From Oscillospiraceae bacterium (GTDB taxonomy: Bacteria; Bacillota; Clostridia; Oscillospirales; Ruminococcaceae), in NCBI GenBank assembly GCA_009777835.1, contig WRKZ01000001.1, positions 23,696 to 87,695 of the forward strand: a DNA stretch of 64,000 nt. Direction: 5' to 3'. A program made the translations under genes and the position numbers. The notes below the pieces were generated by a model that worked only from the letters and a program-made list of their open reading frames with translations, ran no database searches and was not told the DNA's origin. Below are positions 1 to 64,000 of this stretch, piece by piece (positions within the stretch are counted from its first letter, which is position 1; every line of letters begins with the position of its first letter).

Positions 1-15
1 TCGCTCAGTTCTTTA

Positions 16-465
16 ATGAGCGAAACCTTCATGGTGGGTATGGCTGCACTGTTCGCAATGGCGATTTATCTGTTGTTAGTCGCTGTTCCTGCTTATAAAG
101 ACGGAGTTGCCGAGGGGATTAAAGCCAAGAATCAAAGCCCCGATGAATCCATTGCCAAACCTAAACACACCTGGGCATTAATCGGGGTGATTTTGTGTGG
201 GGTGATGCTGATTCCCACGATTGTGTATCTGTCGGGCTCGCTTAATATGGGGGTTTATCGCTTGATTTGCGGTGCGATTTTTCCGTTGTCTTACTTTTTT
301 GAGTGGACTGTTTTGGGTGACATCGGTATTACCGAAAGGGGATTCTACGGTTTCGCGCCGTTTGTTTTTATGGGATTCTACGCATTGACGATTCCTGCGT
401 GTCATCTGGGATTTATGTTGGGCTTCGGAGATAAACTCAACAAGGATAAGATTATGTATAAGTAA
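16..465 (+). CDS. Hypothetical integral membrane protein (about 4 TM); may be 5'-truncated by the window edge
   Basis: ORF track; several hydrophobic stretches; the frame is open back to position 1. Confidence 0.7.
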   Translation: MSETFMVGMAALFAMAIYLLLVAVPAYKDGVAEGIKAKNQSPDESIAKPKHTWALIGVILCGVMLIPTIVYLSGSLNMGVYRLICGAIFPLSYFFEWTVLGDIGITERGFYGFAPFVFMGFYALTIPACHLGFMLGFGDKLNKDKIMYK

Positions 466-530
466 TTTGCAATTTGCCAAGAATTTGGCGGAGGATTTTG
501 CAAACGAACCATGATTGTGAGAATAAATTC

Positions 531-926
531 ATGCTGAACATCAAAAAAATACGCGGCGACTTCGGGGAAGCCGCCGTTTGTGCTTATTTAACAGAGCGCG
601 GTTACGAAATCATACAGACTAACTACCGCAAGTCAGGCGGTGAAATCGATATAATTGCAAATAATATTTGCTATAACGACGAAATCGTGTTCGTTGAAGT
701 CAAGACAAGAAAATTCGGAAGTTTAATTGACGGGTTGGAGTCGGTCACGCAGGAGAAAAGACGGCGAATTGTCAAGACAGCCGGTTCGTTTCTTCGGGAG
801 AATCCGCAGTTCGGTGGTATGAACGCACGATTCGATGTCGCCGCGGTAATCGTTACTACAGAAGAGTTGCCCCGGGTTCTCGAAATCGAATACATTCGTG
901 ATGCGTTTGAACCGGCTTTGCTCTGA
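531..926 (+). CDS. yraN: YraN/UPF0102 family PD-(D/E)xK nuclease-like protein
   Basis: G-x-x-GE-x-x-V..YL..GY.I...N.R...GEIDII..IVFVEVKTR...RFDV motifs; start moved to ATG 531 on family length. Confidence 0.92.
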   Translation: MLNIKKIRGDFGEAAVCAYLTERGYEIIQTNYRKSGGEIDIIANNICYNDEIVFVEVKTRKFGSLIDGLESVTQEKRRRIVKTAGSFLRENPQFGGMNARFDVAAVIVTTEELPRVLEIEYIRDAFEPALL

Positions 927-929
927 TTG

Positions 930-1358
930 TCATTGTGTCATGTGGAATTTTTCGTTTTTCTTTGCCCCGATTAAGTAAAGCAACGGTGCTGCCGAAAAGA
1001 GTATCAGCGAAAGCAAAGAGAAGATTACGATGGTCGCGGTCAGCCCCAGAAGAATCCCCGAAAGTATGACCAGTCGGTTTGATTTGTTCGGGGTGTTACC
1101 GTAGACGAGTCCCATGATTGCCACAACGAGCGAGTAAACGCCGATTAGGACTACGAACATTCCGACAACGGCGAAAGCCGCCGACATAGCCGGAAATTCG
1201 ATAGTGAAAAGCGTTAACATACTCAATAAAAAAGAAAACGCACTTCCTACGGTTGCGATTACAACCCCCGACCACATAATTATTATCGATTGAAAGAGCA
1301 GCAGAACCGAAGAGACACGAACCAAGTGTCTGCCGGGAGATTTTATCGGCTTGTTCAA
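930..1358 (-). CDS. Hypothetical membrane protein (3-4 TM)
   Basis: 142-aa hydrophobic ORF; its start overlaps the metA stop by 4 nt. Confidence 0.75.
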   Translation of the reverse strand: MNKPIKSPGRHLVRVSSVLLLFQSIIIMWSGVVIATVGSAFSFLLSMLTLFTIEFPAMSAAFAVVGMFVVLIGVYSLVVAIMGLVYGNTPNKSNRLVILSGILLGLTATIVIFSLLSLILFSAAPLLYLIGAKKNEKFHMTQ

Positions 1359-2311
1359 ATTCCGTCACCCCCTATGAAATATGACAGCGGCTGAATCTCG
1401 CCCAAATCGTAGGGAGTCCCTTTATAAACGCAGAAGTTCAGCCAGTTGGAGTACATCAAGCTTGCGTGACCCCGCCAGGTGTACAACGGCCGATTTTCGG
1501 GGGCATCGCCGGGGAAATAATTGTACGGGATTTCCGGGTTTATACCCTTCTCCACGTCTCGCTGATATTCGTTTTTGAGGGTGTTGTGGTCGTATTCGGC
1601 ATGACCCGTCACGAAGAATCGTCGGTCACTCTTATCGGCGATGATGTGCGTCCCGGAAAGCGGAGAGCTTACCAGGATTTTCAAATCTTTACAGGATTCG
1701 ACCTCTTCGGGAACAACCTCGGTATATCTCGATTGCGGTACGTAGAACACTTCGTCAAACCCTTTCAGCAACGGATGATTCCGCTCATCGCAATGGGCTT
1801 TTTGCGGATAAATCCCCGAAAGTTTCTTCGGTAATTCCCGCTTATTGATTCCGTAGTGATAGTAAAGCCCTGCCTGCGCCCCCCAACAAATGTGCATGGT
1901 GGAGTACACGTTGGTCTTCGACCACTCCATAATCGTGCAGAGTTCGTCCCAGTAAGCGACCTCCCGAAACTCTAACTTCTCGACCGGCGCACCTGTGATT
2001 ACGAGTGCGTCGAAACGTTCGTCTTTGACTTCATCAAAAGTTGTATAGAATGACGACATATGCTCACTTGATGTATTAGTCGAGGCATAGGTAGCTGTTT
2101 TTATGAGGGTTATGTCAATTTGAATCGGCGAATTCGACAGCAAGCGCATGAGCTGTGTCTCGGTTTCGATTTTAGTGGGCATCAGGTTGACAATCGCGAC
2201 TTTAAGCGGACGAATATCCTGCTTTAACGCTTCGTCAGTCGCCAAAACGAATATGTTTTCGTTTTGCAGGGTTTTATAAGCGGGCAGATTCCGCGATATA
2301 TTTATAGGCAT
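1355..2311 (-). CDS. metA: MetA-family homoserine O-acyltransferase, predicted O-acetyltransferase
   Basis: NLMPTK, ITGAPVE, catalytic C142 in ICWGAQA, GHAEY; Glu111 is the residue known to select acetyl-CoA. Confidence 0.95.
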   Translation of the reverse strand: MPINISRNLPAYKTLQNENIFVLATDEALKQDIRPLKVAIVNLMPTKIETETQLMRLLSNSPIQIDITLIKTATYASTNTSSEHMSSFYTTFDEVKDERFDALVITGAPVEKLEFREVAYWDELCTIMEWSKTNVYSTMHICWGAQAGLYYHYGINKRELPKKLSGIYPQKAHCDERNHPLLKGFDEVFYVPQSRYTEVVPEEVESCKDLKILVSSPLSGTHIIADKSDRRFFVTGHAEYDHNTLKNEYQRDVEKGINPEIPYNYFPGDAPENRPLYTWRGHASLMYSNWLNFCVYKGTPYDLGEIQPLSYFIGGDGI

Positions 2312-2347
2312 GGTGATTCGACCTTTCCGTAATGTAAGAATAACTTC

Positions 2348-2356
2348 ATTATATCA
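2348..2356 (-). promoter_or_regulatory. Extended -10 promoter (TGaTATAAT) for metA
   Basis: Minus strand reads tgatataat about 37 nt upstream of the ATG; SD ggaaagg present. Confidence 0.55.
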
Positions 2357-2363
2357 CAAACCC

Positions 2364-2407
2364 TAAACAGAATCAACCCCGGAAGCGTAAACTCCCGGGG
2401 TTGATTC
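2364..2407 (-). terminator. Intrinsic terminator after the serpin-fusion gene
   Basis: Perfect 13-bp stem gaatcaaccccgg/ccggggttgattc followed by tgttt on the minus strand. Confidence 0.75.
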
Positions 2408-2473
2408 ACAAGGAAAAAAGGAAAACAATGAAAACAAGCAGTTTTAATGGGTCGGAGTAATAATACGTGTAGT

Positions 2474-5400
2474 CTAGATTTCCAGCAACGCGCCGATGAA
2501 AATCGGTGTATTTGTCGTGTTATCAACAATCGCGAAGACGAATGGGCGGTTCAAGTCAACCTGTTTTGGTGTCAGTGACCAATCCCAAGCGTCCACGACC
2601 ACCGTTGTTACTGCCGCCGCTTTCGTGCCGGATTCATCTACTTCGATAAAAGTCTTGTGAAAAACGCCGCCGATATAGATGTTTCCATCCGGGGAGAGTG
2701 CTGTGCCGAGTTTCGAGAAGTCTGCATCGCGTTCATTGAATGCGGTAGACATTCCCATAGCTTTCAGAATATCGTTGAGTTCTATATCATATTCAAACGT
2801 GAATTTCGGCAGGAAGGTAATCAAGCCTTCTGACGGAGTTCTTGCCGACTTGAGTGCCTTGGTGATACCTTCCCCGCTCATGCTCTCGATATAGTCTTCG
2901 ATGCTTATCCCCTCATTCGGAAGGAATGCCGCAAAGGAATAGTGTCCGCCGGCATAATCTTTGGTGAAGCCGGTCGCATTTTCGGTTTGGAAGTATTTCA
3001 TGTCCTTTTGGTCGATTGCCAACATAAAGTCAACGTTTTGTTTGCTTCCGTCGGCTTTGGTGAAGTCACGTTTAATGACATCCTTCTCTTCATACTGTGA
3101 TTCCCAGGTCGAATCAAAAGCGATTGCGTTAATCAGGAACATAATGGTCAGTGGGTCGATTTCTTCCTCAGGGTTGAGGATTTCGTTAATCATGCCTTGG
3201 GTGCTTTGCGAAACCCATTCGTTAATGTCGGTGATTGCTTGGCTATCGAACGCCGACGGTTTAATCAGGGCGTTATAGAAAAGCTCATTCGTTTTAAGGA
3301 AGGCTTCCTTTATCGTGAAAATCTTCGGGGTTTCTCTGTACCAAATCGAGTTGGCGATTTCCAGTTTAGAACCCTCCACACTCGGCAATCCCGCTACATA
3401 TGCCGATAAAGCTTCGTTGAGTTGTGCGAGGCTTAATCCGCGTCCGAGTACGGCTTCCATCTCGGAAAGGGTCGTTCCGTCTGCTCCGTTAGCCGTCATA
3501 GCTAATGCAAGCAGAATCGACAGCGGCGAAACCAGATTGTTTTCGTCTGATTTTTCGGCAAAGCTCTTTTTGAATACATCAACCGTTAAATCTGCGAGTG
3601 CCGGCGCGAATTCGCTGTGCTGTTCGTACAAAAACGGTGCGGGTGCAGGCTCTTCAATCGGTTCTTTTGGTTCGGGTGCAGGGGTCGAAACGACGGTTCC
3701 GTTCAGCCCCAACGCCCCGCTTTGGGTGAAGTCTTTCAGCGACATTGAAACGACCGAATTGTTCGAAACAGCGTACGCATAATCGCCGATATACAGTCCG
3801 CGCTTGAATTCCGTTTGAGAGCCTTGGGTGTTGCTTAAAATTTCACCGAGCAGCGTGAATCCGTTTTCGGAATCATACGAAAGGAACGCAAATCCCGAAA
3901 CCTGCCCGCCCGTGGCGGATTTAATGTATGGGAAGCCGATGATATTCTTCTCCGGTACAACAAGAACCGATTTATGCTCACTTTCAAATGGGCTGCTATA
4001 GTAAGCGTAGGAACCGTTGTTTGTGTTGTTGGTGAGTTGATAAACGTCCAATTCGTTCAGCTCTTCGCCGTCTGCTACGTCAAACATGGTGATTTTAAGC
4101 CCCATGCGGACTCCGTTATCGTCGGTATCAACCCCGAAACCGAGGAGCAATCCCTCTTCGGAATCCCATTGGTGCAGATAGCGTGAGAAACCGGGAATCT
4201 TCAGTTCGCCCAGAAGAACAGGGTTAGTGGGTTCGCTTAAATCGAACGCAAACAACGGGTCGGTCTGCCAGAAAGTCACGATGTAGCCGCGGTCGCCGAT
4301 GAATCGTACCGAGTGAACGCTCTCGCCGAACCCGATTCGGTGAACCTCCGCCAAAATGTTCATACCTTCGTCAAATGTGTACAACGTTCCGCCCTGGAGT
4401 CCGTACATTTCGTCGAAATCAATCGGTACAAACGTCCGCATTGCCCAGTAAGTTCCTTGCAGACTTTCGGGAATGGGCAGAATGGTTGTGTTTTCCGATT
4501 GTTCGGGGCCTTTACCCCAAATTTCGGTCACTACCCGGAGGATGCCTTCGTGTTCGTCTAAATTGAACTGGTTGCGAATGTTCCCCTTGACCCTGCCTTG
4601 GGCGACGTATTCGATTTCGCCCGAGTCAAACGAAAACTTGTCGATGGTGGTGAAGTTTTCGTAGTTGCCGCTCCACCAACCCCATCTCCACCAGAGGTTG
4701 CTTTCGCTTCTTGTGATGTAGATGTTTTCGAGGGACGCATAAATGGTCTGAACCGAGCCGAGGTTCGCCATTACCGATACGGGGAGTTCTTCCCGCTCAA
4801 CGTCAAGCCCGCCGATTACCGTGTAGGAAATGTGGTCGAGTTCTTCCGGGAGGATGATTGATTTCCCGGGAACAATACAGCGTTCCCCGTTTGAGGTGTA
4901 GGAAGGAACGTATTCTTCAAGATTTTTGAATCCCAAACTGTCGGAGGTTGCCAGAATTTTCAGCGAAGGCGTGTAGTTGGAAATGAGGTATACGTTATTT
5001 TCCGACATTCTTGACGAGTGATATTGCCCCTTCTGCGAATAAGACGAGAGCGGCGCAGAGAAATCTCCGGCGGTATCGTACACATCCACGAATACTTCAT
5101 GCTCAAAATAAGAGATGTTGGAGGTGTAGGTCTTCCCGTTGTAGTCGTATTCGGTGGGGATTACGGTAAGGTCATGTCTGCCCCAAATCACGACCAGTTT
5201 GCCCTCATAAAGCAACATTTCATGGAGTTGGACAGCATCTTCGGGGAGGTTGATTTTAGCCTTGAGATTCATATCCCCGTTGTCGGTTTCGATAACGTTC
5301 ACGCCGATACCTTCGGAGGTGAATTTGTGTGCCGTTTCGTTATATCTGAGTGTCCCCGGCGCGACCACGTAGATGTTTTTTCCGTCGGTCTTGACTATGT

Positions 5401-5929
5401 CACCTTCTTGAATCCCTTCAACCTGGTTGTTCGTTCCGGAAAAGTCGAGTTCCGGGGTAGGGTTGCCGTCACTCCATGGGATAGAGTTGGTGGGTACTAC
5501 GAGATTACGAATTTCTCCCAAGTGCGAGTCATCCCAAAGATTCCCGCCCATTTGATGATTCCAGCCTTCAGCTTGAGTGAGTTCGTTAATCATGCGATAC
5601 AGTGTGACGTAATCGACATCGGTGTCCATTTTCGCCAACCACATCAGAATAATCAGTACGTCATCGATGGTGATTTTACCATCGAAGTTTAGGTCGAGGC
5701 GTTGTGACTCTTCCTCCGAAAGTGTGCGCATCTTCGCGAGATGTTTGAGGATTTCCAGTGCGTCGCCTATGGTGTAGGCGGCAGTTCCCGACGAGTTGCC
5801 GGAATTGACGGATTCGGTCGTTTCGGCTTCCGAAATCGAAACCGCCCCGGTTGTAAAGAGCGTGGTGAACAATAAACTCAAGCAGACAAGCAGTGCGGTG
5901 AGTTTCCTTCTTACTTTTTGTTGAAACAT
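2474..5929 (-). CDS. Secreted dockerin / beta-propeller (Beta_propel, COG4880-like) / serpin fusion protein
   Basis: Signal peptide; dockerin-like TIGDALEILKHLAKM and DLNFDGKITIDDVL; FSGTNNQVEGIQEGDIVKTDGKNIY and DPLFAFDLSEP propeller motifs; serpin SPLSI, INEWVSQST, EVDESGTKAAA hinge and NRPFVFAI. Confidence 0.88.
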   Translation of the reverse strand: MFQQKVRRKLTALLVCLSLLFTTLFTTGAVSISEAETTESVNSGNSSGTAAYTIGDALEILKHLAKMRTLSEEESQRLDLNFDGKITIDDVLIILMWLAKMDTDVDYVTLYRMINELTQAEGWNHQMGGNLWDDSHLGEIRNLVVPTNSIPWSDGNPTPELDFSGTNNQVEGIQEGDIVKTDGKNIYVVAPGTLRYNETAHKFTSEGIGVNVIETDNGDMNLKAKINLPEDAVQLHEMLLYEGKLVVIWGRHDLTVIPTEYDYNGKTYTSNISYFEHEVFVDVYDTAGDFSAPLSSYSQKGQYHSSRMSENNVYLISNYTPSLKILATSDSLGFKNLEEYVPSYTSNGERCIVPGKSIILPEELDHISYTVIGGLDVEREELPVSVMANLGSVQTIYASLENIYITRSESNLWWRWGWWSGNYENFTTIDKFSFDSGEIEYVAQGRVKGNIRNQFNLDEHEGILRVVTEIWGKGPEQSENTTILPIPESLQGTYWAMRTFVPIDFDEMYGLQGGTLYTFDEGMNILAEVHRIGFGESVHSVRFIGDRGYIVTFWQTDPLFAFDLSEPTNPVLLGELKIPGFSRYLHQWDSEEGLLLGFGVDTDDNGVRMGLKITMFDVADGEELNELDVYQLTNNTNNGSYAYYSSPFESEHKSVLVVPEKNIIGFPYIKSATGGQVSGFAFLSYDSENGFTLLGEILSNTQGSQTEFKRGLYIGDYAYAVSNNSVVSMSLKDFTQSGALGLNGTVVSTPAPEPKEPIEEPAPAPFLYEQHSEFAPALADLTVDVFKKSFAEKSDENNLVSPLSILLALAMTANGADGTTLSEMEAVLGRGLSLAQLNEALSAYVAGLPSVEGSKLEIANSIWYRETPKIFTIKEAFLKTNELFYNALIKPSAFDSQAITDINEWVSQSTQGMINEILNPEEEIDPLTIMFLINAIAFDSTWESQYEEKDVIKRDFTKADGSKQNVDFMLAIDQKDMKYFQTENATGFTKDYAGGHYSFAAFLPNEGISIEDYIESMSGEGITKALKSARTPSEGLITFLPKFTFEYDIELNDILKAMGMSTAFNERDADFSKLGTALSPDGNIYIGGVFHKTFIEVDESGTKAAAVTTVVVDAWDWSLTPKQVDLNRPFVFAIVDNTTNTPIFIGALLEI

Positions 5930-6073
5930 GGTAACGTTCTCCTTTTATATAAAGATTTGAAGCAGGGAAAATTTCCCCTCTATTAATACAAACAATCGAA
6001 AGTGCCGAAATGTTTTAGGTTTTCAAAAAAGTTTTTATTTTTTTTGCGATTTGGGGTTTTTCTGTAAAAAAGC

Positions 6074-6102
6074 TTGCTTTTTCGATTGTTATACATTATA
6101 AT
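6074..6102 (+). promoter_or_regulatory. Sigma-A promoter for the cdaR-ftsEX-metG unit
   Basis: TTGCTT-N17-TATAAT. Confidence 0.65.
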
Positions 6103-6190
6103 AGGTGGGAGTATGTCCGCCGCGCCCGATTTTTCAGTAAATCTTGGGAGAGCAAGGGATAACCTCTAAATTTTGAAAGGGGCAGAAGCC

Positions 6191-7285
6191 ATGACTAATA
6201 AAGCTTTTCAGAACGCAATCAGCCAAATGCAGGAAATCGGCGGGAATCGTGAAATCGGTATACTCGACGATGAGTTAAACGTTGTTGCCTGCAGCGAAGT
6301 CGAGAAAAACGGCAAAGTGTTATCTCTCCCGTTTTATCGGGATGAATACGAATCTCGTGCGACGGCAATCCATGAAGGGTTTACATACAAACCTTTCAGC
6401 GGTTCGGGCAAGCCGGAGTATATCGCGTTCGTTGAGGGAACCGATGAAATTGCTTCAACTATTGCTACTATGCTGACCGTTTCGCTCAATATCGTGAAAC
6501 AGCATTATGAAGAGAAGTATGACCGGAACAATTTCGTTAAAAATATAATACTCGATAATATATTCCACGGTGAAATCGGAATCAAAGCGCGGGAACTCCA
6601 TTTTAATCCCGATGTAACGCGGGTCGCACTTTTGATTCGGGTGGGGAGCCAGGTTGACGTTTCGGTTCTGGAAGTCATACGCAACCTCTTTCCCGATAAA
6701 AGCAAGGATTTTGTTTTTAATATTTCCGAGAATGATGTTGTGCTGGTTAAAGAAATCCGCCACAACACCGATACAAAAAACCTCGAAAAACTGGCGCGTT
6801 CGGTTTCCGATACGCTTTCGGGGGAATTTTTCACTCGTTCGGTTATAGGAATAGGTCTGCCCGTAACGGGAATCCGTGAGCTTGCACGCTCTTTCAGGGA
6901 TGCACAGACTGCTATTGAAGTCGGCAAGGTTTTCGATACGGATAAGAGCATAATCAGCTATTCAAACCTGGGAATCGCCCGTTTGATATATCATTTGCCG
7001 ACCGCACTTTGCGATACCTTCCTGGCTGAAGTCTTCAAGCGCGGCGGAACAATCGAAACGCTTGACCATGAGATTATGTTTACGATTCAGCGGTTTTTCG
7101 AGAACAGCTTGAACGTTTCCGAGACGGCGCGCAAACTCTTCGTTCACAGGAACACGTTGGTTTATCGTCTCGATAAAATCAAGAAGATGACCGGGCTCGA
7201 TTTACGTGATTTCGAAGATGCGATTGTCTTCAAACTCGCCCTCATGGTGAAGAAATACCTCTTAACTAACCCTATGAAGTTCTAA
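6191..7285 (+). CDS. cdaR: CdaR/PucR-family transcriptional regulator (GGDEF-like middle domain, C-terminal HTH)
   Basis: LNVSETARKLFVHRNTLVYRLDKI PucR HTH; typical position upstream of ftsE. Confidence 0.85.
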   Translation: MTNKAFQNAISQMQEIGGNREIGILDDELNVVACSEVEKNGKVLSLPFYRDEYESRATAIHEGFTYKPFSGSGKPEYIAFVEGTDEIASTIATMLTVSLNIVKQHYEEKYDRNNFVKNIILDNIFHGEIGIKARELHFNPDVTRVALLIRVGSQVDVSVLEVIRNLFPDKSKDFVFNISENDVVLVKEIRHNTDTKNLEKLARSVSDTLSGEFFTRSVIGIGLPVTGIRELARSFRDAQTAIEVGKVFDTDKSIISYSNLGIARLIYHLPTALCDTFLAEVFKRGGTIETLDHEIMFTIQRFFENSLNVSETARKLFVHRNTLVYRLDKIKKMTGLDLRDFEDAIVFKLALMVKKYLLTNPMKF

Positions 7286-7315
7286 CGAAATTACGGTAAA
7301 GGAAATCGAAATCGT

Positions 7316-8011
7316 ATGGTTGAATTGAAAAACGTTGAGGTTCATTACGGTGAAACCGGAATCGATGCGTTGAACGATGTGAATATTCGCATTAACGACG
7401 GTGAGTTCGTGTTTATTGTCGGTGATTCCGGTGCGGGGAAGTCCACCATGCTCAAACTGCTTACCAATGAGCTTTCGCCGACAAAAGGCAGGGTTTTCGT
7501 GAACGGGTACAACCTGTCTAAACTGAAGAAGAGCAAACTCCCTAAGTTTCGGCGTTCAATCGGGATGGTGTTCCAGGATTTCCGATTGATTCCCGATATG
7601 ACTGTTTTTGAGAATGTTGCGTTCGTGTTGCGGGCAACCGATAAATCAAAGAAGGTGATTCGTCAGCGGGTTCCGTACGTGCTGAATCTCGTGAAACTCG
7701 CCGACCGGGCAAAATCGTATCCGTCGCAGCTTTCCGGCGGCGAACGCCAGAGGGTGGGAATCGCACGGGCATTCGCCACCGACCCCGGGCTGATTATCGC
7801 GGACGAGCCTACGGGAAACATCGACCCGCGGCTTTCTTACGAAATAGTCGAGCTGTTGTTGGACATTAACAAATGCGGCGCGACGGTCATTATGGTAACG
7901 CATGAGCATGATTTAGTCCAGTATTTCGGCGGGCGAATCATTAATTTGAAAGGCGGTCGGGTCGTATTTGACGATTATATCGGCGGCAGGGGCACGGGAG
8001 AAGAAGTTTGA
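7316..8011 (+). CDS. ftsE: Cell division ATP-binding protein FtsE
   Basis: GDSGAGKST, LSGGERQR, ADEPTGNID; adjacent to ftsX. Confidence 0.93.
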   Translation: MVELKNVEVHYGETGIDALNDVNIRINDGEFVFIVGDSGAGKSTMLKLLTNELSPTKGRVFVNGYNLSKLKKSKLPKFRRSIGMVFQDFRLIPDMTVFENVAFVLRATDKSKKVIRQRVPYVLNLVKLADRAKSYPSQLSGGERQRVGIARAFATDPGLIIADEPTGNIDPRLSYEIVELLLDINKCGATVIMVTHEHDLVQYFGGRIINLKGGRVVFDDYIGGRGTGEEV

Positions 8012-8048
8012 ATGTCATGCCACGTTTGTGGTAGAAAGGCATGGTCAT
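8006..8048 (+). promoter_or_regulatory. Shared leader element, copy 1 (ahead of ftsX)
   Basis: gtttgaatgtcatgccacgtttgtggtagaaaggcatggtcat; 40 of 41 aligned bases match the spoIIIAC copy, plus two 1-nt insertions. Confidence 0.8.
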
Positions 8049-8053
8049 TAAGT

Positions 8054-8971
8054 ATGAGATGGAGTAATTTTACGTATCTTGTAAAGAAGGGCGTTAATTC
8101 GGTTTGGTATAACCGAATGATGTCGTTCGCTTCGTTTTGCGTTCTGTTGGTGAGCCTGCTTATGGTGGGGCTGGCAGTTCTTGCGGCGGTGAATATAAAC
8201 GTGATTTTGAGTTATGTCGAGAATCAGAACGAGATTCTTGTCTTTGCATACGGGGACTTACCCGACAGTGATAACAATCGAATCACAGCAGAATTGCAAG
8301 GAAGTCGTTACGTTTCCCCCGGCGGGGTGGTGTTCAAGTCCAAAGAAAGGGCATGGGAAGAGTACCGCGAACAGTATCCCAATGCAGGTTCGTTGTATGA
8401 ACGCATGGAGCATATGGATTATAATCCCATGCCGAATACTTTTATCGTGACAATCAACGATTTGAGCGGAATCAAGAATGCCGAACGCACCTTCCGTGAA
8501 ATTGACGGGGTTCGTGAGGTTGCTGCCCCGCATGACTTCGCCGAGTTTCTCGTAAAAATCCGAAACACGCTGACTATTATCGGCGGTGCGGTAATCCTGG
8601 CTTTGGTGATTGTCTGCCTCGTTATAATCTACAACTCTTCAAGGGCGAGCGTTTTTGCGCGAAGGCAGGAAATCAATATCATGAAGTATGTCGGTGCGAC
8701 CAACGCTTTCGTGAAGTTTCCCTTTTTGATTGAGGGATTGTTCATCGGGATTTTAGCCGGTGTAGCTTCGTGGGGGTTGACTACCGTTGCGTATAACTCG
8801 ATTATTTCGATGTTCGGCAACGATTATATGCTTTGGCAGGTACTCGGCTTGGGCGAATTGATTGCGTTCAGCGATATTTCGTGGTACGTTCTCGCCGCGA
8901 ACTGCGCCGCAGGCTCACTCTTGAGTGCGACCGGCACGATTATGAACATGGGCAAACATCTGAAAGTCTAG
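8054..8971 (+). CDS. ftsX: Cell division permease FtsX
   Basis: N-terminal ..YLVKKG...NRMMSFAS, RRQEINIMKYVGAT, PFLIEG, four TM segments. Confidence 0.92.
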   Translation: MRWSNFTYLVKKGVNSVWYNRMMSFASFCVLLVSLLMVGLAVLAAVNINVILSYVENQNEILVFAYGDLPDSDNNRITAELQGSRYVSPGGVVFKSKERAWEEYREQYPNAGSLYERMEHMDYNPMPNTFIVTINDLSGIKNAERTFREIDGVREVAAPHDFAEFLVKIRNTLTIIGGAVILALVIVCLVIIYNSSRASVFARRQEINIMKYVGATNAFVKFPFLIEGLFIGILAGVASWGLTTVAYNSIISMFGNDYMLWQVLGLGELIAFSDISWYVLAANCAAGSLLSATGTIMNMGKHLKV

Positions 8972-9005
8972 AACCGATTATTATCTATTATAAAGGAATT
9001 TTCTC

Positions 9006-10592
9006 ATGAAAAAAAAGTTTTATATCACAACCCCTATTTACTATCCGTCGGGGGAACCCCATATCGGGCATTGTTACACCACCGTCGCCTGCGACACAAT
9101 CGCACGGTATAAGAAGTGGCAGGGGTACGACGTGTTCTTCTCTACCGGAACCGACGAACACGGCATGAAAATCGAGGAGAGCGCGAAGAAAGCCGGGACT
9201 TCTCCGCAGGAATACGTTGACGAAATCGCCGGACGATTCAAGAAACTGTGGAAGTTTATGAATATCGGCTATGACCGTTTTATTCGTACCACCGATGAAG
9301 CGCATAAGTCTGCCGTGCAGAAAATTTTCACGGCACTGTACGAAAAAGGCTATATCTATAAGGGCGAATATGCGGGTAAGTATTGCGTCCCGGATGAGTC
9401 GTTCTGGACTGCATCACAGCTCAAAGACGGTAAATGCCCGGAATGTGGCAGAGAGGTCATCGATGCAAAAGAAGAAGCGTATTTCATGAAGATGGAACCC
9501 TTCGCCGAAAGAATCGAGAAGTTACTCACCGAGGGTGATTTTCTTCAACCTTCGGCGCGGGTCAATGAAATGCTTAACAATTTCATCAAGCCCGGACTGG
9601 AAGACCTGTGTGTTTCGCGAACCAGTTTCAAATGGGGAATCCCCGTACCGTTTGACCCCGAACACGTGGTCTATGTCTGGATTGACGCACTCTCGAATTA
9701 TATCACGCTCCTGGGCTACGAAAATGATGAGTACAGTGACATGAACTACTGGCAGCCGTCAACTGTCAATTGTCAGTTGTCAACTGTTAATTGTCTTCAT
9801 ATGACGGCGAAGGAAATCGTGCGTTTTCACTCGATTATATGGCCGGCGATTCTGATGGGGTTGGACTTACCGCTCCCGAAACGCCTGTATTCTCATGGGT
9901 GGATTAACTTCGGCGGGAAGAAAATGGGCAAAAGCACCGGAAACATCATCGACCCGTTTATACTCGGCGAACGGTTCGGGGTTGATGCGGTTCGATATCA
10001 GATTCTGCGGGAAATGCCGTTTTCGGGTGATTTTGATTTCTCTAACGAACTCATGCTCAATCGAATCAACACCGATTTAGCCAACGATTTAGGTAATCTG
10101 GTTTCTCGAACCGTCGCAATGGTAATCAAATATTTCGACGGGGCTATTCCTGTTTCATCGCTCAAGTTTGAATCGGGCGAAGACAGTGATTTGATGACTA
10201 AAGCTGCGAATTTACGGAATAAAGTTGATGAGTTAATCGAAACCCCTAAATTGTCGGAGGCGTTGGGTGAAATTTTTGCGGTGATTTCTCGTGCGAACAA
10301 ATATATTGATGAGACTACGCCGTGGGTTCTCGCCAAAGATGAGACGAATAAGCCGCGACTTGCGCAGGTTCTGTATAATCTGCTTGAGACCATTCGGATT
10401 TGTTCGAGTTTGTTGGCGGCGTTCATGCCGACTTCGATGAAACTGGTATGGGAACAAATCGGCGTTTCGGAATCGGAAGGGGATGTGACCTACGAAAAAG
10501 CCGGCGTTTGGAACGATGCGTTCAATTATACCGTTAAGAAAGGTGATATAATCTTCCCGCGGTTCGACATTGCAAAAGAGTTGGAGGGGTGA
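9006..10592 (+). CDS. metG: Methionyl-tRNA synthetase, short form without the C-terminal tRNA-binding domain
   Basis: ITTPIYYPSGEPHIGH, GTDEHG, LCVSR, WGIPVP, YVWIDAL, KMGKS (KMSKS variant); ends right after IFPRFD. Confidence 0.95.
   Translation: MKKKFYITTPIYYPSGEPHIGHCYTTVACDTIARYKKWQGYDVFFSTGTDEHGMKIEESAKKAGTSPQEYVDEIAGRFKKLWKFMNIGYDRFIRTTDEAHKSAVQKIFTALYEKGYIYKGEYAGKYCVPDESFWTASQLKDGKCPECGREVIDAKEEAYFMKMEPFAERIEKLLTEGDFLQPSARVNEMLNNFIKPGLEDLCVSRTSFKWGIPVPFDPEHVVYVWIDALSNYITLLGYENDEYSDMNYWQPSTVNCQLSTVNCLHMTAKEIVRFHSIIWPAILMGLDLPLPKRLYSHGWINFGGKKMGKSTGNIIDPFILGERFGVDAVRYQILREMPFSGDFDFSNELMLNRINTDLANDLGNLVSRTVAMVIKYFDGAIPVSSLKFESGEDSDLMTKAANLRNKVDELIETPKLSEALGEIFAVISRANKYIDETTPWVLAKDETNKPRLAQVLYNLLETIRICSSLLAAFMPTSMKLVWEQIGVSESEGDVTYEKAGVWNDAFNYTVKKGDIIFPRFDIAKELEG
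9759..9795 (+). repeat. Five tandem heptamers inside metG
   Basis: tcaactg tcaattg tcagttg tcaactg ttaattg tc, encoding STVNCQLSTVNC. Confidence 0.85.
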
Positions 10593-10603
10593 CTTCGACA
10601 CCC

Positions 10604-10632
10604 TTGACAAACATGAAAATCTATGCTATGCT
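10604..10632 (+). promoter_or_regulatory. Sigma-A promoter, probably giving a leaderless mRNA
   Basis: TTGACA-N17-TATGCT, with the ATG 6 nt downstream and no SD. Confidence 0.65.
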
Positions 10633-10638
10633 CTTCAC

Positions 10639-11817
10639 ATGAAAGTTATTATCAGCTATATAATGCTTCTTTCGGTTATAACCTTGTTCACGCTGTTTCT
10701 CGATGCGGTAAGCGGCTTATTTGTGTTGATTATTTTCATTTCTGCGATTGTTATTTCAACCGCTCTGCATATTTATGCCGTTAAGGCTTTCGATTGCGAC
10801 ATCTCGGTCAATGCGAATTTACTGGAAAAAGGCGATAAAATCGAAATGCAGGTACGCACCCCGAAAGCGGCGTTTTTTTTGCCGAGCGTTTTCGAGATAA
10901 AGTTTAAACTCTCCTACCATCTGAACTGCCGTGAAGAAATCTACGCAATCACATTGGGCAGACAGGAAAAAGCGGGGGTTTTTCTTGTTGATGCGAACTT
11001 TTGGGGAAAAGCAAATATAGAAATCGCTCAAATTAAGGCAAATGATATTCTGGGGATTTTTGCAGCTTTGCCGAATTTTGCCAAACTTAAGTCAACCGGA
11101 AGAATCTGTAAAAAAAACGTTTTCACTGTGAAGATTTTTCCCGGTATTTCGGAACTTTCTCACAAAGCCGAGTTAATTCGGACGCTGGAGGATGCCAGTA
11201 TTCACGACGATAACGACCAAAGCAGGGAAATCCCTTTCGCTTTTACGGGATTCCCGGGGTACGAACATCGGGATTATGTACCCGGCGACCCGCTCAAGAG
11301 TATTAACTGGAAACTTTCGGCGAAACGTGATAAATTATTCGTCCGTAAACCGGAAGCGTATGCGGGCGGTGACATGGCACTCTTTCTCGATAGTAGGTGC
11401 GCCCCGCAAAGCGAGGAGTTCATTCGGGGGCGAATCGCCGAACAGTCCGCGCTTGAATCTATGTTGGCACTGGCACAAACCCTTTCAAAACAAGAAATCT
11501 TGTGCAGGGTTTACGTTCTGTTCGATGGGGAATGGGGGGTCACTTCGGTTCAAGGGGCAGATGATATAGAAAATCTGCGATTCGCGCTTACCGAATATTC
11601 TTACCGCGAAGACGGCGAAAGGCTTCCTTCTGTTTCGGAGGAAAACGCAAGCGGATTCGTTATATTCACGGCGAACCCCGATGAGGATTTGTATTCGCAA
11701 ACCGAAGCACTTCGGCATAAAGGCAATAATCCGGAAATCGTATCGCCGATTCAAGGTATTTGCAGTGACTGGCTAATTCAAGAGAACGACAGCGAAATCA
11801 GTTTTGTCAGGAGTTAG
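10639..11817 (+). CDS. DUF58 domain-containing membrane-anchored protein
   Basis: HRDYVPGDPLKSINWKLSAKRDKLFVR motif; N-terminal TM pair; upstream of a transglutaminase-like gene. Confidence 0.85.
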   Translation: MKVIISYIMLLSVITLFTLFLDAVSGLFVLIIFISAIVISTALHIYAVKAFDCDISVNANLLEKGDKIEMQVRTPKAAFFLPSVFEIKFKLSYHLNCREEIYAITLGRQEKAGVFLVDANFWGKANIEIAQIKANDILGIFAALPNFAKLKSTGRICKKNVFTVKIFPGISELSHKAELIRTLEDASIHDDNDQSREIPFAFTGFPGYEHRDYVPGDPLKSINWKLSAKRDKLFVRKPEAYAGGDMALFLDSRCAPQSEEFIRGRIAEQSALESMLALAQTLSKQEILCRVYVLFDGEWGVTSVQGADDIENLRFALTEYSYREDGERLPSVSEENASGFVIFTANPDEDLYSQTEALRHKGNNPEIVSPIQGICSDWLIQENDSEISFVRS

Positions 11818-11822
11818 AGTTT

Positions 11823-13874
11823 ATGAAGGCTATAATCAAATCTGTTTTGTTCCCGTGTTTACTTAGTTTTGTGACTTCCGTATCGGTTTTCTACGTCTAT
11901 GAAAGCGGCGGATTCTTCAGCCACTTTTTTCCTATAATGGCGATTCTTGCAGGGAACGCATTTTTGTTCTGCGCTTATGAGAAGTTACGGCTCAAAAACA
12001 AGACCTGGTTTTCGACCATCGTTGTCATTATTGGGCTGATTTTCGTGTTGTTTATAGCGATTCAGTTGATTTTCGCTCAAGGGGACGGATTATATCGGCA
12101 TTTTACCGAATGGTTTTTCAAGACCGGGGATACCGTCTTGTATTTCCCGTGGTTTACGGCGGCATTGATGGTTATGTACGTTCCTTTTATTTCGTCAACG
12201 ATTTTCTACTTCACGAATGTGCGGTATAATGCTTTTTTCGTAATGCTGACCTGTATGACGACCTTCGCGCTTTATGCTAAGACTTTTACGGCGATTCCTT
12301 TCATTTTCCCATCTTTGATTATAGCGTTGTTCCTGTTTGTCTCAATCGAGAAGCGTTGGTATAACCCGGCAGCGAATCGGGCGTTGAATTACGGCAAGTT
12401 TGTCGCAACCGGGGCGTGTTTCGTGGCGTTGTCGGCGTACATAGCGGGACTGTTTCCGCCTGCCGAGACCACCCCTTACCGACAGAAATTCGACGACTTG
12501 ATTACCGGGGGAATGACCGGACTGCTCGACCTGGCGGGATTCTCAATCGACGGAAACGTTTCCGGCACTTCCACCCCGTTAACGGTTGATGATGAGCGGA
12601 TTTTGTTTCAGGTTTATAACGAAACCTCGGACGAAATCGGATATTTGCGGCGGCAGGTGTTTGATTACTGGACGGGGGAGGAATGGGAACACAATGATTC
12701 CGGCGGGATGACCTGGGTAGCCCGGTACGTTGAAAATTTGAGTGAACCCTTTGTGTTAGGGTCGTCGCAGGAATTCGTGATGATTCAGGAATTCGTGATG
12801 ATTCGTATACTGACCTACAGCGATATCGGCTATTTGCCGGTTCCGCCGAATTCTGCGGGAATTTACTTTCCGGATGAGCAAATCCCGAAATCGATTCGCG
12901 GGGAGTACTACGTCCAGGGGCGGCGGCGTTCGCATTTTAACAAGGTCTACACCCTCGAATACACTAAATCGCCCTCCGAGGCGAGTGAACCCCTCTTTTA
13001 CGATTATGAGCGTGAGTGGTACATGGATTCCACTCTGGGACTGTACGCACCGGTTGACTATATGGAGGAAATCCGTGAGCTTGCACTTGAAATCACTGCA
13101 GATTACGACAGTGTCTACGATAAAGCCGCTGCGATTGAACAGTATTTCTATAACGGAGAGTTCAAGTACGACGCGGGTTTTATTCCCGAAACCAAAGCGG
13201 TGGAGTATTTCTTGTTCGAGTCTAAAACCGGGACTTGTTCCGATTTCGCAACCGCTATGACGATTCTTGCACGGGCGGCGGGAATCCCTGCACGATATGT
13301 CGAGGGGTACGTTTTAGATGAATCGGCTAAAACAGATGAAAATGTCTACATCGTTCAGGTCAAACATTCCCACGCATTCCCCGAAATATATATCGAGGGC
13401 GAAAACGGCGGCGAATGGGTGATTTTCGAGCCGACCATTCCCGGAGAATCCCGCGAAAGAAGCGGGTTCGGTTATGTAGGTGTGCTTACCGTGCTGATTT
13501 CTCTCGGCGGGGCAGGAGTAGGAAGCCTGCTTTTCGTTATTTTCGTATTGCCGAAAATAAAGGAACGCAGATTCCGTCAAAGGCTTCAAGATGCTTCTGC
13601 GGATGAGCAGGTTTGCCGGGTTTATAATCGGATTTATTCGCTGTTCATGAAGGAAATGGGCATTAATGAACGTACGTTGTCTTCGGGGGATTTAGACCGA
13701 TTCGCAAATGCGAGATACCGAACCGAGCTTTCGATGCTTACCGCAAACTACGATAGAGTGGTATACGGTGGAATTCCCGCTGTTGAAGGGGATTTTCCGG
13801 GGCTTTATGTAAGGTTTTTTGAGGCTGTTGAAGCTGTCCGAAAAGAATCGAAAAAGCGGGCAAAAAAGAATTAA
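11823..13874 (+). CDS. Membrane transglutaminase-like protein (TgpA-like)
   Basis: Multiple TM segments followed by GTCSDFA (Cys), GIPARYVEGY and HSHAFPEIY (His/Glu). Confidence 0.88.
   Translation: MKAIIKSVLFPCLLSFVTSVSVFYVYESGGFFSHFFPIMAILAGNAFLFCAYEKLRLKNKTWFSTIVVIIGLIFVLFIAIQLIFAQGDGLYRHFTEWFFKTGDTVLYFPWFTAALMVMYVPFISSTIFYFTNVRYNAFFVMLTCMTTFALYAKTFTAIPFIFPSLIIALFLFVSIEKRWYNPAANRALNYGKFVATGACFVALSAYIAGLFPPAETTPYRQKFDDLITGGMTGLLDLAGFSIDGNVSGTSTPLTVDDERILFQVYNETSDEIGYLRRQVFDYWTGEEWEHNDSGGMTWVARYVENLSEPFVLGSSQEFVMIQEFVMIRILTYSDIGYLPVPPNSAGIYFPDEQIPKSIRGEYYVQGRRRSHFNKVYTLEYTKSPSEASEPLFYDYEREWYMDSTLGLYAPVDYMEEIRELALEITADYDSVYDKAAAIEQYFYNGEFKYDAGFIPETKAVEYFLFESKTGTCSDFATAMTILARAAGIPARYVEGYVLDESAKTDENVYIVQVKHSHAFPEIYIEGENGGEWVIFEPTIPGESRERSGFGYVGVLTVLISLGGAGVGSLLFVIFVLPKIKERRFRQRLQDASADEQVCRVYNRIYSLFMKEMGINERTLSSGDLDRFANARYRTELSMLTANYDRVVYGGIPAVEGDFPGLYVRFFEAVEAVRKESKKRAKKN
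12768..12803 (+). repeat. Perfect 18-bp in-frame tandem duplication
   Basis: caggaattcgtgatgatt x2 = QEFVMI QEFVMI. Confidence 0.9.
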
Positions 13875-13914
13875 GAAAAATTTTGAAAAAACACTGGATT
13901 TTTCCTTTCGTTTC

Positions 13915-13923
13915 TGTTATAAT
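13915..13923 (+). promoter_or_regulatory. Extended -10 promoter for ppdK
   Basis: TGtTATAAT about 43 nt before the ATG; SD aggagg. Confidence 0.55.
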
Positions 13924-13966
13924 GTAAGATGAAATAAATAAATTACTATCAGGAGGACAACCCATA

Positions 13967-16606
13967 ATGGCAAAACAATTCGTGTATCTGTTCAAAGACG
14001 GAGATGGTTCGCAGAGGAACCTTCTCGGCGGAAAAGGCGCAAACCTCGCCGAAATGACCAAACTCGGGCTGCCGATTCCGCAAGGATTCACCGTTTCTAC
14101 CGAAGCCTGCACCCAGTATTATGATGACGGCGAAGTGATTAACGATTCAATCCAGACCGAAATCATGCAGAACATCGACAAGTTGGAGGCTATTGCCGGA
14201 AAGAAATTCGGCGATAAAGAAAATCCGTTACTTGTATCGGTGCGTTCGGGGGCGCGTGCTTCCATGCCGGGAATGATGGACACTATCCTCAACTTAGGTC
14301 TCAACGACGAAGTTGTAAAGGTAATCGCCGACAAGTCCGGTAATGCACGTTGGGCATACGACTGCTACAGACGTTTTATCCAGATGTATTCCGACGTTGT
14401 TATGGAAGTCGGCAAGCAGTACTTTGAAGAATTAATCGAGAAACTTAAACACGCTAAAGGCAACGCCGAAATGCTCGATACGGAACTTACAGCAGAAGAC
14501 TTGAAAGAACTCTGCGTGCAGTTCAAGGCAGAATACAAGGCGAAACTCGGCGAAGATTTCCCGACCGACCCGAAAGAACAGCTCATGGGCGCGATTAAAG
14601 CCGTTTTCCGTTCATGGAACAACGACAGGGCGAAATACTACCGCAGAATGCACGACATTCCCGGCTCGTGGGGGACTGCCGTTAACGTGCAGGAAATGGT
14701 ATTCGGAAACCTGGGCGATACTTCGGGAACAGGTGTTGCGTTCACTCGTGACCCTTCGACCGGCGAAAAGAAACTGTACGGTGAATACCTCATCAACGCA
14801 CAAGGTGAAGACGTGGTAGCGGGAATTCGTACCCCGAACCTCATCACCCAGCTTGAACAAGACCTTCCGGAAGCGTACAATGAATTCGTGAAAATCTGTG
14901 ACAAACTCGAAAATCATTACAAAGATATGCAGGACATGGAATTCACCATCGAAGACAAGAAACTGTATATGCTGCAAACTCGTTCGGGTAAGAGAACGGC
15001 TGCTGCTGCCCTGAAAATCGCTTGCGACCTCATCGACGAAGGTTTGAGAACCGAAGAAGAAGCGGTTTGCATGATTGACCCGAAACAGCTCGACGCACTC
15101 CTTCACCCGCAGTTCGATACAGCGGCGTTGAAAGCGGCGGCGGTAATCGGAAAGGGAATCGAAGCTTCTCCCGGTGCGGCTTGCGGAAAAATCGCACTTT
15201 CGGCTGAAAAAGCGGCTGAATGGGGAAAAACAGGCGAAAATGTAATCCTGGTAAGACCTGAAACTTCTCCCGAAGATATTGAAGGTATGGACTTCTCGAA
15301 GGGAATCCTCACCGCAATCGGCGGTAAGACTTCTCATGCGGCAGTGGTCGCTCGCGGAATGGGTAAATGCTGTATCGTAGGAAGCAAAGACCTCAAAATC
15401 GATGAAGAAGCGGCAACCTGCAAAATCGGCGGGCAATCATTCAAAGAAGGCGATGTGATTTCACTTGACGGTTCGACCGGTAATATCTACGGTACTGCTA
15501 TCAAGACGGTTGAAGCTACTATCGGTGGCGATTTCGACCGGATTATGAAACTCGCTGACAAATACAGAAAACTCGGCGTTCGTACTAACGCGGATTCTCC
15601 TAAAGATGCGGCGGTAGCTGTTAAATTCGGCGCGGAAGGAATTGGACTGTGCCGTACCGAGCATATGTTCTTTGAAGCGGACAGAATCGCTGCCATCCGT
15701 GAGATGATTTGTGCTGAAACCGTTGAACAGCGCGAAGCGGCTTTGGCAAAGCTCGAACCTATGCAGCAGGGTGACTTTGAAGGTATATTCGAAGCAATGG
15801 GTAAATACCCCGTAACCATTCGTTTCCTTGACCCGCCGTTGCATGAGTTCCTTGAAGGAATCGATACCGCGGCACTCGCGAAAACCGTCGGTAAAACGAA
15901 CGAACAAATCAAAGAAATCGTTACGTCTCTGCATGAGTTCAACCCGATGATGGGTCACAGAGGATGCCGTCTGGCGGTCACTTACCCGGAAATCGCGGCA
16001 ATGCAGACCCGTGCGGTAATTAAAGCGGCAATCGCCGTTAACAAAAAGGGATTAAACGTTGTTCCGGAAATCATGATTCCGCTTATCAGCGAAGCGAAGG
16101 AATTGGCGTTCGTTAAAGCGGTAGTAGTTGAAACAGCTAACAAACTGATTGCAGAAGCAGGCGTTCAATTGAAATACCTGGTGGGCACCATGATTGAAAT
16201 TCCGAGAGCTGCCCTCACCGCTGACGAAGTTGCGGAAGAAGCTGAATTCTTCTCGTTCGGAACGAATGACCTTACTCAGATGACGTTCGGTTTCTCTCGT
16301 GACGATGCAGGTAAGTTCCTCGATGCTTACTACAGTACCGGAATTTACGAGTTTGACCCGTTCGCGAAAATTGATACCAAAGGCGTTGGTAAACTGGTCG
16401 AAACTGCAGTGAAACTTGGTCGCGGTACTAATCCGAAACTGAAACTGGGAATCTGTGGCGAACATGGCGGCGACCCTTCTTCGGTGGCGTTCTGTCATAC
16501 CGTAGGACTCGATTACGTTTCCTGCTCGCCTTTCCGTGTACCGATTGCGAGATTAGCGGCGGCTCAAGCGGCTATTGAAGATGGTAACGTGAGTAATAAA
16601 GGCTAA
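13967..16606 (+). CDS. ppdK: Pyruvate, phosphate dikinase
   Basis: LLGGKGANL, SVRSGARASMPGMMDT, GGKTSHAAVVARG phospho-His loop, GLCRTEHMF, FSFGTNDLTQ. Confidence 0.98.
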   Translation: MAKQFVYLFKDGDGSQRNLLGGKGANLAEMTKLGLPIPQGFTVSTEACTQYYDDGEVINDSIQTEIMQNIDKLEAIAGKKFGDKENPLLVSVRSGARASMPGMMDTILNLGLNDEVVKVIADKSGNARWAYDCYRRFIQMYSDVVMEVGKQYFEELIEKLKHAKGNAEMLDTELTAEDLKELCVQFKAEYKAKLGEDFPTDPKEQLMGAIKAVFRSWNNDRAKYYRRMHDIPGSWGTAVNVQEMVFGNLGDTSGTGVAFTRDPSTGEKKLYGEYLINAQGEDVVAGIRTPNLITQLEQDLPEAYNEFVKICDKLENHYKDMQDMEFTIEDKKLYMLQTRSGKRTAAAALKIACDLIDEGLRTEEEAVCMIDPKQLDALLHPQFDTAALKAAAVIGKGIEASPGAACGKIALSAEKAAEWGKTGENVILVRPETSPEDIEGMDFSKGILTAIGGKTSHAAVVARGMGKCCIVGSKDLKIDEEAATCKIGGQSFKEGDVISLDGSTGNIYGTAIKTVEATIGGDFDRIMKLADKYRKLGVRTNADSPKDAAVAVKFGAEGIGLCRTEHMFFEADRIAAIREMICAETVEQREAALAKLEPMQQGDFEGIFEAMGKYPVTIRFLDPPLHEFLEGIDTAALAKTVGKTNEQIKEIVTSLHEFNPMMGHRGCRLAVTYPEIAAMQTRAVIKAAIAVNKKGLNVVPEIMIPLISEAKELAFVKAVVVETANKLIAEAGVQLKYLVGTMIEIPRAALTADEVAEEAEFFSFGTNDLTQMTFGFSRDDAGKFLDAYYSTGIYEFDPFAKIDTKGVGKLVETAVKLGRGTNPKLKLGICGEHGGDPSSVAFCHTVGLDYVSCSPFRVPIARLAAAQAAIEDGNVSNKG

Positions 16607-16640
16607 AAAAGCATAGTGATGTCGATGGGTTTAAAATAAT

Positions 16641-16684
16641 TGCAAAAAAATTCCTCCCGAGTTTTCGGGGGGAATTTTTCGCAA
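16641..16684 (+). terminator. Intrinsic terminator after ppdK
   Basis: aaaaattcctcccga-gttt-tcggggggaattttt. Confidence 0.8.
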
Positions 16685-16847
16685 TATTGCTGAATTTTCA
16701 CAATCGCCGTAAGCGAATAACCCGACAGAGTCCGGCATATATTAAGCGGTATGCAGAAGCGCGAAACGAAGCATGAAATCAAGTTCGCAAAAAAAATTTA
16801 TTTTTTTTGAAACATTTCTGTCGTTTCAAACGTTTTATTGTTAGAGG

Positions 16848-16876
16848 TTGACTTATTTTGTCGGACATGATATAAT
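16848..16876 (+). promoter_or_regulatory. Sigma-A promoter for the LTA synthase-family gene
   Basis: TTGACT-N17-TATAAT with extended -10 TG. Confidence 0.75.
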
Positions 16877-16948
16877 ATAGCAGTTGCGCTTGACTGCGAA
16901 ATGCGAAACGGGGTGTAAATGGTGACAAATCAAGAAAGGGCGTGCTTA

Positions 16949-19171
16949 ATGAAAAAGGCGGAAATGCCGAAAATTGTTAAAGAAGAAGCGGAAGAGGTCA
17001 TAAACACGGAAAATCACGGATATATGAAAGAGTTTTTTGGGCGGATACGTGCGGGTTTTTCTGCGTTTTTCGGGTTGGGGAAATTAGGGAACGTTCTGTA
17101 CCTTGTGTTCTTCCCTGTTTTTGTCATTTATTTGGAGATTTTAACGCGTTCATTCGTTGAAAGAAGCGTCGGCGTGACTTTCGTCAATTACATATATATC
17201 CTGTTGTTTTCTATATCGGCGGGACTGATGCTGTATGTGGGGAGTTCCCTGTTCAAGCGAGAGCGGCTCAACAAAATCATCGCTAACACGCTGATTTCGC
17301 TTATTACACTGGTTTATCTTATTGAAATCGTTGCGCGTAACTCGTTTAACTCGTTTTTCGGGTTGGATTTTCTTGCGGCAAACGGCGGAAATATGCTCCG
17401 CGATTATCACGAAATCACCTTCAAAGTTATAGTTCAAAGCTTCGGAATCATCCTGCTTTTTGTTGTGCCGTTGGTTCTTTTTAATCTGCCTTTTATTTCA
17501 AAAAGGCTTACCAAAAAAGCCGCCCCCGCTTCAATCAAAGCCTCTGCGCTCCTGTTGATGGTGATTCTTCATGTTGTGACGGTCGGAATTATCGAAAGCT
17601 CAACCCAAAGCAACGGGATACCATCCGATAAGGGGATTTATTCCTCCCAATATGAGGTGAATAAGAGCGTTTCGCGTTTTGGAATGTTCACGACCTTGCG
17701 TTTGGAAGTCAAGCATCTTTTATTCGGGAAAGCCGCTTATAAAGGTGGCGCGGATGACGGCGGGGGAGATGTTCCCATTTTCACGAATCCGCCAACAAGT
17801 GAAGCTACTACTGCGACAGCTTCTTCGGGCAATAAACCGGTTTCATCGACTGAGTCGGCTGTAACCACCCCGGCTGTTCATGTTCCGACCCCGCAAATCG
17901 GCGAAGGGTACGACCTTCTCGCACTTAGTCAGAGCGAGGGGAACAAAACCCTCAAAGACATGAATGAGTACTTCGCGGGAATCGAACCCACCATGACCAA
18001 CGATTATACAGGGATTTTTGCAGGCAAGAATATTATATTCTTGACGTTGGAGGCGTATACGCCGTTTCTTGTCTCGGAAGAGCTTACGCCGACTCTCTAT
18101 ATGATGATGAACAGCGGGTTCGTGTTCGAGAATTTCTATCAGCCTGCGTGGGGCGGTTCGACCTCATCGGGAGAGTTCTCTGCATTGATGGGATTATTCC
18201 CCGATAGCGGGCAGGCTATGCAGAACACAATCGGCAAGGATTTGAGTTTCACCATCGGGAACAGGCTTTTGTCGAAAGGCTATACCTCATATGCGTTCCA
18301 CGGAAACAATCACGAATATTATAAACGTCATTTGACTCACAAGGCACTCGGTTACAGTGAGTTTATCGCACCGGGGAGCGGACTCAATAATTTAGCACCG
18401 GGTTGGCCGGGGAGTGACAAGGATTTACTGGAAAAAACCCTCGACTATTATATCGACAAGCAACCCTTCAGCGTGTATTATATGACCCTCAGCGGGCATA
18501 GTGTTTACACCCGAAATGGTAATGCTATGGCTTCGCGCAACTGGGAGAAGGTTCAGCACCTGCCGTATTCCGAGGCGGTGAAGGCATATATTGCTTGTAA
18601 TCTGGAGTTGGAATATGCCATGGAATACCTCATTCAAAGGCTTGAAGAGGAAGGGATTCTTGAAGATACCGTAATAGTCGCCACGAACGACCACTACCCT
18701 TACGGGCTTGAACCGCCAATCGCCGACAGGGATTATATTCCCGAACTGATTAAAGGGGATTCCTCTGCGACGTTGAGCGCGGACGAACGTGCGTTCGAGT
18801 TGTACAGAAGCACTTTCTTCTTGTGGAGTGCGAGCGTGAAAAAGCAGGTGGTGGTGACTAAACCGGGTTACACCTTAGATATTCTGCCGACGGTGCTGAA
18901 TCTGTTCGGTGAGACGTATGATTCGCGCATTTTTACCGGACGCGATTTACTCTCGGATACACCGGGGATTGCGATTTTCCCTAATTACAGTTGGATTTCA
19001 GAGGTGGGGAGTTATAATTCCGCTACGGGGATTTTCACGCCTAATCCCGAGTTTGAAGGTAAGGAACTGGGCGATTACGTAAGCTCGGTATCAAAGGTCG
19101 TGAAAAATCGGATTGCGTACGGTAAAAGCGTTCAACAGAATGATTATTTCCGGTATTTGAACGGTTTATAA
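16949..19171 (+). CDS. LTA synthase family protein (LtaS-like, sulfatase fold)
   Basis: About 5 N-terminal TM; KNIIFLTLEA, GGSTSSGEF catalytic Thr loop, FHGN, TLSGH, NDHYPY, DILPTVLNL. Confidence 0.88.
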   Translation: MKKAEMPKIVKEEAEEVINTENHGYMKEFFGRIRAGFSAFFGLGKLGNVLYLVFFPVFVIYLEILTRSFVERSVGVTFVNYIYILLFSISAGLMLYVGSSLFKRERLNKIIANTLISLITLVYLIEIVARNSFNSFFGLDFLAANGGNMLRDYHEITFKVIVQSFGIILLFVVPLVLFNLPFISKRLTKKAAPASIKASALLLMVILHVVTVGIIESSTQSNGIPSDKGIYSSQYEVNKSVSRFGMFTTLRLEVKHLLFGKAAYKGGADDGGGDVPIFTNPPTSEATTATASSGNKPVSSTESAVTTPAVHVPTPQIGEGYDLLALSQSEGNKTLKDMNEYFAGIEPTMTNDYTGIFAGKNIIFLTLEAYTPFLVSEELTPTLYMMMNSGFVFENFYQPAWGGSTSSGEFSALMGLFPDSGQAMQNTIGKDLSFTIGNRLLSKGYTSYAFHGNNHEYYKRHLTHKALGYSEFIAPGSGLNNLAPGWPGSDKDLLEKTLDYYIDKQPFSVYYMTLSGHSVYTRNGNAMASRNWEKVQHLPYSEAVKAYIACNLELEYAMEYLIQRLEEEGILEDTVIVATNDHYPYGLEPPIADRDYIPELIKGDSSATLSADERAFELYRSTFFLWSASVKKQVVVTKPGYTLDILPTVLNLFGETYDSRIFTGRDLLSDTPGIAIFPNYSWISEVGSYNSATGIFTPNPEFEGKELGDYVSSVSKVVKNRIAYGKSVQQNDYFRYLNGL

Positions 19172-19173
19172 AA

Positions 19174-19213
19174 TAAAAAAAACAAGAGCAGCGTTCAAGC
19201 TGCTCTTGTTTTT
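19174..19213. terminator. Bidirectional terminator between convergent genes
   Basis: aacaagagcagc/gctgctcttgtt stem with A and T tracts on either side. Confidence 0.85.
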
Positions 19214-19226
19214 GCTTTTCAGGAAT

Positions 19227-19637
19227 TTAGCGTATTCTCGGGAAAATGCTTCCGTGGCTGTGACCATCATCCCATTCGGAAGGTAAGTGCAACGCACCCT
19301 CGATAATCCAACCTACGTTTGAGTTGTTTCCCGATTTGAATATGACTTTCACGCTTCCGTCTTCCTCGTTTGACTTGGTGTAAGTCCCGCTTTTTTTGGT
19401 GTCGTGCGATAATGAAGCCTCGAATTTTCCGTCGGTGTGCAACCAGATGGTCTGACCGCTGTAGCTGTAGGTCTCGGCACTGTTTCGTCTGTTCTGCTGA
19501 ATCACGAAAAACGTGATAACTCCCCCGATTAATCCCACCGCCGCCACAATGCAGACAACCGTAACGATTAGCTTGTTGCGTTTAGCTTTTTTGATTGCGG
19601 CTTCCCGCTGTAATTTTTTCTCTTTAGAAATCGACAT
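19227..19637 (-). CDS. Small membrane-anchored extracellular protein of unknown function
   Basis: Basic N-terminus, one TM, beta-rich domain ending WDDGHSHG. Confidence 0.75.
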   Translation of the reverse strand: MSISKEKKLQREAAIKKAKRNKLIVTVVCIVAAVGLIGGVITFFVIQQNRRNSAETYSYSGQTIWLHTDGKFEASLSHDTKKSGTYTKSNEEDGSVKVIFKSGNNSNVGWIIEGALHLPSEWDDGHSHGSIFPRIR

Positions 19638-19703
19638 ATTACATCCTGTCGCCCTTTCATGTTTTTCGAGTTTTCAGCCATTCTTCAAATTCCCTGATTT
19701 TCG

Positions 19704-21641
19704 TTAACCCTCGCCGTGGTCATATTTGGGTGCGTTCGCGATGACTTCCGCTTCGAGTTGGCCCGGAAGCTCTTGATACCGTGCGAATTCCTGTGTGAAA
19801 CTGCCCAGTCCTTTCGTCATCTGAAGAATCACCAATGCAAAGTCGGTGGTTTCGGATTGCGGCATTTCGGCATCGATTTGTGTCATGTTATTTTCGAGCG
19901 GGCTTGTTCCCAAAACAGAACCGCGCCGTTTGTTGACAATCCCCATGACATCTCCGGTGTTTTCGTTGCCGACCGTAATCTTCATCGAGAGAATCGGTTC
20001 AAGCAAACAAGGAGTCGCCGCCTTTGTTCCTGCTTTGAACGCCAACCGCGCCGCCTGAACAAATGCGATTTCCTTACTGTCAACCGGGTGATACTTACCA
20101 TCGGTGAGGGTCGCTTTGAGCCTTACCACGGGGTATCCGGCAATCGGCCCATGTTCGATACTTTCTTTCAGACCTTTTTCAACGGCAGGGAAGAACTGTT
20201 TCGGTACACTGCCGCCGACTACTTTTTCTTGGAAAATCAATTCGTCTTCGCTGTGCGGTTCGAAATCCATTATAACCACCCCGAACTGCCCCGCACCACC
20301 CGACTGTTTCTTGTGTTTGCCTTCGATTCCGGTGACTTTTTTACGAATCGTTTCGCGGTACGCGATTACCGGCGGCGAAAGCTCAACATCCACCCCGAAT
20401 TTAGATTTCATTTTATTTACCGTAACGTCAAGGTGCTGGTCACCCAGTCCGCCGATTACCCTCTGGCGGGTTTCGGAATTGTTTACATAAGAGAGAACCT
20501 TGTCCTCTTCGCAAATTTTCTTGATTGCGCCGCTGATTTTCGCTTCATCACCTTTGCCCTTCGCTGAAATCGCCTGGAAGAATACCGCAACAGGGAATTC
20601 AATCGGTGCAAACTCGGTCTTGACACCCGGATTCACGAGTGCGTCTCCGGTTGTCGCCGAAAGTTTGGTAATCGTGACTATGTCCCCTGCGAAAGCCTCA
20701 CCCAAGTCTTCTTGCTTCTTGCCTTTGATTGCGAGCAGCTTACCGAAGCGTTCCGGTTCCCCGGTACGCAGATTCAGTGGTTCGGTTTTCGCGTTGAGTG
20801 AGCCGGTAACGACCTTCACTAAACTCATCTTTCCTACAAACGGGTCGGCGATTGTCTTAAACACGAACGCCGACAGCGGTTTTGATTCGTCGTATGCGGC
20901 ATTGTTTCCGTCGGAAGTAGGTTCGCCTTTAACGTCAAGCGGAGACGGGAATGAATTTACGATTAAATCAAGGAGAGATTCAACCCCCTCACCCGAATTA
21001 GCAGTCACTGCAACCACCGGCGCAATTACTCCTTGGGCAAGTCCGTCGCGCAGACCTTTAGAGAATTCGGCATCGCTTAACTCTTCCCCGCCGAAAAACT
21101 TTTCCATCAACGCTTCATCGGTTTCGGCGATTAGCTCTGCCAGTGAATCTTTGTCCGAAAGCTCACACACTGCCCCGCCGAATCGTGATTTAAGCCCGGC
21201 GAGCGTTTTAGCGAAGTCGGCATTATCCTCATCGTTTTTCGTGACGGCGAAGATTCGGGCTTTCCCTTGTTTCGAAGCCTCATTATACGCTTTGATTGTC
21301 CCGACCTGCACACCATCTTTCGCCGAGAGTGCGATTACAACCGTTTCAACCGCACGAATACCCTCGTACATTCCGCCGATAAAGTCAAACTGACCGGGCG
21401 TGTCGATAATGTTGATTTTGGTGGACTTCCATTCGGTGTAAGCGAGGGAAATGTTCAGCGATATTTTCCTCTTGATTTCTTCCGGGTCGTGGTCGCTGAC
21501 GGTGCTTCCGTCACTGACTTTACCCATTCTGTCGATTCCGCCGCTCTTGAACAAGAGGGCTTCCGCCAGGGTTGTTTTTCCGCTGCCGCCGTGTCCGGCA
21601 AGTGCGATGTTCCGGATGTTCGCCGATTTGTAAGATTTCAT
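19704..21641 (-). CDS. Elongation factor G paralog (EF-G2/EF-G-like GTPase)
   Basis: GHGGSGKT, IDTPG, TKND, domain IV HKKQSGGAGQFG and DGKYHPVDS, LLEPI; switch I reads KISLN instead of RGITI. Confidence 0.9.
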   Translation of the reverse strand: MKSYKSANIRNIALAGHGGSGKTTLAEALLFKSGGIDRMGKVSDGSTVSDHDPEEIKRKISLNISLAYTEWKSTKINIIDTPGQFDFIGGMYEGIRAVETVVIALSAKDGVQVGTIKAYNEASKQGKARIFAVTKNDEDNADFAKTLAGLKSRFGGAVCELSDKDSLAELIAETDEALMEKFFGGEELSDAEFSKGLRDGLAQGVIAPVVAVTANSGEGVESLLDLIVNSFPSPLDVKGEPTSDGNNAAYDESKPLSAFVFKTIADPFVGKMSLVKVVTGSLNAKTEPLNLRTGEPERFGKLLAIKGKKQEDLGEAFAGDIVTITKLSATTGDALVNPGVKTEFAPIEFPVAVFFQAISAKGKGDEAKISGAIKKICEEDKVLSYVNNSETRQRVIGGLGDQHLDVTVNKMKSKFGVDVELSPPVIAYRETIRKKVTGIEGKHKKQSGGAGQFGVVIMDFEPHSEDELIFQEKVVGGSVPKQFFPAVEKGLKESIEHGPIAGYPVVRLKATLTDGKYHPVDSKEIAFVQAARLAFKAGTKAATPCLLEPILSMKITVGNENTGDVMGIVNKRRGSVLGTSPLENNMTQIDAEMPQSETTDFALVILQMTKGLGSFTQEFARYQELPGQLEAEVIANAPKYDHGEG

Positions 21642-21797
21642 AAGCCATCCCCTTTTCGTTTATTTAAATTTTACTTTTTCGAATCCTCACGTATTGCTCA
21701 AAAAGATTATACTACATTTTTAACAAAAAATCTATAGCTTTTTGAAAATTTTTTGGTGAATTTTCTGAATTTTGAAAATTTTTAAATTTTTTTAGAT

Positions 21798-22508
21798 TCA
21801 GGGGAGGCGATTGTCCGAAAAATCAATATACAGGAAACGCGCCCCCATAGTCGAAATCACCGAAACGTCCCGAACATTGTTGTTTTTCATGTCCAGCCAT
21901 TTCAGCCCCGCTAATTTCGCTAACGGAGTAATATCCTCGACTTGATTGTTCTTGAGGAACAGGCGTTCCATTCTCACAAGCTCACTCAGTGGCGACAGAT
22001 TGCTGATTTGATTGTTGTCTAAATCAAGAAATTCCAACCCAAGCAGATTCGATAACGGCGAAATATCGCTGATTTGATTATCCATCGCCGATAAGACTTT
22101 CAGGTCGTTCAGTCCGCTAATCGGGCTTAAATCGCTGATTTGGTTGTTGTCCAAAATCAGATGTTCAAGATTGGAAAGTTCACTCAATGGTTTAATGTCT
22201 TCGTCGGTGAGTTCCATCCCGCTTAAGTCGATTTTTGTGGCGTTTTCGGGGACTTCCCTGCCTTTGATGATAACGAGCCGCGGCGGTTCCTCGGTGATGA
22301 TTTCGGTAACGCTTTGCGATTCGCTCCTGCCGGTTTCGCCGATATCATCGATTCCGTCACTGCGCTTGTCGGATTTACAACCGGACACACCGATAACGGC
22401 GATGAGTGTAATCGCCGTCAGCAGTATATTGCATTTCTTCCGGTAGGAATTGACTGCCGGAAATGCAACAAGATTTGCAGTGTAAGTCCGTCTTTTTTTG
22501 AATTTCAT
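21798..22508 (-). CDS. Internalin-type leucine-rich repeat lipoprotein
   Basis: Lipobox VSGC; about five 22-aa repeats of the LxxLxLxNNQISDLSPL type. Confidence 0.85.
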   Translation of the reverse strand: MKFKKRRTYTANLVAFPAVNSYRKKCNILLTAITLIAVIGVSGCKSDKRSDGIDDIGETGRSESQSVTEIITEEPPRLVIIKGREVPENATKIDLSGMELTDEDIKPLSELSNLEHLILDNNQISDLSPISGLNDLKVLSAMDNQISDISPLSNLLGLEFLDLDNNQISNLSPLSELVRMERLFLKNNQVEDITPLAKLAGLKWLDMKNNNVRDVSVISTMGARFLYIDFSDNRLP

Positions 22509-22523
22509 ACCGACTTTCTCCCT

Positions 22524-23036
22524 CTATTCCCCCTCAAGGTAATTCGCTTCATCGCTCAACTTAAACGCTTTTCGCAACTCATTTTTCCAAATCATAACTT
22601 TCCCCGAATCGGGGTAAACCGCCGCTTCCGGTGCGGTTAAATCCACAGTGTCAACATCAAGATACACGAGCGGCGCATTTGAAGTGTTAATCAGCATATG
22701 CGCGCCCGATTCATTCGCGGGCATGACAATCACATCGCCCTCCGAAACGGATTTTTCACCGTCGGGAGTCTTTAACGTACCACTACCGCTTATGATATAA
22801 AAAACTTCTTCGCTACCCAAGTGATAATGATACGGATAGTTCGCTTTCCCCGGTTGCAAGGTGTAAAAGCAGACGGATAGCTTCCCTACTCCTGCGGTGA
22901 AAGGGTTGCTTACCGCACTTTTTTGATACTCGAAAGAGCGTTTGTGTTCTTTCCCGGGTTCAAAAAACTCGTTTAAATTTGCAGTTGTAAACTCCGCGGT
23001 TTTTACGTTTGAAATGGTGATTTTTTGCATTTCCAT
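22524..23036 (-). CDS. Cupin domain protein
   Basis: YHYHLGSEEVFYIISGSG and GAHMLIN motifs; SD aaggag before ATG 23036. Confidence 0.88.
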   Translation of the reverse strand: MEMQKITISNVKTAEFTTANLNEFFEPGKEHKRSFEYQKSAVSNPFTAGVGKLSVCFYTLQPGKANYPYHYHLGSEEVFYIISGSGTLKTPDGEKSVSEGDVIVMPANESGAHMLINTSNAPLVYLDVDTVDLTAPEAAVYPDSGKVMIWKNELRKAFKLSDEANYLEGE

Positions 23037-23075
23037 TAACTCCTTCTTTATAATTAAAGTGAGCAAAATGCTTGA

Positions 23076-23810
23076 TTATATTTTCGCGAGGGCTTCTTCT
23101 AAAGTCAAGCCTGTATAATCCTGCGCATGGAAAAGCTTACCGTTTTGCCGTGAATCCGCAAACGCACCTAATGCCGCACCGGGAATCACACTTTCCGGTG
23201 CGTGGAAAGCGTTCGGCCCACCTAAATCGGTTCTGCACCAACCCGGGTCGAGCAGGGTTATAACTACATCTTTATCCTTGACTACAGTTGACAGGTCGGT
23301 CGTGAATTTGTCCAATGCCGCCTTACTCGCCGAATATCCCGCCTGTTGCGGTTCATCTTTGATTCCGCTGGTGGTGTTGATTATCCTGCCGAATCCGCGT
23401 TCAAGCATTTTCGGAAGCAGTCGATAGCAAATCATTGCCGGTGAAGTCGTGTTGATTATAAAACTTTTTGTGAAATCTTCTGCAGGGGTCGTGAAGTATT
23501 CGGTACGATATGCAATCTGCACCCCCGCATTATTAAAGAGTATATCCACAACTCCTTCATTGGGTCTGCTCTTTGAACAAATCTCATCCAACATAGCCTC
23601 GACTTGGTTTAAGTCCGACAGTTCCGCACCTATAGAATAGGCTTCCACCCCCAACGCCAGAACCTCATTCAAGATTTTTTCCGCGTGGTTGACATCTCGT
23701 GAGTGCAGAATAAGGTTGCACCCCTGTTTCGCCATGAAAAGCGCGACTTGTTCGCCGAGTCCGCGGCTCGCCCCCGTGATTAATGCCCATTTTCCTTTTA
23801 CGTTAGTCAT
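23076..23810 (-). CDS. Short-chain dehydrogenase/reductase
   Basis: TGASRGLG, NNAG, YSASK, LDPGWCRTDLGG. Confidence 0.92.
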   Translation of the reverse strand: MTNVKGKWALITGASRGLGEQVALFMAKQGCNLILHSRDVNHAEKILNEVLALGVEAYSIGAELSDLNQVEAMLDEICSKSRPNEGVVDILFNNAGVQIAYRTEYFTTPAEDFTKSFIINTTSPAMICYRLLPKMLERGFGRIINTTSGIKDEPQQAGYSASKAALDKFTTDLSTVVKDKDVVITLLDPGWCRTDLGGPNAFHAPESVIPGAALGAFADSRQNGKLFHAQDYTGLTLEEALAKI

Positions 23811-24003
23811 TGCCTTCTCCTCCTGAAATTCTTTTTTTCTTCCACTCTTCGATTCCTTGTTTGACCGAATCGACAACTTTTCTATCCATTGCCGCTTCGG
23901 TTTGTGCGATTGCCGCATCTAAATCTCCGCCGAGTTCTTTAATCATATACAACGTTGATAAATTCTTGCTGTTAGTATCGAATATTTCTGCTGCATTAGC
24001 CAT
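23803..24003 (-). CDS. Small hypothetical protein (66 aa), paralog of 45052..45231
   Basis: SD ggagg; translationally coupled on both sides; similar to the 59-aa ORF. Confidence 0.75.
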   Translation of the reverse strand: MANAAEIFDTNSKNLSTLYMIKELGGDLDAAIAQTEAAMDRKVVDSVKQGIEEWKKKRISGGEGND

Positions 24004-24190
24004 TGCCTTCTCCTCCTTCACTTGTTTTCCCGATTGATTTGAGTATATCTTCGCGTGCTTTTTCCGGGGTTACTCCTTTTGCGTCTGCTAATATTTCGTA
24101 AAAGGTTGCACGCATTCCCTGCATATTTCCTTGTTCGAGCATTACCGCCAACGGAGTATACTCGGCGACTTTATCTACCTTATCAGCCAT
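23996..24190 (-). CDS. Small hypothetical protein (64 aa)
   Basis: SD gggga, coupled to the upstream epimerase stop and to the downstream ORF. Confidence 0.7.
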   Translation of the reverse strand: MADKVDKVAEYTPLAVMLEQGNMQGMRATFYEILADAKGVTPEKAREDILKSIGKTSEGGEGNG

Positions 24191-25220
24191 TACTCTCTTC
24201 CCCCTTAATTTGCAGTATTGCCGAATCCAACGCCGAAATCACTCGGTCGCACCATGAATCAAACTCAACGTCTTCGACCTGCAGTCCGGGATTTGCCAAT
24301 ACGTTTTCGATTGTCTCGCGAACGCCTTGGTCGAATCTTTTAGTCGGGGTGAATCCCGGTACGAGACGTTTGAGTTTTGCGTTATCGAACACCACCGAGT
24401 TAGATTTATCCCCGATTAGAGAACCGGTGAAGTCATAATCCGAGCATTTTGCCAAAAAGTCCGACGGAACGTAATACGGCTTATATTGAACGTTCAAGAC
24501 GTTTGCAATCGCCGTGTAAATTTGATTCCAGGTTAACGTCTCATCCGACGTGATTTGAACCGACTCCCCGATTGCATGAAGATTTCCCATCAATCCGATG
24601 AATCCGCCTGCAAAGTCGGAATTATGCGTCATCGTCCACAGCGAAGTACCGTCTCCGTGGACTATAACGGGTTTCCCCTCCAGCATACGCTTGACGATTT
24701 GCCACGAACCCTTCTCCCCGTGAACGCCGAGCGGTACCGAACGCTCATCATAAGTGTGGGACGGCCGAACGATGGTTACGGGAAAGTTTTCTTCTCTGTA
24801 CAGTTTGAGCAGATATTCTTCGCAAGCGATTTTATTGCGCGAGTATTCCCAGTAAGGGTTGGCAAGCGGAGTAGCCTCATTGACCCTGTAATCCGACAGC
24901 GGTTTCTGATACGCCGATGCCGAACTTATGAAAATAAACTGTTTAGTCTTGTCTTTGAACAGTCGATAATCCCTCTCCAACTGTGGCGGAACAAACGCTA
25001 TAAAATCAGCAACGGTATCAAATTGCAGGTCTGCAATTAATTCGGCGACTTTAGACTCATTGTTTATATCGGCTTTGAGTTGTTTTACGTTTTCGGGCAG
25101 CGTTGCGTTTCGATTGCCCTTGTTCAGCACGTACAATTCCCATTCGTCGGAATTAGCGAGTAATCCGGTAATCGCCATGCTGATTATACCGGTTCCGCCT
25201 ATAAATAAAGCTTTTTTCAT
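24183..25220 (-). CDS. NAD-dependent epimerase/dehydratase family (extended SDR)
   Basis: IGGTGIIS, FISSASAY, YSRNK, VRPSHTY, HGDG. Confidence 0.9.
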   Translation of the reverse strand: MKKALFIGGTGIISMAITGLLANSDEWELYVLNKGNRNATLPENVKQLKADINNESKVAELIADLQFDTVADFIAFVPPQLERDYRLFKDKTKQFIFISSASAYQKPLSDYRVNEATPLANPYWEYSRNKIACEEYLLKLYREENFPVTIVRPSHTYDERSVPLGVHGEKGSWQIVKRMLEGKPVIVHGDGTSLWTMTHNSDFAGGFIGLMGNLHAIGESVQITSDETLTWNQIYTAIANVLNVQYKPYYVPSDFLAKCSDYDFTGSLIGDKSNSVVFDNAKLKRLVPGFTPTKRFDQGVRETIENVLANPGLQVEDVEFDSWCDRVISALDSAILQIKGEESNG

Positions 25221-25304
25221 GGTTATGACTTCCTTTTTTATATTTTATTACGGCAAAGCCCTCCTTAATGTCTTAAGGAGAACTTCACAAACTTAATCAT
25301 TGCG

Positions 25305-25454
25305 GCTCTTGTTTAGCTTTCAGCCTCGTCAAGCTCACCTGCTCGACGACGAAGTTGCCGACCCGTGAGCTCTTGTTTAGCTTTCAGCTTCGTCAAGCTC
25401 ACCTGCTCGACGACGAAGTCGCCGACCCCGTGAGCTCTTGTTTAGCTTTTAGCT
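25305..25454. repeat. Repeat family A: 2.3 tandem copies of a 64-65-bp palindromic unit
   Basis: Units start at 25305, 25369 and 25434 (gctcttgtttagctttcagc..gtcaagctcacctgctcgacgacgaag..gccgaccc..gtga). Confidence 0.9.
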
Positions 25455-25719
25455 AGTTTTCAACAAAACCGCTTTCTACGAGCTTAATCAAGCCTTCGAC
25501 TGCCAACTGTTCATCGGCACCATCGGCTATAACCCTTATGGAAGAACCCCTCACGATTCCTAATGAGAGAATCCCCAACAAGCTCTTGGCGTTTACCCGC
25601 CGCTCTTCCTTTTCCACCCAGATGGATGACTTATACTCGTTTGCCTTCTGAATAAAGAACGTTGCCGGCCGCGCGTGCAAGCCAACCTGATTCTTAACGT
25701 CTACCTCTTTTACGAACAT
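25453..25719 (-). CDS. ptsH: Phosphocarrier protein HPr
   Basis: GLHARPA (His15) and VNAKSLLGILSLG (Ser46). Confidence 0.95.
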   Translation of the reverse strand: MFVKEVDVKNQVGLHARPATFFIQKANEYKSSIWVEKEERRVNAKSLLGILSLGIVRGSSIRVIADGADEQLAVEGLIKLVESGFVEN

Positions 25720-25780
25720 AAAAACCGACCTCCTATTAAATTTTCAGCTCATGTATTTCCGCTTTTTCAATGCTATATTA

Positions 25781-25809
25781 ATTATATCTGCTATTGCCGG
25801 ATTAATCAA
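25781..25809 (-). promoter_or_regulatory. Sigma-A promoter for ptsH
   Basis: TTGATT-N17-TATAAT on the minus strand. Confidence 0.6.
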
Positions 25810-25847
25810 TATATTTAATCACTAAATTTCAGGCACTTTTTCGTCGA

Positions 25848-26543
25848 TTATTTGTGAAAGTTGTACATATCGGGGCGTTTTTTTGCTGTAGCGTTGAGAG
25901 ATTCCTCGGCGCGCCACTTATTGATTTCTGCGTGATGTCCCGATAGAAGCGTTTCCGGAACTTTTCTTCCTCGCCAGACTTCCGGGCGGGTGTACAGCGG
26001 ATGTTCGAGCAATCCGTCCCAGTGACTTTCCTCGGTATATGCCGAAGAATCCGGCAGAACCCCCTCCTGCAATCGAACGAGGGAGTCTGTCAGGATTAAC
26101 GCAGGGAGTTCCCCGCCGGTGACAACGTAATCGCCGACACTGATTTCTTCGAACGCCAGTTCTTCAAGTACCCGACAGTCGATTCCTTCGTAATGACCGC
26201 ATAATATGACCAGCCATGGTTCTTTGGCGAGTTCTTTCACCAATTCTTGGGTGAGGGTTTTCCCTTGGGGGGACATATAAATGAGCCTCGGCGGAGGGGA
26301 TTTTTCTTGTTGCCCCTCTATGATTCCGCAAATGCAGGAATACACCGGTTGGGCTTGGATAATCATTCCGGTTCCGCCGCCGTAGGGCTTGTCGTCCACC
26401 GAGCGGTGCTTGTTTTCCGCGTAATCGCGAATATTATGGCAGTTGACCTCGACAACCCCCGCCGTTCGCGCTCTTCCTATAATACTTGCCGAGAGATAAC
26501 TCTCACAAACCGCCGGAAACAGGGAGGCTATATCAATTTTCAT
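25848..26543 (-). CDS. trmD: tRNA (guanine37-N1)-methyltransferase
   Basis: SLFP, VDDKPYGGGTGM, YMSPQG, CGHYEGID, SVGDYVVTGGE, YTRP. Confidence 0.96.
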   Translation of the reverse strand: MKIDIASLFPAVCESYLSASIIGRARTAGVVEVNCHNIRDYAENKHRSVDDKPYGGGTGMIIQAQPVYSCICGIIEGQQEKSPPPRLIYMSPQGKTLTQELVKELAKEPWLVILCGHYEGIDCRVLEELAFEEISVGDYVVTGGELPALILTDSLVRLQEGVLPDSSAYTEESHWDGLLEHPLYTRPEVWRGRKVPETLLSGHHAEINKWRAEESLNATAKKRPDMYNFHK

Positions 26544-27051
26544 CGAAGAGTCCTTCCAGCGGGCGAATTTTAATAAGCCCTCCCGCAATGTCCACGCTGA
26601 TTAGCACCTCCGGAACAGACGGGAACAGGAGTTGTTTTCCCTCCGGCGTTCGGATTACGTAGACATCTTTCGGGGCATTTTGCAGGATTTCTTCGACTTT
26701 GCCGTAGTGTTTTCCCGTGTCTGCGTCGGCTACATCAAGCCCGATTAAATCGCAAATAAACCAGGAATCATCGGGGAGGGTATAATCTGCCCTGTCAACG
26801 TACAGAAATTCCCCCACGAGATTCTCCGCTGTTACGATGTTGTCGATATCTTCCAGTTCCAGGACGACAAACCCTTTTCGGATTTCGCGAATCCGTGCGG
26901 TTAAGGGGGATTTGCTTTCCCCCAAGTAGAACCGTTTGAAGCCGTCGAAAACGTCGGCATTATCGCAAAGCAGTTGCGCCCTTATGAGGCCTTTCAGGCC
27001 TTGCGGCTTGGTCAGCCGCGCGATTTCGATATATTTTTTTGTTCTTTCCAT
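26533..27051 (-). CDS. rimM: Ribosome maturation factor RimM
   Basis: PQGLKG, FICDLIGL, GKVEEIL, DVYVI; overlaps trmD. Confidence 0.92.
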   Translation of the reverse strand: MERTKKYIEIARLTKPQGLKGLIRAQLLCDNADVFDGFKRFYLGESKSPLTARIREIRKGFVVLELEDIDNIVTAENLVGEFLYVDRADYTLPDDSWFICDLIGLDVADADTGKHYGKVEEILQNAPKDVYVIRTPEGKQLLFPSVPEVLISVDIAGGLIKIRPLEGLFDEN

Positions 27052-27059
27052 ATGCCATG

Positions 27060-27121
27060 ATTATACATTAATTTTTATTGTTTGTCAAACCCTTGACAAA
27101 ATAAAAAATTCGTTGTATACT
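27060..27121. promoter_or_regulatory. Back-to-back consensus sigma-A promoters for rimM and the HD-GYP gene
   Basis: Minus strand TTGACA(27088-83)-N17-TATAAT(27065-60); plus strand TTGACA(27093-98)-N17-TATACT(27116-21). Confidence 0.85.
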
Positions 27122-27159
27122 AATGAAGTCCAAAGTGCAAACGAATAGGAGAAGTTGTT

Positions 27160-28443
27160 ATGTCTGCTTTCGACAATGTCCCGGTCAGGTTACGCAATCT
27201 CCCGGTTGACTTGTATTTAGAATGTAAAATTTACTCAAAAAAACCGTCCGACGCTAATCGCCCGAACGAGGAAGACTTTTCGCTGTTATGTGAGAATCAA
27301 ACCCTTACTCAGGGGGTAATCGACCGCTTGAAACGAACTGTTTTCCCTTCAAGCATGATTCACCTTCCGCGGCAGGGGGTTATTTCCGGTTTGTTCGATA
27401 AAGGTCATAACGTCGGGTATAGTGACGATGATGTTCGTGCTATTCGCGACGGAAAAAAACCGTGGGTTTCCAAAAAGCCGACCTCTGTTTCGACGAAGTC
27501 TTCCAGTAAAGGAGAATCGTCTCACAGCAGCTCGAAAGTCAAGAGTGATTCTAATGCCGGCTTTTTCAAGAAAAAATTCCAGATAAAACGGTTCGGTGAA
27601 GTGATTGAGCTTTATAACAAAACCAAGGACATCACTGAAAATATGCTCAGTACCGCCGCCGCTACGGGGAAAATTGATAAAGAACAGAGTGCGGCAATCA
27701 CGAAGGATGTTCAAGAGCAGCTTGGTTCGACCGATGTTTCGTTGATTATCCAGACAATCAACCAGATTCGTACCGCCGACCAGTATCTCCACTCCCATTG
27801 CCTGAACGTGGCGTTCCTCAACGGATTGATGGGCAGATGGATGATGCTTGATTCTCAACGCCAGAATGAACTGGTGGAGGTCGGGCTGTTCCACGATATA
27901 GGAAAACTGTCAATTGCGCCGGAAATTCTTAATAAACCTGCCGAACTCAACGAAGAGGAATTCAGCGAAATCGAGAAGCACCCCTCTCTTTCGGTGGAAA
28001 TGCTGATTAAATCGGGGGTTCGTAATAAAGCCGTGCTTGAAGGGGTCGCCCAACATCACGAGAGATTCAACGGAACGGGCTATCCGAAAGGTCTGGTAGC
28101 GGAAGAAATATGTGAGTATGCACGAATTACGGCAATCTCAGATACTTATGATGCGATGGTGACAGACCGATTCCACGATAACGCTCACTCGCCTTTTGTG
28201 ATTTTGAACGAGTTCGGGCGGGGCGGGTATTCGGAACTGGAATTACGGTATGTAAACGTCTTCATCAATTGCATGATTGACGAGTTGCAGGGCAAAGAAA
28301 TCATCATGAACGACGGTTCGGAAGCGGTCGTGCTTCTGGTTGACCCGCGCAGACTGCTTTACCCTATCGTAGAAGTCGAAGGTCGGGTTGTTTCCACCGA
28401 CAGCAGTTTCTATTGCGTGAGAATGAAGAATATGTTGAGTTGA
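27160..28443 (+). CDS. HD-GYP domain protein (putative cyclic dinucleotide phosphodiesterase)
   Basis: HCLNV, FHDIGK, HHERFNGTGYP, DTYDAM. Confidence 0.9.
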   Translation: MSAFDNVPVRLRNLPVDLYLECKIYSKKPSDANRPNEEDFSLLCENQTLTQGVIDRLKRTVFPSSMIHLPRQGVISGLFDKGHNVGYSDDDVRAIRDGKKPWVSKKPTSVSTKSSSKGESSHSSSKVKSDSNAGFFKKKFQIKRFGEVIELYNKTKDITENMLSTAAATGKIDKEQSAAITKDVQEQLGSTDVSLIIQTINQIRTADQYLHSHCLNVAFLNGLMGRWMMLDSQRQNELVEVGLFHDIGKLSIAPEILNKPAELNEEEFSEIEKHPSLSVEMLIKSGVRNKAVLEGVAQHHERFNGTGYPKGLVAEEICEYARITAISDTYDAMVTDRFHDNAHSPFVILNEFGRGGYSELELRYVNVFINCMIDELQGKEIIMNDGSEAVVLLVDPRRLLYPIVEVEGRVVSTDSSFYCVRMKNMLS

Positions 28444-28479
28444 TTAGTCATATAAAAGCGGGAAATCCCCGCTTTGAAC

Positions 28480-28552
28480 GGGGGTATAGCGCAGTTGGGA
28501 GCGCGTCTGACTGGCAGTCAGAAGGTCAGGGGTTCGAATCCCCTTATCTCCA
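28480..28552 (+). tRNA. tRNA-Ala(GGC)
   Basis: Full cloverleaf: acceptor GGGGGTA/TATCTCC with G3-U70, anticodon arm TCTGA-CTGGCAG-TCAGA, TTCGAAT loop; CCA not encoded. Confidence 0.97.
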
Positions 28553-28563
28553 GTGGATTGTAA

Positions 28564-28609
28564 TAATACGAACCCCTTATCGATGAACATCGGGTAGGGG
28601 TTCGTATTA
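28564..28609. terminator. Long hairpin between two convergent tRNA genes
   Basis: 14-bp stem taatacgaacccct/aggggttcgtatta. Confidence 0.7.
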
Positions 28610-28620
28610 GTCTTGTTTCC

Positions 28621-28694
28621 TGCACCATCAGGGACTCGAACCCCGGACCTACCGGTTATGAGCCGGTAGCTCTAACCAACTGAGCTAATGGTGC
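28621..28694 (-). tRNA. tRNA with CAT anticodon, most likely tRNA-Ile2 (lysidine type)
   Basis: GCACCAT/ATGGTGC acceptor, ACCGG-CTCATAA-CCGGT arm; loop CTCATAA resembles Firmicutes Ile2 rather than elongator Met (TTCATAC); paired position 1-72 excludes initiator. Confidence 0.9.
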
Positions 28695-28739
28695 TATTAT
28701 ACTGCTTGTCGGACAAAAAATCCCTGATTTTTATTGAAA

Positions 28740-28827
28740 GTAAGGGTGTAATACCCCGCCCCTTGGGGCGGCACTCTCGCCCGCAGGGCGAGGTGTGCAG
28801 GGCTTGCCCTGCGGTGTTACCTTACAT
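28740..28827. repeat. Repeat family B (MITE/REP-like, about 87 bp), copy 1
   Basis: Highly similar to 50773-50858; internal hairpins ctcgcccgcagggcgag and cagggcttgccctg; gtaagg/ccttac ends. Confidence 0.85.
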
Positions 28828-28985
28828 CAATTCGATTTTTATATGCCGATTTTTATATGCCGACAAGTAGTATAGCATATTTCTTTGAGAATTTCTACTA
28901 TAATTTGAAAATTCGGCATTTTGCACAAAAAACAGCGGTCGATTTTAGTGAAATTCGCCAAATTTTACATTTAGCTAGCACATAC

Positions 28986-29014
28986 TTGACATAACAAAAT
29001 TTCTATGATAAAAT
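28986..29014 (+). promoter_or_regulatory. Sigma-A promoter for the MATE-recJ-srtB-rel operon
   Basis: TTGACA-N17-TAAAAT; ATG 9 nt downstream, no SD. Confidence 0.75.
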
Positions 29015-29023
29015 AAATAAATT

Positions 29024-30412
29024 ATGATGCGTGATATGACGAAGGGAAAACCTTTCCCGATAATAATTCGGTTTTGCATACCAATCCTGTTGGGGAGTCT
29101 GTTTCAGCAGGCGTATAACATGGTAGACGCTCTAATTGTGCGTCGCTTCGTGGGATTGGACGAGATGGGGGCGGTTCTGTCCACCGGTTCTCTGCATTTT
29201 ATGATAATCGGTGGGATTATCGGCTTGACTACGGGGTTCTCCATACCGATTTCCCGTTCATTCGGGGCGGGCGACCACGTCGAGATGCGTAAACTCGCCG
29301 CGAACGCTTTCTATCTGTGCGGATTTTTCTCGGTAATTCTTACCGCATTGACCTTGGTCTTCATTCGGCAGCTTCTTGTCTTCATGCAGACCCCCGCCGA
29401 AACGATTGAAGCGGCATACTCTTACATAATAGTGTTATTCGGCTCAATCCCCGTGATTATGGCGTATAACATACTTGTTGCCCTGCTCCGCTCATTGGGT
29501 GACAGCAAGACTCCTCTTTATTTCTTGACGGTTTCCTGCTTTTTAAACATAATCCTTGACCTGCTTTTCATAGCCGTTTTCAAATGGGGGACGGCGGGGG
29601 CGGCGTGGGCAACGGTGATTTCGACTTTTGTGGCGGTTGTCTTGTGCTTTATTCATATACGAAAGAATTTCCCGGCTTTGTATTTTGGCAAGGGTGAGTT
29701 CAAGTTTTGCCGTAAACGTTCCGCCGTATTACTGCGAAACGGCGTTCCTATGGCGTTACAGTTTTCGATTACAGCGGTGGGGAGCGTGATTATTCAGCGG
29801 GCGGTGAACAGTTTCGGTGCGATTGCGGTTTCGGCAATCGGAACGGCGGCGCGGTTGCAGATTTTCGTAATGCAACCGATGGAAGCACTCGGCTTAACAA
29901 TGGCGACCTATTGCGCACAAAACCTCGGCGCGGGAAAACTTCACCGTATAAAAAAGGGAATCCGGTTGAGCATGATTACGGTACTGATTTACAGTGTCGT
30001 CACCGGATTGCTAATCATTTTTGCGGGGCGATACCTGGCTTTCTTGATTATCGGATTAGGCGCGGGTTCGGCGGAGGAATCCGCAGGCATAGCCGAAGCG
30101 ATGGGGTATATCAAGCAGTTTCAAATCGTGAACGGCAGCTTCCATTGGCTGTTGGGGATTCTGTTTATCGTACGGAATTCGGTTCAGGGATTGGGTTACA
30201 GCAAAGTCACCATGTTAGCGGGGGTGAGTGAGCTTTTTGCGAGGGCGGCGGTGGCGTTCATGCTGGTACCGTTCTTCGGGTTTAATGCGATTTGTTTCGC
30301 GAATCCTATGGCATGGCTTGCCGCCGATATACTACTGATTATTGTGTTCTTGACTTTGATGAGGAAGTTTTCGAGAATTAATCGTCATGATTTAAAAGGT
30401 AAAATCTCATGA
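29024..30412 (+). CDS. MATE family efflux transporter
   Basis: MTKGKP..IIRF.IP.LLG.LFQQ.YN.VD, LRSLGDSKTPL, QNLGAG; about 12 TM. Confidence 0.93.
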   Translation: MMRDMTKGKPFPIIIRFCIPILLGSLFQQAYNMVDALIVRRFVGLDEMGAVLSTGSLHFMIIGGIIGLTTGFSIPISRSFGAGDHVEMRKLAANAFYLCGFFSVILTALTLVFIRQLLVFMQTPAETIEAAYSYIIVLFGSIPVIMAYNILVALLRSLGDSKTPLYFLTVSCFLNIILDLLFIAVFKWGTAGAAWATVISTFVAVVLCFIHIRKNFPALYFGKGEFKFCRKRSAVLLRNGVPMALQFSITAVGSVIIQRAVNSFGAIAVSAIGTAARLQIFVMQPMEALGLTMATYCAQNLGAGKLHRIKKGIRLSMITVLIYSVVTGLLIIFAGRYLAFLIIGLGAGSAEESAGIAEAMGYIKQFQIVNGSFHWLLGILFIVRNSVQGLGYSKVTMLAGVSELFARAAVAFMLVPFFGFNAICFANPMAWLAADILLIIVFLTLMRKFSRINRHDLKGKIS

Positions 30413-32514
30413 TTAAAAAGTGGAATGTAAAAAATTTCAAGGCTGAAATAACCAGTCCGGTGGTTGCAGGGCTGAGTCCGCTTGCGAAGGACGTTCTTGC
30501 CGCACGCTCCGTTACCGATGTGGAGTCGGCACACAACTTTTTTAATGCGGAACTGTTTCACTCGCCTTTTCTTTTGAAAGACATGGATAAAGCCGTTGAA
30601 ATCGTAAAAGAAGTGTTGGAGAACGGCGGACGAATCACCGTATACGGTGACTATGACTGTGACGGAATTACCGCTACGGTTATGCTTTACAGTTATCTCA
30701 CCGCGCTCGGCGGGGAGGTTGACTGGTACATACCTTCCCGGGGGGAAGGATACGGACTTAACGCTGCGGCAATCGAGAAAATCGCTGTGGGCGGTACAGA
30801 GTTGATTATAACCGTGGATAACGGGATTTCAGCCTTCGCGGAGGCTGAGTTAATCAAGCAAAAAGGCATCAAGCTAATCATAACTGACCATCATACCCCT
30901 TATAAAAACGGTGAATGTCTTCCGCAAGCCGATGCGATAATAAATCCGAAACAGAGGGATTGCAGTTACCCTTTCAAGGAATTAGCCGGGTGCGGCGTAG
31001 CACTCAAACTGATTTGCGCAATGGAAAACTCCGACGGGGCAGACGTAATCGAACAATACGGCGATTTAGCCGCAATCGGCACAATTGCCGATATAGTCCC
31101 CATTACAGATGAAAACCGCCAGATTGTCGCATTGGGGCTTCAACATCTCGAATACTCCGAAAATATCGGGTTGCATTGTCTTATGAAGAAGGCAGGTCTG
31201 GGAGAATCCCATATAGATTCGACTGCGTTGGCATTTATCCTCTGTCCGCGGATTAATGCGGCGGGGCGGCTTGCACATCCGGGAAAAGCGGTCGAACTCC
31301 TGCTTTGCGAGAATCATGAAATCGCCTCGGCAAAAGCCGAAGAGCTCAACGCACTTAATCGGCAACGGGTGGAAGAAGAGCGTGAAATTATTTCGCAAAT
31401 TGAGAAACTTTTGAGCGAAAACCCCCGACTTCTAAAGCAAAGGGTGTTGGTTTTATCGGGAAAAGACTGGAATCCCGGAATAATCGGGATTATCGCCTCC
31501 CGCATGGTGACACGATACGGCAAACCCTGCGTGGTAATCACTCATGAGGTGGCTTCGACGACAGCAAAAGCAGAACAAGAGCAACGGGCGGCGGCTTCGC
31601 CGTCGGCAGGTTGCTTGACGACAGCAAAAGCGAGTTGTCGCTCGGTCGGCGGATTCTCGGTTTATGAGATGTTGGCGTTCTGCGGTGATTTGTTGGTCAA
31701 TTTCGGCGGACACGCGGGTGCGGGGGGATTTTCGCTTGAAAGCGAGAAAATCGAGGCATTGACCGAACGGATTCACGAATACGCGAGAACCCGCTTCACC
31801 GTCATGCCGGAACTTGAAGTCGGGGCTGATTCAATCCCGAACGCACATGATATAAACGTCGAAAACGTTGAAAAACTAGAGATGGTTCAGCCGTTTGGCG
31901 AAGGTAATACCGTACCGATTTTCTACCTGCCGAATTGTTTAATCAAGAGCAAACGTCCGCTGAAAGAAGGCAAGTACATTTCGTTTACCGCCGAGTATCA
32001 AGGCAGAGATTTCAAGGTGCTGGACTTTTCGCGGAGTTATGCCGATTTTTGGTATAAAATCGGAGATATGGTTGACTTGATGCTCAATTTTTCGATTAAC
32101 GAATACAATGATTCTAAAGACGTGAGCATGAAGATTGTTGATATACGACTTTCGGGATTGTCGCAGGACAGATTTTTCTTGGCGAAGGCGACTTATGAAC
32201 AGGTCGTGCGGGATGAGGAAATCGACGGCAATCTGTATTCGCGGATTGTTCCGGGCGATTCCGACATGAAACGTGCCTACGACATAATCAGAAACAGCGG
32301 TTGTCTTGATGAAATCGTTCAAAGGGGCGTGAAGTCGGGAATAAACTACTGTATGCTCCGTGTGATTATCGATGTGTTTGAGGAAATGGGGCTGCTCACG
32401 TTGAATCCTGTGACAGGGGGGATTGAAATGAACAAATCAGGGACAAAAGCGGACTTAAACAAGTCTGAGGTGCTTATAAATTTAAAGCTGAAAGCGGAAA
32501 GGAGTTCTGGCTAA
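30409..32514 (+). CDS. recJ: Single-stranded DNA exonuclease RecJ, with a 20-aa repeat-derived insertion
   Basis: YGDYDCDG, ITVDNG, TDHH, GTIAD, PRINAAGR, GGHAGAGG, PFGEGN. Confidence 0.95.
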   Translation: MIKKWNVKNFKAEITSPVVAGLSPLAKDVLAARSVTDVESAHNFFNAELFHSPFLLKDMDKAVEIVKEVLENGGRITVYGDYDCDGITATVMLYSYLTALGGEVDWYIPSRGEGYGLNAAAIEKIAVGGTELIITVDNGISAFAEAELIKQKGIKLIITDHHTPYKNGECLPQADAIINPKQRDCSYPFKELAGCGVALKLICAMENSDGADVIEQYGDLAAIGTIADIVPITDENRQIVALGLQHLEYSENIGLHCLMKKAGLGESHIDSTALAFILCPRINAAGRLAHPGKAVELLLCENHEIASAKAEELNALNRQRVEEEREIISQIEKLLSENPRLLKQRVLVLSGKDWNPGIIGIIASRMVTRYGKPCVVITHEVASTTAKAEQEQRAAASPSAGCLTTAKASCRSVGGFSVYEMLAFCGDLLVNFGGHAGAGGFSLESEKIEALTERIHEYARTRFTVMPELEVGADSIPNAHDINVENVEKLEMVQPFGEGNTVPIFYLPNCLIKSKRPLKEGKYISFTAEYQGRDFKVLDFSRSYADFWYKIGDMVDLMLNFSINEYNDSKDVSMKIVDIRLSGLSQDRFFLAKATYEQVVRDEEIDGNLYSRIVPGDSDMKRAYDIIRNSGCLDEIVQRGVKSGINYCMLRVIIDVFEEMGLLTLNPVTGGIEMNKSGTKADLNKSEVLINLKLKAERSSG
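31557..31631. repeat. Repeat family A copy, in frame inside recJ
   Basis: 60-bp unit bounded by gacgacagcaaaagc (31557-71, 31617-31); aligns by eye at roughly 80% to the reverse complement of 25369-25433. Confidence 0.85.
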
Positions 32515-33474
32515 ATGAAACGTATACCTTTATTATTGTTGCTGATTTTGCTGATTACGGCAATCAGCGTAACGGGGTGCAGTAAAGTTGATGACGGGGT
32601 TCCTGAGGAAACACCTGACAGCAGTACTGAGGCAGAGACCACCGAGCCGCCGGAAGAAACGGGTGAGCCTGAACCGCAAATTCCCGAGTTGCCGCCGATG
32701 CTCCCCGATTATCTTGAGTTCTATGAAATCAATGAGGATGTGGTGGGACATTTGAGAATTGACGGAACGAAAATCAATTATCCGGTGCTTCAAGGCCCGA
32801 ACAACGACTTCTACATGGACCACAACATTTACAAGCAGGAAGATAAGATTAACGGTTCGGTTACTGCCGATTATAAGAACCGTTTCAACGGCTACGAAAT
32901 CTCCGATAATACGGTTTTGTTCGGGCATAACAATGCGGGGAATTTTCTGTCGGTGGGTCAACTGACGCGGTATTACTTCGGTGCGCTTGACGGTTCGTTG
33001 GCTTTTTACAAATCGAACCCGGTGGTGTATTTCGATACCATGTACGAAAAAATCGAGTGGAAGGTGTTTGCGGGGGTGCTGTTTAACACGCAAGATCGAT
33101 ACGGCGAACGTGTTTTCTTCTGGAATCATACCGATTTCGCTAACGAAAAAGACTTTCATGATTATATCCGAATGGTAATGGACAGGAGTCCGTTTTTCAC
33201 CGATGTTGATATCGAATACGGCGACCAAATTCTCTCGCTTATGACGTGTTATTACCCCGGTCCCGATGTCGATGCGCGGTGGGTGGTGTTCGCACGGCGG
33301 GTTCGTCCCGGGGAGAGTAACGAGGTCGATACAAGCAAAGCTATTTTTAACCGCGATTATTTCCGTTTTGGAAAGAGTTCCGGCGAAAGTACCTGGGACA
33401 CGTCTTATTTGAAGAGTCTTTCGGGTGAATCGGGTGAGTTGCCGCCGGTCGGCAAATGGAGGAAGTATGAATAG
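32515..33474 (+). CDS. srtB: Class B sortase with a lipoprotein signal
   Basis: Lipobox VTGC; INYPVLQGPNNDFY, LFGHN (His), LSLMTCY (Cys), RWVVFAR (Arg). Confidence 0.9.
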   Translation: MKRIPLLLLLILLITAISVTGCSKVDDGVPEETPDSSTEAETTEPPEETGEPEPQIPELPPMLPDYLEFYEINEDVVGHLRIDGTKINYPVLQGPNNDFYMDHNIYKQEDKINGSVTADYKNRFNGYEISDNTVLFGHNNAGNFLSVGQLTRYYFGALDGSLAFYKSNPVVYFDTMYEKIEWKVFAGVLFNTQDRYGERVFFWNHTDFANEKDFHDYIRMVMDRSPFFTDVDIEYGDQILSLMTCYYPGPDVDARWVVFARRVRPGESNEVDTSKAIFNRDYFRFGKSSGESTWDTSYLKSLSGESGELPPVGKWRKYE

Positions 33475-35800
33475 TAATCAAAACAGTGAGCCCGAAGGCA
33501 AAATTGCGGGCAAAACCGATGGTGATTTTAACGAAAAAGATTTTTCGGAAGATTTTTCAAAAGAAGCGTTGTGGGAGCGGATTCTGACGAAAGCCAGGAG
33601 TACCGAAAAAAAATACGATGAGGTGAAACTCCAAAAAGCGTACGAAGTCTCGTTCGAGGCGCATGACGGGGTTCGACGTAAAAGCGGTGAGCCGTATATC
33701 GTTCACCCGGTTGAAGTCGCCGAAATCCTCCTTGAACTCTGTATGGACACCGATACAATCGCGGCTTCGCTGTTGCATGATGTTGTGGAGGACAATAATA
33801 TCATGTTCCCGCTTTCGGATATACGGCGGCGATTCGGTGATGATATTGCGAACCTGGTTGACGGGGTCACGAAAATCGGGTTTGTTACCGCTAAATCGGG
33901 GGAGAATATTCAACAGCAGATTCATGCCTCTACTGCGGAAGAACGTAAGAACGAAAATGTGCGCAAAATCTTGATTTCCATGTGTAACGATACGCGGGTT
34001 TTCATTATAAAACTCGCCGACCGCCTGCATAATATGAGAACGCTCGGTGCGTTTCGTGTTGAGAAGCAAAAGAGAATCGCACTCGAAAGTATGAGCTTTT
34101 ACGCACCTATTGCCCATCGTCTCGGAATCGCGCATATGAAAGACGAACTGGAAGACCGTTCGTTATATTATCTCGATAATTTCGCTTATAAAGAAATCGT
34201 AGACACGCTGGAACGCCATAAACTCAACTGCGGTGATTTTATTGAGCAAATCAAGTCGAAAATTCAAGAGCGACTCAGAGGTGTGCCGTTTCCCTCCGAA
34301 ATCGAGGGCAGGGTCAAAGGGATTTACAGTCTTTACAAGAAAATGTACGCAACGGGGAAAACCATTGATGAGATTTATGACGTTTATGCGGTCAGGGTTA
34401 TAATTGAATCGCCGAAATCTCCCGACTGTTATACCGTAATGGGCGAAGTCCATGATATGTACAAACCTATTCCCATGACTTACAAGGACTACATCGCTTC
34501 ACCGAAATTAAACGGATACCAGTCCCTTCATACCACCGTTTTGGGAAGAGAGCGGATTCCCTTTGAAGTGCAGATTCGTACCCGGGATATGCACAATACC
34601 GCACGATACGGGGTTGCGGCACATTGGCGGTACAAGAGCGGAACTTTCGCGCCTAAACAGCACGAAAACAAGTTCGATTATATCAGACAGCTTCTGGAAC
34701 AGCAACAACAGTCAGACGATGTTGACAGCCTTTCCAACGCCATTAAGACCGACCTTTCACCCGACGAAGTCCATCCCATGACCCCGAAAGGTGAGTCTAA
34801 GACCCTCCCGAAAGGTTCTACCGTGGTTGACTTTGCGTATCTGATTCATACACAGGTCGGCAATAAGATGATTGGTGCGAAAATCCGCGGGAAACAGGTC
34901 AGTTTCGACCATGCACTCGAAACCGGTGATGTTGTTGAAATTATCACGTCGGACTCGCCGAACCACGGGCCTACACGTTCGTGGTTGGATTATGCGAAAA
35001 CAAGTCACGCACGCGCAAAGATTCAGAGTTGGCTTAAGAGCATACGCCGACCCGAAAATATTTCGTCGGGGCGGGCTTTAATCGACAGCGTACTCCGTCG
35101 GGATAACATCAAAGCCGACGATGAATCGCTGGATTTGTTGGCTAAACGGCACAAATTCAACTCGCTGGAAGCGTTGTGTGCGGCAATCGGTTACGGTGGG
35201 GTCAAAACCACCGATGTGACCGACTGGATTCAAAAAGAACTGGGCAAAAAACCCGAAATCTTTTCGCCGCCTACCCGGGAAGAATTACAGGAACAAATCG
35301 AGCAGACCCGCAAGAAGAAACAGTCGGGCGGGGTGAGCGTTAAGGGAATCGATGATTGTCGGACACGATTCGCGAGTTGTTGTAATCCACTCCCCGGCGA
35401 TGATATAATCGGATTTGTTACGCGGGGTTACGGTGTTTCCATTCACAAGAGGGATTGCACGAACATTACGGCGAGAATGGATTCACAAGAGGGCAAAGAA
35501 CGTTTAATCGAAGCCGAATGGGCAGAAACCGAAAATGAATCCTATTGCGTTACCATTGAAATAATCGGGGTTGACAGGAAAGGGCTTCTCATGGACATTA
35601 TCGCCTGCGTTTCGTCCAACCATATCCCGATAATCTCTAATAATTCCCGAACGCTCAAAAACGGAAACGCATTCATCAGTTTGACGTTCAGCATTACCGG
35701 GATGGAACAACTGAACAAACTCATAGCGCGGCTCAACAAGGTCGCAGGGGTGATTAGCGTAGAAAGGACGGGTAATAGGGGTGAAAATAACAAGTCTTAA
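33467..35800 (+). CDS. relA: Bifunctional (p)ppGpp synthetase/hydrolase Rel
   Basis: RKSGEPYIVHP, LLHDVVED, KLADRLHNMRTL, GRVK, YQSLHT, EVQIRT, TGS domain, CCNPLPGD, ACT domain. Confidence 0.96.
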   Translation: MNSNQNSEPEGKIAGKTDGDFNEKDFSEDFSKEALWERILTKARSTEKKYDEVKLQKAYEVSFEAHDGVRRKSGEPYIVHPVEVAEILLELCMDTDTIAASLLHDVVEDNNIMFPLSDIRRRFGDDIANLVDGVTKIGFVTAKSGENIQQQIHASTAEERKNENVRKILISMCNDTRVFIIKLADRLHNMRTLGAFRVEKQKRIALESMSFYAPIAHRLGIAHMKDELEDRSLYYLDNFAYKEIVDTLERHKLNCGDFIEQIKSKIQERLRGVPFPSEIEGRVKGIYSLYKKMYATGKTIDEIYDVYAVRVIIESPKSPDCYTVMGEVHDMYKPIPMTYKDYIASPKLNGYQSLHTTVLGRERIPFEVQIRTRDMHNTARYGVAAHWRYKSGTFAPKQHENKFDYIRQLLEQQQQSDDVDSLSNAIKTDLSPDEVHPMTPKGESKTLPKGSTVVDFAYLIHTQVGNKMIGAKIRGKQVSFDHALETGDVVEIITSDSPNHGPTRSWLDYAKTSHARAKIQSWLKSIRRPENISSGRALIDSVLRRDNIKADDESLDLLAKRHKFNSLEALCAAIGYGGVKTTDVTDWIQKELGKKPEIFSPPTREELQEQIEQTRKKKQSGGVSVKGIDDCRTRFASCCNPLPGDDIIGFVTRGYGVSIHKRDCTNITARMDSQEGKERLIEAEWAETENESYCVTIEIIGVDRKGLLMDIIACVSSNHIPIISNNSRTLKNGNAFISLTFSITGMEQLNKLIARLNKVAGVISVERTGNRGENNKS

Positions 35801-36419
35801 ACTCGGCACGTTCGAGACTAATACCTACATCGTGATTTCGGGGAATCGGGCGGCGGTCATTGACCCGGCGGGAGAATCTTCGAGGATTTTAGATGTTGTT
35901 AAGTCAGAAGGGGCGGAATTAGTTGCGATTCTGCTTACCCACGGACATTTTGACCATACTACTTCTGCGGCGGAATTGAGGGCGGCTACCGGGGCGAAAA
36001 TCCACATTCACGAATATGATAACGAGATGTTGGCAGATATCGACAAGTCTTACGGCAGACTGGATTCGCCGTCGTTCAACGCTTGTATTGCCGACGCTTT
36101 CGTGGAGGACGGAAGCGTGGTTGAAATCGGCGATTTACGTTTCGAGGTAATGCATACTCCGGGTCACTCGAAAGGGAGTGTTTGTTATGTATGTTCTTCC
36201 AAAGAAACAAATGAGGTGATTTTCGCGGGGGATACCCTCTTCGCCGGTTCGGTAGGAAGAATCGACGGGTACGGGGGGAGTCATGATGCGCAGATGGATT
36301 CACTCAGGCGGCTTAAACTGCTTGAGGCGAAGAACGGCGATTATCGGGTTCTTGCCGGTCATGGGGAAGAGACTACTCTTGAACGGGAGAAGCGCAGTAA
36401 TCCGTTTTTAGCGGATTAA
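35781..36419 (+). CDS. MBL-fold metallo-hydrolase (glyoxalase II-like)
   Basis: THGHFDH, TPGHSKGS, GDTLF, GHG; GTG start. Confidence 0.92.
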   Translation: MKITSLKLGTFETNTYIVISGNRAAVIDPAGESSRILDVVKSEGAELVAILLTHGHFDHTTSAAELRAATGAKIHIHEYDNEMLADIDKSYGRLDSPSFNACIADAFVEDGSVVEIGDLRFEVMHTPGHSKGSVCYVCSSKETNEVIFAGDTLFAGSVGRIDGYGGSHDAQMDSLRRLKLLEAKNGDYRVLAGHGEETTLEREKRSNPFLAD

Positions 36420-36436
36420 AGTCTTGACATGAAGAG

Positions 36437-37657
36437 ATGAAGAAAGTTTTACCCGTTTATCCGTATCATTATCACGTTGAACGTATAATCCGCGCGTTCG
36501 GGTTTGAACCTTATGACGTACCTGTTTTCGTGTTTGACGAAAATGCCGACAAACTCACGGTTTGTACTTCAGTGTACGACAGAATGGCGGAAGTCACCGG
36601 GAAGACACTTCCGTGGGGGATTTTCACGGGAGTGCGCCCGATTAGATTTATTCGTGAGAACAGAGGGCAAATCGAAGATTTCAGAATCAGCCCCGCCAGA
36701 TTGGCGTTGGCAGACGAAATCATAGACTTTCAGAGGGCGGTTTTACCCGCCGCGAAAAACGCAGTCTTGTTATATGTCGGGATTCCGTTTTGCCCCGGAC
36801 GATGTGCGTATTGCAGTTTCGTGAGTGAATCGGTGAAGAAGTCGTACCGATTGATTCCCGAGTATGTGGACTTGTTGATTCGTGAGTTGCAAAGCCGGGG
36901 AGAAGCCGTTCGGGAACGCGGCTTTATTCCCGAAGCGATTTATATCGGCGGTGGAACACCTACTTCTCTGCCGTTAGACCAACAAGAACGAATATATCGA
37001 CAAATTCGTGAATTGTCGCCGAATCACAGAGGGAGAGAGTATACAATCGAAGCGGGCAGACCCGAAACCCTCACCCATGAAGTCATAGATTTGCTCAAGC
37101 GTTCGGGTGCGAACCGTATTTCAATCAATCCGCAGAGTATGAACGATAAAACGCTGGAGTTAATCGGGCGGGGACATTCTTCGGGTGACGTTTATTCGGC
37201 TTATGAGCGGGCACGCAGGCAGGATTTCGATTCTGTTAATATGGATTTGATTGCGGGTTTGCCGGGAGAAGACGAGTCGGCTTTTGCGGACAGTTTGAGT
37301 AAAGTTATTGAATTAGCACCCGAAAACATCACGGTACACAGCCTCGCCAAGAAGCGTTCGGCGGTGTTTGCAGGTGAAATCGGAGGCGATTTCACCGAGA
37401 CGGCATACAAAATCCTGAAAAGTGCGGGGTATTCGCCCTATTATCTCTATAGAATGAGCAACAGCGCGGGAGACAACATCGGTTATATGCGAAACGCAGA
37501 AAAAATCGGGATTTACAACGTCGCTATGATGGATGAAAGCGTGAACGTCCTGGGAGCGGGGTGCGGTGCGGCAACCCGGATTATCACCGATTCCGGTAAA
37601 ATTCAAAAGCATTATAATCCGAAATATCCGTATGAATATATTAAGTCGCAATATTGA
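36437..37657 (+). CDS. hemZ: HemZ-type radical SAM protein, N-terminally shortened
   Basis: PWGIFTGVRP, GIPFCPGRCAYCSF, YIGGGTP, EAGRPET, NMDLIAGLPGE. Confidence 0.85.
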   Translation: MKKVLPVYPYHYHVERIIRAFGFEPYDVPVFVFDENADKLTVCTSVYDRMAEVTGKTLPWGIFTGVRPIRFIRENRGQIEDFRISPARLALADEIIDFQRAVLPAAKNAVLLYVGIPFCPGRCAYCSFVSESVKKSYRLIPEYVDLLIRELQSRGEAVRERGFIPEAIYIGGGTPTSLPLDQQERIYRQIRELSPNHRGREYTIEAGRPETLTHEVIDLLKRSGANRISINPQSMNDKTLELIGRGHSSGDVYSAYERARRQDFDSVNMDLIAGLPGEDESAFADSLSKVIELAPENITVHSLAKKRSAVFAGEIGGDFTETAYKILKSAGYSPYYLYRMSNSAGDNIGYMRNAEKIGIYNVAMMDESVNVLGAGCGAATRIITDSGKIQKHYNPKYPYEYIKSQY

Positions 37658-37697
37658 TGCGCAACGAAAGTTGCGGAATAAATAGGAGGATTTACAA

Positions 37698-38636
37698 ATG
37701 AAGGTATTATCAACAATAACCATGAACCGGAGGGTGAATGACGATGTATTCAGCTACATCATGTCATCGGAGGGGGATTATTTCCGCCAACTTGCCGAAA
37801 CTGCCATGTCGCTAATCAAACACGAAAAAGAAAAGCCGATTATTTTGCTTTCGGGACCTTCGGGTTCGGGCAAAACCACGACTGCTTTTCGGCTGAAGGG
37901 GTTGCTTCGTGATTTAGGTGTTAAAACCTACGCGCTGTCGATGGATAACTATTTCTTGACTGTAGACGACCCCAGGAACGAACGCGAACCCGATGGTTCG
38001 ATTGACTTTGAGTCTCCCAAACGCCTCGATATGGATTTGTTGGACGAACATTTGGATAAGCTTTTCAACGGGGAAGAGTTCACGTTACCGGTGTTCGACT
38101 TCGCGAATCAACGTCAACTCAAAGGCAAGCAGTTTAGGCGAAAAGAGCATGAGATGGTTATAATCGAGGGGATTCACTCGCTCAATCCCGCAGTCACCGG
38201 CAGAGTTTCGGAACACGCCGCCGGGGTCTACGTCAGTGTTCGCACACGTATGAAGCGTGAAAGCGGTGAGCTTATTCACCCATCGAAAATACGTTTAATG
38301 CGCAGATTAGTCCGGGATAAACTTTTCCGTGGGAGAGAGGCGGCGCAAACGCTGGAATTTTTCGAGAAAGTCCAACTCGGCGAGAAGAAGTATATTCTTC
38401 CGCATAAGTGCTATGCCGAGCATAATATCGACACCTTCATCGCTTATGAAGCGGCAGCGTATAAAAACTTCCTTACCGAGGAACTTACCGCGCTTCGCGA
38501 CAGTAATTATGAAGGATTCGAGAAATATGAGGATATGCTGCTTATTTTGGACGAACTCGTGGGGGTGGATTTAACTCCGGTTCCGTCTACGTCGCTTGTG
38601 CGTGAATTCGCAGGGGGAAGCAGCTTCGAGTATTAA
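37698..38636 (+). CDS. Uridine/nucleoside kinase family P-loop protein
   Basis: LSGPSGSGKTT, SMDNYF, DFESP, IIEGIH, RLMRRLVRD. Confidence 0.85.
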   Translation: MKVLSTITMNRRVNDDVFSYIMSSEGDYFRQLAETAMSLIKHEKEKPIILLSGPSGSGKTTTAFRLKGLLRDLGVKTYALSMDNYFLTVDDPRNEREPDGSIDFESPKRLDMDLLDEHLDKLFNGEEFTLPVFDFANQRQLKGKQFRRKEHEMVIIEGIHSLNPAVTGRVSEHAAGVYVSVRTRMKRESGELIHPSKIRLMRRLVRDKLFRGREAAQTLEFFEKVQLGEKKYILPHKCYAEHNIDTFIAYEAAAYKNFLTEELTALRDSNYEGFEKYEDMLLILDELVGVDLTPVPSTSLVREFAGGSSFEY

Positions 38637-38649
38637 TATATAGTCGCAG

Positions 38650-38688
38650 AAAAAAATCCTCGCTTTTTCAGTGAGCGAGGATTTTTTT
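38650..38688. terminator. Bidirectional terminator
   Basis: aaaaaaatcctcgct/agcgaggattttttt between convergent genes. Confidence 0.85.
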
Positions 38689-39172
38689 ATTTCTTGTCTT
38701 TTTTAGTTTCTTTTTTCTCGTCTTCTTTTTTGTTTTTAAATACCAGAAACTTACTGATGAAGTAGTTTCCGATTACGATGAAAATCTGCGCAAAGATTTT
38801 CATCAGACCTTCGTATTGACTTCCCAGCCATACATCAACCGTCAGATACAAAAAACCGATTTCCGCCGCCAAGGTCGTTAAGCGAGAACCGTAGAAAATT
38901 CCCGCTTGTTTGAACCAGTCGGCTTTTTTGGTTTCGGCATTGCGGAACACGAAAATCTTGTTGACGAAAAAGGCGAAAGTTACCGCGCAAATCCATGAGA
39001 CGGTCGTGGCAGGCAGGGTAGTTGCCCCCAGAAAGTCAGGTGAGTGCAGCTTGAAGAAATGGGAGGCGGTAATCTGCGATACGAACGAGACCACCGTAGT
39101 CAGCCCCCCGAAGAAAAGGTATGAAATGACCTCCCTGTGTTTTGTGTAAAGATTCTTCAGTTTAGTTACCAT
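38687..39172 (-). CDS. GtrA family membrane protein (lipid-linked sugar flippase-like)
   Basis: YLFFGGLTTVV, FAFFVNKIFVF, NYFISKFLVF. Confidence 0.9.
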   Translation of the reverse strand: MVTKLKNLYTKHREVISYLFFGGLTTVVSFVSQITASHFFKLHSPDFLGATTLPATTVSWICAVTFAFFVNKIFVFRNAETKKADWFKQAGIFYGSRLTTLAAEIGFLYLTVDVWLGSQYEGLMKIFAQIFIVIGNYFISKFLVFKNKKEDEKKETKKDKK

Positions 39173-40638
39173 ACGGTTACGATTTCCTCTCCTGCGATGA
39201 ACGCTTCGACGTTTGCAAGCAGTCGCGCGGAATACGCGCCTTTAGTTTTGTATAGATTGTTTCCGTTTATTCGGACGATGTTCATCAGATTAGACGATGC
39301 GTAGAACTCCAATACGTCGTTATCGCGTGATTTATCCCGATAAACGTATGAAATCCGCAGAATTAACTCTTCACCGCCGTCTTCGAAAAAAAGCTCATCT
39401 CCGCTTGCGCGAATGACAAATTCGTACAAATCCTTGAAGTCGGAGTTGCGTGCCGCCGCTAATTCTTCCCCATTTATAAGGAATGATTGTTGGTCGGTAT
39501 CACCGATTATCTCGAAATCGTAAGTGAGGGTATCGGTTTCGATTAAAAGCCTTTCGAGTGAGAAAATATACGGGGTGCAAATAACACTCGAAATAATATC
39601 CTTGGGCTGAACGTCAATCCAGGGAAGGGTTTCGGCGGCGAAGATAAAAACCACATCGGGGACTTCACTGCTCATACCGTATAACCTCGACGAGTCGATG
39701 CCTTGAACGGCATCCCCTATTATGAGGGTATATTTGCTGTCGGCGAATTCGACTTCAACCCTGCAGGAGGGTTCGCCCAACCCGGTGAATTCCATATCGA
39801 TTTCTTCGGGGCGAATCCAGGCTACTTCGGCAGCGGTCAGCCCGAAAATCCCGTAAATCGCGCTCGATGAACGTTCGGGATGCAAATCGGTGCTGATTGG
39901 TTCGGTTATTCGGTGGGTATTAAACGTGCGGCTTTCTTCTAACGGAAGTTGCGGCAAAGCCTCGATAATCAGCGGTGTTTCGGATTCATTCGGGCGGAAA
40001 ACCGTGACCCGCTCAATTACAGGTGTGGTAAAAGAATCATACTGTGGGAACGCCAGACGTTCGACCCAGTAATGACGTTCCCTCAGGAATCCCTCGGAAA
40101 CCCGCCCGGATAGTTCATAGACGTTTTCGTCACCCTCGACCATGAGGTATACGCCCGAGCCCACCGGAAGCGTTCCGCCCAGCGAGAACGCCAACTCCGT
40201 GCCGTCCCGAAAAGTTACCTTTATATTCGCGCGCGGGGAATCGCCTAATCCGTATTTGGCTAAATCTGAATTTTCAGTATTTTCTTCCACCGTCGAAACC
40301 GATGAAAGTGATGCCGCGTCGGCTGCCAGATTCAGCAAAGACAATTGATTATACGGAACGTTCTTACTCCTCACGTTGAGTTCGGGGATTGTGTACCCGT
40401 CGTTTCCGTCGGAGGAAACAGTGTATCCGTCTTTGTCAAGCAGATTGAAGAGGGTGATTTTCTCCACATCTTCGGGCAGGAAGTCGGCGAAGACGGTTTT
40501 CACTGAGGCAGGGACAGGTTCGGCAGGTTCGGGGTTGTCATCAGGTCGGGGTTGAGTAAAGTGGAGAATCAGGACAGTCGCGCCGAGAACTGCCACCCCG
40601 ATAAGTGAAATCAGCATGATTTGCAGATTATTTTTCAT
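39166..40638 (-). CDS. DUF4340 domain membrane-anchored protein
   Basis: Single TM; two copies of the L..YGL..P / FTGLGEP motif; follows a GldG-like gene. Confidence 0.8.
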   Translation of the reverse strand: MKNNLQIMLISLIGVAVLGATVLILHFTQPRPDDNPEPAEPVPASVKTVFADFLPEDVEKITLFNLLDKDGYTVSSDGNDGYTIPELNVRSKNVPYNQLSLLNLAADAASLSSVSTVEENTENSDLAKYGLGDSPRANIKVTFRDGTELAFSLGGTLPVGSGVYLMVEGDENVYELSGRVSEGFLRERHYWVERLAFPQYDSFTTPVIERVTVFRPNESETPLIIEALPQLPLEESRTFNTHRITEPISTDLHPERSSSAIYGIFGLTAAEVAWIRPEEIDMEFTGLGEPSCRVEVEFADSKYTLIIGDAVQGIDSSRLYGMSSEVPDVVFIFAAETLPWIDVQPKDIISSVICTPYIFSLERLLIETDTLTYDFEIIGDTDQQSFLINGEELAAARNSDFKDLYEFVIRASGDELFFEDGGEELILRISYVYRDKSRDNDVLEFYASSNLMNIVRINGNNLYKTKGAYSARLLANVEAFIAGEEIVTVW

Positions 40639-40687
40639 GTCTATGACCATTTCCTCTCTGAATACAAAAGTACAATGAATCTTTCAA

Positions 40688-42262
40688 TTAAATTCTGCTC
40701 CTTTTAAACCAGACGATTATTCCCGTAGCGACTACCGCCACCGGTAGGAACAGCATAAACACCAATGCGATTATTCGGGCATTTTCGGCAGTAATCTGGA
40801 ATGAAGTCACTATAAAAGATTTCGGAGCGACTGAGATGTTGACGGTTTTTCCGCTGATTGTTGCCATCATGTTTATGAAGAATCCGGTGTTATTGTTGTT
40901 GCGTTGTGCCATGAAGTATGGGTTCAGTGCGTTCCCGCCCCTTCTGCCGCCGCCGAACACGATTACGTTGCTCGTGATTTCTTTTGAGGTGAGTCCGTCG
41001 GTTTCGTATCTGATTTTACTGCTCTGAACTGCCACATCAAAAGCACCCTGCCTTGCCATATCGGGATTCCAGTCTACCCCCTCCGCCAACGCTTCAAACG
41101 GGAGGACTACCGAACCTTCGTACGAGGATAACAGTGAAAAAGTCCTCATGTTTGAGCGTTCTTCGAAAACCCGATTGACCTTCCGCATGAGTTCGCCGTG
41201 GATTTCGAAATTCGGGTTAAGTCGCTCAAGATATTCCTGCGGCTGATAATACTGAACATTAATCTGTAACGCTTGGTCGGCGGTGGCATATCGCGGGTCG
41301 CGCTGAAACACGAACGCACGCTCAACTTGGATTCCCCAGTGAGATTCCAAAAAAGCATCGAGATTGGGCGTACTCGCTGATTCATGCGTGATATAAATCA
41401 GCGTTTTGCCTAATAATCCGTCGTTATTGAGCCAGTTGTTCAGTTTTTCGAGTGCCGCATCGGTGTAATCGGCGGTAGGGGAGTCGATTATAATAAAATC
41501 CAACTCCGGTTCAATGGTTACGGTTTTCACCATGTCGATTTCGCTCACGTTATAGGCATTCATGCTGAGGAGTTCTTCCAGAAATTCGTTCTTGCTCTCG
41601 TTGAATCCGGTAACGGCGAATGCCACATGGGTCGGCTCAACGTCGCTTACCGCCAGAATCGCCGAGAGCAACTCACGTTCCGCCGCCGCCGAAACGTCGG
41701 TTTGTAACATTCCGTACATACTGTAAAAGCCTGCGTATTCTTCCGATACGGGGTTCCCGTCCGGGTCGAAATAGCTTACTTCGAGGTAATCGCCGTCGTT
41801 GAGGATGCGGTGGCGGAGGGTAGTTTTAGATTCCACTATGATTGAAGTAGGCGATAAAGCATTTTCGTACTTGTCGGCGAAATCCGGGTTTGAGGCTAAA
41901 TCAAGATAATGAATCGTGATTTTTCCGTTTGAGGCGGCGGCGAACCGTTTCAGGATTTCGTTGGTTTGGTTATAGAACTCGCTGAAACCGCCTTCGGTGA
42001 TGAAGTCATTCTCCCGACTTAATACGGTCAGCGTGACCTCATCGTCTAAATCCCGCAAGAAAGCTGCCGTATCTTCTTCAATCGAGAAAATTCGGTTCGC
42101 CGACGTATCGACTTTTACGTCAAACCGTTCGAGTAACATTCCCGCTATGATATTCACCAGTACTACCCCGGTTATGAAAATCACGGTGAGCAGAATTGAT
42201 AATCCGCCGTGCTTGAACTTCTTGCTTGTGAAAATTTTCGTAAATTTCTTGATGTTTTTCAT
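40688..42262 (-). CDS. GldG-like ABC transporter auxiliary component
   Basis: KHGG N-terminal TM, VDTSANRIFSI, SPTADYT, C-terminal TM ending WFKRSR. Confidence 0.85.
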   Translation of the reverse strand: MKNIKKFTKIFTSKKFKHGGLSILLTVIFITGVVLVNIIAGMLLERFDVKVDTSANRIFSIEEDTAAFLRDLDDEVTLTVLSRENDFITEGGFSEFYNQTNEILKRFAAASNGKITIHYLDLASNPDFADKYENALSPTSIIVESKTTLRHRILNDGDYLEVSYFDPDGNPVSEEYAGFYSMYGMLQTDVSAAAERELLSAILAVSDVEPTHVAFAVTGFNESKNEFLEELLSMNAYNVSEIDMVKTVTIEPELDFIIIDSPTADYTDAALEKLNNWLNNDGLLGKTLIYITHESASTPNLDAFLESHWGIQVERAFVFQRDPRYATADQALQINVQYYQPQEYLERLNPNFEIHGELMRKVNRVFEERSNMRTFSLLSSYEGSVVLPFEALAEGVDWNPDMARQGAFDVAVQSSKIRYETDGLTSKEITSNVIVFGGGRRGGNALNPYFMAQRNNNNTGFFINMMATISGKTVNISVAPKSFIVTSFQITAENARIIALVFMLFLPVAVVATGIIVWFKRSRI

Positions 42263-42265
42263 AAG

Positions 42266-42985
42266 TTATGACCACCGCCTTTTCTCAAGGACTCTCACAG
42301 TCAAGAACAGGAACACGACGCAAACACTCACAAAAAACAGCAGGTTTGAGATTTCAACCAGTCCGATTGTGAAACGTTCGTACCGTTCGATTAGCGAAAA
42401 GCTCCTGAACGCATCCGATATAAATCCGATTTTGATATAGGATGCGGCAATCGATGAGAGCAGGAACCCGATGTTCACGAAAACGCTGATTGTAGCGGCT
42501 ACCATCTGATTCTCGGTCAGGGACGATATGAAAATCCCGACCGAAATATAGACCGCACCGAGAAGCAACAGCCCGGTCATGTGTCCCGAAATGCTCCTCC
42601 AACTAACCTCAACGAATCGAGACAGGACGATTCCGTAAATCGGCATGATTGCTGTCGAAATCAAGAAAATCGTGTATGATGCGGCAAACTTCGCCCCGAC
42701 AATCCCGAACAGGCTCACCGGTGCGGTTAGAGTCAACTGGTCGGTTTTGTTGCGGCGTTCTTCCGAAAAAAGCCGCATCGTAAGCATGGGAATGGTAATC
42801 ATCAGTACAAAGAAAAGCCACGAAAAGACCTGTGAGATGTCGGCGACTCCGACAGTCGGTGCGACACCGGTAAGCGTGAAAAAGTAAAAGAACGTCGCCG
42901 AAAAGAAGAAGTAAAGTCCGATAAAGACGTATCCCAGCGGCGTGACGAAATATGCTTTCAGTTCTCTTTTGAAAATAGCGAGCAT
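42266..42985 (-). CDS. GldF-like ABC-2 permease
   Basis: IFKRELKAYF, TMRLFSEERRNKTDQLTLTAPV, SSLTENQ. Confidence 0.9.
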   Translation of the reverse strand: MLAIFKRELKAYFVTPLGYVFIGLYFFFSATFFYFFTLTGVAPTVGVADISQVFSWLFFVLMITIPMLTMRLFSEERRNKTDQLTLTAPVSLFGIVGAKFAASYTIFLISTAIMPIYGIVLSRFVEVSWRSISGHMTGLLLLGAVYISVGIFISSLTENQMVAATISVFVNIGFLLSSIAASYIKIGFISDAFRSFSLIERYERFTIGLVEISNLLFFVSVCVVFLFLTVRVLEKRRWS

Positions 42986-43821
42986 TAAACAATATCCCCC
43001 GTAGTTAGTTTCAAGAAAATTTCTTCCAGCGTTAATTCGGCAGACTTTGTCACCGAAGTAACCCCTTTTATATTTGCGATTTTTTTGAGCATTTCATCGG
43101 AATTGCCTTCAACGGTGACAATCAATTTCTTGTTATCAACCTCGTCTTGCAATCCCGCCGAAAGGCTCCCCGCCGTTCCGTCGGCAACGATTTTCCCTTG
43201 GTTGATGATTACGATTTTGTCGCATACCGCCTGAACTTCCGGCAGAATGTGCGACGAAAGTATAACGGTATGATTCTTCCCCAATTTCTTAATCAGCGTG
43301 CGGATTTCTATTATTTGCTTCGGGTCGAGGCCTACCGTAGGCTCGTCCAGAATTAAAATCGGCGGATTTCCCACCAATGCCCCCGCCAATCCCACACGTT
43401 GGCGGTATCCTTTGGAAAGGTTGCGAATCAGTCGTTTTCGATGAGATTCGAGCTTGACGAGTTCGCAAATCTCGCTCAAATGTGAATTTTTGGGGATTTT
43501 CGACTTTTTCAGCGAGTAAACGAAGTTCAGATACTCGTTTACCGTCATGTCGAGGTAAACCGGTGGCTGTTCGGGGAGGTATCCGATGTTTCGCTTCGCG
43601 GCGAGCGGTTCTTCCAGAATATCCACCCCATTCAGGAACGCCTTCCCCGACGTGGAAGAAATGTACCCCGTCAGAATGTTCATGGTTGTGGACTTCCCTG
43701 CGCCGTTCGGCCCGAGGAAACCGAGGATTTGACCGGCTTCGGCGGTGAACGAGATGTTGTCTAAAGCTTTTTGTCCCTTTGTGCTTCCGTAATATTTTGT
43801 CAGATTTTCGACTTTAATCAT
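42985..43821 (-). CDS. GldA-like ABC transporter ATP-binding protein
   Basis: LGPNGAGKST, LSKGYRQR, LDEPTVGLDP, SSHIL. Confidence 0.93.
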   Translation of the reverse strand: MIKVENLTKYYGSTKGQKALDNISFTAEAGQILGFLGPNGAGKSTTMNILTGYISSTSGKAFLNGVDILEEPLAAKRNIGYLPEQPPVYLDMTVNEYLNFVYSLKKSKIPKNSHLSEICELVKLESHRKRLIRNLSKGYRQRVGLAGALVGNPPILILDEPTVGLDPKQIIEIRTLIKKLGKNHTVILSSHILPEVQAVCDKIVIINQGKIVADGTAGSLSAGLQDEVDNKKLIVTVEGNSDEMLKKIANIKGVTSVTKSAELTLEEIFLKLTTGDIV

Positions 43822-43837
43822 GTTTGTTTGATTTCCT

Positions 43838-44764
43838 TCAAATTATTTCAATTTCGAAAAAGTCGGCGATTGTTTTCACCGTGGGTTTTAAGTCATCGTT
43901 GCAGCGGGAATACCATTCGTTGATGTATTCTTCAAAGGTGAGTTCTTCGCAGTCCCCCATTGCGTAGAGGATTTTCAGCGCGTCCCACGAGTGGGGATTG
44001 TCCTTGAACGCGCTTTCGTATATCGGGGCGGCAAGCGTGTTTATGAAGCGGTTTACGTTATCGTTGCCGCCGACTTCCCCGGCATCGAAATCCCATTCAA
44101 CCATAGGGGATTCTTCCAGGGTTTGCCTGTGCTGTTTGAACAGTTCCGCCAGTTCATGCTCATAAATCCCGATTGAATAATAGTGTGCGCGCGCCCTGTA
44201 TTCATTACGCATGATTTTGCCGTAGTAAGCCCAGTTTGGACGAGGAGCGTCATTCTTCCATTTTTCCGAAAGCACGTCCAACGCATAAAAAGCATGAACT
44301 TCGCATATAAGTTCGTCAAACCAGAAATGTCTTCCTGATATGTAGAATCCTCCTGTTGCGTAATGTGCAAGCTCATGCGAGAGCTGTCTTACGTAAATTG
44401 ACCAGTGAGTCCCCGATGACGAGATGAAAAGCATTTCAAGGTTGGTGTAGATGAATGCACCGTTATTATCGCTCGCTTTAATAAACAGTTGCTGTTCTTC
44501 GTTGTTATGGCGGAGCATGTATTCTTTCGAATAAGCATCGTATAAAACCCCGGCGACTTCCTCGGCTATCAGCAAGACTTCATCGTCTCGCACGTTGCCC
44601 CAGACCCCGCGCTGTAAGTACCAGTGTGTTCCTTCCAGTTGAAGATGGTCGGGTACTCCCGGCGGCGGAGTTATGTCACTGCCGAACGCGCCAATCGCAT
44701 TGAAATAAAGCATTACGCCAAGCGTAATCACCGTGGATATGACGAGTACCAGTATTTTTCGCAT
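43838..44764 (-). CDS. Exported gluzincin-type zinc metallopeptidase
   Basis: N-terminal signal or anchor; HELAH followed by a WFDE third-ligand motif. Confidence 0.7.
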   Translation of the reverse strand: MRKILVLVISTVITLGVMLYFNAIGAFGSDITPPPGVPDHLQLEGTHWYLQRGVWGNVRDDEVLLIAEEVAGVLYDAYSKEYMLRHNNEEQQLFIKASDNNGAFIYTNLEMLFISSSGTHWSIYVRQLSHELAHYATGGFYISGRHFWFDELICEVHAFYALDVLSEKWKNDAPRPNWAYYGKIMRNEYRARAHYYSIGIYEHELAELFKQHRQTLEESPMVEWDFDAGEVGGNDNVNRFINTLAAPIYESAFKDNPHSWDALKILYAMGDCEELTFEEYINEWYSRCNDDLKPTVKTIADFFEIEII

Positions 44765-44783
44765 ATGATGCTCCTTATTGTTT

Positions 44784-45015
44784 AGAATGGGGGATTCTCC
44801 CCCAAACCCCCTGTCGCTTCGCAGGGAAACCCTGCTTCGCTCCCTAAAGAATGGGGCTTCGCCCCAAACCCCCTCACCTGCGGAGGCAGAGCCGCCTTGG
44901 TTCCCTAAAGAATGGGGGATTCTCCCCCAAACCCCCTGTCGCTTCGCAGGGAAACCCTGCTTCGCTCCCTAAAGAATGGGGGCTTCGCCCCAAACCCCCT
45001 GTCGCTTCGCTCCCT
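44784..45015. repeat. Repeat family C: BIME-like mosaic of four palindromic units
   Basis: Units of 64, 61, 64 and about 43 bp at 44784, 44848, 44909 and 44973, each agaatgggg-hairpin-cccaaaccccct; units 1 and 3 identical. Confidence 0.92.
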
Positions 45016-45051
45016 TTAACAGTAATCCCCCCGTTTCCGAGGGGACGATGA

Positions 45052-45231
45052 TTATAATTCGGCTACTAACTTCTCTACGTATGCGACTTCTTCCTGGGAC
45101 ATGACCGCTTTAGCTTCGAGAATCGATTCGCTCAACCCTTTGACTTTAATCCCGATATTCTCCTTCTCTATCTTTAACAGCTTGAAAAGCATAGAGTTGT
45201 TTTTATCCCTGATTTCTGCGTTGGTTGCCAT
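45052..45231 (-). CDS. Small hypothetical protein (59 aa), not in the ORF track
   Basis: MATNAEIRDKNNSMLFKLLKIEKENIGIKVKGLSESILEAKAVMSQEEVAYVEKLVAEL; SD aggggtga; consensus promoter upstream; similar to 23803..24003. Confidence 0.82.
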   Translation of the reverse strand: MATNAEIRDKNNSMLFKLLKIEKENIGIKVKGLSESILEAKAVMSQEEVAYVEKLVAEL

Positions 45232-45267
45232 GAAATCACCCCCTACTTACTTAAGAAATACTACTAT

Positions 45268-45296
45268 ATTATAACAGACTCTCACAGGCGTGTCAA
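45268..45296 (-). promoter_or_regulatory. Consensus sigma-A promoter for the 59-aa ORF and downstream genes
   Basis: TTGACA-N17-TATAAT with TG extension. Confidence 0.85.
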
Positions 45297-45449
45297 TCAA
45301 TTTTGAAAATTTTTTTTGAAATTTTGAAACTTTTCCGGAACTGTACGTGACTACCCTATCGTAAGCAGATTTCAATCGGATTCGTCTGTTTGGTCAATTT
45401 GTACAAGAGTACCCAATACTCGGGCGAGGTTATTTGGTGAAATTGCCAG

Positions 45450-45478
45450 TTGACAAACTCATGAAAATGATGTATACT
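45450..45478 (+). promoter_or_regulatory. Sigma-A promoter for the 1272-aa surface protein, with a ~190-nt leader
   Basis: TTGACA-N17-TATACT. Confidence 0.8.
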
Positions 45479-45674
45479 GCTACAAGCGTGTGAATCCAAT
45501 GCGTTCCTTGCGAAGAAATGTTTTTGAACAATGATTTAGCCTCTCCAGTAGGCGGGGCAGTGAAAAGTGAAACAGTTTCCTTTGAAGGAAGGTTGCGGTT
45601 TGGACGCAAAATCTAACAAGCTTAGGGAAAATCTATAATCCCTATGCAAAACTTAATTAAATGGAGGAAAAAAC

Positions 45675-48600
45675 ATGAGAAAAAGAAGATTGCTTGCAAT
45701 CCTCGTGACTGTGTCGATGGTGTTATCACTGTTTACCATGTTTACGAGTGCAAGCGACGCTGTTCGTGACACTGTAACCCGTGAATGGGGCTATGTGAAC
45801 GAATATGAATACGAAATCGATGTCAAAGTTGATTTCGGCGGCAACGTTGCTTTTGCTGTTGGCGATAAGGTAAACCTTAGTGCCGTTGATGCTGATAGTT
45901 TCGTTGCTGAAAAAGCTGACTCCTCTCCTAAAGCATTTACGGTCAGCGGCGCAAAAATTAGCGGAAACAACCGCACACAGGAAATTGCTACCGATTCTTT
46001 CGGTTGGGAAGTTTTCACTGTTGTCGGTACTGCTAATGACAGAATTACCGCGGGAAGCCGTTCTTCTCTTACTTTCACCTTAGTTGGTAAGTTCGAGGCC
46101 GACCTTTACAACGGTACTTACGAAGTGGATGACATCCAGATTGTTGATGATTTCTTTGCTCAACTCGTTCTCGGTGAATCCCCTGAAGAAGAAGAAATCG
46201 ATTTCGTGTACGCTGAAGACGATGACGGCATTGATGAAATCATTTTCGTTACCGATGTACGTGCAACCGCTACCAAAGTTGCTCTTGAAGACGTTGTTGA
46301 CAATGGGTCGGATTTCATCGGTAACTCTGACCTCGGTCTGTACGGCGATTACGGTGATGGAATCTTCACCCTTAAAATGAAAGGGATTGAATGGGACGAA
46401 GCACCTTTCATTTTCGGTGCTGACGCTGTAGTTCTTGACCTTGATTTCGTTGGACGTAACTTAGGAAATTCCGGGAATAGTGACCCTAACTACGACTTAC
46501 TCGTATGGACTGACATTTTCGAACTTGCTAATGCTGATGATAACGGCGACTTCGATATTGAAGAGTTCATTGATGAAGTTGTGAGAGTACGTATTCCTAA
46601 ACCTGCAAATGCAAACGCAAACCTCGGAACACTTAGTGCAGAACTCCCTGTTGATTATCTTTACTGCGAAAGCGATGATGACGGCTACGAACAAGTAGAA
46701 GAAATCTACTTTGCTGTTGTAAATCGTGTAGCTAAAAAAGATGATACTTGGGCAACCGTGGTTATCGAAGACGTTCTCGGTGAAGATACCCCGGACTCTG
46801 CAGAAAACCAACTGTTCGGTGCTACCCTCACTATCGAAGGTGAGTACCTGCTCATCGGCGTTCCTGAAGGCGAAGGCGAAGTTACCCGCTCTTACGGATA
46901 CGTAAATGAGTACGAATACGAAATTGATGTAAAAATCGATTTCGGTGGAGAAGTATTTTTCGCTGTCTCTGACGCGGTTGAACTCGACGGCGGATTTAAT
47001 GCCGCAGTTGCTGAAGAACTTGCTACTCTGGAAGCTACAATGGCTGTCGAAACCGCTGCTTATGATGCCGCTTCGGCATCTGAAGAAACCGTTACTAGCG
47101 TTATGACTTCGGCTTCTACGGATGAGTCTTCCGCTAGAACCGCTGCGACATCCGCTTCTAACGCTGCTGCCGATGCTAGCGCATCTCTCGTTTCGGAATC
47201 GGTTGCTGGTAATAATACTTCTGCTTTTTCTAGTGCTTACGCTAGTGCACTCGTTGATGTCGCATCGGCAGAAGCTGCTGTAGCCTCTGCTTCCAGTGCG
47301 TACTCAAGTGCTTCGGTGGCTAGTGACTCTCTGGACGTTGCTATGACCAGTGCTTCTACCGCATACGATAATGCTTCTTCCAGTGCAAGCTCCATCGAAG
47401 ACGAAGCTGACCGTGTTTTCGTAGTTGCTGCTGACGAAGACGAAAACGAATTCGAACTGACTGTAAGTGCTGTTAGAATCAGCGGAAACAGCCGTATGCA
47501 ACCTGCTGACAACACTGACCAGCTTGGTAGTGCTGACGCAAGAGAAAAAGGATTTGAATGGGATGTTGCCAGTGCTGTGGGTACACGTAATGACAGACTC
47601 ACCGCAGGAAACCGTTCTTATCTGACTTTCACTTTAATCGGTAATTTTGATTTAGACCTCTACAATGACGGATTTGACGTAGATAGCATCAAAATCGCTG
47701 AAGGATTCTTGGCTACCATTATATTTGATGAGGATTCATCGGAAACCCCATTCAAGTATAACAAAAATGTAAATGGTATTGATGACATCATCTCTGTATC
47801 GGCTGTTCGCAAGACCGGCGAAAAAGTTGCCCTTGATGACGTTGTTCTTTCTAAGGCTTCGAACACGAACAATGCAGGCGCATTCGACCTTACCGACGGT
47901 GTTACGACCCTTGAATTAGGTAGAATTCTGTTCAATGAAGCACCGTTCATCTTCGGTGCGGAATCCATTGTCCTTGACCTTGAATTCACAGAAAGAAACC
48001 TGAAGAACTTCAATACGGGCGATGATAACTATGACTTGCTCGTTTGGACTGATTTGTTTGAAGACGAAAACACAGAAGAAGGCGACACTTTTGACGTAAT
48101 GGATTTCCTTGGTGATGTTGTTAGATTCCGTATTCCGAGACCTTCTAACGCTAACACTAACCTCGGCGTTCTCAGCGTTGAACTTCCTGCTGAATTCTTC
48201 TCGAACGCAGACTTTAAACGCGCAAGCAAAATTTACTTCGCTGTAATTAACCGGGTTGTTGGGGAAAATGACACATTCGTTGATGTTGTTATCGAAGATG
48301 TTGTAGACGGAACCGACAACGCTCTCTGGGGCGCATCTCTCACCATTGAAGGTGAAGCTATTCGTCCTACAGTTCCTGTCAAAGAAAACTACGTTATCGA
48401 TGACATTTCCGAAAAAATCGGCGAAGACGGCAAAGTTGATTTAGCTGAATTAATCGCTGAAATCGGGGCAAACTACGACAAGGTTATACTTTCTGAAGAA
48501 GGCTTACTCGCTCTCGAAGAAGATTTGACCGTAGTTGTAGCAGAAGGAATCGAATACACGATTCTGGTAGACTCCATCGATGAAGACGCGATTGCTGAAG

Positions 48601-49493
48601 GATTCGTATTGAATTTCTCGGTAGTCAGCGAAAACTACGCAATCGAAGGATACTCCTTCGCAGAAGGCTCACTCGTGATTCTTCCCGGCGAAGTTGGCGA
48701 ATTCGGACTTGACATTGAACTGTTCGTATCGGCAGAACTCCTCGGCGAACTTGACGCAGCAGACATCAATCTGTACTATGTTTCCGGCGCGACTGTTTCT
48801 CTCATCAAAGACGGCGTTGAAGTCGTAGTTGAAGCTTGTGAAGAAGCAGAAGAAGACGAAGAGCATGATTGCGAAGAAGAAGAATGTGAACTCGCTGTTC
48901 TCGGCGTAAAAGTCGTACTCAGCAAAGCAAGCTTCTACGTACTCGCTGACGCTGCTCCTCAAGTAGAAGGTGACGTAACTGATACTACCACTTCTGACAC
49001 CGAAACCGAACCGACCGAAACCGAACCGACCGAAACCGAAACTTCGGCAACTGAAACCGAAACTTCGGGAACCGACACTTCCGTAAGCACTACTTCGGGA
49101 ACCGACACTTCCGTAAGCACTACTTCGGGAACTTCCGGAAGCAATGACGTTAACACTTCGGACACTTCGGACACTTCGGACACTTCCGGAACTGCTACTT
49201 CTGTAAGCGAATCCGATACTGAAGCTACTTCGGAAACTTCTGAAATTATTGAAGAAGGCTACAAAGTAGGTGACGTTAACGGTGACGAACAGATTACGAT
49301 TGCTGACGCACTCGAAATTCTGAAGTACTTGGCGAAAATGACGAGTACCCTCGACACAGAAGAAGGTCTTGAAGCGGGAAGAATCCTCGGCGCAACCGTA
49401 CCGGGAATCGGCGATGTTCTTGAAATCCTCAAATACCTCGCGAAAATGAACAACGCACTCGTTGATAATCACGATTGGGCACCCAGGGCGTAA
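45675..49493 (+). CDS. Large acidic secreted dockerin protein, candidate S-layer/major surface protein
   Basis: Signal peptide; duplicated ~370-aa unit; Ala/Ser insert; beta-rich domain ending ASFYVL; T/S/E linker; C-terminal GDVNGDEQITIADALEILKYLAKM dockerin. Confidence 0.8.
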   Translation: MRKRRLLAILVTVSMVLSLFTMFTSASDAVRDTVTREWGYVNEYEYEIDVKVDFGGNVAFAVGDKVNLSAVDADSFVAEKADSSPKAFTVSGAKISGNNRTQEIATDSFGWEVFTVVGTANDRITAGSRSSLTFTLVGKFEADLYNGTYEVDDIQIVDDFFAQLVLGESPEEEEIDFVYAEDDDGIDEIIFVTDVRATATKVALEDVVDNGSDFIGNSDLGLYGDYGDGIFTLKMKGIEWDEAPFIFGADAVVLDLDFVGRNLGNSGNSDPNYDLLVWTDIFELANADDNGDFDIEEFIDEVVRVRIPKPANANANLGTLSAELPVDYLYCESDDDGYEQVEEIYFAVVNRVAKKDDTWATVVIEDVLGEDTPDSAENQLFGATLTIEGEYLLIGVPEGEGEVTRSYGYVNEYEYEIDVKIDFGGEVFFAVSDAVELDGGFNAAVAEELATLEATMAVETAAYDAASASEETVTSVMTSASTDESSARTAATSASNAAADASASLVSESVAGNNTSAFSSAYASALVDVASAEAAVASASSAYSSASVASDSLDVAMTSASTAYDNASSSASSIEDEADRVFVVAADEDENEFELTVSAVRISGNSRMQPADNTDQLGSADAREKGFEWDVASAVGTRNDRLTAGNRSYLTFTLIGNFDLDLYNDGFDVDSIKIAEGFLATIIFDEDSSETPFKYNKNVNGIDDIISVSAVRKTGEKVALDDVVLSKASNTNNAGAFDLTDGVTTLELGRILFNEAPFIFGAESIVLDLEFTERNLKNFNTGDDNYDLLVWTDLFEDENTEEGDTFDVMDFLGDVVRFRIPRPSNANTNLGVLSVELPAEFFSNADFKRASKIYFAVINRVVGENDTFVDVVIEDVVDGTDNALWGASLTIEGEAIRPTVPVKENYVIDDISEKIGEDGKVDLAELIAEIGANYDKVILSEEGLLALEEDLTVVVAEGIEYTILVDSIDEDAIAEGFVLNFSVVSENYAIEGYSFAEGSLVILPGEVGEFGLDIELFVSAELLGELDAADINLYYVSGATVSLIKDGVEVVVEACEEAEEDEEHDCEEEECELAVLGVKVVLSKASFYVLADAAPQVEGDVTDTTTSDTETEPTETEPTETETSATETETSGTDTSVSTTSGTDTSVSTTSGTSGSNDVNTSDTSDTSDTSGTATSVSESDTEATSETSEIIEEGYKVGDVNGDEQITIADALEILKYLAKMTSTLDTEEGLEAGRILGATVPGIGDVLEILKYLAKMNNALVDNHDWAPRA
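49000..49200 (+). repeat. Nested short tandem repeats encoding the Thr/Ser/Glu linker
   Basis: 30-bp unit at 49062 and 49092; gaaaccgaaccgacc x2; acttcggac repeats. Confidence 0.85.
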
Positions 49494-49609
49494 CAGAAAC
49501 TAATTAGTCCCACACTCTCCGCGGGAGAGAGTAAAAAAATAAAAACAGATTTCGGGCGGGAAAACCGCTAATGACACCCGCCCGAAACAAAATTTGGAGG
49601 TAATTCAAA

Positions 49610-50326
49610 ATGAAAAAAATGGTAAAACTCATGTCAATAATCGTAGCTATCGCTATGATTGCTTCTCTCGCAGTTAGCGCATCCGCTTCTGCAGGCACTC
49701 CGAACACTGCCGGAGAAAAAGGAATCGTATTCGGTTTCGTAAACAATGACCCGACTAAGTTGGCACTTATCGTTCCGGACGGCGGAACTACCGGTATTGC
49801 CGGTTGGGGATTCGTTGACATCAAAATCGTTCCTCCTGCAGGCGGAACCATCAATGCACGTCCGTCAGCTGCTGACGAAGACCTTGACATCACTAACACC
49901 CCCGGTTCCAGCGTAGTTGAAGGCACCTACGGCGGCGGCGTTGTATTCCCTGAATTTTTTGCAGGCGGATTCGTTGTTGCAACTTGGAACGTAACCGGAA
50001 CCGGCGACTTCGTAATCACCGGTGACTACACTTATGACCCTGAAGGCGCTGATAATGAAGATTTCACATTGAACCTTACCGTAAGCAACGTATTCGGAAG
50101 CACCGAAACTACCGTTGCAACTCAAGAAACCGCTGCACCTACCGAAACAACTGAAGGCGGAACTGAAGAAGGAACTCAAGCAACTGCAGCTCCTACCGCA
50201 GCTCCTACCGCTGCTGCTACCACCACTTCGGGAACCACTCCTAAAGGCGGCGTAGCTCTCGCAATCATTCCTACTTTGGCAGCTGCCGGCGCAGCAGTCT
50301 TCGCAGCTTCCAGAAAAAGGAAGTAA
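49610..50326 (+). CDS. Sortase-signal surface protein with a ~135-aa beta domain (candidate cohesin/anchoring scaffoldin)
   Basis: Signal peptide, beta-strand domain, T/A/E linker, TPKGG-hydrophobic-RKRK tail; the cohesin call is a loose pattern match only. Confidence 0.65.
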   Translation: MKKMVKLMSIIVAIAMIASLAVSASASAGTPNTAGEKGIVFGFVNNDPTKLALIVPDGGTTGIAGWGFVDIKIVPPAGGTINARPSAADEDLDITNTPGSSVVEGTYGGGVVFPEFFAGGFVVATWNVTGTGDFVITGDYTYDPEGADNEDFTLNLTVSNVFGSTETTVATQETAAPTETTEGGTEEGTQATAAPTAAPTAAATTTSGTTPKGGVALAIIPTLAAAGAAVFAASRKRK

Positions 50327-50442
50327 GACTAACCTAATGTCAAGGCTTTGACATTGCAAACAGGTAATATGCGGGCGGTAGATTAGCTCTGCTGCCCGCT
50401 TTTACAACTAAAATTAGAGGGAAAATCTGGAGGAATACTAAC

Positions 50443-50718
50443 ATGAAATTGAGAAAAGTTTCTTCACTCGTGATTGCTATCGCTATGGCGGCTACTATGG
50501 CTGCAGCAGCAAGTGCGAGCGAAAACGAAACCGAAACCACTGCTGAAGAAACCACCGCTGCAACTGCTGCTACGACTGCAGCAACTACTGCCGGTGGAAC
50601 TGTTGCAGGTGGGGACAAAGACGGCGACCTCAAAACAGGTGTCGGCGGCGTGGCTATCCTCGGTGGAGTCGCTGTTATGGCGGCAGGTGCCGTTATAGTC
50701 GCGAAAAAGAGAAAGTAA
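50443..50718 (+). CDS. Minimal sortase-signal protein (Thr/Ala/Glu-rich mature peptide of about 40 aa)
   Basis: SD ggagg; signal peptide; DLKTG-hydrophobic-KKRK tail. Confidence 0.82.
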   Translation: MKLRKVSSLVIAIAMAATMAAAASASENETETTAEETTAATAATTAATTAGGTVAGGDKDGDLKTGVGGVAILGGVAVMAAGAVIVAKKRK

Positions 50719-50733
50719 TCGCATCACGCGATG

Positions 50734-50768
50734 AACGACGCCGGGATTTTTCCGGCGTCGTTTTATTG
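50734..50768 (+). terminator. Intrinsic terminator closing the surface-protein operon
   Basis: aacgacgccgg/ccggcgtcgtt stem followed by ttatt. Confidence 0.8.
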
Positions 50769-50772
50769 AAGA

Positions 50773-50858
50773 TAAGGGTGTAATACCCGCCCATTGGGGC
50801 AGTTCTCTCGCCCGTAGGGCGAGGGGTGCAGGGCTTGCCCTGCGGTGTTAGCTTACAT
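50773..50858. repeat. Repeat family B, copy 2
   Basis: Highly similar to 28741-28827. Confidence 0.85.
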
Positions 50859-51090
50859 TTGGCGAAATTTGTATGAATCTGCCGACACGATTTTGGGAAA
50901 AGTATATTGAAGCAATCCTTATTCCTATATTTAGAAGCGTTGAGAATTTTCGTGAAAAATAACCAAAAATTCACCTAAAATTTTGGTTATTTTGCCTATT
51001 GAAAATTTCTTAAATTTATATTATAGTATAAGGGTAAGCATTTGCGGCTGTTCGGCTGCAAAAACAAAAAAATTTGGAGGAAATAATCGC

Positions 51091-51759
51091 ATGAAATTAA
51101 GGAAAATTCTATCGTTAGTCGTGGCAATCGTCATGATTAGCACTCTCGCAATTTCCGCAGGCGCGGTTTGGACAGTTCCGATTGAATCGGCACCGAGTGG
51201 ATACGACGTACAGTTCCATGTAGCGGGCTCTTCGGTAAGACCCAGAACCGATGCAATCAACTACGAACTTATCAGGGGCGTAAGATGGACGTTCGAACTC
51301 ACCGAAACCGATTACGGTGTAGACGAAAATGGTGTTCCCGGGGATTTCGTTGTGGTTAGTGCCGGTTGGAACTGCGGACCTACTGGCTGGCAACAACAAG
51401 ATTTCAATTACCCGGCACAAAAAAGCTACACGGTTGACCTTAGTCAACACGCTTGGGTTCCCGCACCTGAAGGTCAAGAAGGCGGCACGGGAATCGACTG
51501 GTTGGAGGTTTCTGCAGCAGTATTCTCCGACCTTACGTGTAAAGGAACGGTTAAAATCGAAATCCTCGGGCCGAACAACGTTGTTCTTTCCAGAGGACAG
51601 CAGGAACTCGCAACTACGAGTACCGGCACTACTGCTACCGGCAACACCAACAATTCCGAACTTAAAACCGGCGTTGACGGCGTGGCGATTCTTGGCGGCG
51701 TAGCGATTCTCGCGGCAGGTGCAGTAATTGTTACCGGCAAAAGAAGAAAATCTCGCTAA
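51091..51759 (+). CDS. Sortase-signal surface protein with a Trp-containing beta-sandwich (CBM-like) domain
   Basis: SD ggagg; signal peptide; WNCGPTGWQQQDF; ELKTG-hydrophobic-KRRK tail. Confidence 0.8.
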   Translation: MKLRKILSLVVAIVMISTLAISAGAVWTVPIESAPSGYDVQFHVAGSSVRPRTDAINYELIRGVRWTFELTETDYGVDENGVPGDFVVVSAGWNCGPTGWQQQDFNYPAQKSYTVDLSQHAWVPAPEGQEGGTGIDWLEVSAAVFSDLTCKGTVKIEILGPNNVVLSRGQQELATTSTGTTATGNTNNSELKTGVDGVAILGGVAILAAGAVIVTGKRRKSR

Positions 51760-51781
51760 ATTGAGAGTCTAATCTTAATCC

Positions 51782-51815
51782 AAAAAATACCGCTTGAATA
51801 AGGCGGTATTTTTTT
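51782..51815 (+). terminator. Intrinsic terminator
   Basis: aaaaaataccgc/gcggtatttttt. Confidence 0.8.
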
Positions 51816-51868
51816 GTTTGTGAGTGTTAAACTAGTGTCAAGTAAAGCAGTATTTTTAAAGAAATCAA

Positions 51869-52834
51869 GTGAGGAATCAAATGAGGAAATTTATAGCAAG
51901 TATTACAGCGGGATTAATTTCCGTGCTGTTTTTGACGACGATTGCAAGCGCAATTCAGTTTAGCCCTGAAAACAAAGACATCGAAATCGTGTATGGCGAA
52001 TTCACCGGATACAGATTCAACGGGCCGGAAGCCCCGGTTGGGGTGAACACCTCACAAATCGCGAAGGTGAAGTTCTATATCAAATGCCCCGACTTAGAGA
52101 CAATCGAAGAAGCGGTCGTGCAACTTGTATTCAATTCGGGGAGTACCGGTTGGGTCGAAACCGAACATGATTTGAACGACGGACTAATCGTCGAAGTGGA
52201 GGTTGACGGTGTAGTCGAAGGTGATTTCTTCGATGCGGCGTTGGGAACCTGGAACGAAGAAGTTTGGGGAACGTTCTCGGTAGAATTGCTCAACTCGGCA
52301 GGAGGAGTCATCGGAACGCCGGTTTACCCCGACAATGAACCCGAAGTCACCGAGACCGAACCGGAATTCACCACGTCGGAACTTATGAAAGACGGAGTGA
52401 ACACCGAAGAAACGAGTGAAGAAATGACCGAAGAAATGACCGAAGAATCCATCGAGGAAACCATGCCTGAATTTACCGAACATGAAACCACCGAGACTCA
52501 TCACGAAATGACCGAACCGGAAGAAACAGTCGCCCCTAAAGACGGGACTTTCGCCCCGGTGACTACCACCATGTTCGAGACTGTAGCGGGCGCGCAAGAC
52601 AACGAAACCAACACCACCGAGACCGTTACGGAAACCATGAGCGAAGAAGAAGTCACCACCGTCCCGACCACCGAGGCAACGACAGCAGAGACTTCGCCTC
52701 ACAGCTCCGCGGCAATTCAAGGCGGAAATGAAACCGCGCCCAAGACCGGCAGTACGCATATCGCGACTGCGATTATCATCACGACACTTTCGGCAGTGAC
52801 AATCGCGACAACACGTAAGAAGAGGAATCCTTAG
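51869..52834 (+). CDS. Sortase-signal surface protein with a related CBM-like domain and a long T/E stalk
   Basis: Signal peptide; FNSGSTGWVETEH; Glu/Thr-rich stalk; APKTG-hydrophobic-RKKR tail. Confidence 0.8.
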   Translation: MRNQMRKFIASITAGLISVLFLTTIASAIQFSPENKDIEIVYGEFTGYRFNGPEAPVGVNTSQIAKVKFYIKCPDLETIEEAVVQLVFNSGSTGWVETEHDLNDGLIVEVEVDGVVEGDFFDAALGTWNEEVWGTFSVELLNSAGGVIGTPVYPDNEPEVTETEPEFTTSELMKDGVNTEETSEEMTEEMTEESIEETMPEFTEHETTETHHEMTEPEETVAPKDGTFAPVTTTMFETVAGAQDNETNTTETVTETMSEEEVTTVPTTEATTAETSPHSSAAIQGGNETAPKTGSTHIATAIIITTLSAVTIATTRKKRNP

Positions 52835-52845
52835 GAATCATAACA

Positions 52846-52878
52846 AAAACAAGAGCCGCAATCAGCGGCTCTTGTTTT
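52846..52878. terminator. Bidirectional terminator
   Basis: aaaacaagagccgc/gcggctcttgtttt. Confidence 0.85.
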
Positions 52879-52886
52879 CGTTACGC

Positions 52887-53471
52887 TCATCTTATTTCAA
52901 CGATTGTGATGTTTTCAACCGGGACGCTGACTTCGCTTAAGAGTGCGTCTTTGATTTTCGCGGCATCTTGTGCGGTAAGTCCGTCGGTACGGACGATTAT
53001 GTTCGTACCGCGTTCGGAAATGTAACACAGCACATCCGAGAATCCTTGTGCACGTAGGAGGGCTTCGACTTTAGCCTCACTTTCGATGAATCCGCCAAGG
53101 GAAAGTGCATCCCCGGCGATTGCCTGGATTTCCTCACCGCGAACGTCACCGCCTGATATAATGGTCTGGATAAATTCTTTGGCTTCATCACGGCTTTCGC
53201 GCTTTGAAATCCTCGCCTGGGCGAAAAACGCCGCAACATCATCGTCGAGTATGTCTGCTGAGACGAATTGCGTGTCACCATAGTTGGAGTTCCTGCCGGC
53301 TTGTTCCTCGCCCGCATTTTCGGAAGGGGTGGTGGAGGGCTGAACGTTCCTGTTTGCCGAGACCGCAAAGTTTACATAGACCGCTAACCCTAAAAGTAAA
53401 GCGAGTCCTGCGATTATGATTTGTTTTTTACCGATGATTACGTTGATTCGCGGAAGTTTGAATTTTCTCAT
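52887..53471 (-). CDS. spoIIIAH: Stage III sporulation protein AH
   Basis: LGLAVYVN TM, FFAQARI..RE.R, EAKVEALLRAQGFSD; last gene of the operon. Confidence 0.9.
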   Translation of the reverse strand: MRKFKLPRINVIIGKKQIIIAGLALLLGLAVYVNFAVSANRNVQPSTTPSENAGEEQAGRNSNYGDTQFVSADILDDDVAAFFAQARISKRESRDEAKEFIQTIISGGDVRGEEIQAIAGDALSLGGFIESEAKVEALLRAQGFSDVLCYISERGTNIIVRTDGLTAQDAAKIKDALLSEVSVPVENITIVEIR

Positions 53472-53510
53472 GTTAGTTTTCTCCTTTGGAATGTAAGATT
53501 AGTTTTTGTT

Positions 53511-53996
53511 TTAAGAAGTTACGCTGATTCTCGTTGTGTTGATTCCTAACACGCGTGAAACCAACTCAATGAGTTTCTGTTTGACGATTACGTTTTCGCC
53601 GCCTTCACAAACGATTGCCACCCCGCGGACTTTTGGGGTTATGACGGTTCTGACACCGCTCCCCCTCTCGGAATAGACGTTCTCGGAAAGGCTGTCTAAT
53701 GTAACGACGATTGTGAACTCCCCTACGCCGTCAATAGCGGAAATGGCCCTTTCAAGCTTTTGTTCGAGTCGCTTCTCGTATTCCTCATAAGCGGTGTAAT
53801 CCGAAACCGCCGCCGGGTTCGAGCCGCCTCGATCGTTCTGCGAAAACGCATCCGATACGAACAGCAGTGCAATCAATGCTAATGCGCCGACCAGCAGTGT
53901 TTTGAACGCTTTCTCATTCTTGAACAATGACCTAAAGTCAAAGACTTTGCTTTTCTTCTCCATGATTCCATGCCGCCCACCCTGCATATGCGGCAT
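53511..53996 (-). CDS. spoIIIAG: Stage III sporulation protein AG, short form (start 53996 or 53963)
   Basis: YEKRLEQKL...IDGVG...V.VTL, PKVRGVAIVCEGG, L.I...RISV. Confidence 0.85.
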   Translation of the reverse strand: MPHMQGGRHGIMEKKSKVFDFRSLFKNEKAFKTLLVGALALIALLFVSDAFSQNDRGGSNPAAVSDYTAYEEYEKRLEQKLERAISAIDGVGEFTIVVTLDSLSENVYSERGSGVRTVITPKVRGVAIVCEGGENVIVKQKLIELVSRVLGINTTRISVTS

Positions 53997-54025
53997 GGTG
54001 GTTAGTCCTTTCCTGTTTTTTAAGC

Positions 54026-54532
54026 TCACGCTTCGTCCGTCTTGAATTCCCCCGTGATTAATATTTCGTCTCCAACCTCCCTCTGAATGATTCGAAATGA
54101 CTCCCTGAGCCGCTCAATTTCTTCTTCATTCTCCTCATCCCCTTCCTTTGTGAGTACAACCCTAATTTCATTAATAGATATGCTGTACTTGTCTGAAATA
54201 TTAACGTTTACCGAAATTTGTCGTACGAAAATTTCTTCCTCGGCTAATATCCGGGTGAGTTGGTGGCTTATTTCCTTCTCGACTGCATGGGATTGCGCTT
54301 TGTTGTATTCCTCTTCGAAGTTGATGTACGGAATGTTGTCGAACAGCCCGTCGGTTTCAAATTCCGATGCGAAGTTGACCCGCCCGCTCGTGAAAAAGAA
54401 AGCGAATCCTGCAAGGAAAAAGCATGAGACCATGAAATCTGTCTGCTTTTTGGCAGAGCCTTCCGGCAATAACATTTTGAACAGGCTTAATGCAATCGCC
54501 ATTAAGCATACGTTTAGAAGAATTTCCCTCAT
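54026..54532 (-). CDS. spoIIIAF: Stage III sporulation protein AF
   Basis: Two N-terminal TM with MLLPEG; operon position. Confidence 0.75.
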   Translation of the reverse strand: MREILLNVCLMAIALSLFKMLLPEGSAKKQTDFMVSCFFLAGFAFFFTSGRVNFASEFETDGLFDNIPYINFEEEYNKAQSHAVEKEISHQLTRILAEEEIFVRQISVNVNISDKYSISINEIRVVLTKEGDEENEEEIERLRESFRIIQREVGDEILITGEFKTDEA

Positions 54533-54594
54533 TGTTATGACCATGCCTTTCCGCCACAAAGTGGCATGAATTCAAACCTGTCAAGCTCACCTGC
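54530..54594 (-). repeat. Shared leader element plus family A fragment ahead of spoIIIAF
   Basis: 64/65 identical to 56451-56515, including the start codon. Confidence 0.92.
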
Positions 54595-54619
54595 CGGCGG
54601 CTTGACGAAGCAAGCCCTG

Positions 54620-55780
54620 CTATGCTCCCCCAATGCGAATCATGAGTGCGACCGAAACTAACATAATCAGTGTAAAGCAGGAAATCATGGCTAAAATAAT
54701 CGAAAGTATATTCTCCCCGCTTTTGAGCAGTGAACCCAGTCGCGCCGCCCCGAACATTTCACCTACCGCTGCGGCGGCGGTTAGCGTGAATCGGAACACA
54801 AGCACCGACAGCAAAGACGGAAGACAGACCGCCGCAATCGCGACCATGCCGAATGCCCCGGTCGCGCTCTTAACCACTGTGAAGCTTCCGTTCACCACCG
54901 ATAAAGCATCCGAAATTGAGCCGCCGATAAACGGCACTCCTCCTGAAATGGTGAATTTTACCGCCCGCATCGCGACAGAGTCGGTACTCCCCGATACAAG
55001 GCTTTGAATCGTCAACAGCCCGACAAACAGCGTAGTGAGTAGTCCCAACGTCCAGACCACGAAGGTCTTTACCATATGGGCGAGACGTTCGGTCTTTAAA
55101 TCCGGGCTGACCGCCCCCGCAATCGAGACCCCTAAAATCGATACCGATAAAGGCATTAATGCCATTACCATGACCTGGCTGAAAATCTGTGCCGCCGCAA
55201 TGACCGCACCGTTGAACAGGTTCGCCGATACAAGTTGACCCATGACCGCCATTATTCCCGCCAGAATCGGAATAAAAGTCAACATGAATGCCCCCGCCGC
55301 CGTAAGGGTCTCGGTGGTGCGCATGACACATTCGGCGATTACCGCGCTCATAATCCCCGCCCCTGCGAGAACCCCCGCCATCTCGAAAGCGGTTACGGCA
55401 GAAGAACCCGATTTGGGGCCTGAAGCCGAGTCCCGCAGGGTCTCAGCAACCGCACACAGAAGAATCACCCCCGCCAAAGACATGAACATTTTCAGCGGCT
55501 TGGTGATTTCCTGTTTGAGGAGTGTCCATAATTCCGACAACACCGCCGTGAAGGTCAATTCAAGGGGCTTTGCTTCCTCCATGAATTCCTGCGCATCATC
55601 GGGGAGGGCTTCCAGCAATTCGTCTTGGTAAAGGTTGAGGTTTTCTTCTATATAGTTATTTAAATTTAGGGACACGATTTCGTTACGCTCATAGTCGTTT
55701 TCAACGACTATATTATTAGCAGAAGCCGAAAAAGTCGGCAGAATTATTACAAGAAGTATAATTGCGAACAGTTTTTTCAT
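54620..55780 (-). CDS. spoIIIAE: Stage III sporulation protein AE
   Basis: Multi-TM; PILAGIM, GLLT.Q, KFTISGGVPFIGGSISDA, VKSATGAFG. Confidence 0.92.
   Translation of the reverse strand: MKKLFAIILLVIILPTFSASANNIVVENDYERNEIVSLNLNNYIEENLNLYQDELLEALPDDAQEFMEEAKPLELTFTAVLSELWTLLKQEITKPLKMFMSLAGVILLCAVAETLRDSASGPKSGSSAVTAFEMAGVLAGAGIMSAVIAECVMRTTETLTAAGAFMLTFIPILAGIMAVMGQLVSANLFNGAVIAAAQIFSQVMVMALMPLSVSILGVSIAGAVSPDLKTERLAHMVKTFVVWTLGLLTTLFVGLLTIQSLVSGSTDSVAMRAVKFTISGGVPFIGGSISDALSVVNGSFTVVKSATGAFGMVAIAAVCLPSLLSVLVFRFTLTAAAAVGEMFGAARLGSLLKSGENILSIILAMISCFTLIMLVSVALMIRIGGA
55691..55711. repeat. 21-bp palindrome (family D) inside spoIIIAE
   Basis: atagtcgttttcaacgactat, identical to 61560-61580. 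Confidence 0.8.
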
Positions 55781-55810
55781 TTTCACTTCCCCTTTTTGAA
55801 TTTTTCTCAA

Positions 55811-56200
55811 TCAGGCGTTAATCAATCCCACGACAATATCCACCAGTCCTTTGAACAACGGAAGCGACACCAGAACAATCGCCAGTTTGCCCGCCATCTC
55901 GATTTTTGCGGCGATTGCCGTCTCACCGGAATCGCGGCAGGTGTCTCCCGCAAGTTGGGTTATATAGCAGATTGCTAATGCTTTCAGGAGTGCCGCACCA
56001 TAAACCGCATCGAGGCTTACGGTGTCGGTGAGTTCACGGATTAGCGTAAGTACCGGTGAAATCTGCCGAATTACGGCAAGCAGAATGACAATCCCCGCAA
56101 TCAGCGAGATGTATATGCCGAATTCGGGCTTGTACTGCTTTATGACTATAGAAAGCAGGGCAGCGATAATCCCCGCCCCGACAATCGGTATAAGTTCCAT
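55811..56200 (-). CDS. spoIIIAD: Stage III sporulation protein AD
   Basis: KQYKPEF, LLKAL.I.YITQ....CRDSGE.AIA.KIE.AGK. Confidence 0.93.
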   Translation of the reverse strand: MELIPIVGAGIIAALLSIVIKQYKPEFGIYISLIAGIVILLAVIRQISPVLTLIRELTDTVSLDAVYGAALLKALAICYITQLAGDTCRDSGETAIAAKIEMAGKLAIVLVSLPLFKGLVDIVVGLINA

Positions 56201-56255
56201 ATGACATGCCTCTTTCCGGTTGTTCCTTACATTTTTGACAGCTTTTCGGCTTACT

Positions 56256-56453
56256 TCAAGCAAACCCGAACACATTCTTAATCGTGTCGAACAGTACGCC
56301 GATTTCCTTTATAATCATCAGCAGAACCACCACTAATCCGGCTATACTGACCATCATTGCCTGTTCATTACGCTCCGACTGTTTAAGTAATTGCGAAAGT
56401 ACCGCCACGATGATTCCCACCCCGGCAATCTGAAAAATCAAGTCCAGTTCCAT
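56256..56453 (-). CDS. spoIIIAC: Stage III sporulation protein AC
   Basis: MELDLIFQIAGVGIIVAVLSQLLKQSER.EQA. Confidence 0.93.
   Translation of the reverse strand: MELDLIFQIAGVGIIVAVLSQLLKQSERNEQAMMVSIAGLVVVLLMIIKEIGVLFDTIKNVFGFA

Positions 56454-64000: not shown

Follow-up and report, generated by a model that had tools for sequence, protein, structure and literature searches.

The protein described here is encoded in the window (i.e., the whole 64,000-nt stretch of DNA that was analysed). It contains two tandem copies of a 370-aa module that is a previously undescribed orphan; the second copy carries an additional Ala/Ser-rich stretch, which is probably helical, and the C-terminus of the protein is dockerin-like (Table 1). 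The protein is real and, at the transcript level, expressed, since contigs matching the gene with 0 mismatches are present in three termite-gut metatranscriptomes. We consider the evidence about evenly balanced for reading the whole as a binding protein without catalytic function, tethered by its dockerin and bearing a nested four-helix module, a reading in which we infer the binding function, the helical fold and the anchoring partner.

Table 1. Positions of the features discussed (window coordinates).
Feature	Position	Strand	Remarks
Sigma-70-like promoter, TTGACA-17-TATACT	45450–45478	+	11/12 matches; ~190 nt upstream of the start codon
ORF, 1272 aa	45675–49493	+	Secreted, modular, dockerin-bearing, very acidic (262 D+E vs 69 K+R)
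Sec-type signal peptide, MRKRRLLAILVTVSMVLSLFTMFTSAS	45675–45755	+	Read directly from sequence
Unit A, 369 aa (aa 35–403)	45777–46883	+	Orphan module, all-beta; modelled as two beta-rich sub-domains
Unit B, 500 aa (aa 404–903)	46884–48383	+	Duplicate of unit A at 46% identity, with insert
Ala/Ser-rich insert, 144 aa (aa 440–583)	46992–47423	+	Nested in the beta3-beta4 loop of unit B
Predicted helix 1 of insert, aa 443–479	47001–47111	+	DSSP on AF2 model, low pLDDT
Predicted helix 2 of insert, aa 484–510	47124–47204	+	AF2 model
GNN, central helix break of insert, aa 512–514	47208–47216	+	Sequence and AF2 model
Predicted helix 3 of insert, aa 515–541	47217–47297	+	AF2 model
Predicted helix 4 of insert, aa 546–577	47310–47405	+	AF2 model
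Third acidic domain, aa 904–1095	48384–48959	+	Cys/Glu cluster
Thr/Ser/Glu/Asp linker	48960–49244	+	On tandem DNA repeats
Divergent dockerin	49245–49490	+	PF00404, 21.6 bits (gathering cut-off 22.9), E 2.6e-4, first repeat only
Three small genes (49610–50326, 50443–50718, 50983–51759)	49610–51759	+	Each with signal peptide and C-terminal anchor

The duplicated module and its extra Ala/Ser stretch

The original prediction of a duplicated 369-aa unit was borne out. With aa 35–403 as the BLASTP query, unit A matches unit B over 335 columns at 46% identity (E = 2e-91), and the N-terminal segment gives another 46% match (E = 2e-14). The shared motifs are found in both copies: GYVNEYEYEIDVK at aa 39 and aa 408 (window 45789 and 46896), EAPFIFGA at aa 242 and aa 755, and NYDLLVWTD at aa 272 and aa 785. 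This likeness is far beyond chance and establishes the duplication; the second copy ends at approximately aa 903, i.e., close to position 48390, where it had been predicted to end. The extra Ala/Ser stretch foreseen in unit B is likewise present. Because blocks of DNA repeated between the two copies are spaced by 1107 nt (369 codons) before the insert and by 1521–1554 nt (about 1539 nt) after it, unit B must contain approximately 432 extra nucleotides (144 codons).

Counted over a 145-aa stretch, the insert consists of 41 Ala, 33 Ser, 14 Val, 12 Thr, 11 Glu, and 9 Asp, among other residues, with 0 Pro, 0 Lys, and 2 Gly; Ala, Ser, and Thr together make up 59% of it, and Ser and Thr 31%. It includes the sequence A-G-N-N at aa 511–514. 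It does not differ from the remainder of the gene in codon usage, Ser is encoded by all six of its codons, and neither TRF nor a repeat search found tandem DNA repeats inside it; on these grounds, the insert is of native origin. Recent slippage and foreign origin were both rejected on codon usage. An origin like that of serine-rich repeat glycoproteins (SRRPs) was also rejected, since the insert has no DNA repeats and no Ser-x periodicity (period-2 power of Ser not above that of shuffles, p = 0.27). The sole PDB sequence match to the insert, the aciniform silk 9lif (~120 residues aligned, E = 3.2), is at chance level and is a compositional resemblance only, without evolutionary link.

The insert had also been proposed to be an antigenically variable spike, for which the samples at hand give no support: one further assembly and two metatranscriptomes carry it without any difference (bases 47097–47157 lying outside contig coverage), and no DNA run contains it. 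The linker of the same gene, by contrast, is length-polymorphic, since some samples have a 30-nt unit at 49062 and others lack it. None of the metatranscriptome contigs contains a junction at which the insert is skipped. The linker also contains Gly and Pro and is overall Thr/Ser/Glu/Gly/Pro-rich. A riboswitch was looked for in the 190-nt leader, which matched no Rfam family at E ≤ 1.

Relatives of the module and the dockerin-like C-terminus

The module matches nothing in Pfam at E ≤ 10, in NCBIfam at E ≤ 0.1, or among PDB profiles at E ≤ 10 (two-unit and five-unit searches), and neither sequence nor profile comparison links it to a known CBM or carbohydrate-active enzyme family. An exhaustive profile search of 1.84e9 representatives yielded just two relatives, P0003 and P0005, besides P0002, which is the same gene; another candidate, P0004, was rejected as spurious, being a repeat protein that matches just a 30-aa stretch. 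Word-indexed homologue searches with unit A, with the full-length alignment, or with unit A of P0003 returned only the queries themselves, and pattern scans of genome and metagenome contigs with the five-unit alignment detected no relative. The module has so far been seen in three metagenomic proteins only, at least one of which comes from a termite-gut Oscillospiraceae bacterium.

The only full-length homologue, P0003, is about 28% identical to the protein studied (P0001), and their N-termini, at the signal-peptide end, are nearly identical. The third acidic domain, for which there is no Pfam match, is kept in P0003 and missing from P0005. Unit B of P0003 carries an unrelated Cys/Trp-rich insert of ~100 aa in the same loop: DFG and LxFTLxG are 79, 82, and 84 aa apart in the three units without an insert vs. 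228 aa in unit B of P0001 and 179 aa in unit B of P0003. The insertion site is the same in both proteins. Homology of the two inserts was rejected (Smith-Waterman score below the shuffle mean, z = -1; BLAST E = 0.86). The motifs NEAPF[IV]FG, VWTD, DFG, and LxFTLxG are invariant, which suggests a conserved ligand-binding surface; Glu208, Asp246, Trp244, Arg2, and Tyr12 (unit A numbering) are also invariant across all five known units, and with an invariant Glu and Asp, the module may conceivably have a catalytic role.

AF2 models of the module are all-beta outside the insert, at low confidence (mean pLDDT 57–58, pTM 0.45, with an MSA of 5 rows). Foldseek searches of both models against the PDB, and of unit A against BFVD, yielded nothing at E < 1e-3. 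The weak top matches of unit A are pilins, fimbrial adhesins, lectins, and jelly-rolls (GBS pilus 2b backbone, MyfA/PsaA, CsuE, CupB6, F17G, and Cnm N2; E 0.02–0.6), the best at E = 0.022 and TM 0.17–0.20, with no enzyme among them. A match to a known enzyme had been named as grounds for abandoning the original prediction; the unit matches none, so these grounds do not apply.

The C-terminus is dockerin-like. In a comparison with PDB sequences, dockerins account for its three best matches and for most of the top ten (E 0.014–0.8), R. bromii Amy12 being among the best. A type I dockerin has two segments of ~22 aa, each an EF-hand-like calcium loop plus a helix. Repeat 1, DVNGDEQITIAD followed by ALEILKYLAKM, fits this definition with a canonical DxNxDxxxxxxD calcium loop, but repeat 2 does not. 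The helix xLEILKYLAKM is duplicated and kept in repeat 2 as VLEILKYLAKM (DNA repeat D19), whereas the loop, GATVPGIGD, lacks Asp/Asn ligands, and the module is therefore dockerin-like but atypical.

The three small downstream genes are probably co-transcribed with the ORF, the first strong + strand terminator after it being located at 51782–51814 and none before 51782. Their anchored products are candidate surface receptors for the dockerin. A small anchored gene also follows the homologue in L001 (conserved synteny). A Pfam Cohesin match was found neither in the downstream proteins, even at E ≤ 10, nor in neighbouring genes. An ORF at 2474–5929 of the same window combines a dockerin with a beta-propeller and a serpin, from which it is evident that the organism uses dockerins on non-enzymes.

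Conformation of the insert and competing explanations

In the AF2 model, the whole insert is assigned as helical by DSSP, although at a pLDDT of 38–57 and in effect predicted from a single sequence, and AF2 is prone to drawing helices for Ala-rich low-complexity sequence. Other properties of the insert also point to a helical conformation. Its composition is one, and it falls on the folded side of a charge-hydropathy (Uversky) plot, whereas the linker of the same protein plots as disordered. Among about 35 class-wise tests, a 3.5-residue periodicity was detected for large hydrophobics (nominal p about 0.006) and for Ser/Thr (nominal p about 0.007), and a 3.67-residue periodicity for Ala, the observed value of which was reached by 0 of 1000 shuffles. 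Kyte-Doolittle amphipathic power in the 3.3–3.8 band was not significant in comparison with shuffles (150/2000, p = 0.075). Ala/Ser-rich, Pro-poor sequence is able to form a stable helical bundle, as in the aciniform silk 9lif.

The insert had been pictured as an antiparallel helical hairpin projecting from a loop, with a central GNN break. The helical part of this picture is favoured by the AF2 model, the periodicities, and the absence of Pro, and a helical domain projecting from the loop is the better-supported half of the earlier reading, at least as modelled. The GNN break is present; however, it is the middle one of three in the model, the others lying at aa 480–483 and aa 542–545. A single long hairpin is not favoured because the model contains four helices and Foldseek also matches the insert to four-helix bundles of ~130 aa (TMt 0.43–0.51). 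We thus give little chance to the explanation in which one long antiparallel coiled-coil hairpin, formed by the insert, joins several molecules of the protein into a lattice on the surface. Such a hairpin would have two long helices carrying a heptad or hendecad hydrophobic stripe, with one turn between them. GNN does split the insert into roughly equal halves, a small-residue Ala/Ser core suits tightly packed antiparallel helices of the 'Alacoil' type, and the alpha-hairpins of MacA and EmrA are among the top Foldseek matches (E 0.02–0.4), but the TM-scores to these hairpin proteins are 0.1–0.2, well below those to the bundles. That the insert is instead a disordered low-complexity Ala/Ser/Thr loop, possibly O-glycosylated, serving as a hydrated and flexible spacer or as a shield against proteases, appears somewhat unlikely. 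The low pLDDT throughout, the high Ala, Ser, and Thr content, the non-significant overall hydropathy periodicity, and the absence of PDB relatives beyond the chance-level silk match are all in line with disorder, and linkers of cellulosomal proteins are often O-glycosylated. However, 0 Pro and 2 Gly in ~140 aa are atypical of bacterial disordered linkers, individual residue classes show periodicities of 3.5–3.67 residues, and there is no Ser-x signal; the protein's own linker is repeat-encoded, on the disordered side, and length-polymorphic, and the insert is none of these.

The 370-aa unit might also be a new lignocellulose enzyme (for instance, an esterase, a lyase, or a glycoside hydrolase). 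It would then be part of a cellulosome-like complex via the dockerin, and in the second catalytic copy the insert would act as a lid or guide the substrate. Dockerins most often carry enzymes, the habitat is the termite gut, and five residues, Glu208 and Asp246 among them, are invariant in 5/5 known units. Nonetheless, we regard this as quite improbable: no Pfam, NCBIfam, or PDB family is matched by sequence or profile, the top Foldseek folds (none significant) are those of adhesins, pilins, lectins, and jelly-rolls with no hydrolases, and a structural or binding protein is the better fit to a tandem duplication at 46% identity, to such extreme acidity, and to an operon shared with small anchored proteins.

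In the preferred reading, that of a tethered binding protein, the product would be a surface protein that is secreted, strongly acidic, and without catalytic activity, made by an uncultured bacterium of the Oscillospiraceae from the termite gut; the PPDK shares 81% identity with the PPDK of a MAG of this family, likewise from a termite gut. The C-terminal dockerin would tether the product to a cell-bound partner, most plausibly a small anchored protein encoded directly downstream, and its working part would be the tandem pair of ~370-aa all-beta modules. The beta3-beta4 loop of unit B would host the nested ~144-aa domain, most likely an antiparallel bundle of four helices of ~27–37 residues with an alanine-rich core, protruding from the beta-sandwich. 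Such a bundle could provide unit B with an extra surface, absent from unit A, for partner contact or self-association. A further-reaching proposal, which we hold to be unlikely, is that the module represents a new ligand-binding fold family in which the beta3-beta4 loop of unit B is a dedicated cassette site that takes up unrelated nested domains in different lineages, an Ala/Ser helical bundle in P0001 and the Cys/Trp-rich one of ~100 aa in P0003; if true, this would amount to built-in diversification of partner or ligand specificity in a dockerin-tethered surface layer.

Significance and comparison with known systems

Wood-feeding termites rely on fibre-associated Clostridia, and to our knowledge, the surface proteins of these termite-gut bacteria are almost entirely uncharacterised. 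The gene described here is transcribed in the gut; its module lacks relatives in curated databases, being represented by just three clusters in a set of about 15 billion predicted proteins, and the site at which nested domains are accommodated is conserved. Should the module prove to bind a ligand from the plant cell wall or the host, it would constitute a new binding family of biotechnological interest; should the neighbouring mini-proteins be the partners of the dockerin, a display system that is non-canonical and cohesin-poor would be indicated. As for the insert, it most likely amounts to a modest embellishment of the structure, and the analysis gives no hint of a new mechanism.

The closest non-catalytic comparators are the dockerin proteins of Ruminococcus/Clostridia cellulosomes or amylosomes (dockerin-serpins; R. 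bromii Amy12 and Amy16), with which the protein shares a signal peptide, a modular body, a Thr/Ser-rich linker, and a C-terminal dockerin. However, its body modules belong to no described family, its second dockerin repeat is degenerate, no cohesin was found nearby, and it has no carbohydrate-active enzyme module. Gram-positive pilins, MSCRAMM, and chaperone-usher fimbrial adhesins are also surface proteins with tandem beta-rich modules, but structural matches to them are not significant (TM ≤ 0.31) and no pilin motif is present; moreover, in place of the LPXTG and transmembrane segment of pilins and MSCRAMM, there is a C-terminal dockerin, i.e., the tether is not sortase-dependent.

SRRPs such as Fap1 and GspB are, like the protein studied, Ser/Ala-rich surface proteins. 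The non-repeat region of Fap1 is described as a helical bundle plus beta-sandwich (PMC2952246). SRRP repeats are long Ser-x or SAS[TE]SAS-type arrays that arise from tandem DNA repeats, and the insert shows neither feature; in contrast to an SRRP stalk, it is just ~140 aa long and located within a folded domain. Aciniform spider silk units (PDB 9lif) form an Ala/Ser-rich helical bundle the composition of which resembles that of the insert, although the organism and context are entirely unlike.

Duplication of the unit and its predicted fold

Units A and B, the two module copies of the 1272-residue protein P0001, share 46% identity over 335 columns (BLASTP, E 2e-91), and a further alignment of their first ~40 residues has the same identity (E 2e-14). 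At the DNA level, conserved blocks preceding the insert recur at a spacing of 1107 nt, i.e., exactly 369 codons, whereas those following it recur at 1521-1554 nt; unit B therefore contains ~432 extra nt. Both the alignments and the block spacings thus confirm the original prediction of a duplicated unit with an extra segment in its second copy, and each of the motifs listed there as duplicated is present twice, at the positions assigned to it.

Features of the P0001 gene, its product and the surrounding window
Feature	Residues (aa)	Window position (nt)	Strand	Remark
Near-consensus promoter upstream of P0001 gene		45450-45478		
P0001 ORF	1272 aa	45675..49493	+	
Sec-type signal peptide	1-27			
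Unit A	35-403			
Unit B	404-903			
Insert of unit B	~440-583	46992-47423		
Third acidic domain	904-1095			
Thr/Ser/Glu/Asp linker	1096-1190			Tandem DNA repeats underlie the linker
C-terminal dockerin-like module	1191-1272			
First strong terminator 3' of P0001 gene		51782-51814	+	
Second dockerin protein	1151 aa	2474-5929	-	

AF2 models of the units, built on a five-row alignment, are of low confidence (mean pLDDT of 58 for unit B and 57 for unit A; pTM 0.45 for both). Apart from the insert region, both units are modelled as all-beta, with ~20 strands in two sub-domains. Foldseek returned nothing at E<1e-3 from PDB or BFVD; the weak best matches of unit A were pilins, fimbrial adhesins, lectins and jelly-roll or LamG-type proteins, with no hydrolases among them. 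These results suggest, without proving it, that the unit is a binding or structural beta-sandwich module. The protein as a whole is extremely acidic (262 Asp and Glu vs. 69 Lys and Arg). Its third domain contains an acidic Cys cluster, CEEAEEDEEHDCEEEECE (window 48834-48887, aa 1054-1071), which has its conserved equivalent in the homologue P0003, CEDDDCEEAEECECE, and possibly serves as a metal or disulfide site.

Nature of the insert in unit B

The insert is rich in Ala (41 residues) and Ser (33), followed by Val (14), Thr (12), Glu (11) and Asp (9), with two Gly and neither Pro nor Lys. In the model of unit B, it sits between strand 3 (unit residues 31-35) and strand 4 (180-183) and is given four helices (aa 443-479, 484-510, 515-541 and 546-577), separated by breaks at aa 480-483, 511-514 (the central A-G-N-N) and 542-545, at a pLDDT of 38-57 and with the caveat that AF2 readily draws Ala-rich sequence as helices. 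Its low Pro and Gly content, its position on the folded side of the Uversky plot of mean hydropathy vs. net charge (the P0001 linker lies on the disordered side) and its periodicities point the same way, i.e., to a putatively helical insert. In class-wise, uncorrected shuffle tests, large hydrophobics and Ser/Thr recur every 3.5 residues (p about 0.006-0.007), and the 3.67-residue periodicity of Ala was reached in 0 of 1000 shuffles; plain hydropathy power in the 3.3-3.8 band was not significant (150 of 2000 shuffles).

The original prediction of a projecting helical hairpin remains plausible as regards helicity and projection, but the model contains four helices rather than one hairpin. The insert accounts for two kinds of Foldseek match: four-helix bundles of ~130 aa (TMt 0.43-0.51) and, with a far lower TM, the long alpha-hairpins of MacA and EmrA. 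We favour a nested helical bundle, with moderate confidence, over the less likely single long hairpin. Origin by slippage was rejected, because neither tandem nor dispersed repeats were found inside the insert, it resembles the remainder of the gene in codon usage, and none of the six Ser codons is missing from it. An SRRP-like nature was likewise rejected, given the lack of repeats and of a Ser period-2 signal (p = 0.27).

The alternative reading of the insert as variable is not supported. P0002, the same gene in another assembly, differs from P0001 solely by one 10-aa linker repeat, and contigs of two termite-gut metatranscriptomes spanning 46880-47096 and 47158-47480 (47097-47157 being uncovered) show no differences, indels or joints. 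The 30-nt linker unit TSGTDTSVST (window 49062-49091) is missing from P0002 and from the contig of one metatranscriptome; thus, in this very small sample, probably from one study, the length-polymorphic linker rather than the insert is the variable element of P0001.

Relatives of the module and the shared insertion site

Unit A, unit B, the insert and the third domain have no match in Pfam (up to E = 10), in NCBIfam or in sequence and profile searches of PDB. When 1.84 billion cluster representatives were searched exhaustively with an HMM profile of both units, four proteins were returned: P0002; P0003 (1287 aa), which has the architecture of P0001 at ~28% identity; P0005 (764 aa), in which a single unit is combined with Cys-rich repeats and a dockerin; and P0004, rejected as a spurious repeat protein. 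Word-indexed searches and contig scans yielded no further relatives. As P0005 (L003, 47-2341) illustrates, the module can also exist as a single copy and within a different architecture; between the unit and the dockerin of this protein lie approximately four repeats that are rich in Cys and contain an 'ALGHD' motif. Among the invariant positions of the five alignable units are Arg2, Gly5, Tyr12, Phe20-Gly21, the motifs E-A-P...G and V-W-T-D, and a number of Pro and Gly residues. Several metatranscriptome contigs match P0001 at the start of the signal peptide (window 45697-45700) and at the dockerin (49305) and then diverge; other community transcripts appear to share its termini, which suggests that related secreted dockerin proteins form a wider family than the protein databases revealed.

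The distance from DFG to LxFTLxG is 79, 82 and 84 aa in the three units that lack an insert (unit A of P0001, unit A of P0003 and the unit of P0005) vs. 228 and 179 aa in unit B of P0001 and P0003, respectively. The P0003 insert contains Cys, Trp and Gly, resembles ordinary globular sequence and is not similar to the Ala/Ser insert (BLAST E 0.86; Smith-Waterman z = -1). Either both inserts go back to one ancestral nested domain and are no longer recognisable as related, or this loop acquired a domain on two occasions. Whichever applies, the full-length architecture includes a nested domain in the beta3-beta4 loop of unit B, at a site shared by P0001 and its single full-length homologue. That the module is a lineage-specific binding fold whose cassette-like loop hosts unrelated domains seems rather unlikely.

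The locus and the dockerin

The C-terminus of P0001 matches PDB dockerins (E 0.014-0.8), with R. bromii Amy12 covered over both repeats, scores just under the Pfam threshold and has a degenerate second calcium loop. The other dockerin protein of the window has a dockerin-like segment in its N-terminal part (aa 54-94), a beta-propeller (PF09826, E 2e-125) and, at the C-terminus, a serpin (PF00079, E 8e-88); it is the second dockerin-borne non-enzyme encoded there.

Between the P0001 gene and the terminator lie three small genes (49610, 50443 and 50983). All three products have a signal peptide and are anchored C-terminally, and one of them weakly matches Rumino_NPXTG (E 0.0016). The P0003 gene (locus L001) is likewise followed by a gene for a small protein with a signal peptide, stalk and anchor, and a C-terminal tail, AIIPxLxAAGAA...R/K, is common to the small proteins of both loci. 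None of these genes has a Pfam match. Their products (window 49610-51759; L001, 5783-6518) include a short beta domain in some cases, and all have a Thr/Pro/Glu stalk and a hydrophobic anchor that carries a basic tail. Since their position after the big dockerin gene is conserved, the big and small genes may form a functional pair.

The 190-nt leader of the P0001 gene matches no Rfam family. A GC-rich hairpin array (window 44850-45050, minus strand), with TTCTTTAGG after each hairpin, lies between the divergent operons and weakly matches Clostridiales-2 RNA (21 bits vs. a gathering score of 58.6, E 0.036). The PPDK encoded in the window shares 81% identity with its counterpart in a termite-gut Oscillospiraceae MAG, and the runs containing the P0001 gene are termite-gut metatranscriptomes.

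In the most economical model, P0001 would be a dockerin-tethered, non-catalytic binding protein on the cell surface, and the neighbouring anchored mini-proteins, in which no cohesin was recognised by sequence, would be candidate receptors for its dockerin. The structure predictions are weak, and there is no sign of a new mechanism; the P0001 unit is a new domain family, housed in a protein of a well-known type, namely the modular surface proteins that bear a dockerin.

What the first reader, a model, noticed from the sequence alone, without database searches (positions are those of the whole stretch)
50443..50718. Sortase substrate with no folded domain
Seen: after signal-peptide removal and cleavage at the LKTG motif, only about 40 aa remain (ENETETTAEETTAATAATTAATTAGG...). 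Its signal and tail closely match those of 51091..51759 (LKTGV.GVAILGGVA..AAGAVIV), as if the central domain had been deleted. It keeps a strong SD and biased codons. Inference: a wall-anchored glycopeptide, a spacer that occupies sortase acceptor sites, or a silent cassette for domain swapping.
Basis: partly seen in the sequence, partly recalled or inferred. Interest (0 to 1): 0.65.

Follow-up and report, generated by a model that had tools for sequence, protein, structure and literature searches.

The report
Short acidic sortase-type surface peptide gene
This is a real, strongly transcribed small gene of an uncultured termite-gut Clostridium whose product is only a secretion signal, a 40-residue acidic stalk and a cell-wall anchoring signal; such stalk-only sortase substrates are already known from lactic acid bacteria (CscD), so this is an unusual variant, not a new kind of thing.

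Summary
ORF 50443..50718 (+) encodes 91 aa: a signal peptide, 40 acidic Thr/Ala-rich residues, then DLKTG, a 21-residue hydrophobic stretch and KKRK. GGAGG lies 9 nt upstream.

It is a genuine gene:
- Its codon score matches its neighbours, while the other five frames score below zero.
- Relatives in other metagenomic lineages are 52-57% identical, and differences concentrate at third codon positions.
- Termite-gut metatranscriptome contigs cover it contiguously with the upstream surface-protein gene, at about ten times the depth of nearby housekeeping genes.

It belongs to a conserved cluster: dockerin protein, A, hairpin, B (this gene), C, D. B is accessory. One lineage has cleanly lost it. 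In others, B carries acidic helices or poly-Asp instead of the Thr/Ala stretch. Shortness and strong acidity are the constant features.

The tail belongs to an Oscillospiraceae sorting-signal class close to NCBIfam Rumino_NPXTG (18.7 bits against a cutoff of 23.5), in which proline is often absent. A class B-like sortase lies 17 kb upstream.

B is not a recent deletion derivative of its neighbour C, and not a silent cassette. Sortase cleavage, glycosylation and function remain untested. The closest known analogue is CscD. Interest is modest.

The parts
45675..49493 (+). 1272-aa secreted protein with a C-terminal dockerin; first gene of the conserved surface cluster
   Evidence: Pfam Dockerin_1 at E 2.6e-4, 21.6 bits, just under the 22.9 cutoff. 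The same position is held by a dockerin-bearing protein in L038. RNA contig depth is 10-64.
49610..50326 (+). Gene A: 238-aa secreted protein with a Thr-rich linker and the tail TPKGGVALAIIPTLAAAGAAVFAASRKRK; co-transcribed with B
   Evidence: ORF. Orthologues lie upstream of B in L037 and L038. RNA contigs 49682..50845 (X1) and 49621..50714 (X2) span A and B.
50371..50403 (+). Conserved GC-rich hairpin plus a short U-tract between A and B; a leaky terminator or RNA-stabilising stem
   Evidence: Intergenic fold -34.5 kcal/mol, z -4.6. Present after A in 6 lineages, with 3 compensatory pairs. RNA contigs read through it.
50429..50433 (+). Shine-Dalgarno GGAGG, 9 nt before the ATG
   Evidence: Read directly from the sequence. 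A GGAGG is also present upstream of B in L004, L009, L037 and L038.
50443..50718 (+). Gene B, the finding: 91-aa pre-protein
50443..50517 (+). Signal peptide, aa 1-25, with predicted ASA|S cleavage
   Evidence: Positively charged start, hydrophobic core and cleavage site identified by inspection. Helix 4-24 in the model. Conserved among B orthologues.
50518..50637 (+). Predicted mature peptide, aa 26-65: acidic Thr/Ala-rich low-complexity stalk ending in GDKDGDLKT
   Evidence: 40 aa, net charge -6, no aromatic residues. No Pfam domain reaches threshold. Low pLDDT.
50626..50640 (+). Sorting pentapeptide D-L-K-T-G, with the presumed scissile bond at T65|G66
   Evidence: Fits the family logo [G/D][G/D]K-x-x-[L/A/P]-[D/N/K]-T-G. 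Aligns to NPXTG of NCBIfam NF033846.
50641..50715 (+). Hydrophobic Gly/Ala/Val-rich segment (21 aa) plus the KKRK stop-transfer tail
50733..50768 (+). Intrinsic terminator-like hairpin (14 bp) after B
   Evidence: Fold -34.1 kcal/mol, z -4.95. Homologous hairpins follow B in L004, L009 and L038, and remain in L031 where B is missing.
50999..51032 (+). Conserved promoter of gene C (TTGAAA-17-TATAGT) and its transcription start near 51032
   Evidence: Promoter scan. RNA contigs of three runs all begin at 51032. The sequence is conserved in L009, L014, L023, L031 and L038.
51091..51759 (+). Gene C: 222-aa protein with a beta-sandwich domain, a Thr-rich linker and the same tail class (ELKTG)
   Evidence: Homologues P0002-P0006. 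AlphaFold model with a confident core.
51881..52834 (+). Gene D: 317-aa protein with a very acidic linker and an APKTG tail
32515..33474 (+). Class B-like sortase, the candidate processing enzyme; active-site region LSLMTC
   Evidence: Pfam Sortase 35.3 bits, above the 26.6 cutoff. TIGR03064 srtB at E 4e-36, 124.5 bits, below the equivalog cutoff of 153.75. Motif scan.

Best explanation
Gene B (50443..50718) is a functional accessory gene of a conserved surface-protein cluster: dockerin protein, A, B, C, D. The host is an uncultured, spore-forming termite-gut Clostridium of the Oscillospiraceae/Ruminococcaceae type.

Shown:
- B is transcribed on one RNA with gene A, through a conserved leaky hairpin, at about ten times the depth of nearby housekeeping genes.
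- Its reading frame is under purifying selection.
- Its product has a Sec-type signal peptide, a 40-residue strongly acidic stretch with no predicted fold, and a C-terminal tripartite signal. That signal is x-L-x-T-G, then a Gly/Ala/Val-rich hydrophobic segment, then KKRK.
- The same tail class is found on some 35 clusters of small single-domain surface proteins.

Inferred:
- After export and signal-peptide removal, the protein is held in the membrane by its tail.
- A sortase, most plausibly the class B-like enzyme at 32515..33474, cuts between T65 and G66.
- The sortase then links the roughly 40-residue polyanionic peptide through Thr65 to the peptidoglycan stem peptide.
- The product is a 'stalk without a head'. 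It would be an abundant, negatively charged, hydrated peptide brush on the wall, or a wall-bound partner for the co-encoded surface proteins. It is functionally analogous to CscD of lactic acid bacteria.

What selection keeps in the B family is shortness, acidity and the anchor, not the sequence of the middle part.
For: Gene reality:
- Frame-specific codon score of +0.28.
- Orthologues of 93 and 104 aa at 52-57% identity, with all length differences in whole codons.
- Differences per codon position are 0.23-0.33 at positions 1 and 2 and 0.52-0.66 at position 3. Of the conserved residues, 42-52% use different codons.
- The identical gene occurs in three independent samples.

Expression:
- Four termite-gut metatranscriptomes hold the locus.
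- Contigs 49682..50845 (depth 35.4) and 49621..50714 (depth 12.1) join A and B.
- Genes in 30-45 kb have depth 0-4.
- The RNA origin is supported because contigs of three runs start at 51032, 5 nt after a predicted -10 box, and intergenic gaps are uncovered.

Anchor class:
- NF033846 Rumino_NPXTG scores 18.7 bits over model positions 3-30. The same sub-threshold hit appears in every family member tested.
- Orthologue L009_B passes the TIGR01167 LPXTG_anchor cutoff (16.4 against 15.9). IMG names it 'LPXTG-motif cell wall-anchored protein'.
- T-G is invariant in 38 of 40 tails.
- A sortase is encoded in the window.
- Class B sortase of Clostridium difficile cleaves (S/P)PXTG between T and G (PMC4155245), and covalent anchoring of proteins to peptidoglycan has been demonstrated in that species (PMC4591827 abstract).

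Family:
- An exhaustive HMMER scan gave 37 representative hits, of which 7 are 150 aa or shorter.
- Positional orthologues directly downstream of A occur in L037 and L038/L039.
- All mature parts are 38-100 aa with net charge -6 to -41.

Precedent: CscD proteins are 90-140 aa, with 40-60 residues between signal peptide and LPxTG (PMC1534035).
Against: - The pentapeptide lacks the proline of LPXTG, NPXTG and SPKTG. The window protein is below the curated cutoff of every anchor model.
- C. difficile SrtB did not cleave the proline-less NVQTG peptide in vitro (PMC4155245), so cleavage at DLKTG is not assured.
- The sortase lies 17 kb away, is barely covered in the RNA contigs, and its specificity is unknown.
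- Translation and wall linkage were not observed; only RNA contigs with flat depth were available.
- B is missing from three related lineages, so it is dispensable.
- Acidic Thr/Glu-rich linkers also occur in A and D, so the acidity of B may be only 'linker composition' with no selected function of its own.
Confidence: 0.6

Rival explanations
1. B is exported but not processed by sortase. It stays as a small type-I membrane protein, held by its C-terminal hydrophobic segment, with the acidic 40-residue stretch exposed at the outer face of the membrane.
For: The motif DLKTG has no proline. The window protein is below the cutoffs of NF033846, TIGR01167 and PF00746. C. difficile SrtB did not cut NVQTG. 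The neighbour A even has PKGG where its orthologues have PxTG, which shows that cleavable motifs can be lost in this cluster while the tail is retained.
Against: T-G is kept in 38 of 40 tails of the class, at a fixed distance from the C-terminus. A conserved upstream G/D-G/D-K box is also present. That pattern is what a protease or transpeptidase recognition site looks like, and a plain membrane anchor would not need it. The orthologue passes the LPXTG_anchor cutoff.
Confidence: 0.2
2. The functional part is carbohydrate. The Thr-rich stretch is O-glycosylated, and B is a wall-anchored glycopeptide or mucin-like carrier.
For: Ser+Thr make up 32% of the mature peptide. There are weak compositional hits to mucin-like Pfam families for B and for L009_B. 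Thr/Pro-rich linkers of cellulosomal proteins are known to be glycosylated (general knowledge, not tested here).
Against: Thr-richness is not conserved. Positional orthologues have 5% (L037) or 9% (L038, L017) Ser+Thr, with acidic helices or poly-Asp instead. No glycosyltransferase gene was identified in the cluster; A, C and D have no Pfam hit.
Confidence: 0.12
3. B is a decaying remnant: a C-like gene that lost its central domain and is drifting, with transcription being mere read-through from A.
For: The signal and tail resemble those of C. There is no promoter of its own between the hairpin and the ATG. B is absent from some lineages.
Against: The frame is intact in at least six lineages, with a conserved ribosome-binding site. 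Substitutions are biased to the third codon position. B signal peptides resemble other B signal peptides more than those of C. The codon usage resembles that of highly expressed genes. Where B was lost (L031), it was removed cleanly and not left to decay.
Confidence: 0.05
4. B is not translated. It is either the 3' UTR of A or a silent recombination cassette that supplies a signal and a tail for domain swapping.
For: None beyond the shared ends with C.
Against: Coding-type conservation and a frame-specific codon score. GGAGG lies at optimal spacing. No inverted or direct repeats or recombinase flank the gene: one search found only short in-frame codon repeats.
Confidence: 0.03

Closest known systems
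CscD family of Lactobacillus/Enterococcus/Listeria csc (WxL) clusters (Siezen et al. 2006, PMC1534035), including NCBIfam NF053819 EF2685/EF0750 sortase-dependent surface proteins
   Same: Both are extremely short sortase-type substrates. CscD is 90-140 aa, with 40-60 residues between signal peptide and anchor. Both are defined by architecture and not by sequence. Both are encoded inside clusters made exclusively of co-expressed surface proteins, in plant-fibre-associated Gram-positives. L004_B aligns end to end with the 105-position NF053819 model, though at only 18.6 bits.
   Different: There is no detectable homology: the window protein does not hit NF053819. The neighbours have no DUF916 or WxL domains. 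The motif is x-L-x-T-G of the Rumino_NPXTG-like class, not LPxTG. The host is a spore-forming Clostridium with a class B-like sortase. The middle part is consistently polyanionic.
NCBIfam NF033846 'NPXTG-anchored protein' (Ruminococcus C-terminal sorting domain)
   Same: The overall tail design is the same: xxxTG, a Gly/Ala/Val-rich hydrophobic segment, then RKRK. It is the best anchor-model hit for B, C and all relatives tested (13.7-19.7 bits).
   Different: All scores are below the 23.5-bit cutoff. Asn-Pro is replaced by Asp-Leu. The class found here has an extra upstream G/D-G/D-K box and rarely has proline.
Class B sortase substrates of Clostridium difficile ((S/P)PXTG; PMC4155245, PMC4591827)
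   Same: Both involve a clostridial class B-type sortase with cleavage before the Gly of xPxTG. Gene D of the cluster carries APKTG, which is close to SPKTG/PPKTG.
   Different: The C. difficile substrates are enzymes or adhesins with folded domains. Its enzyme did not cut the proline-less NVQTG motif in vitro.

Membership tests
Sortase-dependent cell-wall sorting signal (LPXTG-type) substrates | N-terminal Sec signal peptide | tested here: met
   MKLRK, an 18-residue hydrophobic core and ASA|S, identified by inspection. Helix 4-24 in the model. Conserved in orthologues. No dedicated predictor was available.
Sortase-dependent cell-wall sorting signal (LPXTG-type) substrates | LPXTG-like pentapeptide 17-45 residues from the C-terminus | tested here: inconclusive
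   DLKTG lies 26-30 residues from the end. T-G is present, but the Leu-Pro or Asn-Pro part is absent. In the tail class, T-G is invariant in 38 of 40 tails and proline is present in only a minority.
Sortase-dependent cell-wall sorting signal (LPXTG-type) substrates | Hydrophobic segment followed by at least two basic residues at the C-terminus | tested here: met
   VGGVAILGGVAVMAAGAVIVA followed by KKRK.
Sortase-dependent cell-wall sorting signal (LPXTG-type) substrates | Score above the curated cutoff of an anchor model (TIGR01167, PF00746) | tested here: not met
   The window protein has no hit to TIGR01167 or PF00746. Orthologue L009_B does pass TIGR01167 (16.4 against 15.9), and IMG names it an LPXTG-motif protein.
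Sortase-dependent cell-wall sorting signal (LPXTG-type) substrates | A sortase encoded in the genome | tested here: met
   32515..33474: Pfam Sortase 35.3 bits above the 26.6 cutoff. Class B-like at E 4e-36.
Sortase-dependent cell-wall sorting signal (LPXTG-type) substrates | Cleavage after Thr and amide linkage to peptidoglycan | not testable with these tools
   This needs enzyme assays or muropeptide mass spectrometry.
NCBIfam NF033846 Rumino_NPXTG | At least 23.5 bits against the 30-position model | tested here: not met
   18.7 bits, E 0.0016, model positions 3-30.
NCBIfam NF033846 Rumino_NPXTG | NPXTG pentapeptide | tested here: not met
   DLKTG in B and ELKTG in C. NPPTG and NPDTG occur on other proteins of related clusters.
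CscD (csc cell-surface clusters) | Signal peptide plus LPxTG-type anchor, total length 90-140 aa, 40-60 residues in between | tested here: met
   91 aa with 40 residues between the two. The definition is quoted from PMC1534035. The motif is a variant.
CscD (csc cell-surface clusters) | Encoded in a cluster with cscA (DUF916) and cscB/cscC (WxL domains) | tested here: not met
   Neighbours A, C and D have no Pfam hit, and the upstream protein has only a dockerin.
NCBIfam NF053819 EF2685/EF0750 family | At least 47 bits against the 105-position model | tested here: not met
   The window protein has no hit at E <= 10. L004_B scores 18.6 bits.

The most novel reading that the evidence does not exclude
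Sortase-attached polyanionic peptides could be a protein-based, phosphate-free counterpart of wall teichoic or teichuronic acids. B proteins, which range from Thr/Glu-rich through acidic helices to poly-Asp, would be made in bulk and grafted onto peptidoglycan. There they would set surface charge and hold divalent cations, for example the Ca2+ needed by the co-encoded dockerin-type assemblies, in fibre-degrading termite-gut Oscillospiraceae.
Probability: 0.1. Interest if true: 0.65.

Novelty: new variant of a known kind. Interest (0 to 1): 0.3.

Why it matters
Sortase substrates are usually thought of as enzymes, adhesins or pilins on a stalk. This gene shows that the 'stalk only' design, described so far for CscD in lactic acid bacteria, also exists in cellulolytic-type gut Clostridia.

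Three things stand out here. The gene is among the most strongly transcribed of its locus in the termite gut. It uses a proline-poor x-L-x-T-G signal. The only conserved property of its exposed part is negative charge.

That combination gives a concrete, testable case for two questions: what short wall-grafted peptides do, and how far class B-type sortase specificity extends. The practical consequence is modest. Annotation pipelines miss this protein, because it falls below every anchor-model cutoff. The tail logo found here could be used to extend the Rumino_NPXTG model.

Tried and rejected
- **Word-indexed protein search with the 91-aa protein:** no hit, not even to itself. This was an artefact of low-complexity words, not absence of homologues. 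Local phmmer with the same database size gives E 1e-11 to 1e-13 for the orthologues, and the exhaustive scan found 37 hits.
- **Genome-contig scan with the alignment of three B proteins:** only a distant Ruminiclostridium-labelled MAG with three domain-bearing proteins of the same tail class (L010), plus an irrelevant signal-peptide match (L011). The host species is not among the GTDB representatives, so taxonomy stays approximate.
- **Metagenome scan with a back-translated tail pattern:** 25 stretches, of which 10 were true family members. The rest were chance matches in GC-rich or transporter genes and were discarded.
- **Recent deletion or gene conversion from C in this genome:** tail identity between B and C is 66% protein and 64% DNA, no higher than between B and the C of another lineage (63% and 68%). 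I rejected a recent event for the window. In L004, L009 and L017, however, the 8-10 residues before T-G are nearly identical between B and C of the same genome.
- **Own promoter for B:** TTGACA (50348) and TAATAT (50365) are only 11 nt apart, so this was rejected. Co-transcription with A fits the RNA contigs.
- **Fold of domain C:** a confident beta-sandwich, but the best PDB matches are picornavirus jelly-rolls at TM about 0.3, which is uninformative. No cohesin or CBM assignment was made.
- **Pfam and NCBIfam on A, C, D and the longer B orthologues:** nothing reached threshold.
- **Within-species variation:** the three other contigs are identical in DNA, so no polymorphism-based test of selection was possible.
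- **Rfam:** only two tRNAs in the window. The A/B hairpin matches no known RNA family.

Full report
**1. What is there**

The ORF 50443..50718 (+) exists exactly as described. It encodes 91 aa in three parts.
- A typical Sec signal peptide: MKLRK, an 18-residue hydrophobic core and an ASA cleavage site.
- Forty residues of acidic Thr/Ala-rich low complexity: SENETETTAEETTAATAATTAATTAGGTVAGGDKDGDLKT. This stretch has net charge -6 and no aromatic residues.
- A tail: T-G, then VGGVAILGGVAVMAAGAVIVA, then KKRK.

Surrounding signals fit a real gene.
- GGAGG lies 9 nt before the ATG.
- A 14-bp terminator-like hairpin follows the stop.
- A single-sequence AlphaFold model is of low confidence (pLDDT 57.8). 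It shows only the two hydrophobic helices and a weak Ala/Thr helix.
- No Pfam domain reaches threshold.

The similarity of both ends to the neighbour at 51091..51759 is real.

**2. Is it a gene?**

Yes, on four independent lines of evidence.
- **Codon usage.** The codon log-odds, trained on 14 long genes of the window, is +0.28 in frame. That equals the neighbouring genes (0.22-0.47), and all five other frames are below zero.
- **Orthologues.** ORFs with the same architecture occur in other metagenomic lineages: L004 with 93 aa and L009 with 104 aa, at 52-57% identity, with length differences only in whole codons.
- **Substitution pattern.** Between these orthologues, differences per site are 0.23-0.33 at codon positions 1 and 2 and 0.52-0.66 at position 3. 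Of the conserved residues, 42-52% use different codons.
- **Transcription.** Four termite-gut metatranscriptome runs hold the locus.

The RNA evidence in detail:
- Assembled RNA contigs cover 49682..50845 (k-mer depth 35.4) and 49621..50714 (depth 12.1). Each runs from inside the upstream gene A, through the intergenic hairpin and across the small ORF.
- The contigs look like RNA, not contaminating DNA. Intergenic stretches are uncovered. Contigs of three runs for the next gene all begin at 51032, 5 nt downstream of a predicted TTGAAA-17-TATAGT promoter.
- Housekeeping genes at 30-45 kb (recJ, sortase, relA and others) have depth 0-4. The surface cluster has depth 10-64.

Translation itself was not observed.

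**3. Context**

The gene, here called B, sits in a row of same-strand secreted proteins:
- a 1272-aa dockerin-bearing protein;
- A (238 aa);
- B;
- C (222 aa, a beta-sandwich);
- D (317 aa).

The spoIIIA operon follows on the other strand.

The order 'dockerin protein, A, hairpin, B, terminator, conserved promoter, C' recurs in L038/L039. The order 'A, hairpin, B' recurs in L037.

The hairpin after A is conserved in six lineages, with three compensatory pairs.

B is accessory.
- In L031 both hairpins remain, with only about 45 nt between them, including remnants of B's 5' leader. This is a clean loss.
- L014 and L023 also go from A to C without B.

**4. The family**

The first search, which uses a word index, found nothing. 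That was an artefact of low-complexity words. An exhaustive HMMER scan of 1.84 billion representatives found 37 proteins at E <= 1e-3.

Thirty of them are 204-297-aa proteins. Their tails have the same design as B's.

Seven are 150 aa or shorter. Together with the B-type ORFs found in the loci, the middle parts of the short proteins differ widely:
- Thr/Ala/Glu-rich in the window, L004, L009 and P0009;
- an acidic amphipathic helix in L037/P0008;
- acidic helices plus a Thr/Ala linker in L038/P0010;
- a run of more than 40 Asp in L017;
- a short Cys-containing acidic segment in P0015 and P0017.

All of them are short (38-100 mature residues) and strongly acidic (net charge -6 to -41). The family therefore conserves architecture, shortness and charge, but not sequence.

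**5. The tail**

Aligned at T-G, 40 tails give this logo: [G/D][G/D]-K-x-x-[L/A/P]-[D/N/K]-T-G-[V/I]-[E/G]-G-V-A-..-G-G-.-A-V-.-A-A-G-A-..-V-.-[K/R]-K-R-K. Proline sits at the position corresponding to the Pro of LPXTG/NPXTG in only 5 of 40.

- The best curated model is NCBIfam NF033846 'NPXTG-anchored protein'. It scores 18.7 bits for B and 13.7-19.7 for relatives, all below the 23.5 cutoff.
- Orthologue L009_B passes the generic LPXTG_anchor cutoff. IMG names it an LPXTG-motif cell-wall protein.
- A related tail-bearing protein is annotated from Ruminococcaceae/Oscillospiraceae MAGs.
- The window encodes a sortase at 32515..33474. It hits Pfam Sortase above cutoff and is class B-like at E 4e-36, though below the equivalog cutoff.

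Class B sortase of C. difficile cuts (S/P)PXTG between T and G. It did not cut the proline-less NVQTG in vitro (PMC4155245). Cleavage at DLKTG is therefore plausible but unproven.

**6. Relation to gene C**

B and C share the same tail subtype. In L004, L009 and L017, the 8-10 residues before T-G are nearly identical between B and C of the same genome (GGEDGKQATG in both; DGSKDVDTG and DGSKDIDTG; GGSKVDTG and GGGKVDTG). Yet these residues differ between genomes. This points either to local gene conversion or to co-adaptation to one enzyme.

B is nevertheless an old lineage of its own.
- B signal peptides resemble each other across genomes (58% and 62% identity for two of the three pairs; window vs L009 is 46%). 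C signal peptides do likewise (77%).
- In the window, the B-C tail identity (66% protein, 64% DNA) is no higher than B against the C of another lineage.
- The longer B orthologues carry acidic helices, not the beta-sandwich of C.

The idea of a recent central deletion, or of pseudogene decay, is not supported.

**7. Mechanism**

*Shown:*
- a transcribed, selected, secreted-type small protein;
- it carries a conserved sortase-type signal;
- it is co-transcribed with surface protein A.

*Inferred:*
- signal-peptidase cleavage after A25;
- retention in the membrane by the tail;
- transpeptidation at T65|G66, linking the 40-residue polyanionic peptide to peptidoglycan.

The most likely role is a headless stalk. 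It would be either a charged, hydrated wall decoration or a wall-bound partner for co-encoded proteins.

The main rival is that it remains a membrane-anchored acidic peptide. The glycopeptide idea cannot be excluded for this copy, but Thr-richness is not a family trait. The silent-cassette and non-coding readings are contradicted.

**8. Comparison with what is known**

Siezen et al. (2006, PMC1534035) described CscD. These are LPxTG proteins of 90-140 aa, with only 40-60 residues between signal peptide and anchor. They are defined by architecture and encoded in co-expressed clusters of surface proteins in plant-associated lactic acid bacteria. NCBIfam NF053819 (EF2685/EF0750) models a family of small sortase-dependent proteins from the Enterococcus WxL/csc loci.

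The present gene works like a CscD but is not a member.
- There is no sequence match for the window protein.
- There are no DUF916 or WxL neighbours.
- The motif class and the host lineage are different.

It is therefore a new variant of a known kind, of modest interest.

Noticed in passing
window 50230..50326 (tail of gene A); also L031 9606..11209 and L038 3155..3985: Gene A ends in TPKGG-VALAIIPTLAAAGAAVFAASRKRK. Its orthologues have NPPTG, QPDTG or VAKTG at the same place (L014, L023, L037), while L031 and L038 also have P(K/R)GG. The scissile Thr appears to have been replaced by Gly in several lineages while the rest of the sorting signal is kept. These copies may no longer be sortase-cleavable.
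   Followed up: partly
window 50371..50403; L004 20..47; L009 22..49; L031 11245..11275; L037 286..316; L038 ~4025..4060: The GC-rich hairpin after gene A is more conserved than the flanking coding sequence, and has three compensatory base-pair changes. It is flanked by conserved GACATT...AGGTAA and TTTTTACAA. RNA contigs read through it. It matches no Rfam family.
   Followed up: partly
L004 position 1 and L009 position 1: Two contigs from different metagenome assemblies both end at exactly the homologous base: the G of GACATT, just upstream of the hairpin. This suggests a repeat boundary or strain-variable junction there.
   Followed up: no
window 50940..51090: The promoter region of gene C (TTTGG(C/T)TATTTTGC(T/C)(A/T)ATTGAAA...TATAGTATAAGGGTAAG) is nearly identical in lineages whose C proteins are only 33-45% identical. 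It is followed by a small 5'-UTR hairpin. RNA contigs of three runs start at 51032.
   Followed up: partly
L004 113..394 and 1811..2449; L040 5001..5345 (P0015): Three different proteins of sample 3300038395 share the exact pre-anchor decapeptide GGEDGKQATG. This suggests genome-wide homogenisation of the sorting motif, or tight co-adaptation to one enzyme.
   Followed up: partly
window ~49062 (Thr/Ser/Glu-rich repeat of the dockerin protein): The RNA contig of run X1 lacks 30 nt here relative to the window. This is an in-frame length variant in the repetitive linker of the 1272-aa protein.
   Followed up: no
L017 1..285: A B-type gene whose exposed part is a run of at least 41 consecutive Asp residues before the anchor. 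The contig is cut at the 5' end.
   Followed up: no
window 28480..28552 (+) and 28621..28694 (-): Two divergently oriented tRNA genes are the only Rfam matches in the window.
   Followed up: no
window 52887..58004 (-): A spoIIIA operon lies directly downstream of the surface cluster: SpoIIIAH, AE, AC and AB by the Pfam annotation on the identical contig L001. The host is therefore an endospore former.
   Followed up: no
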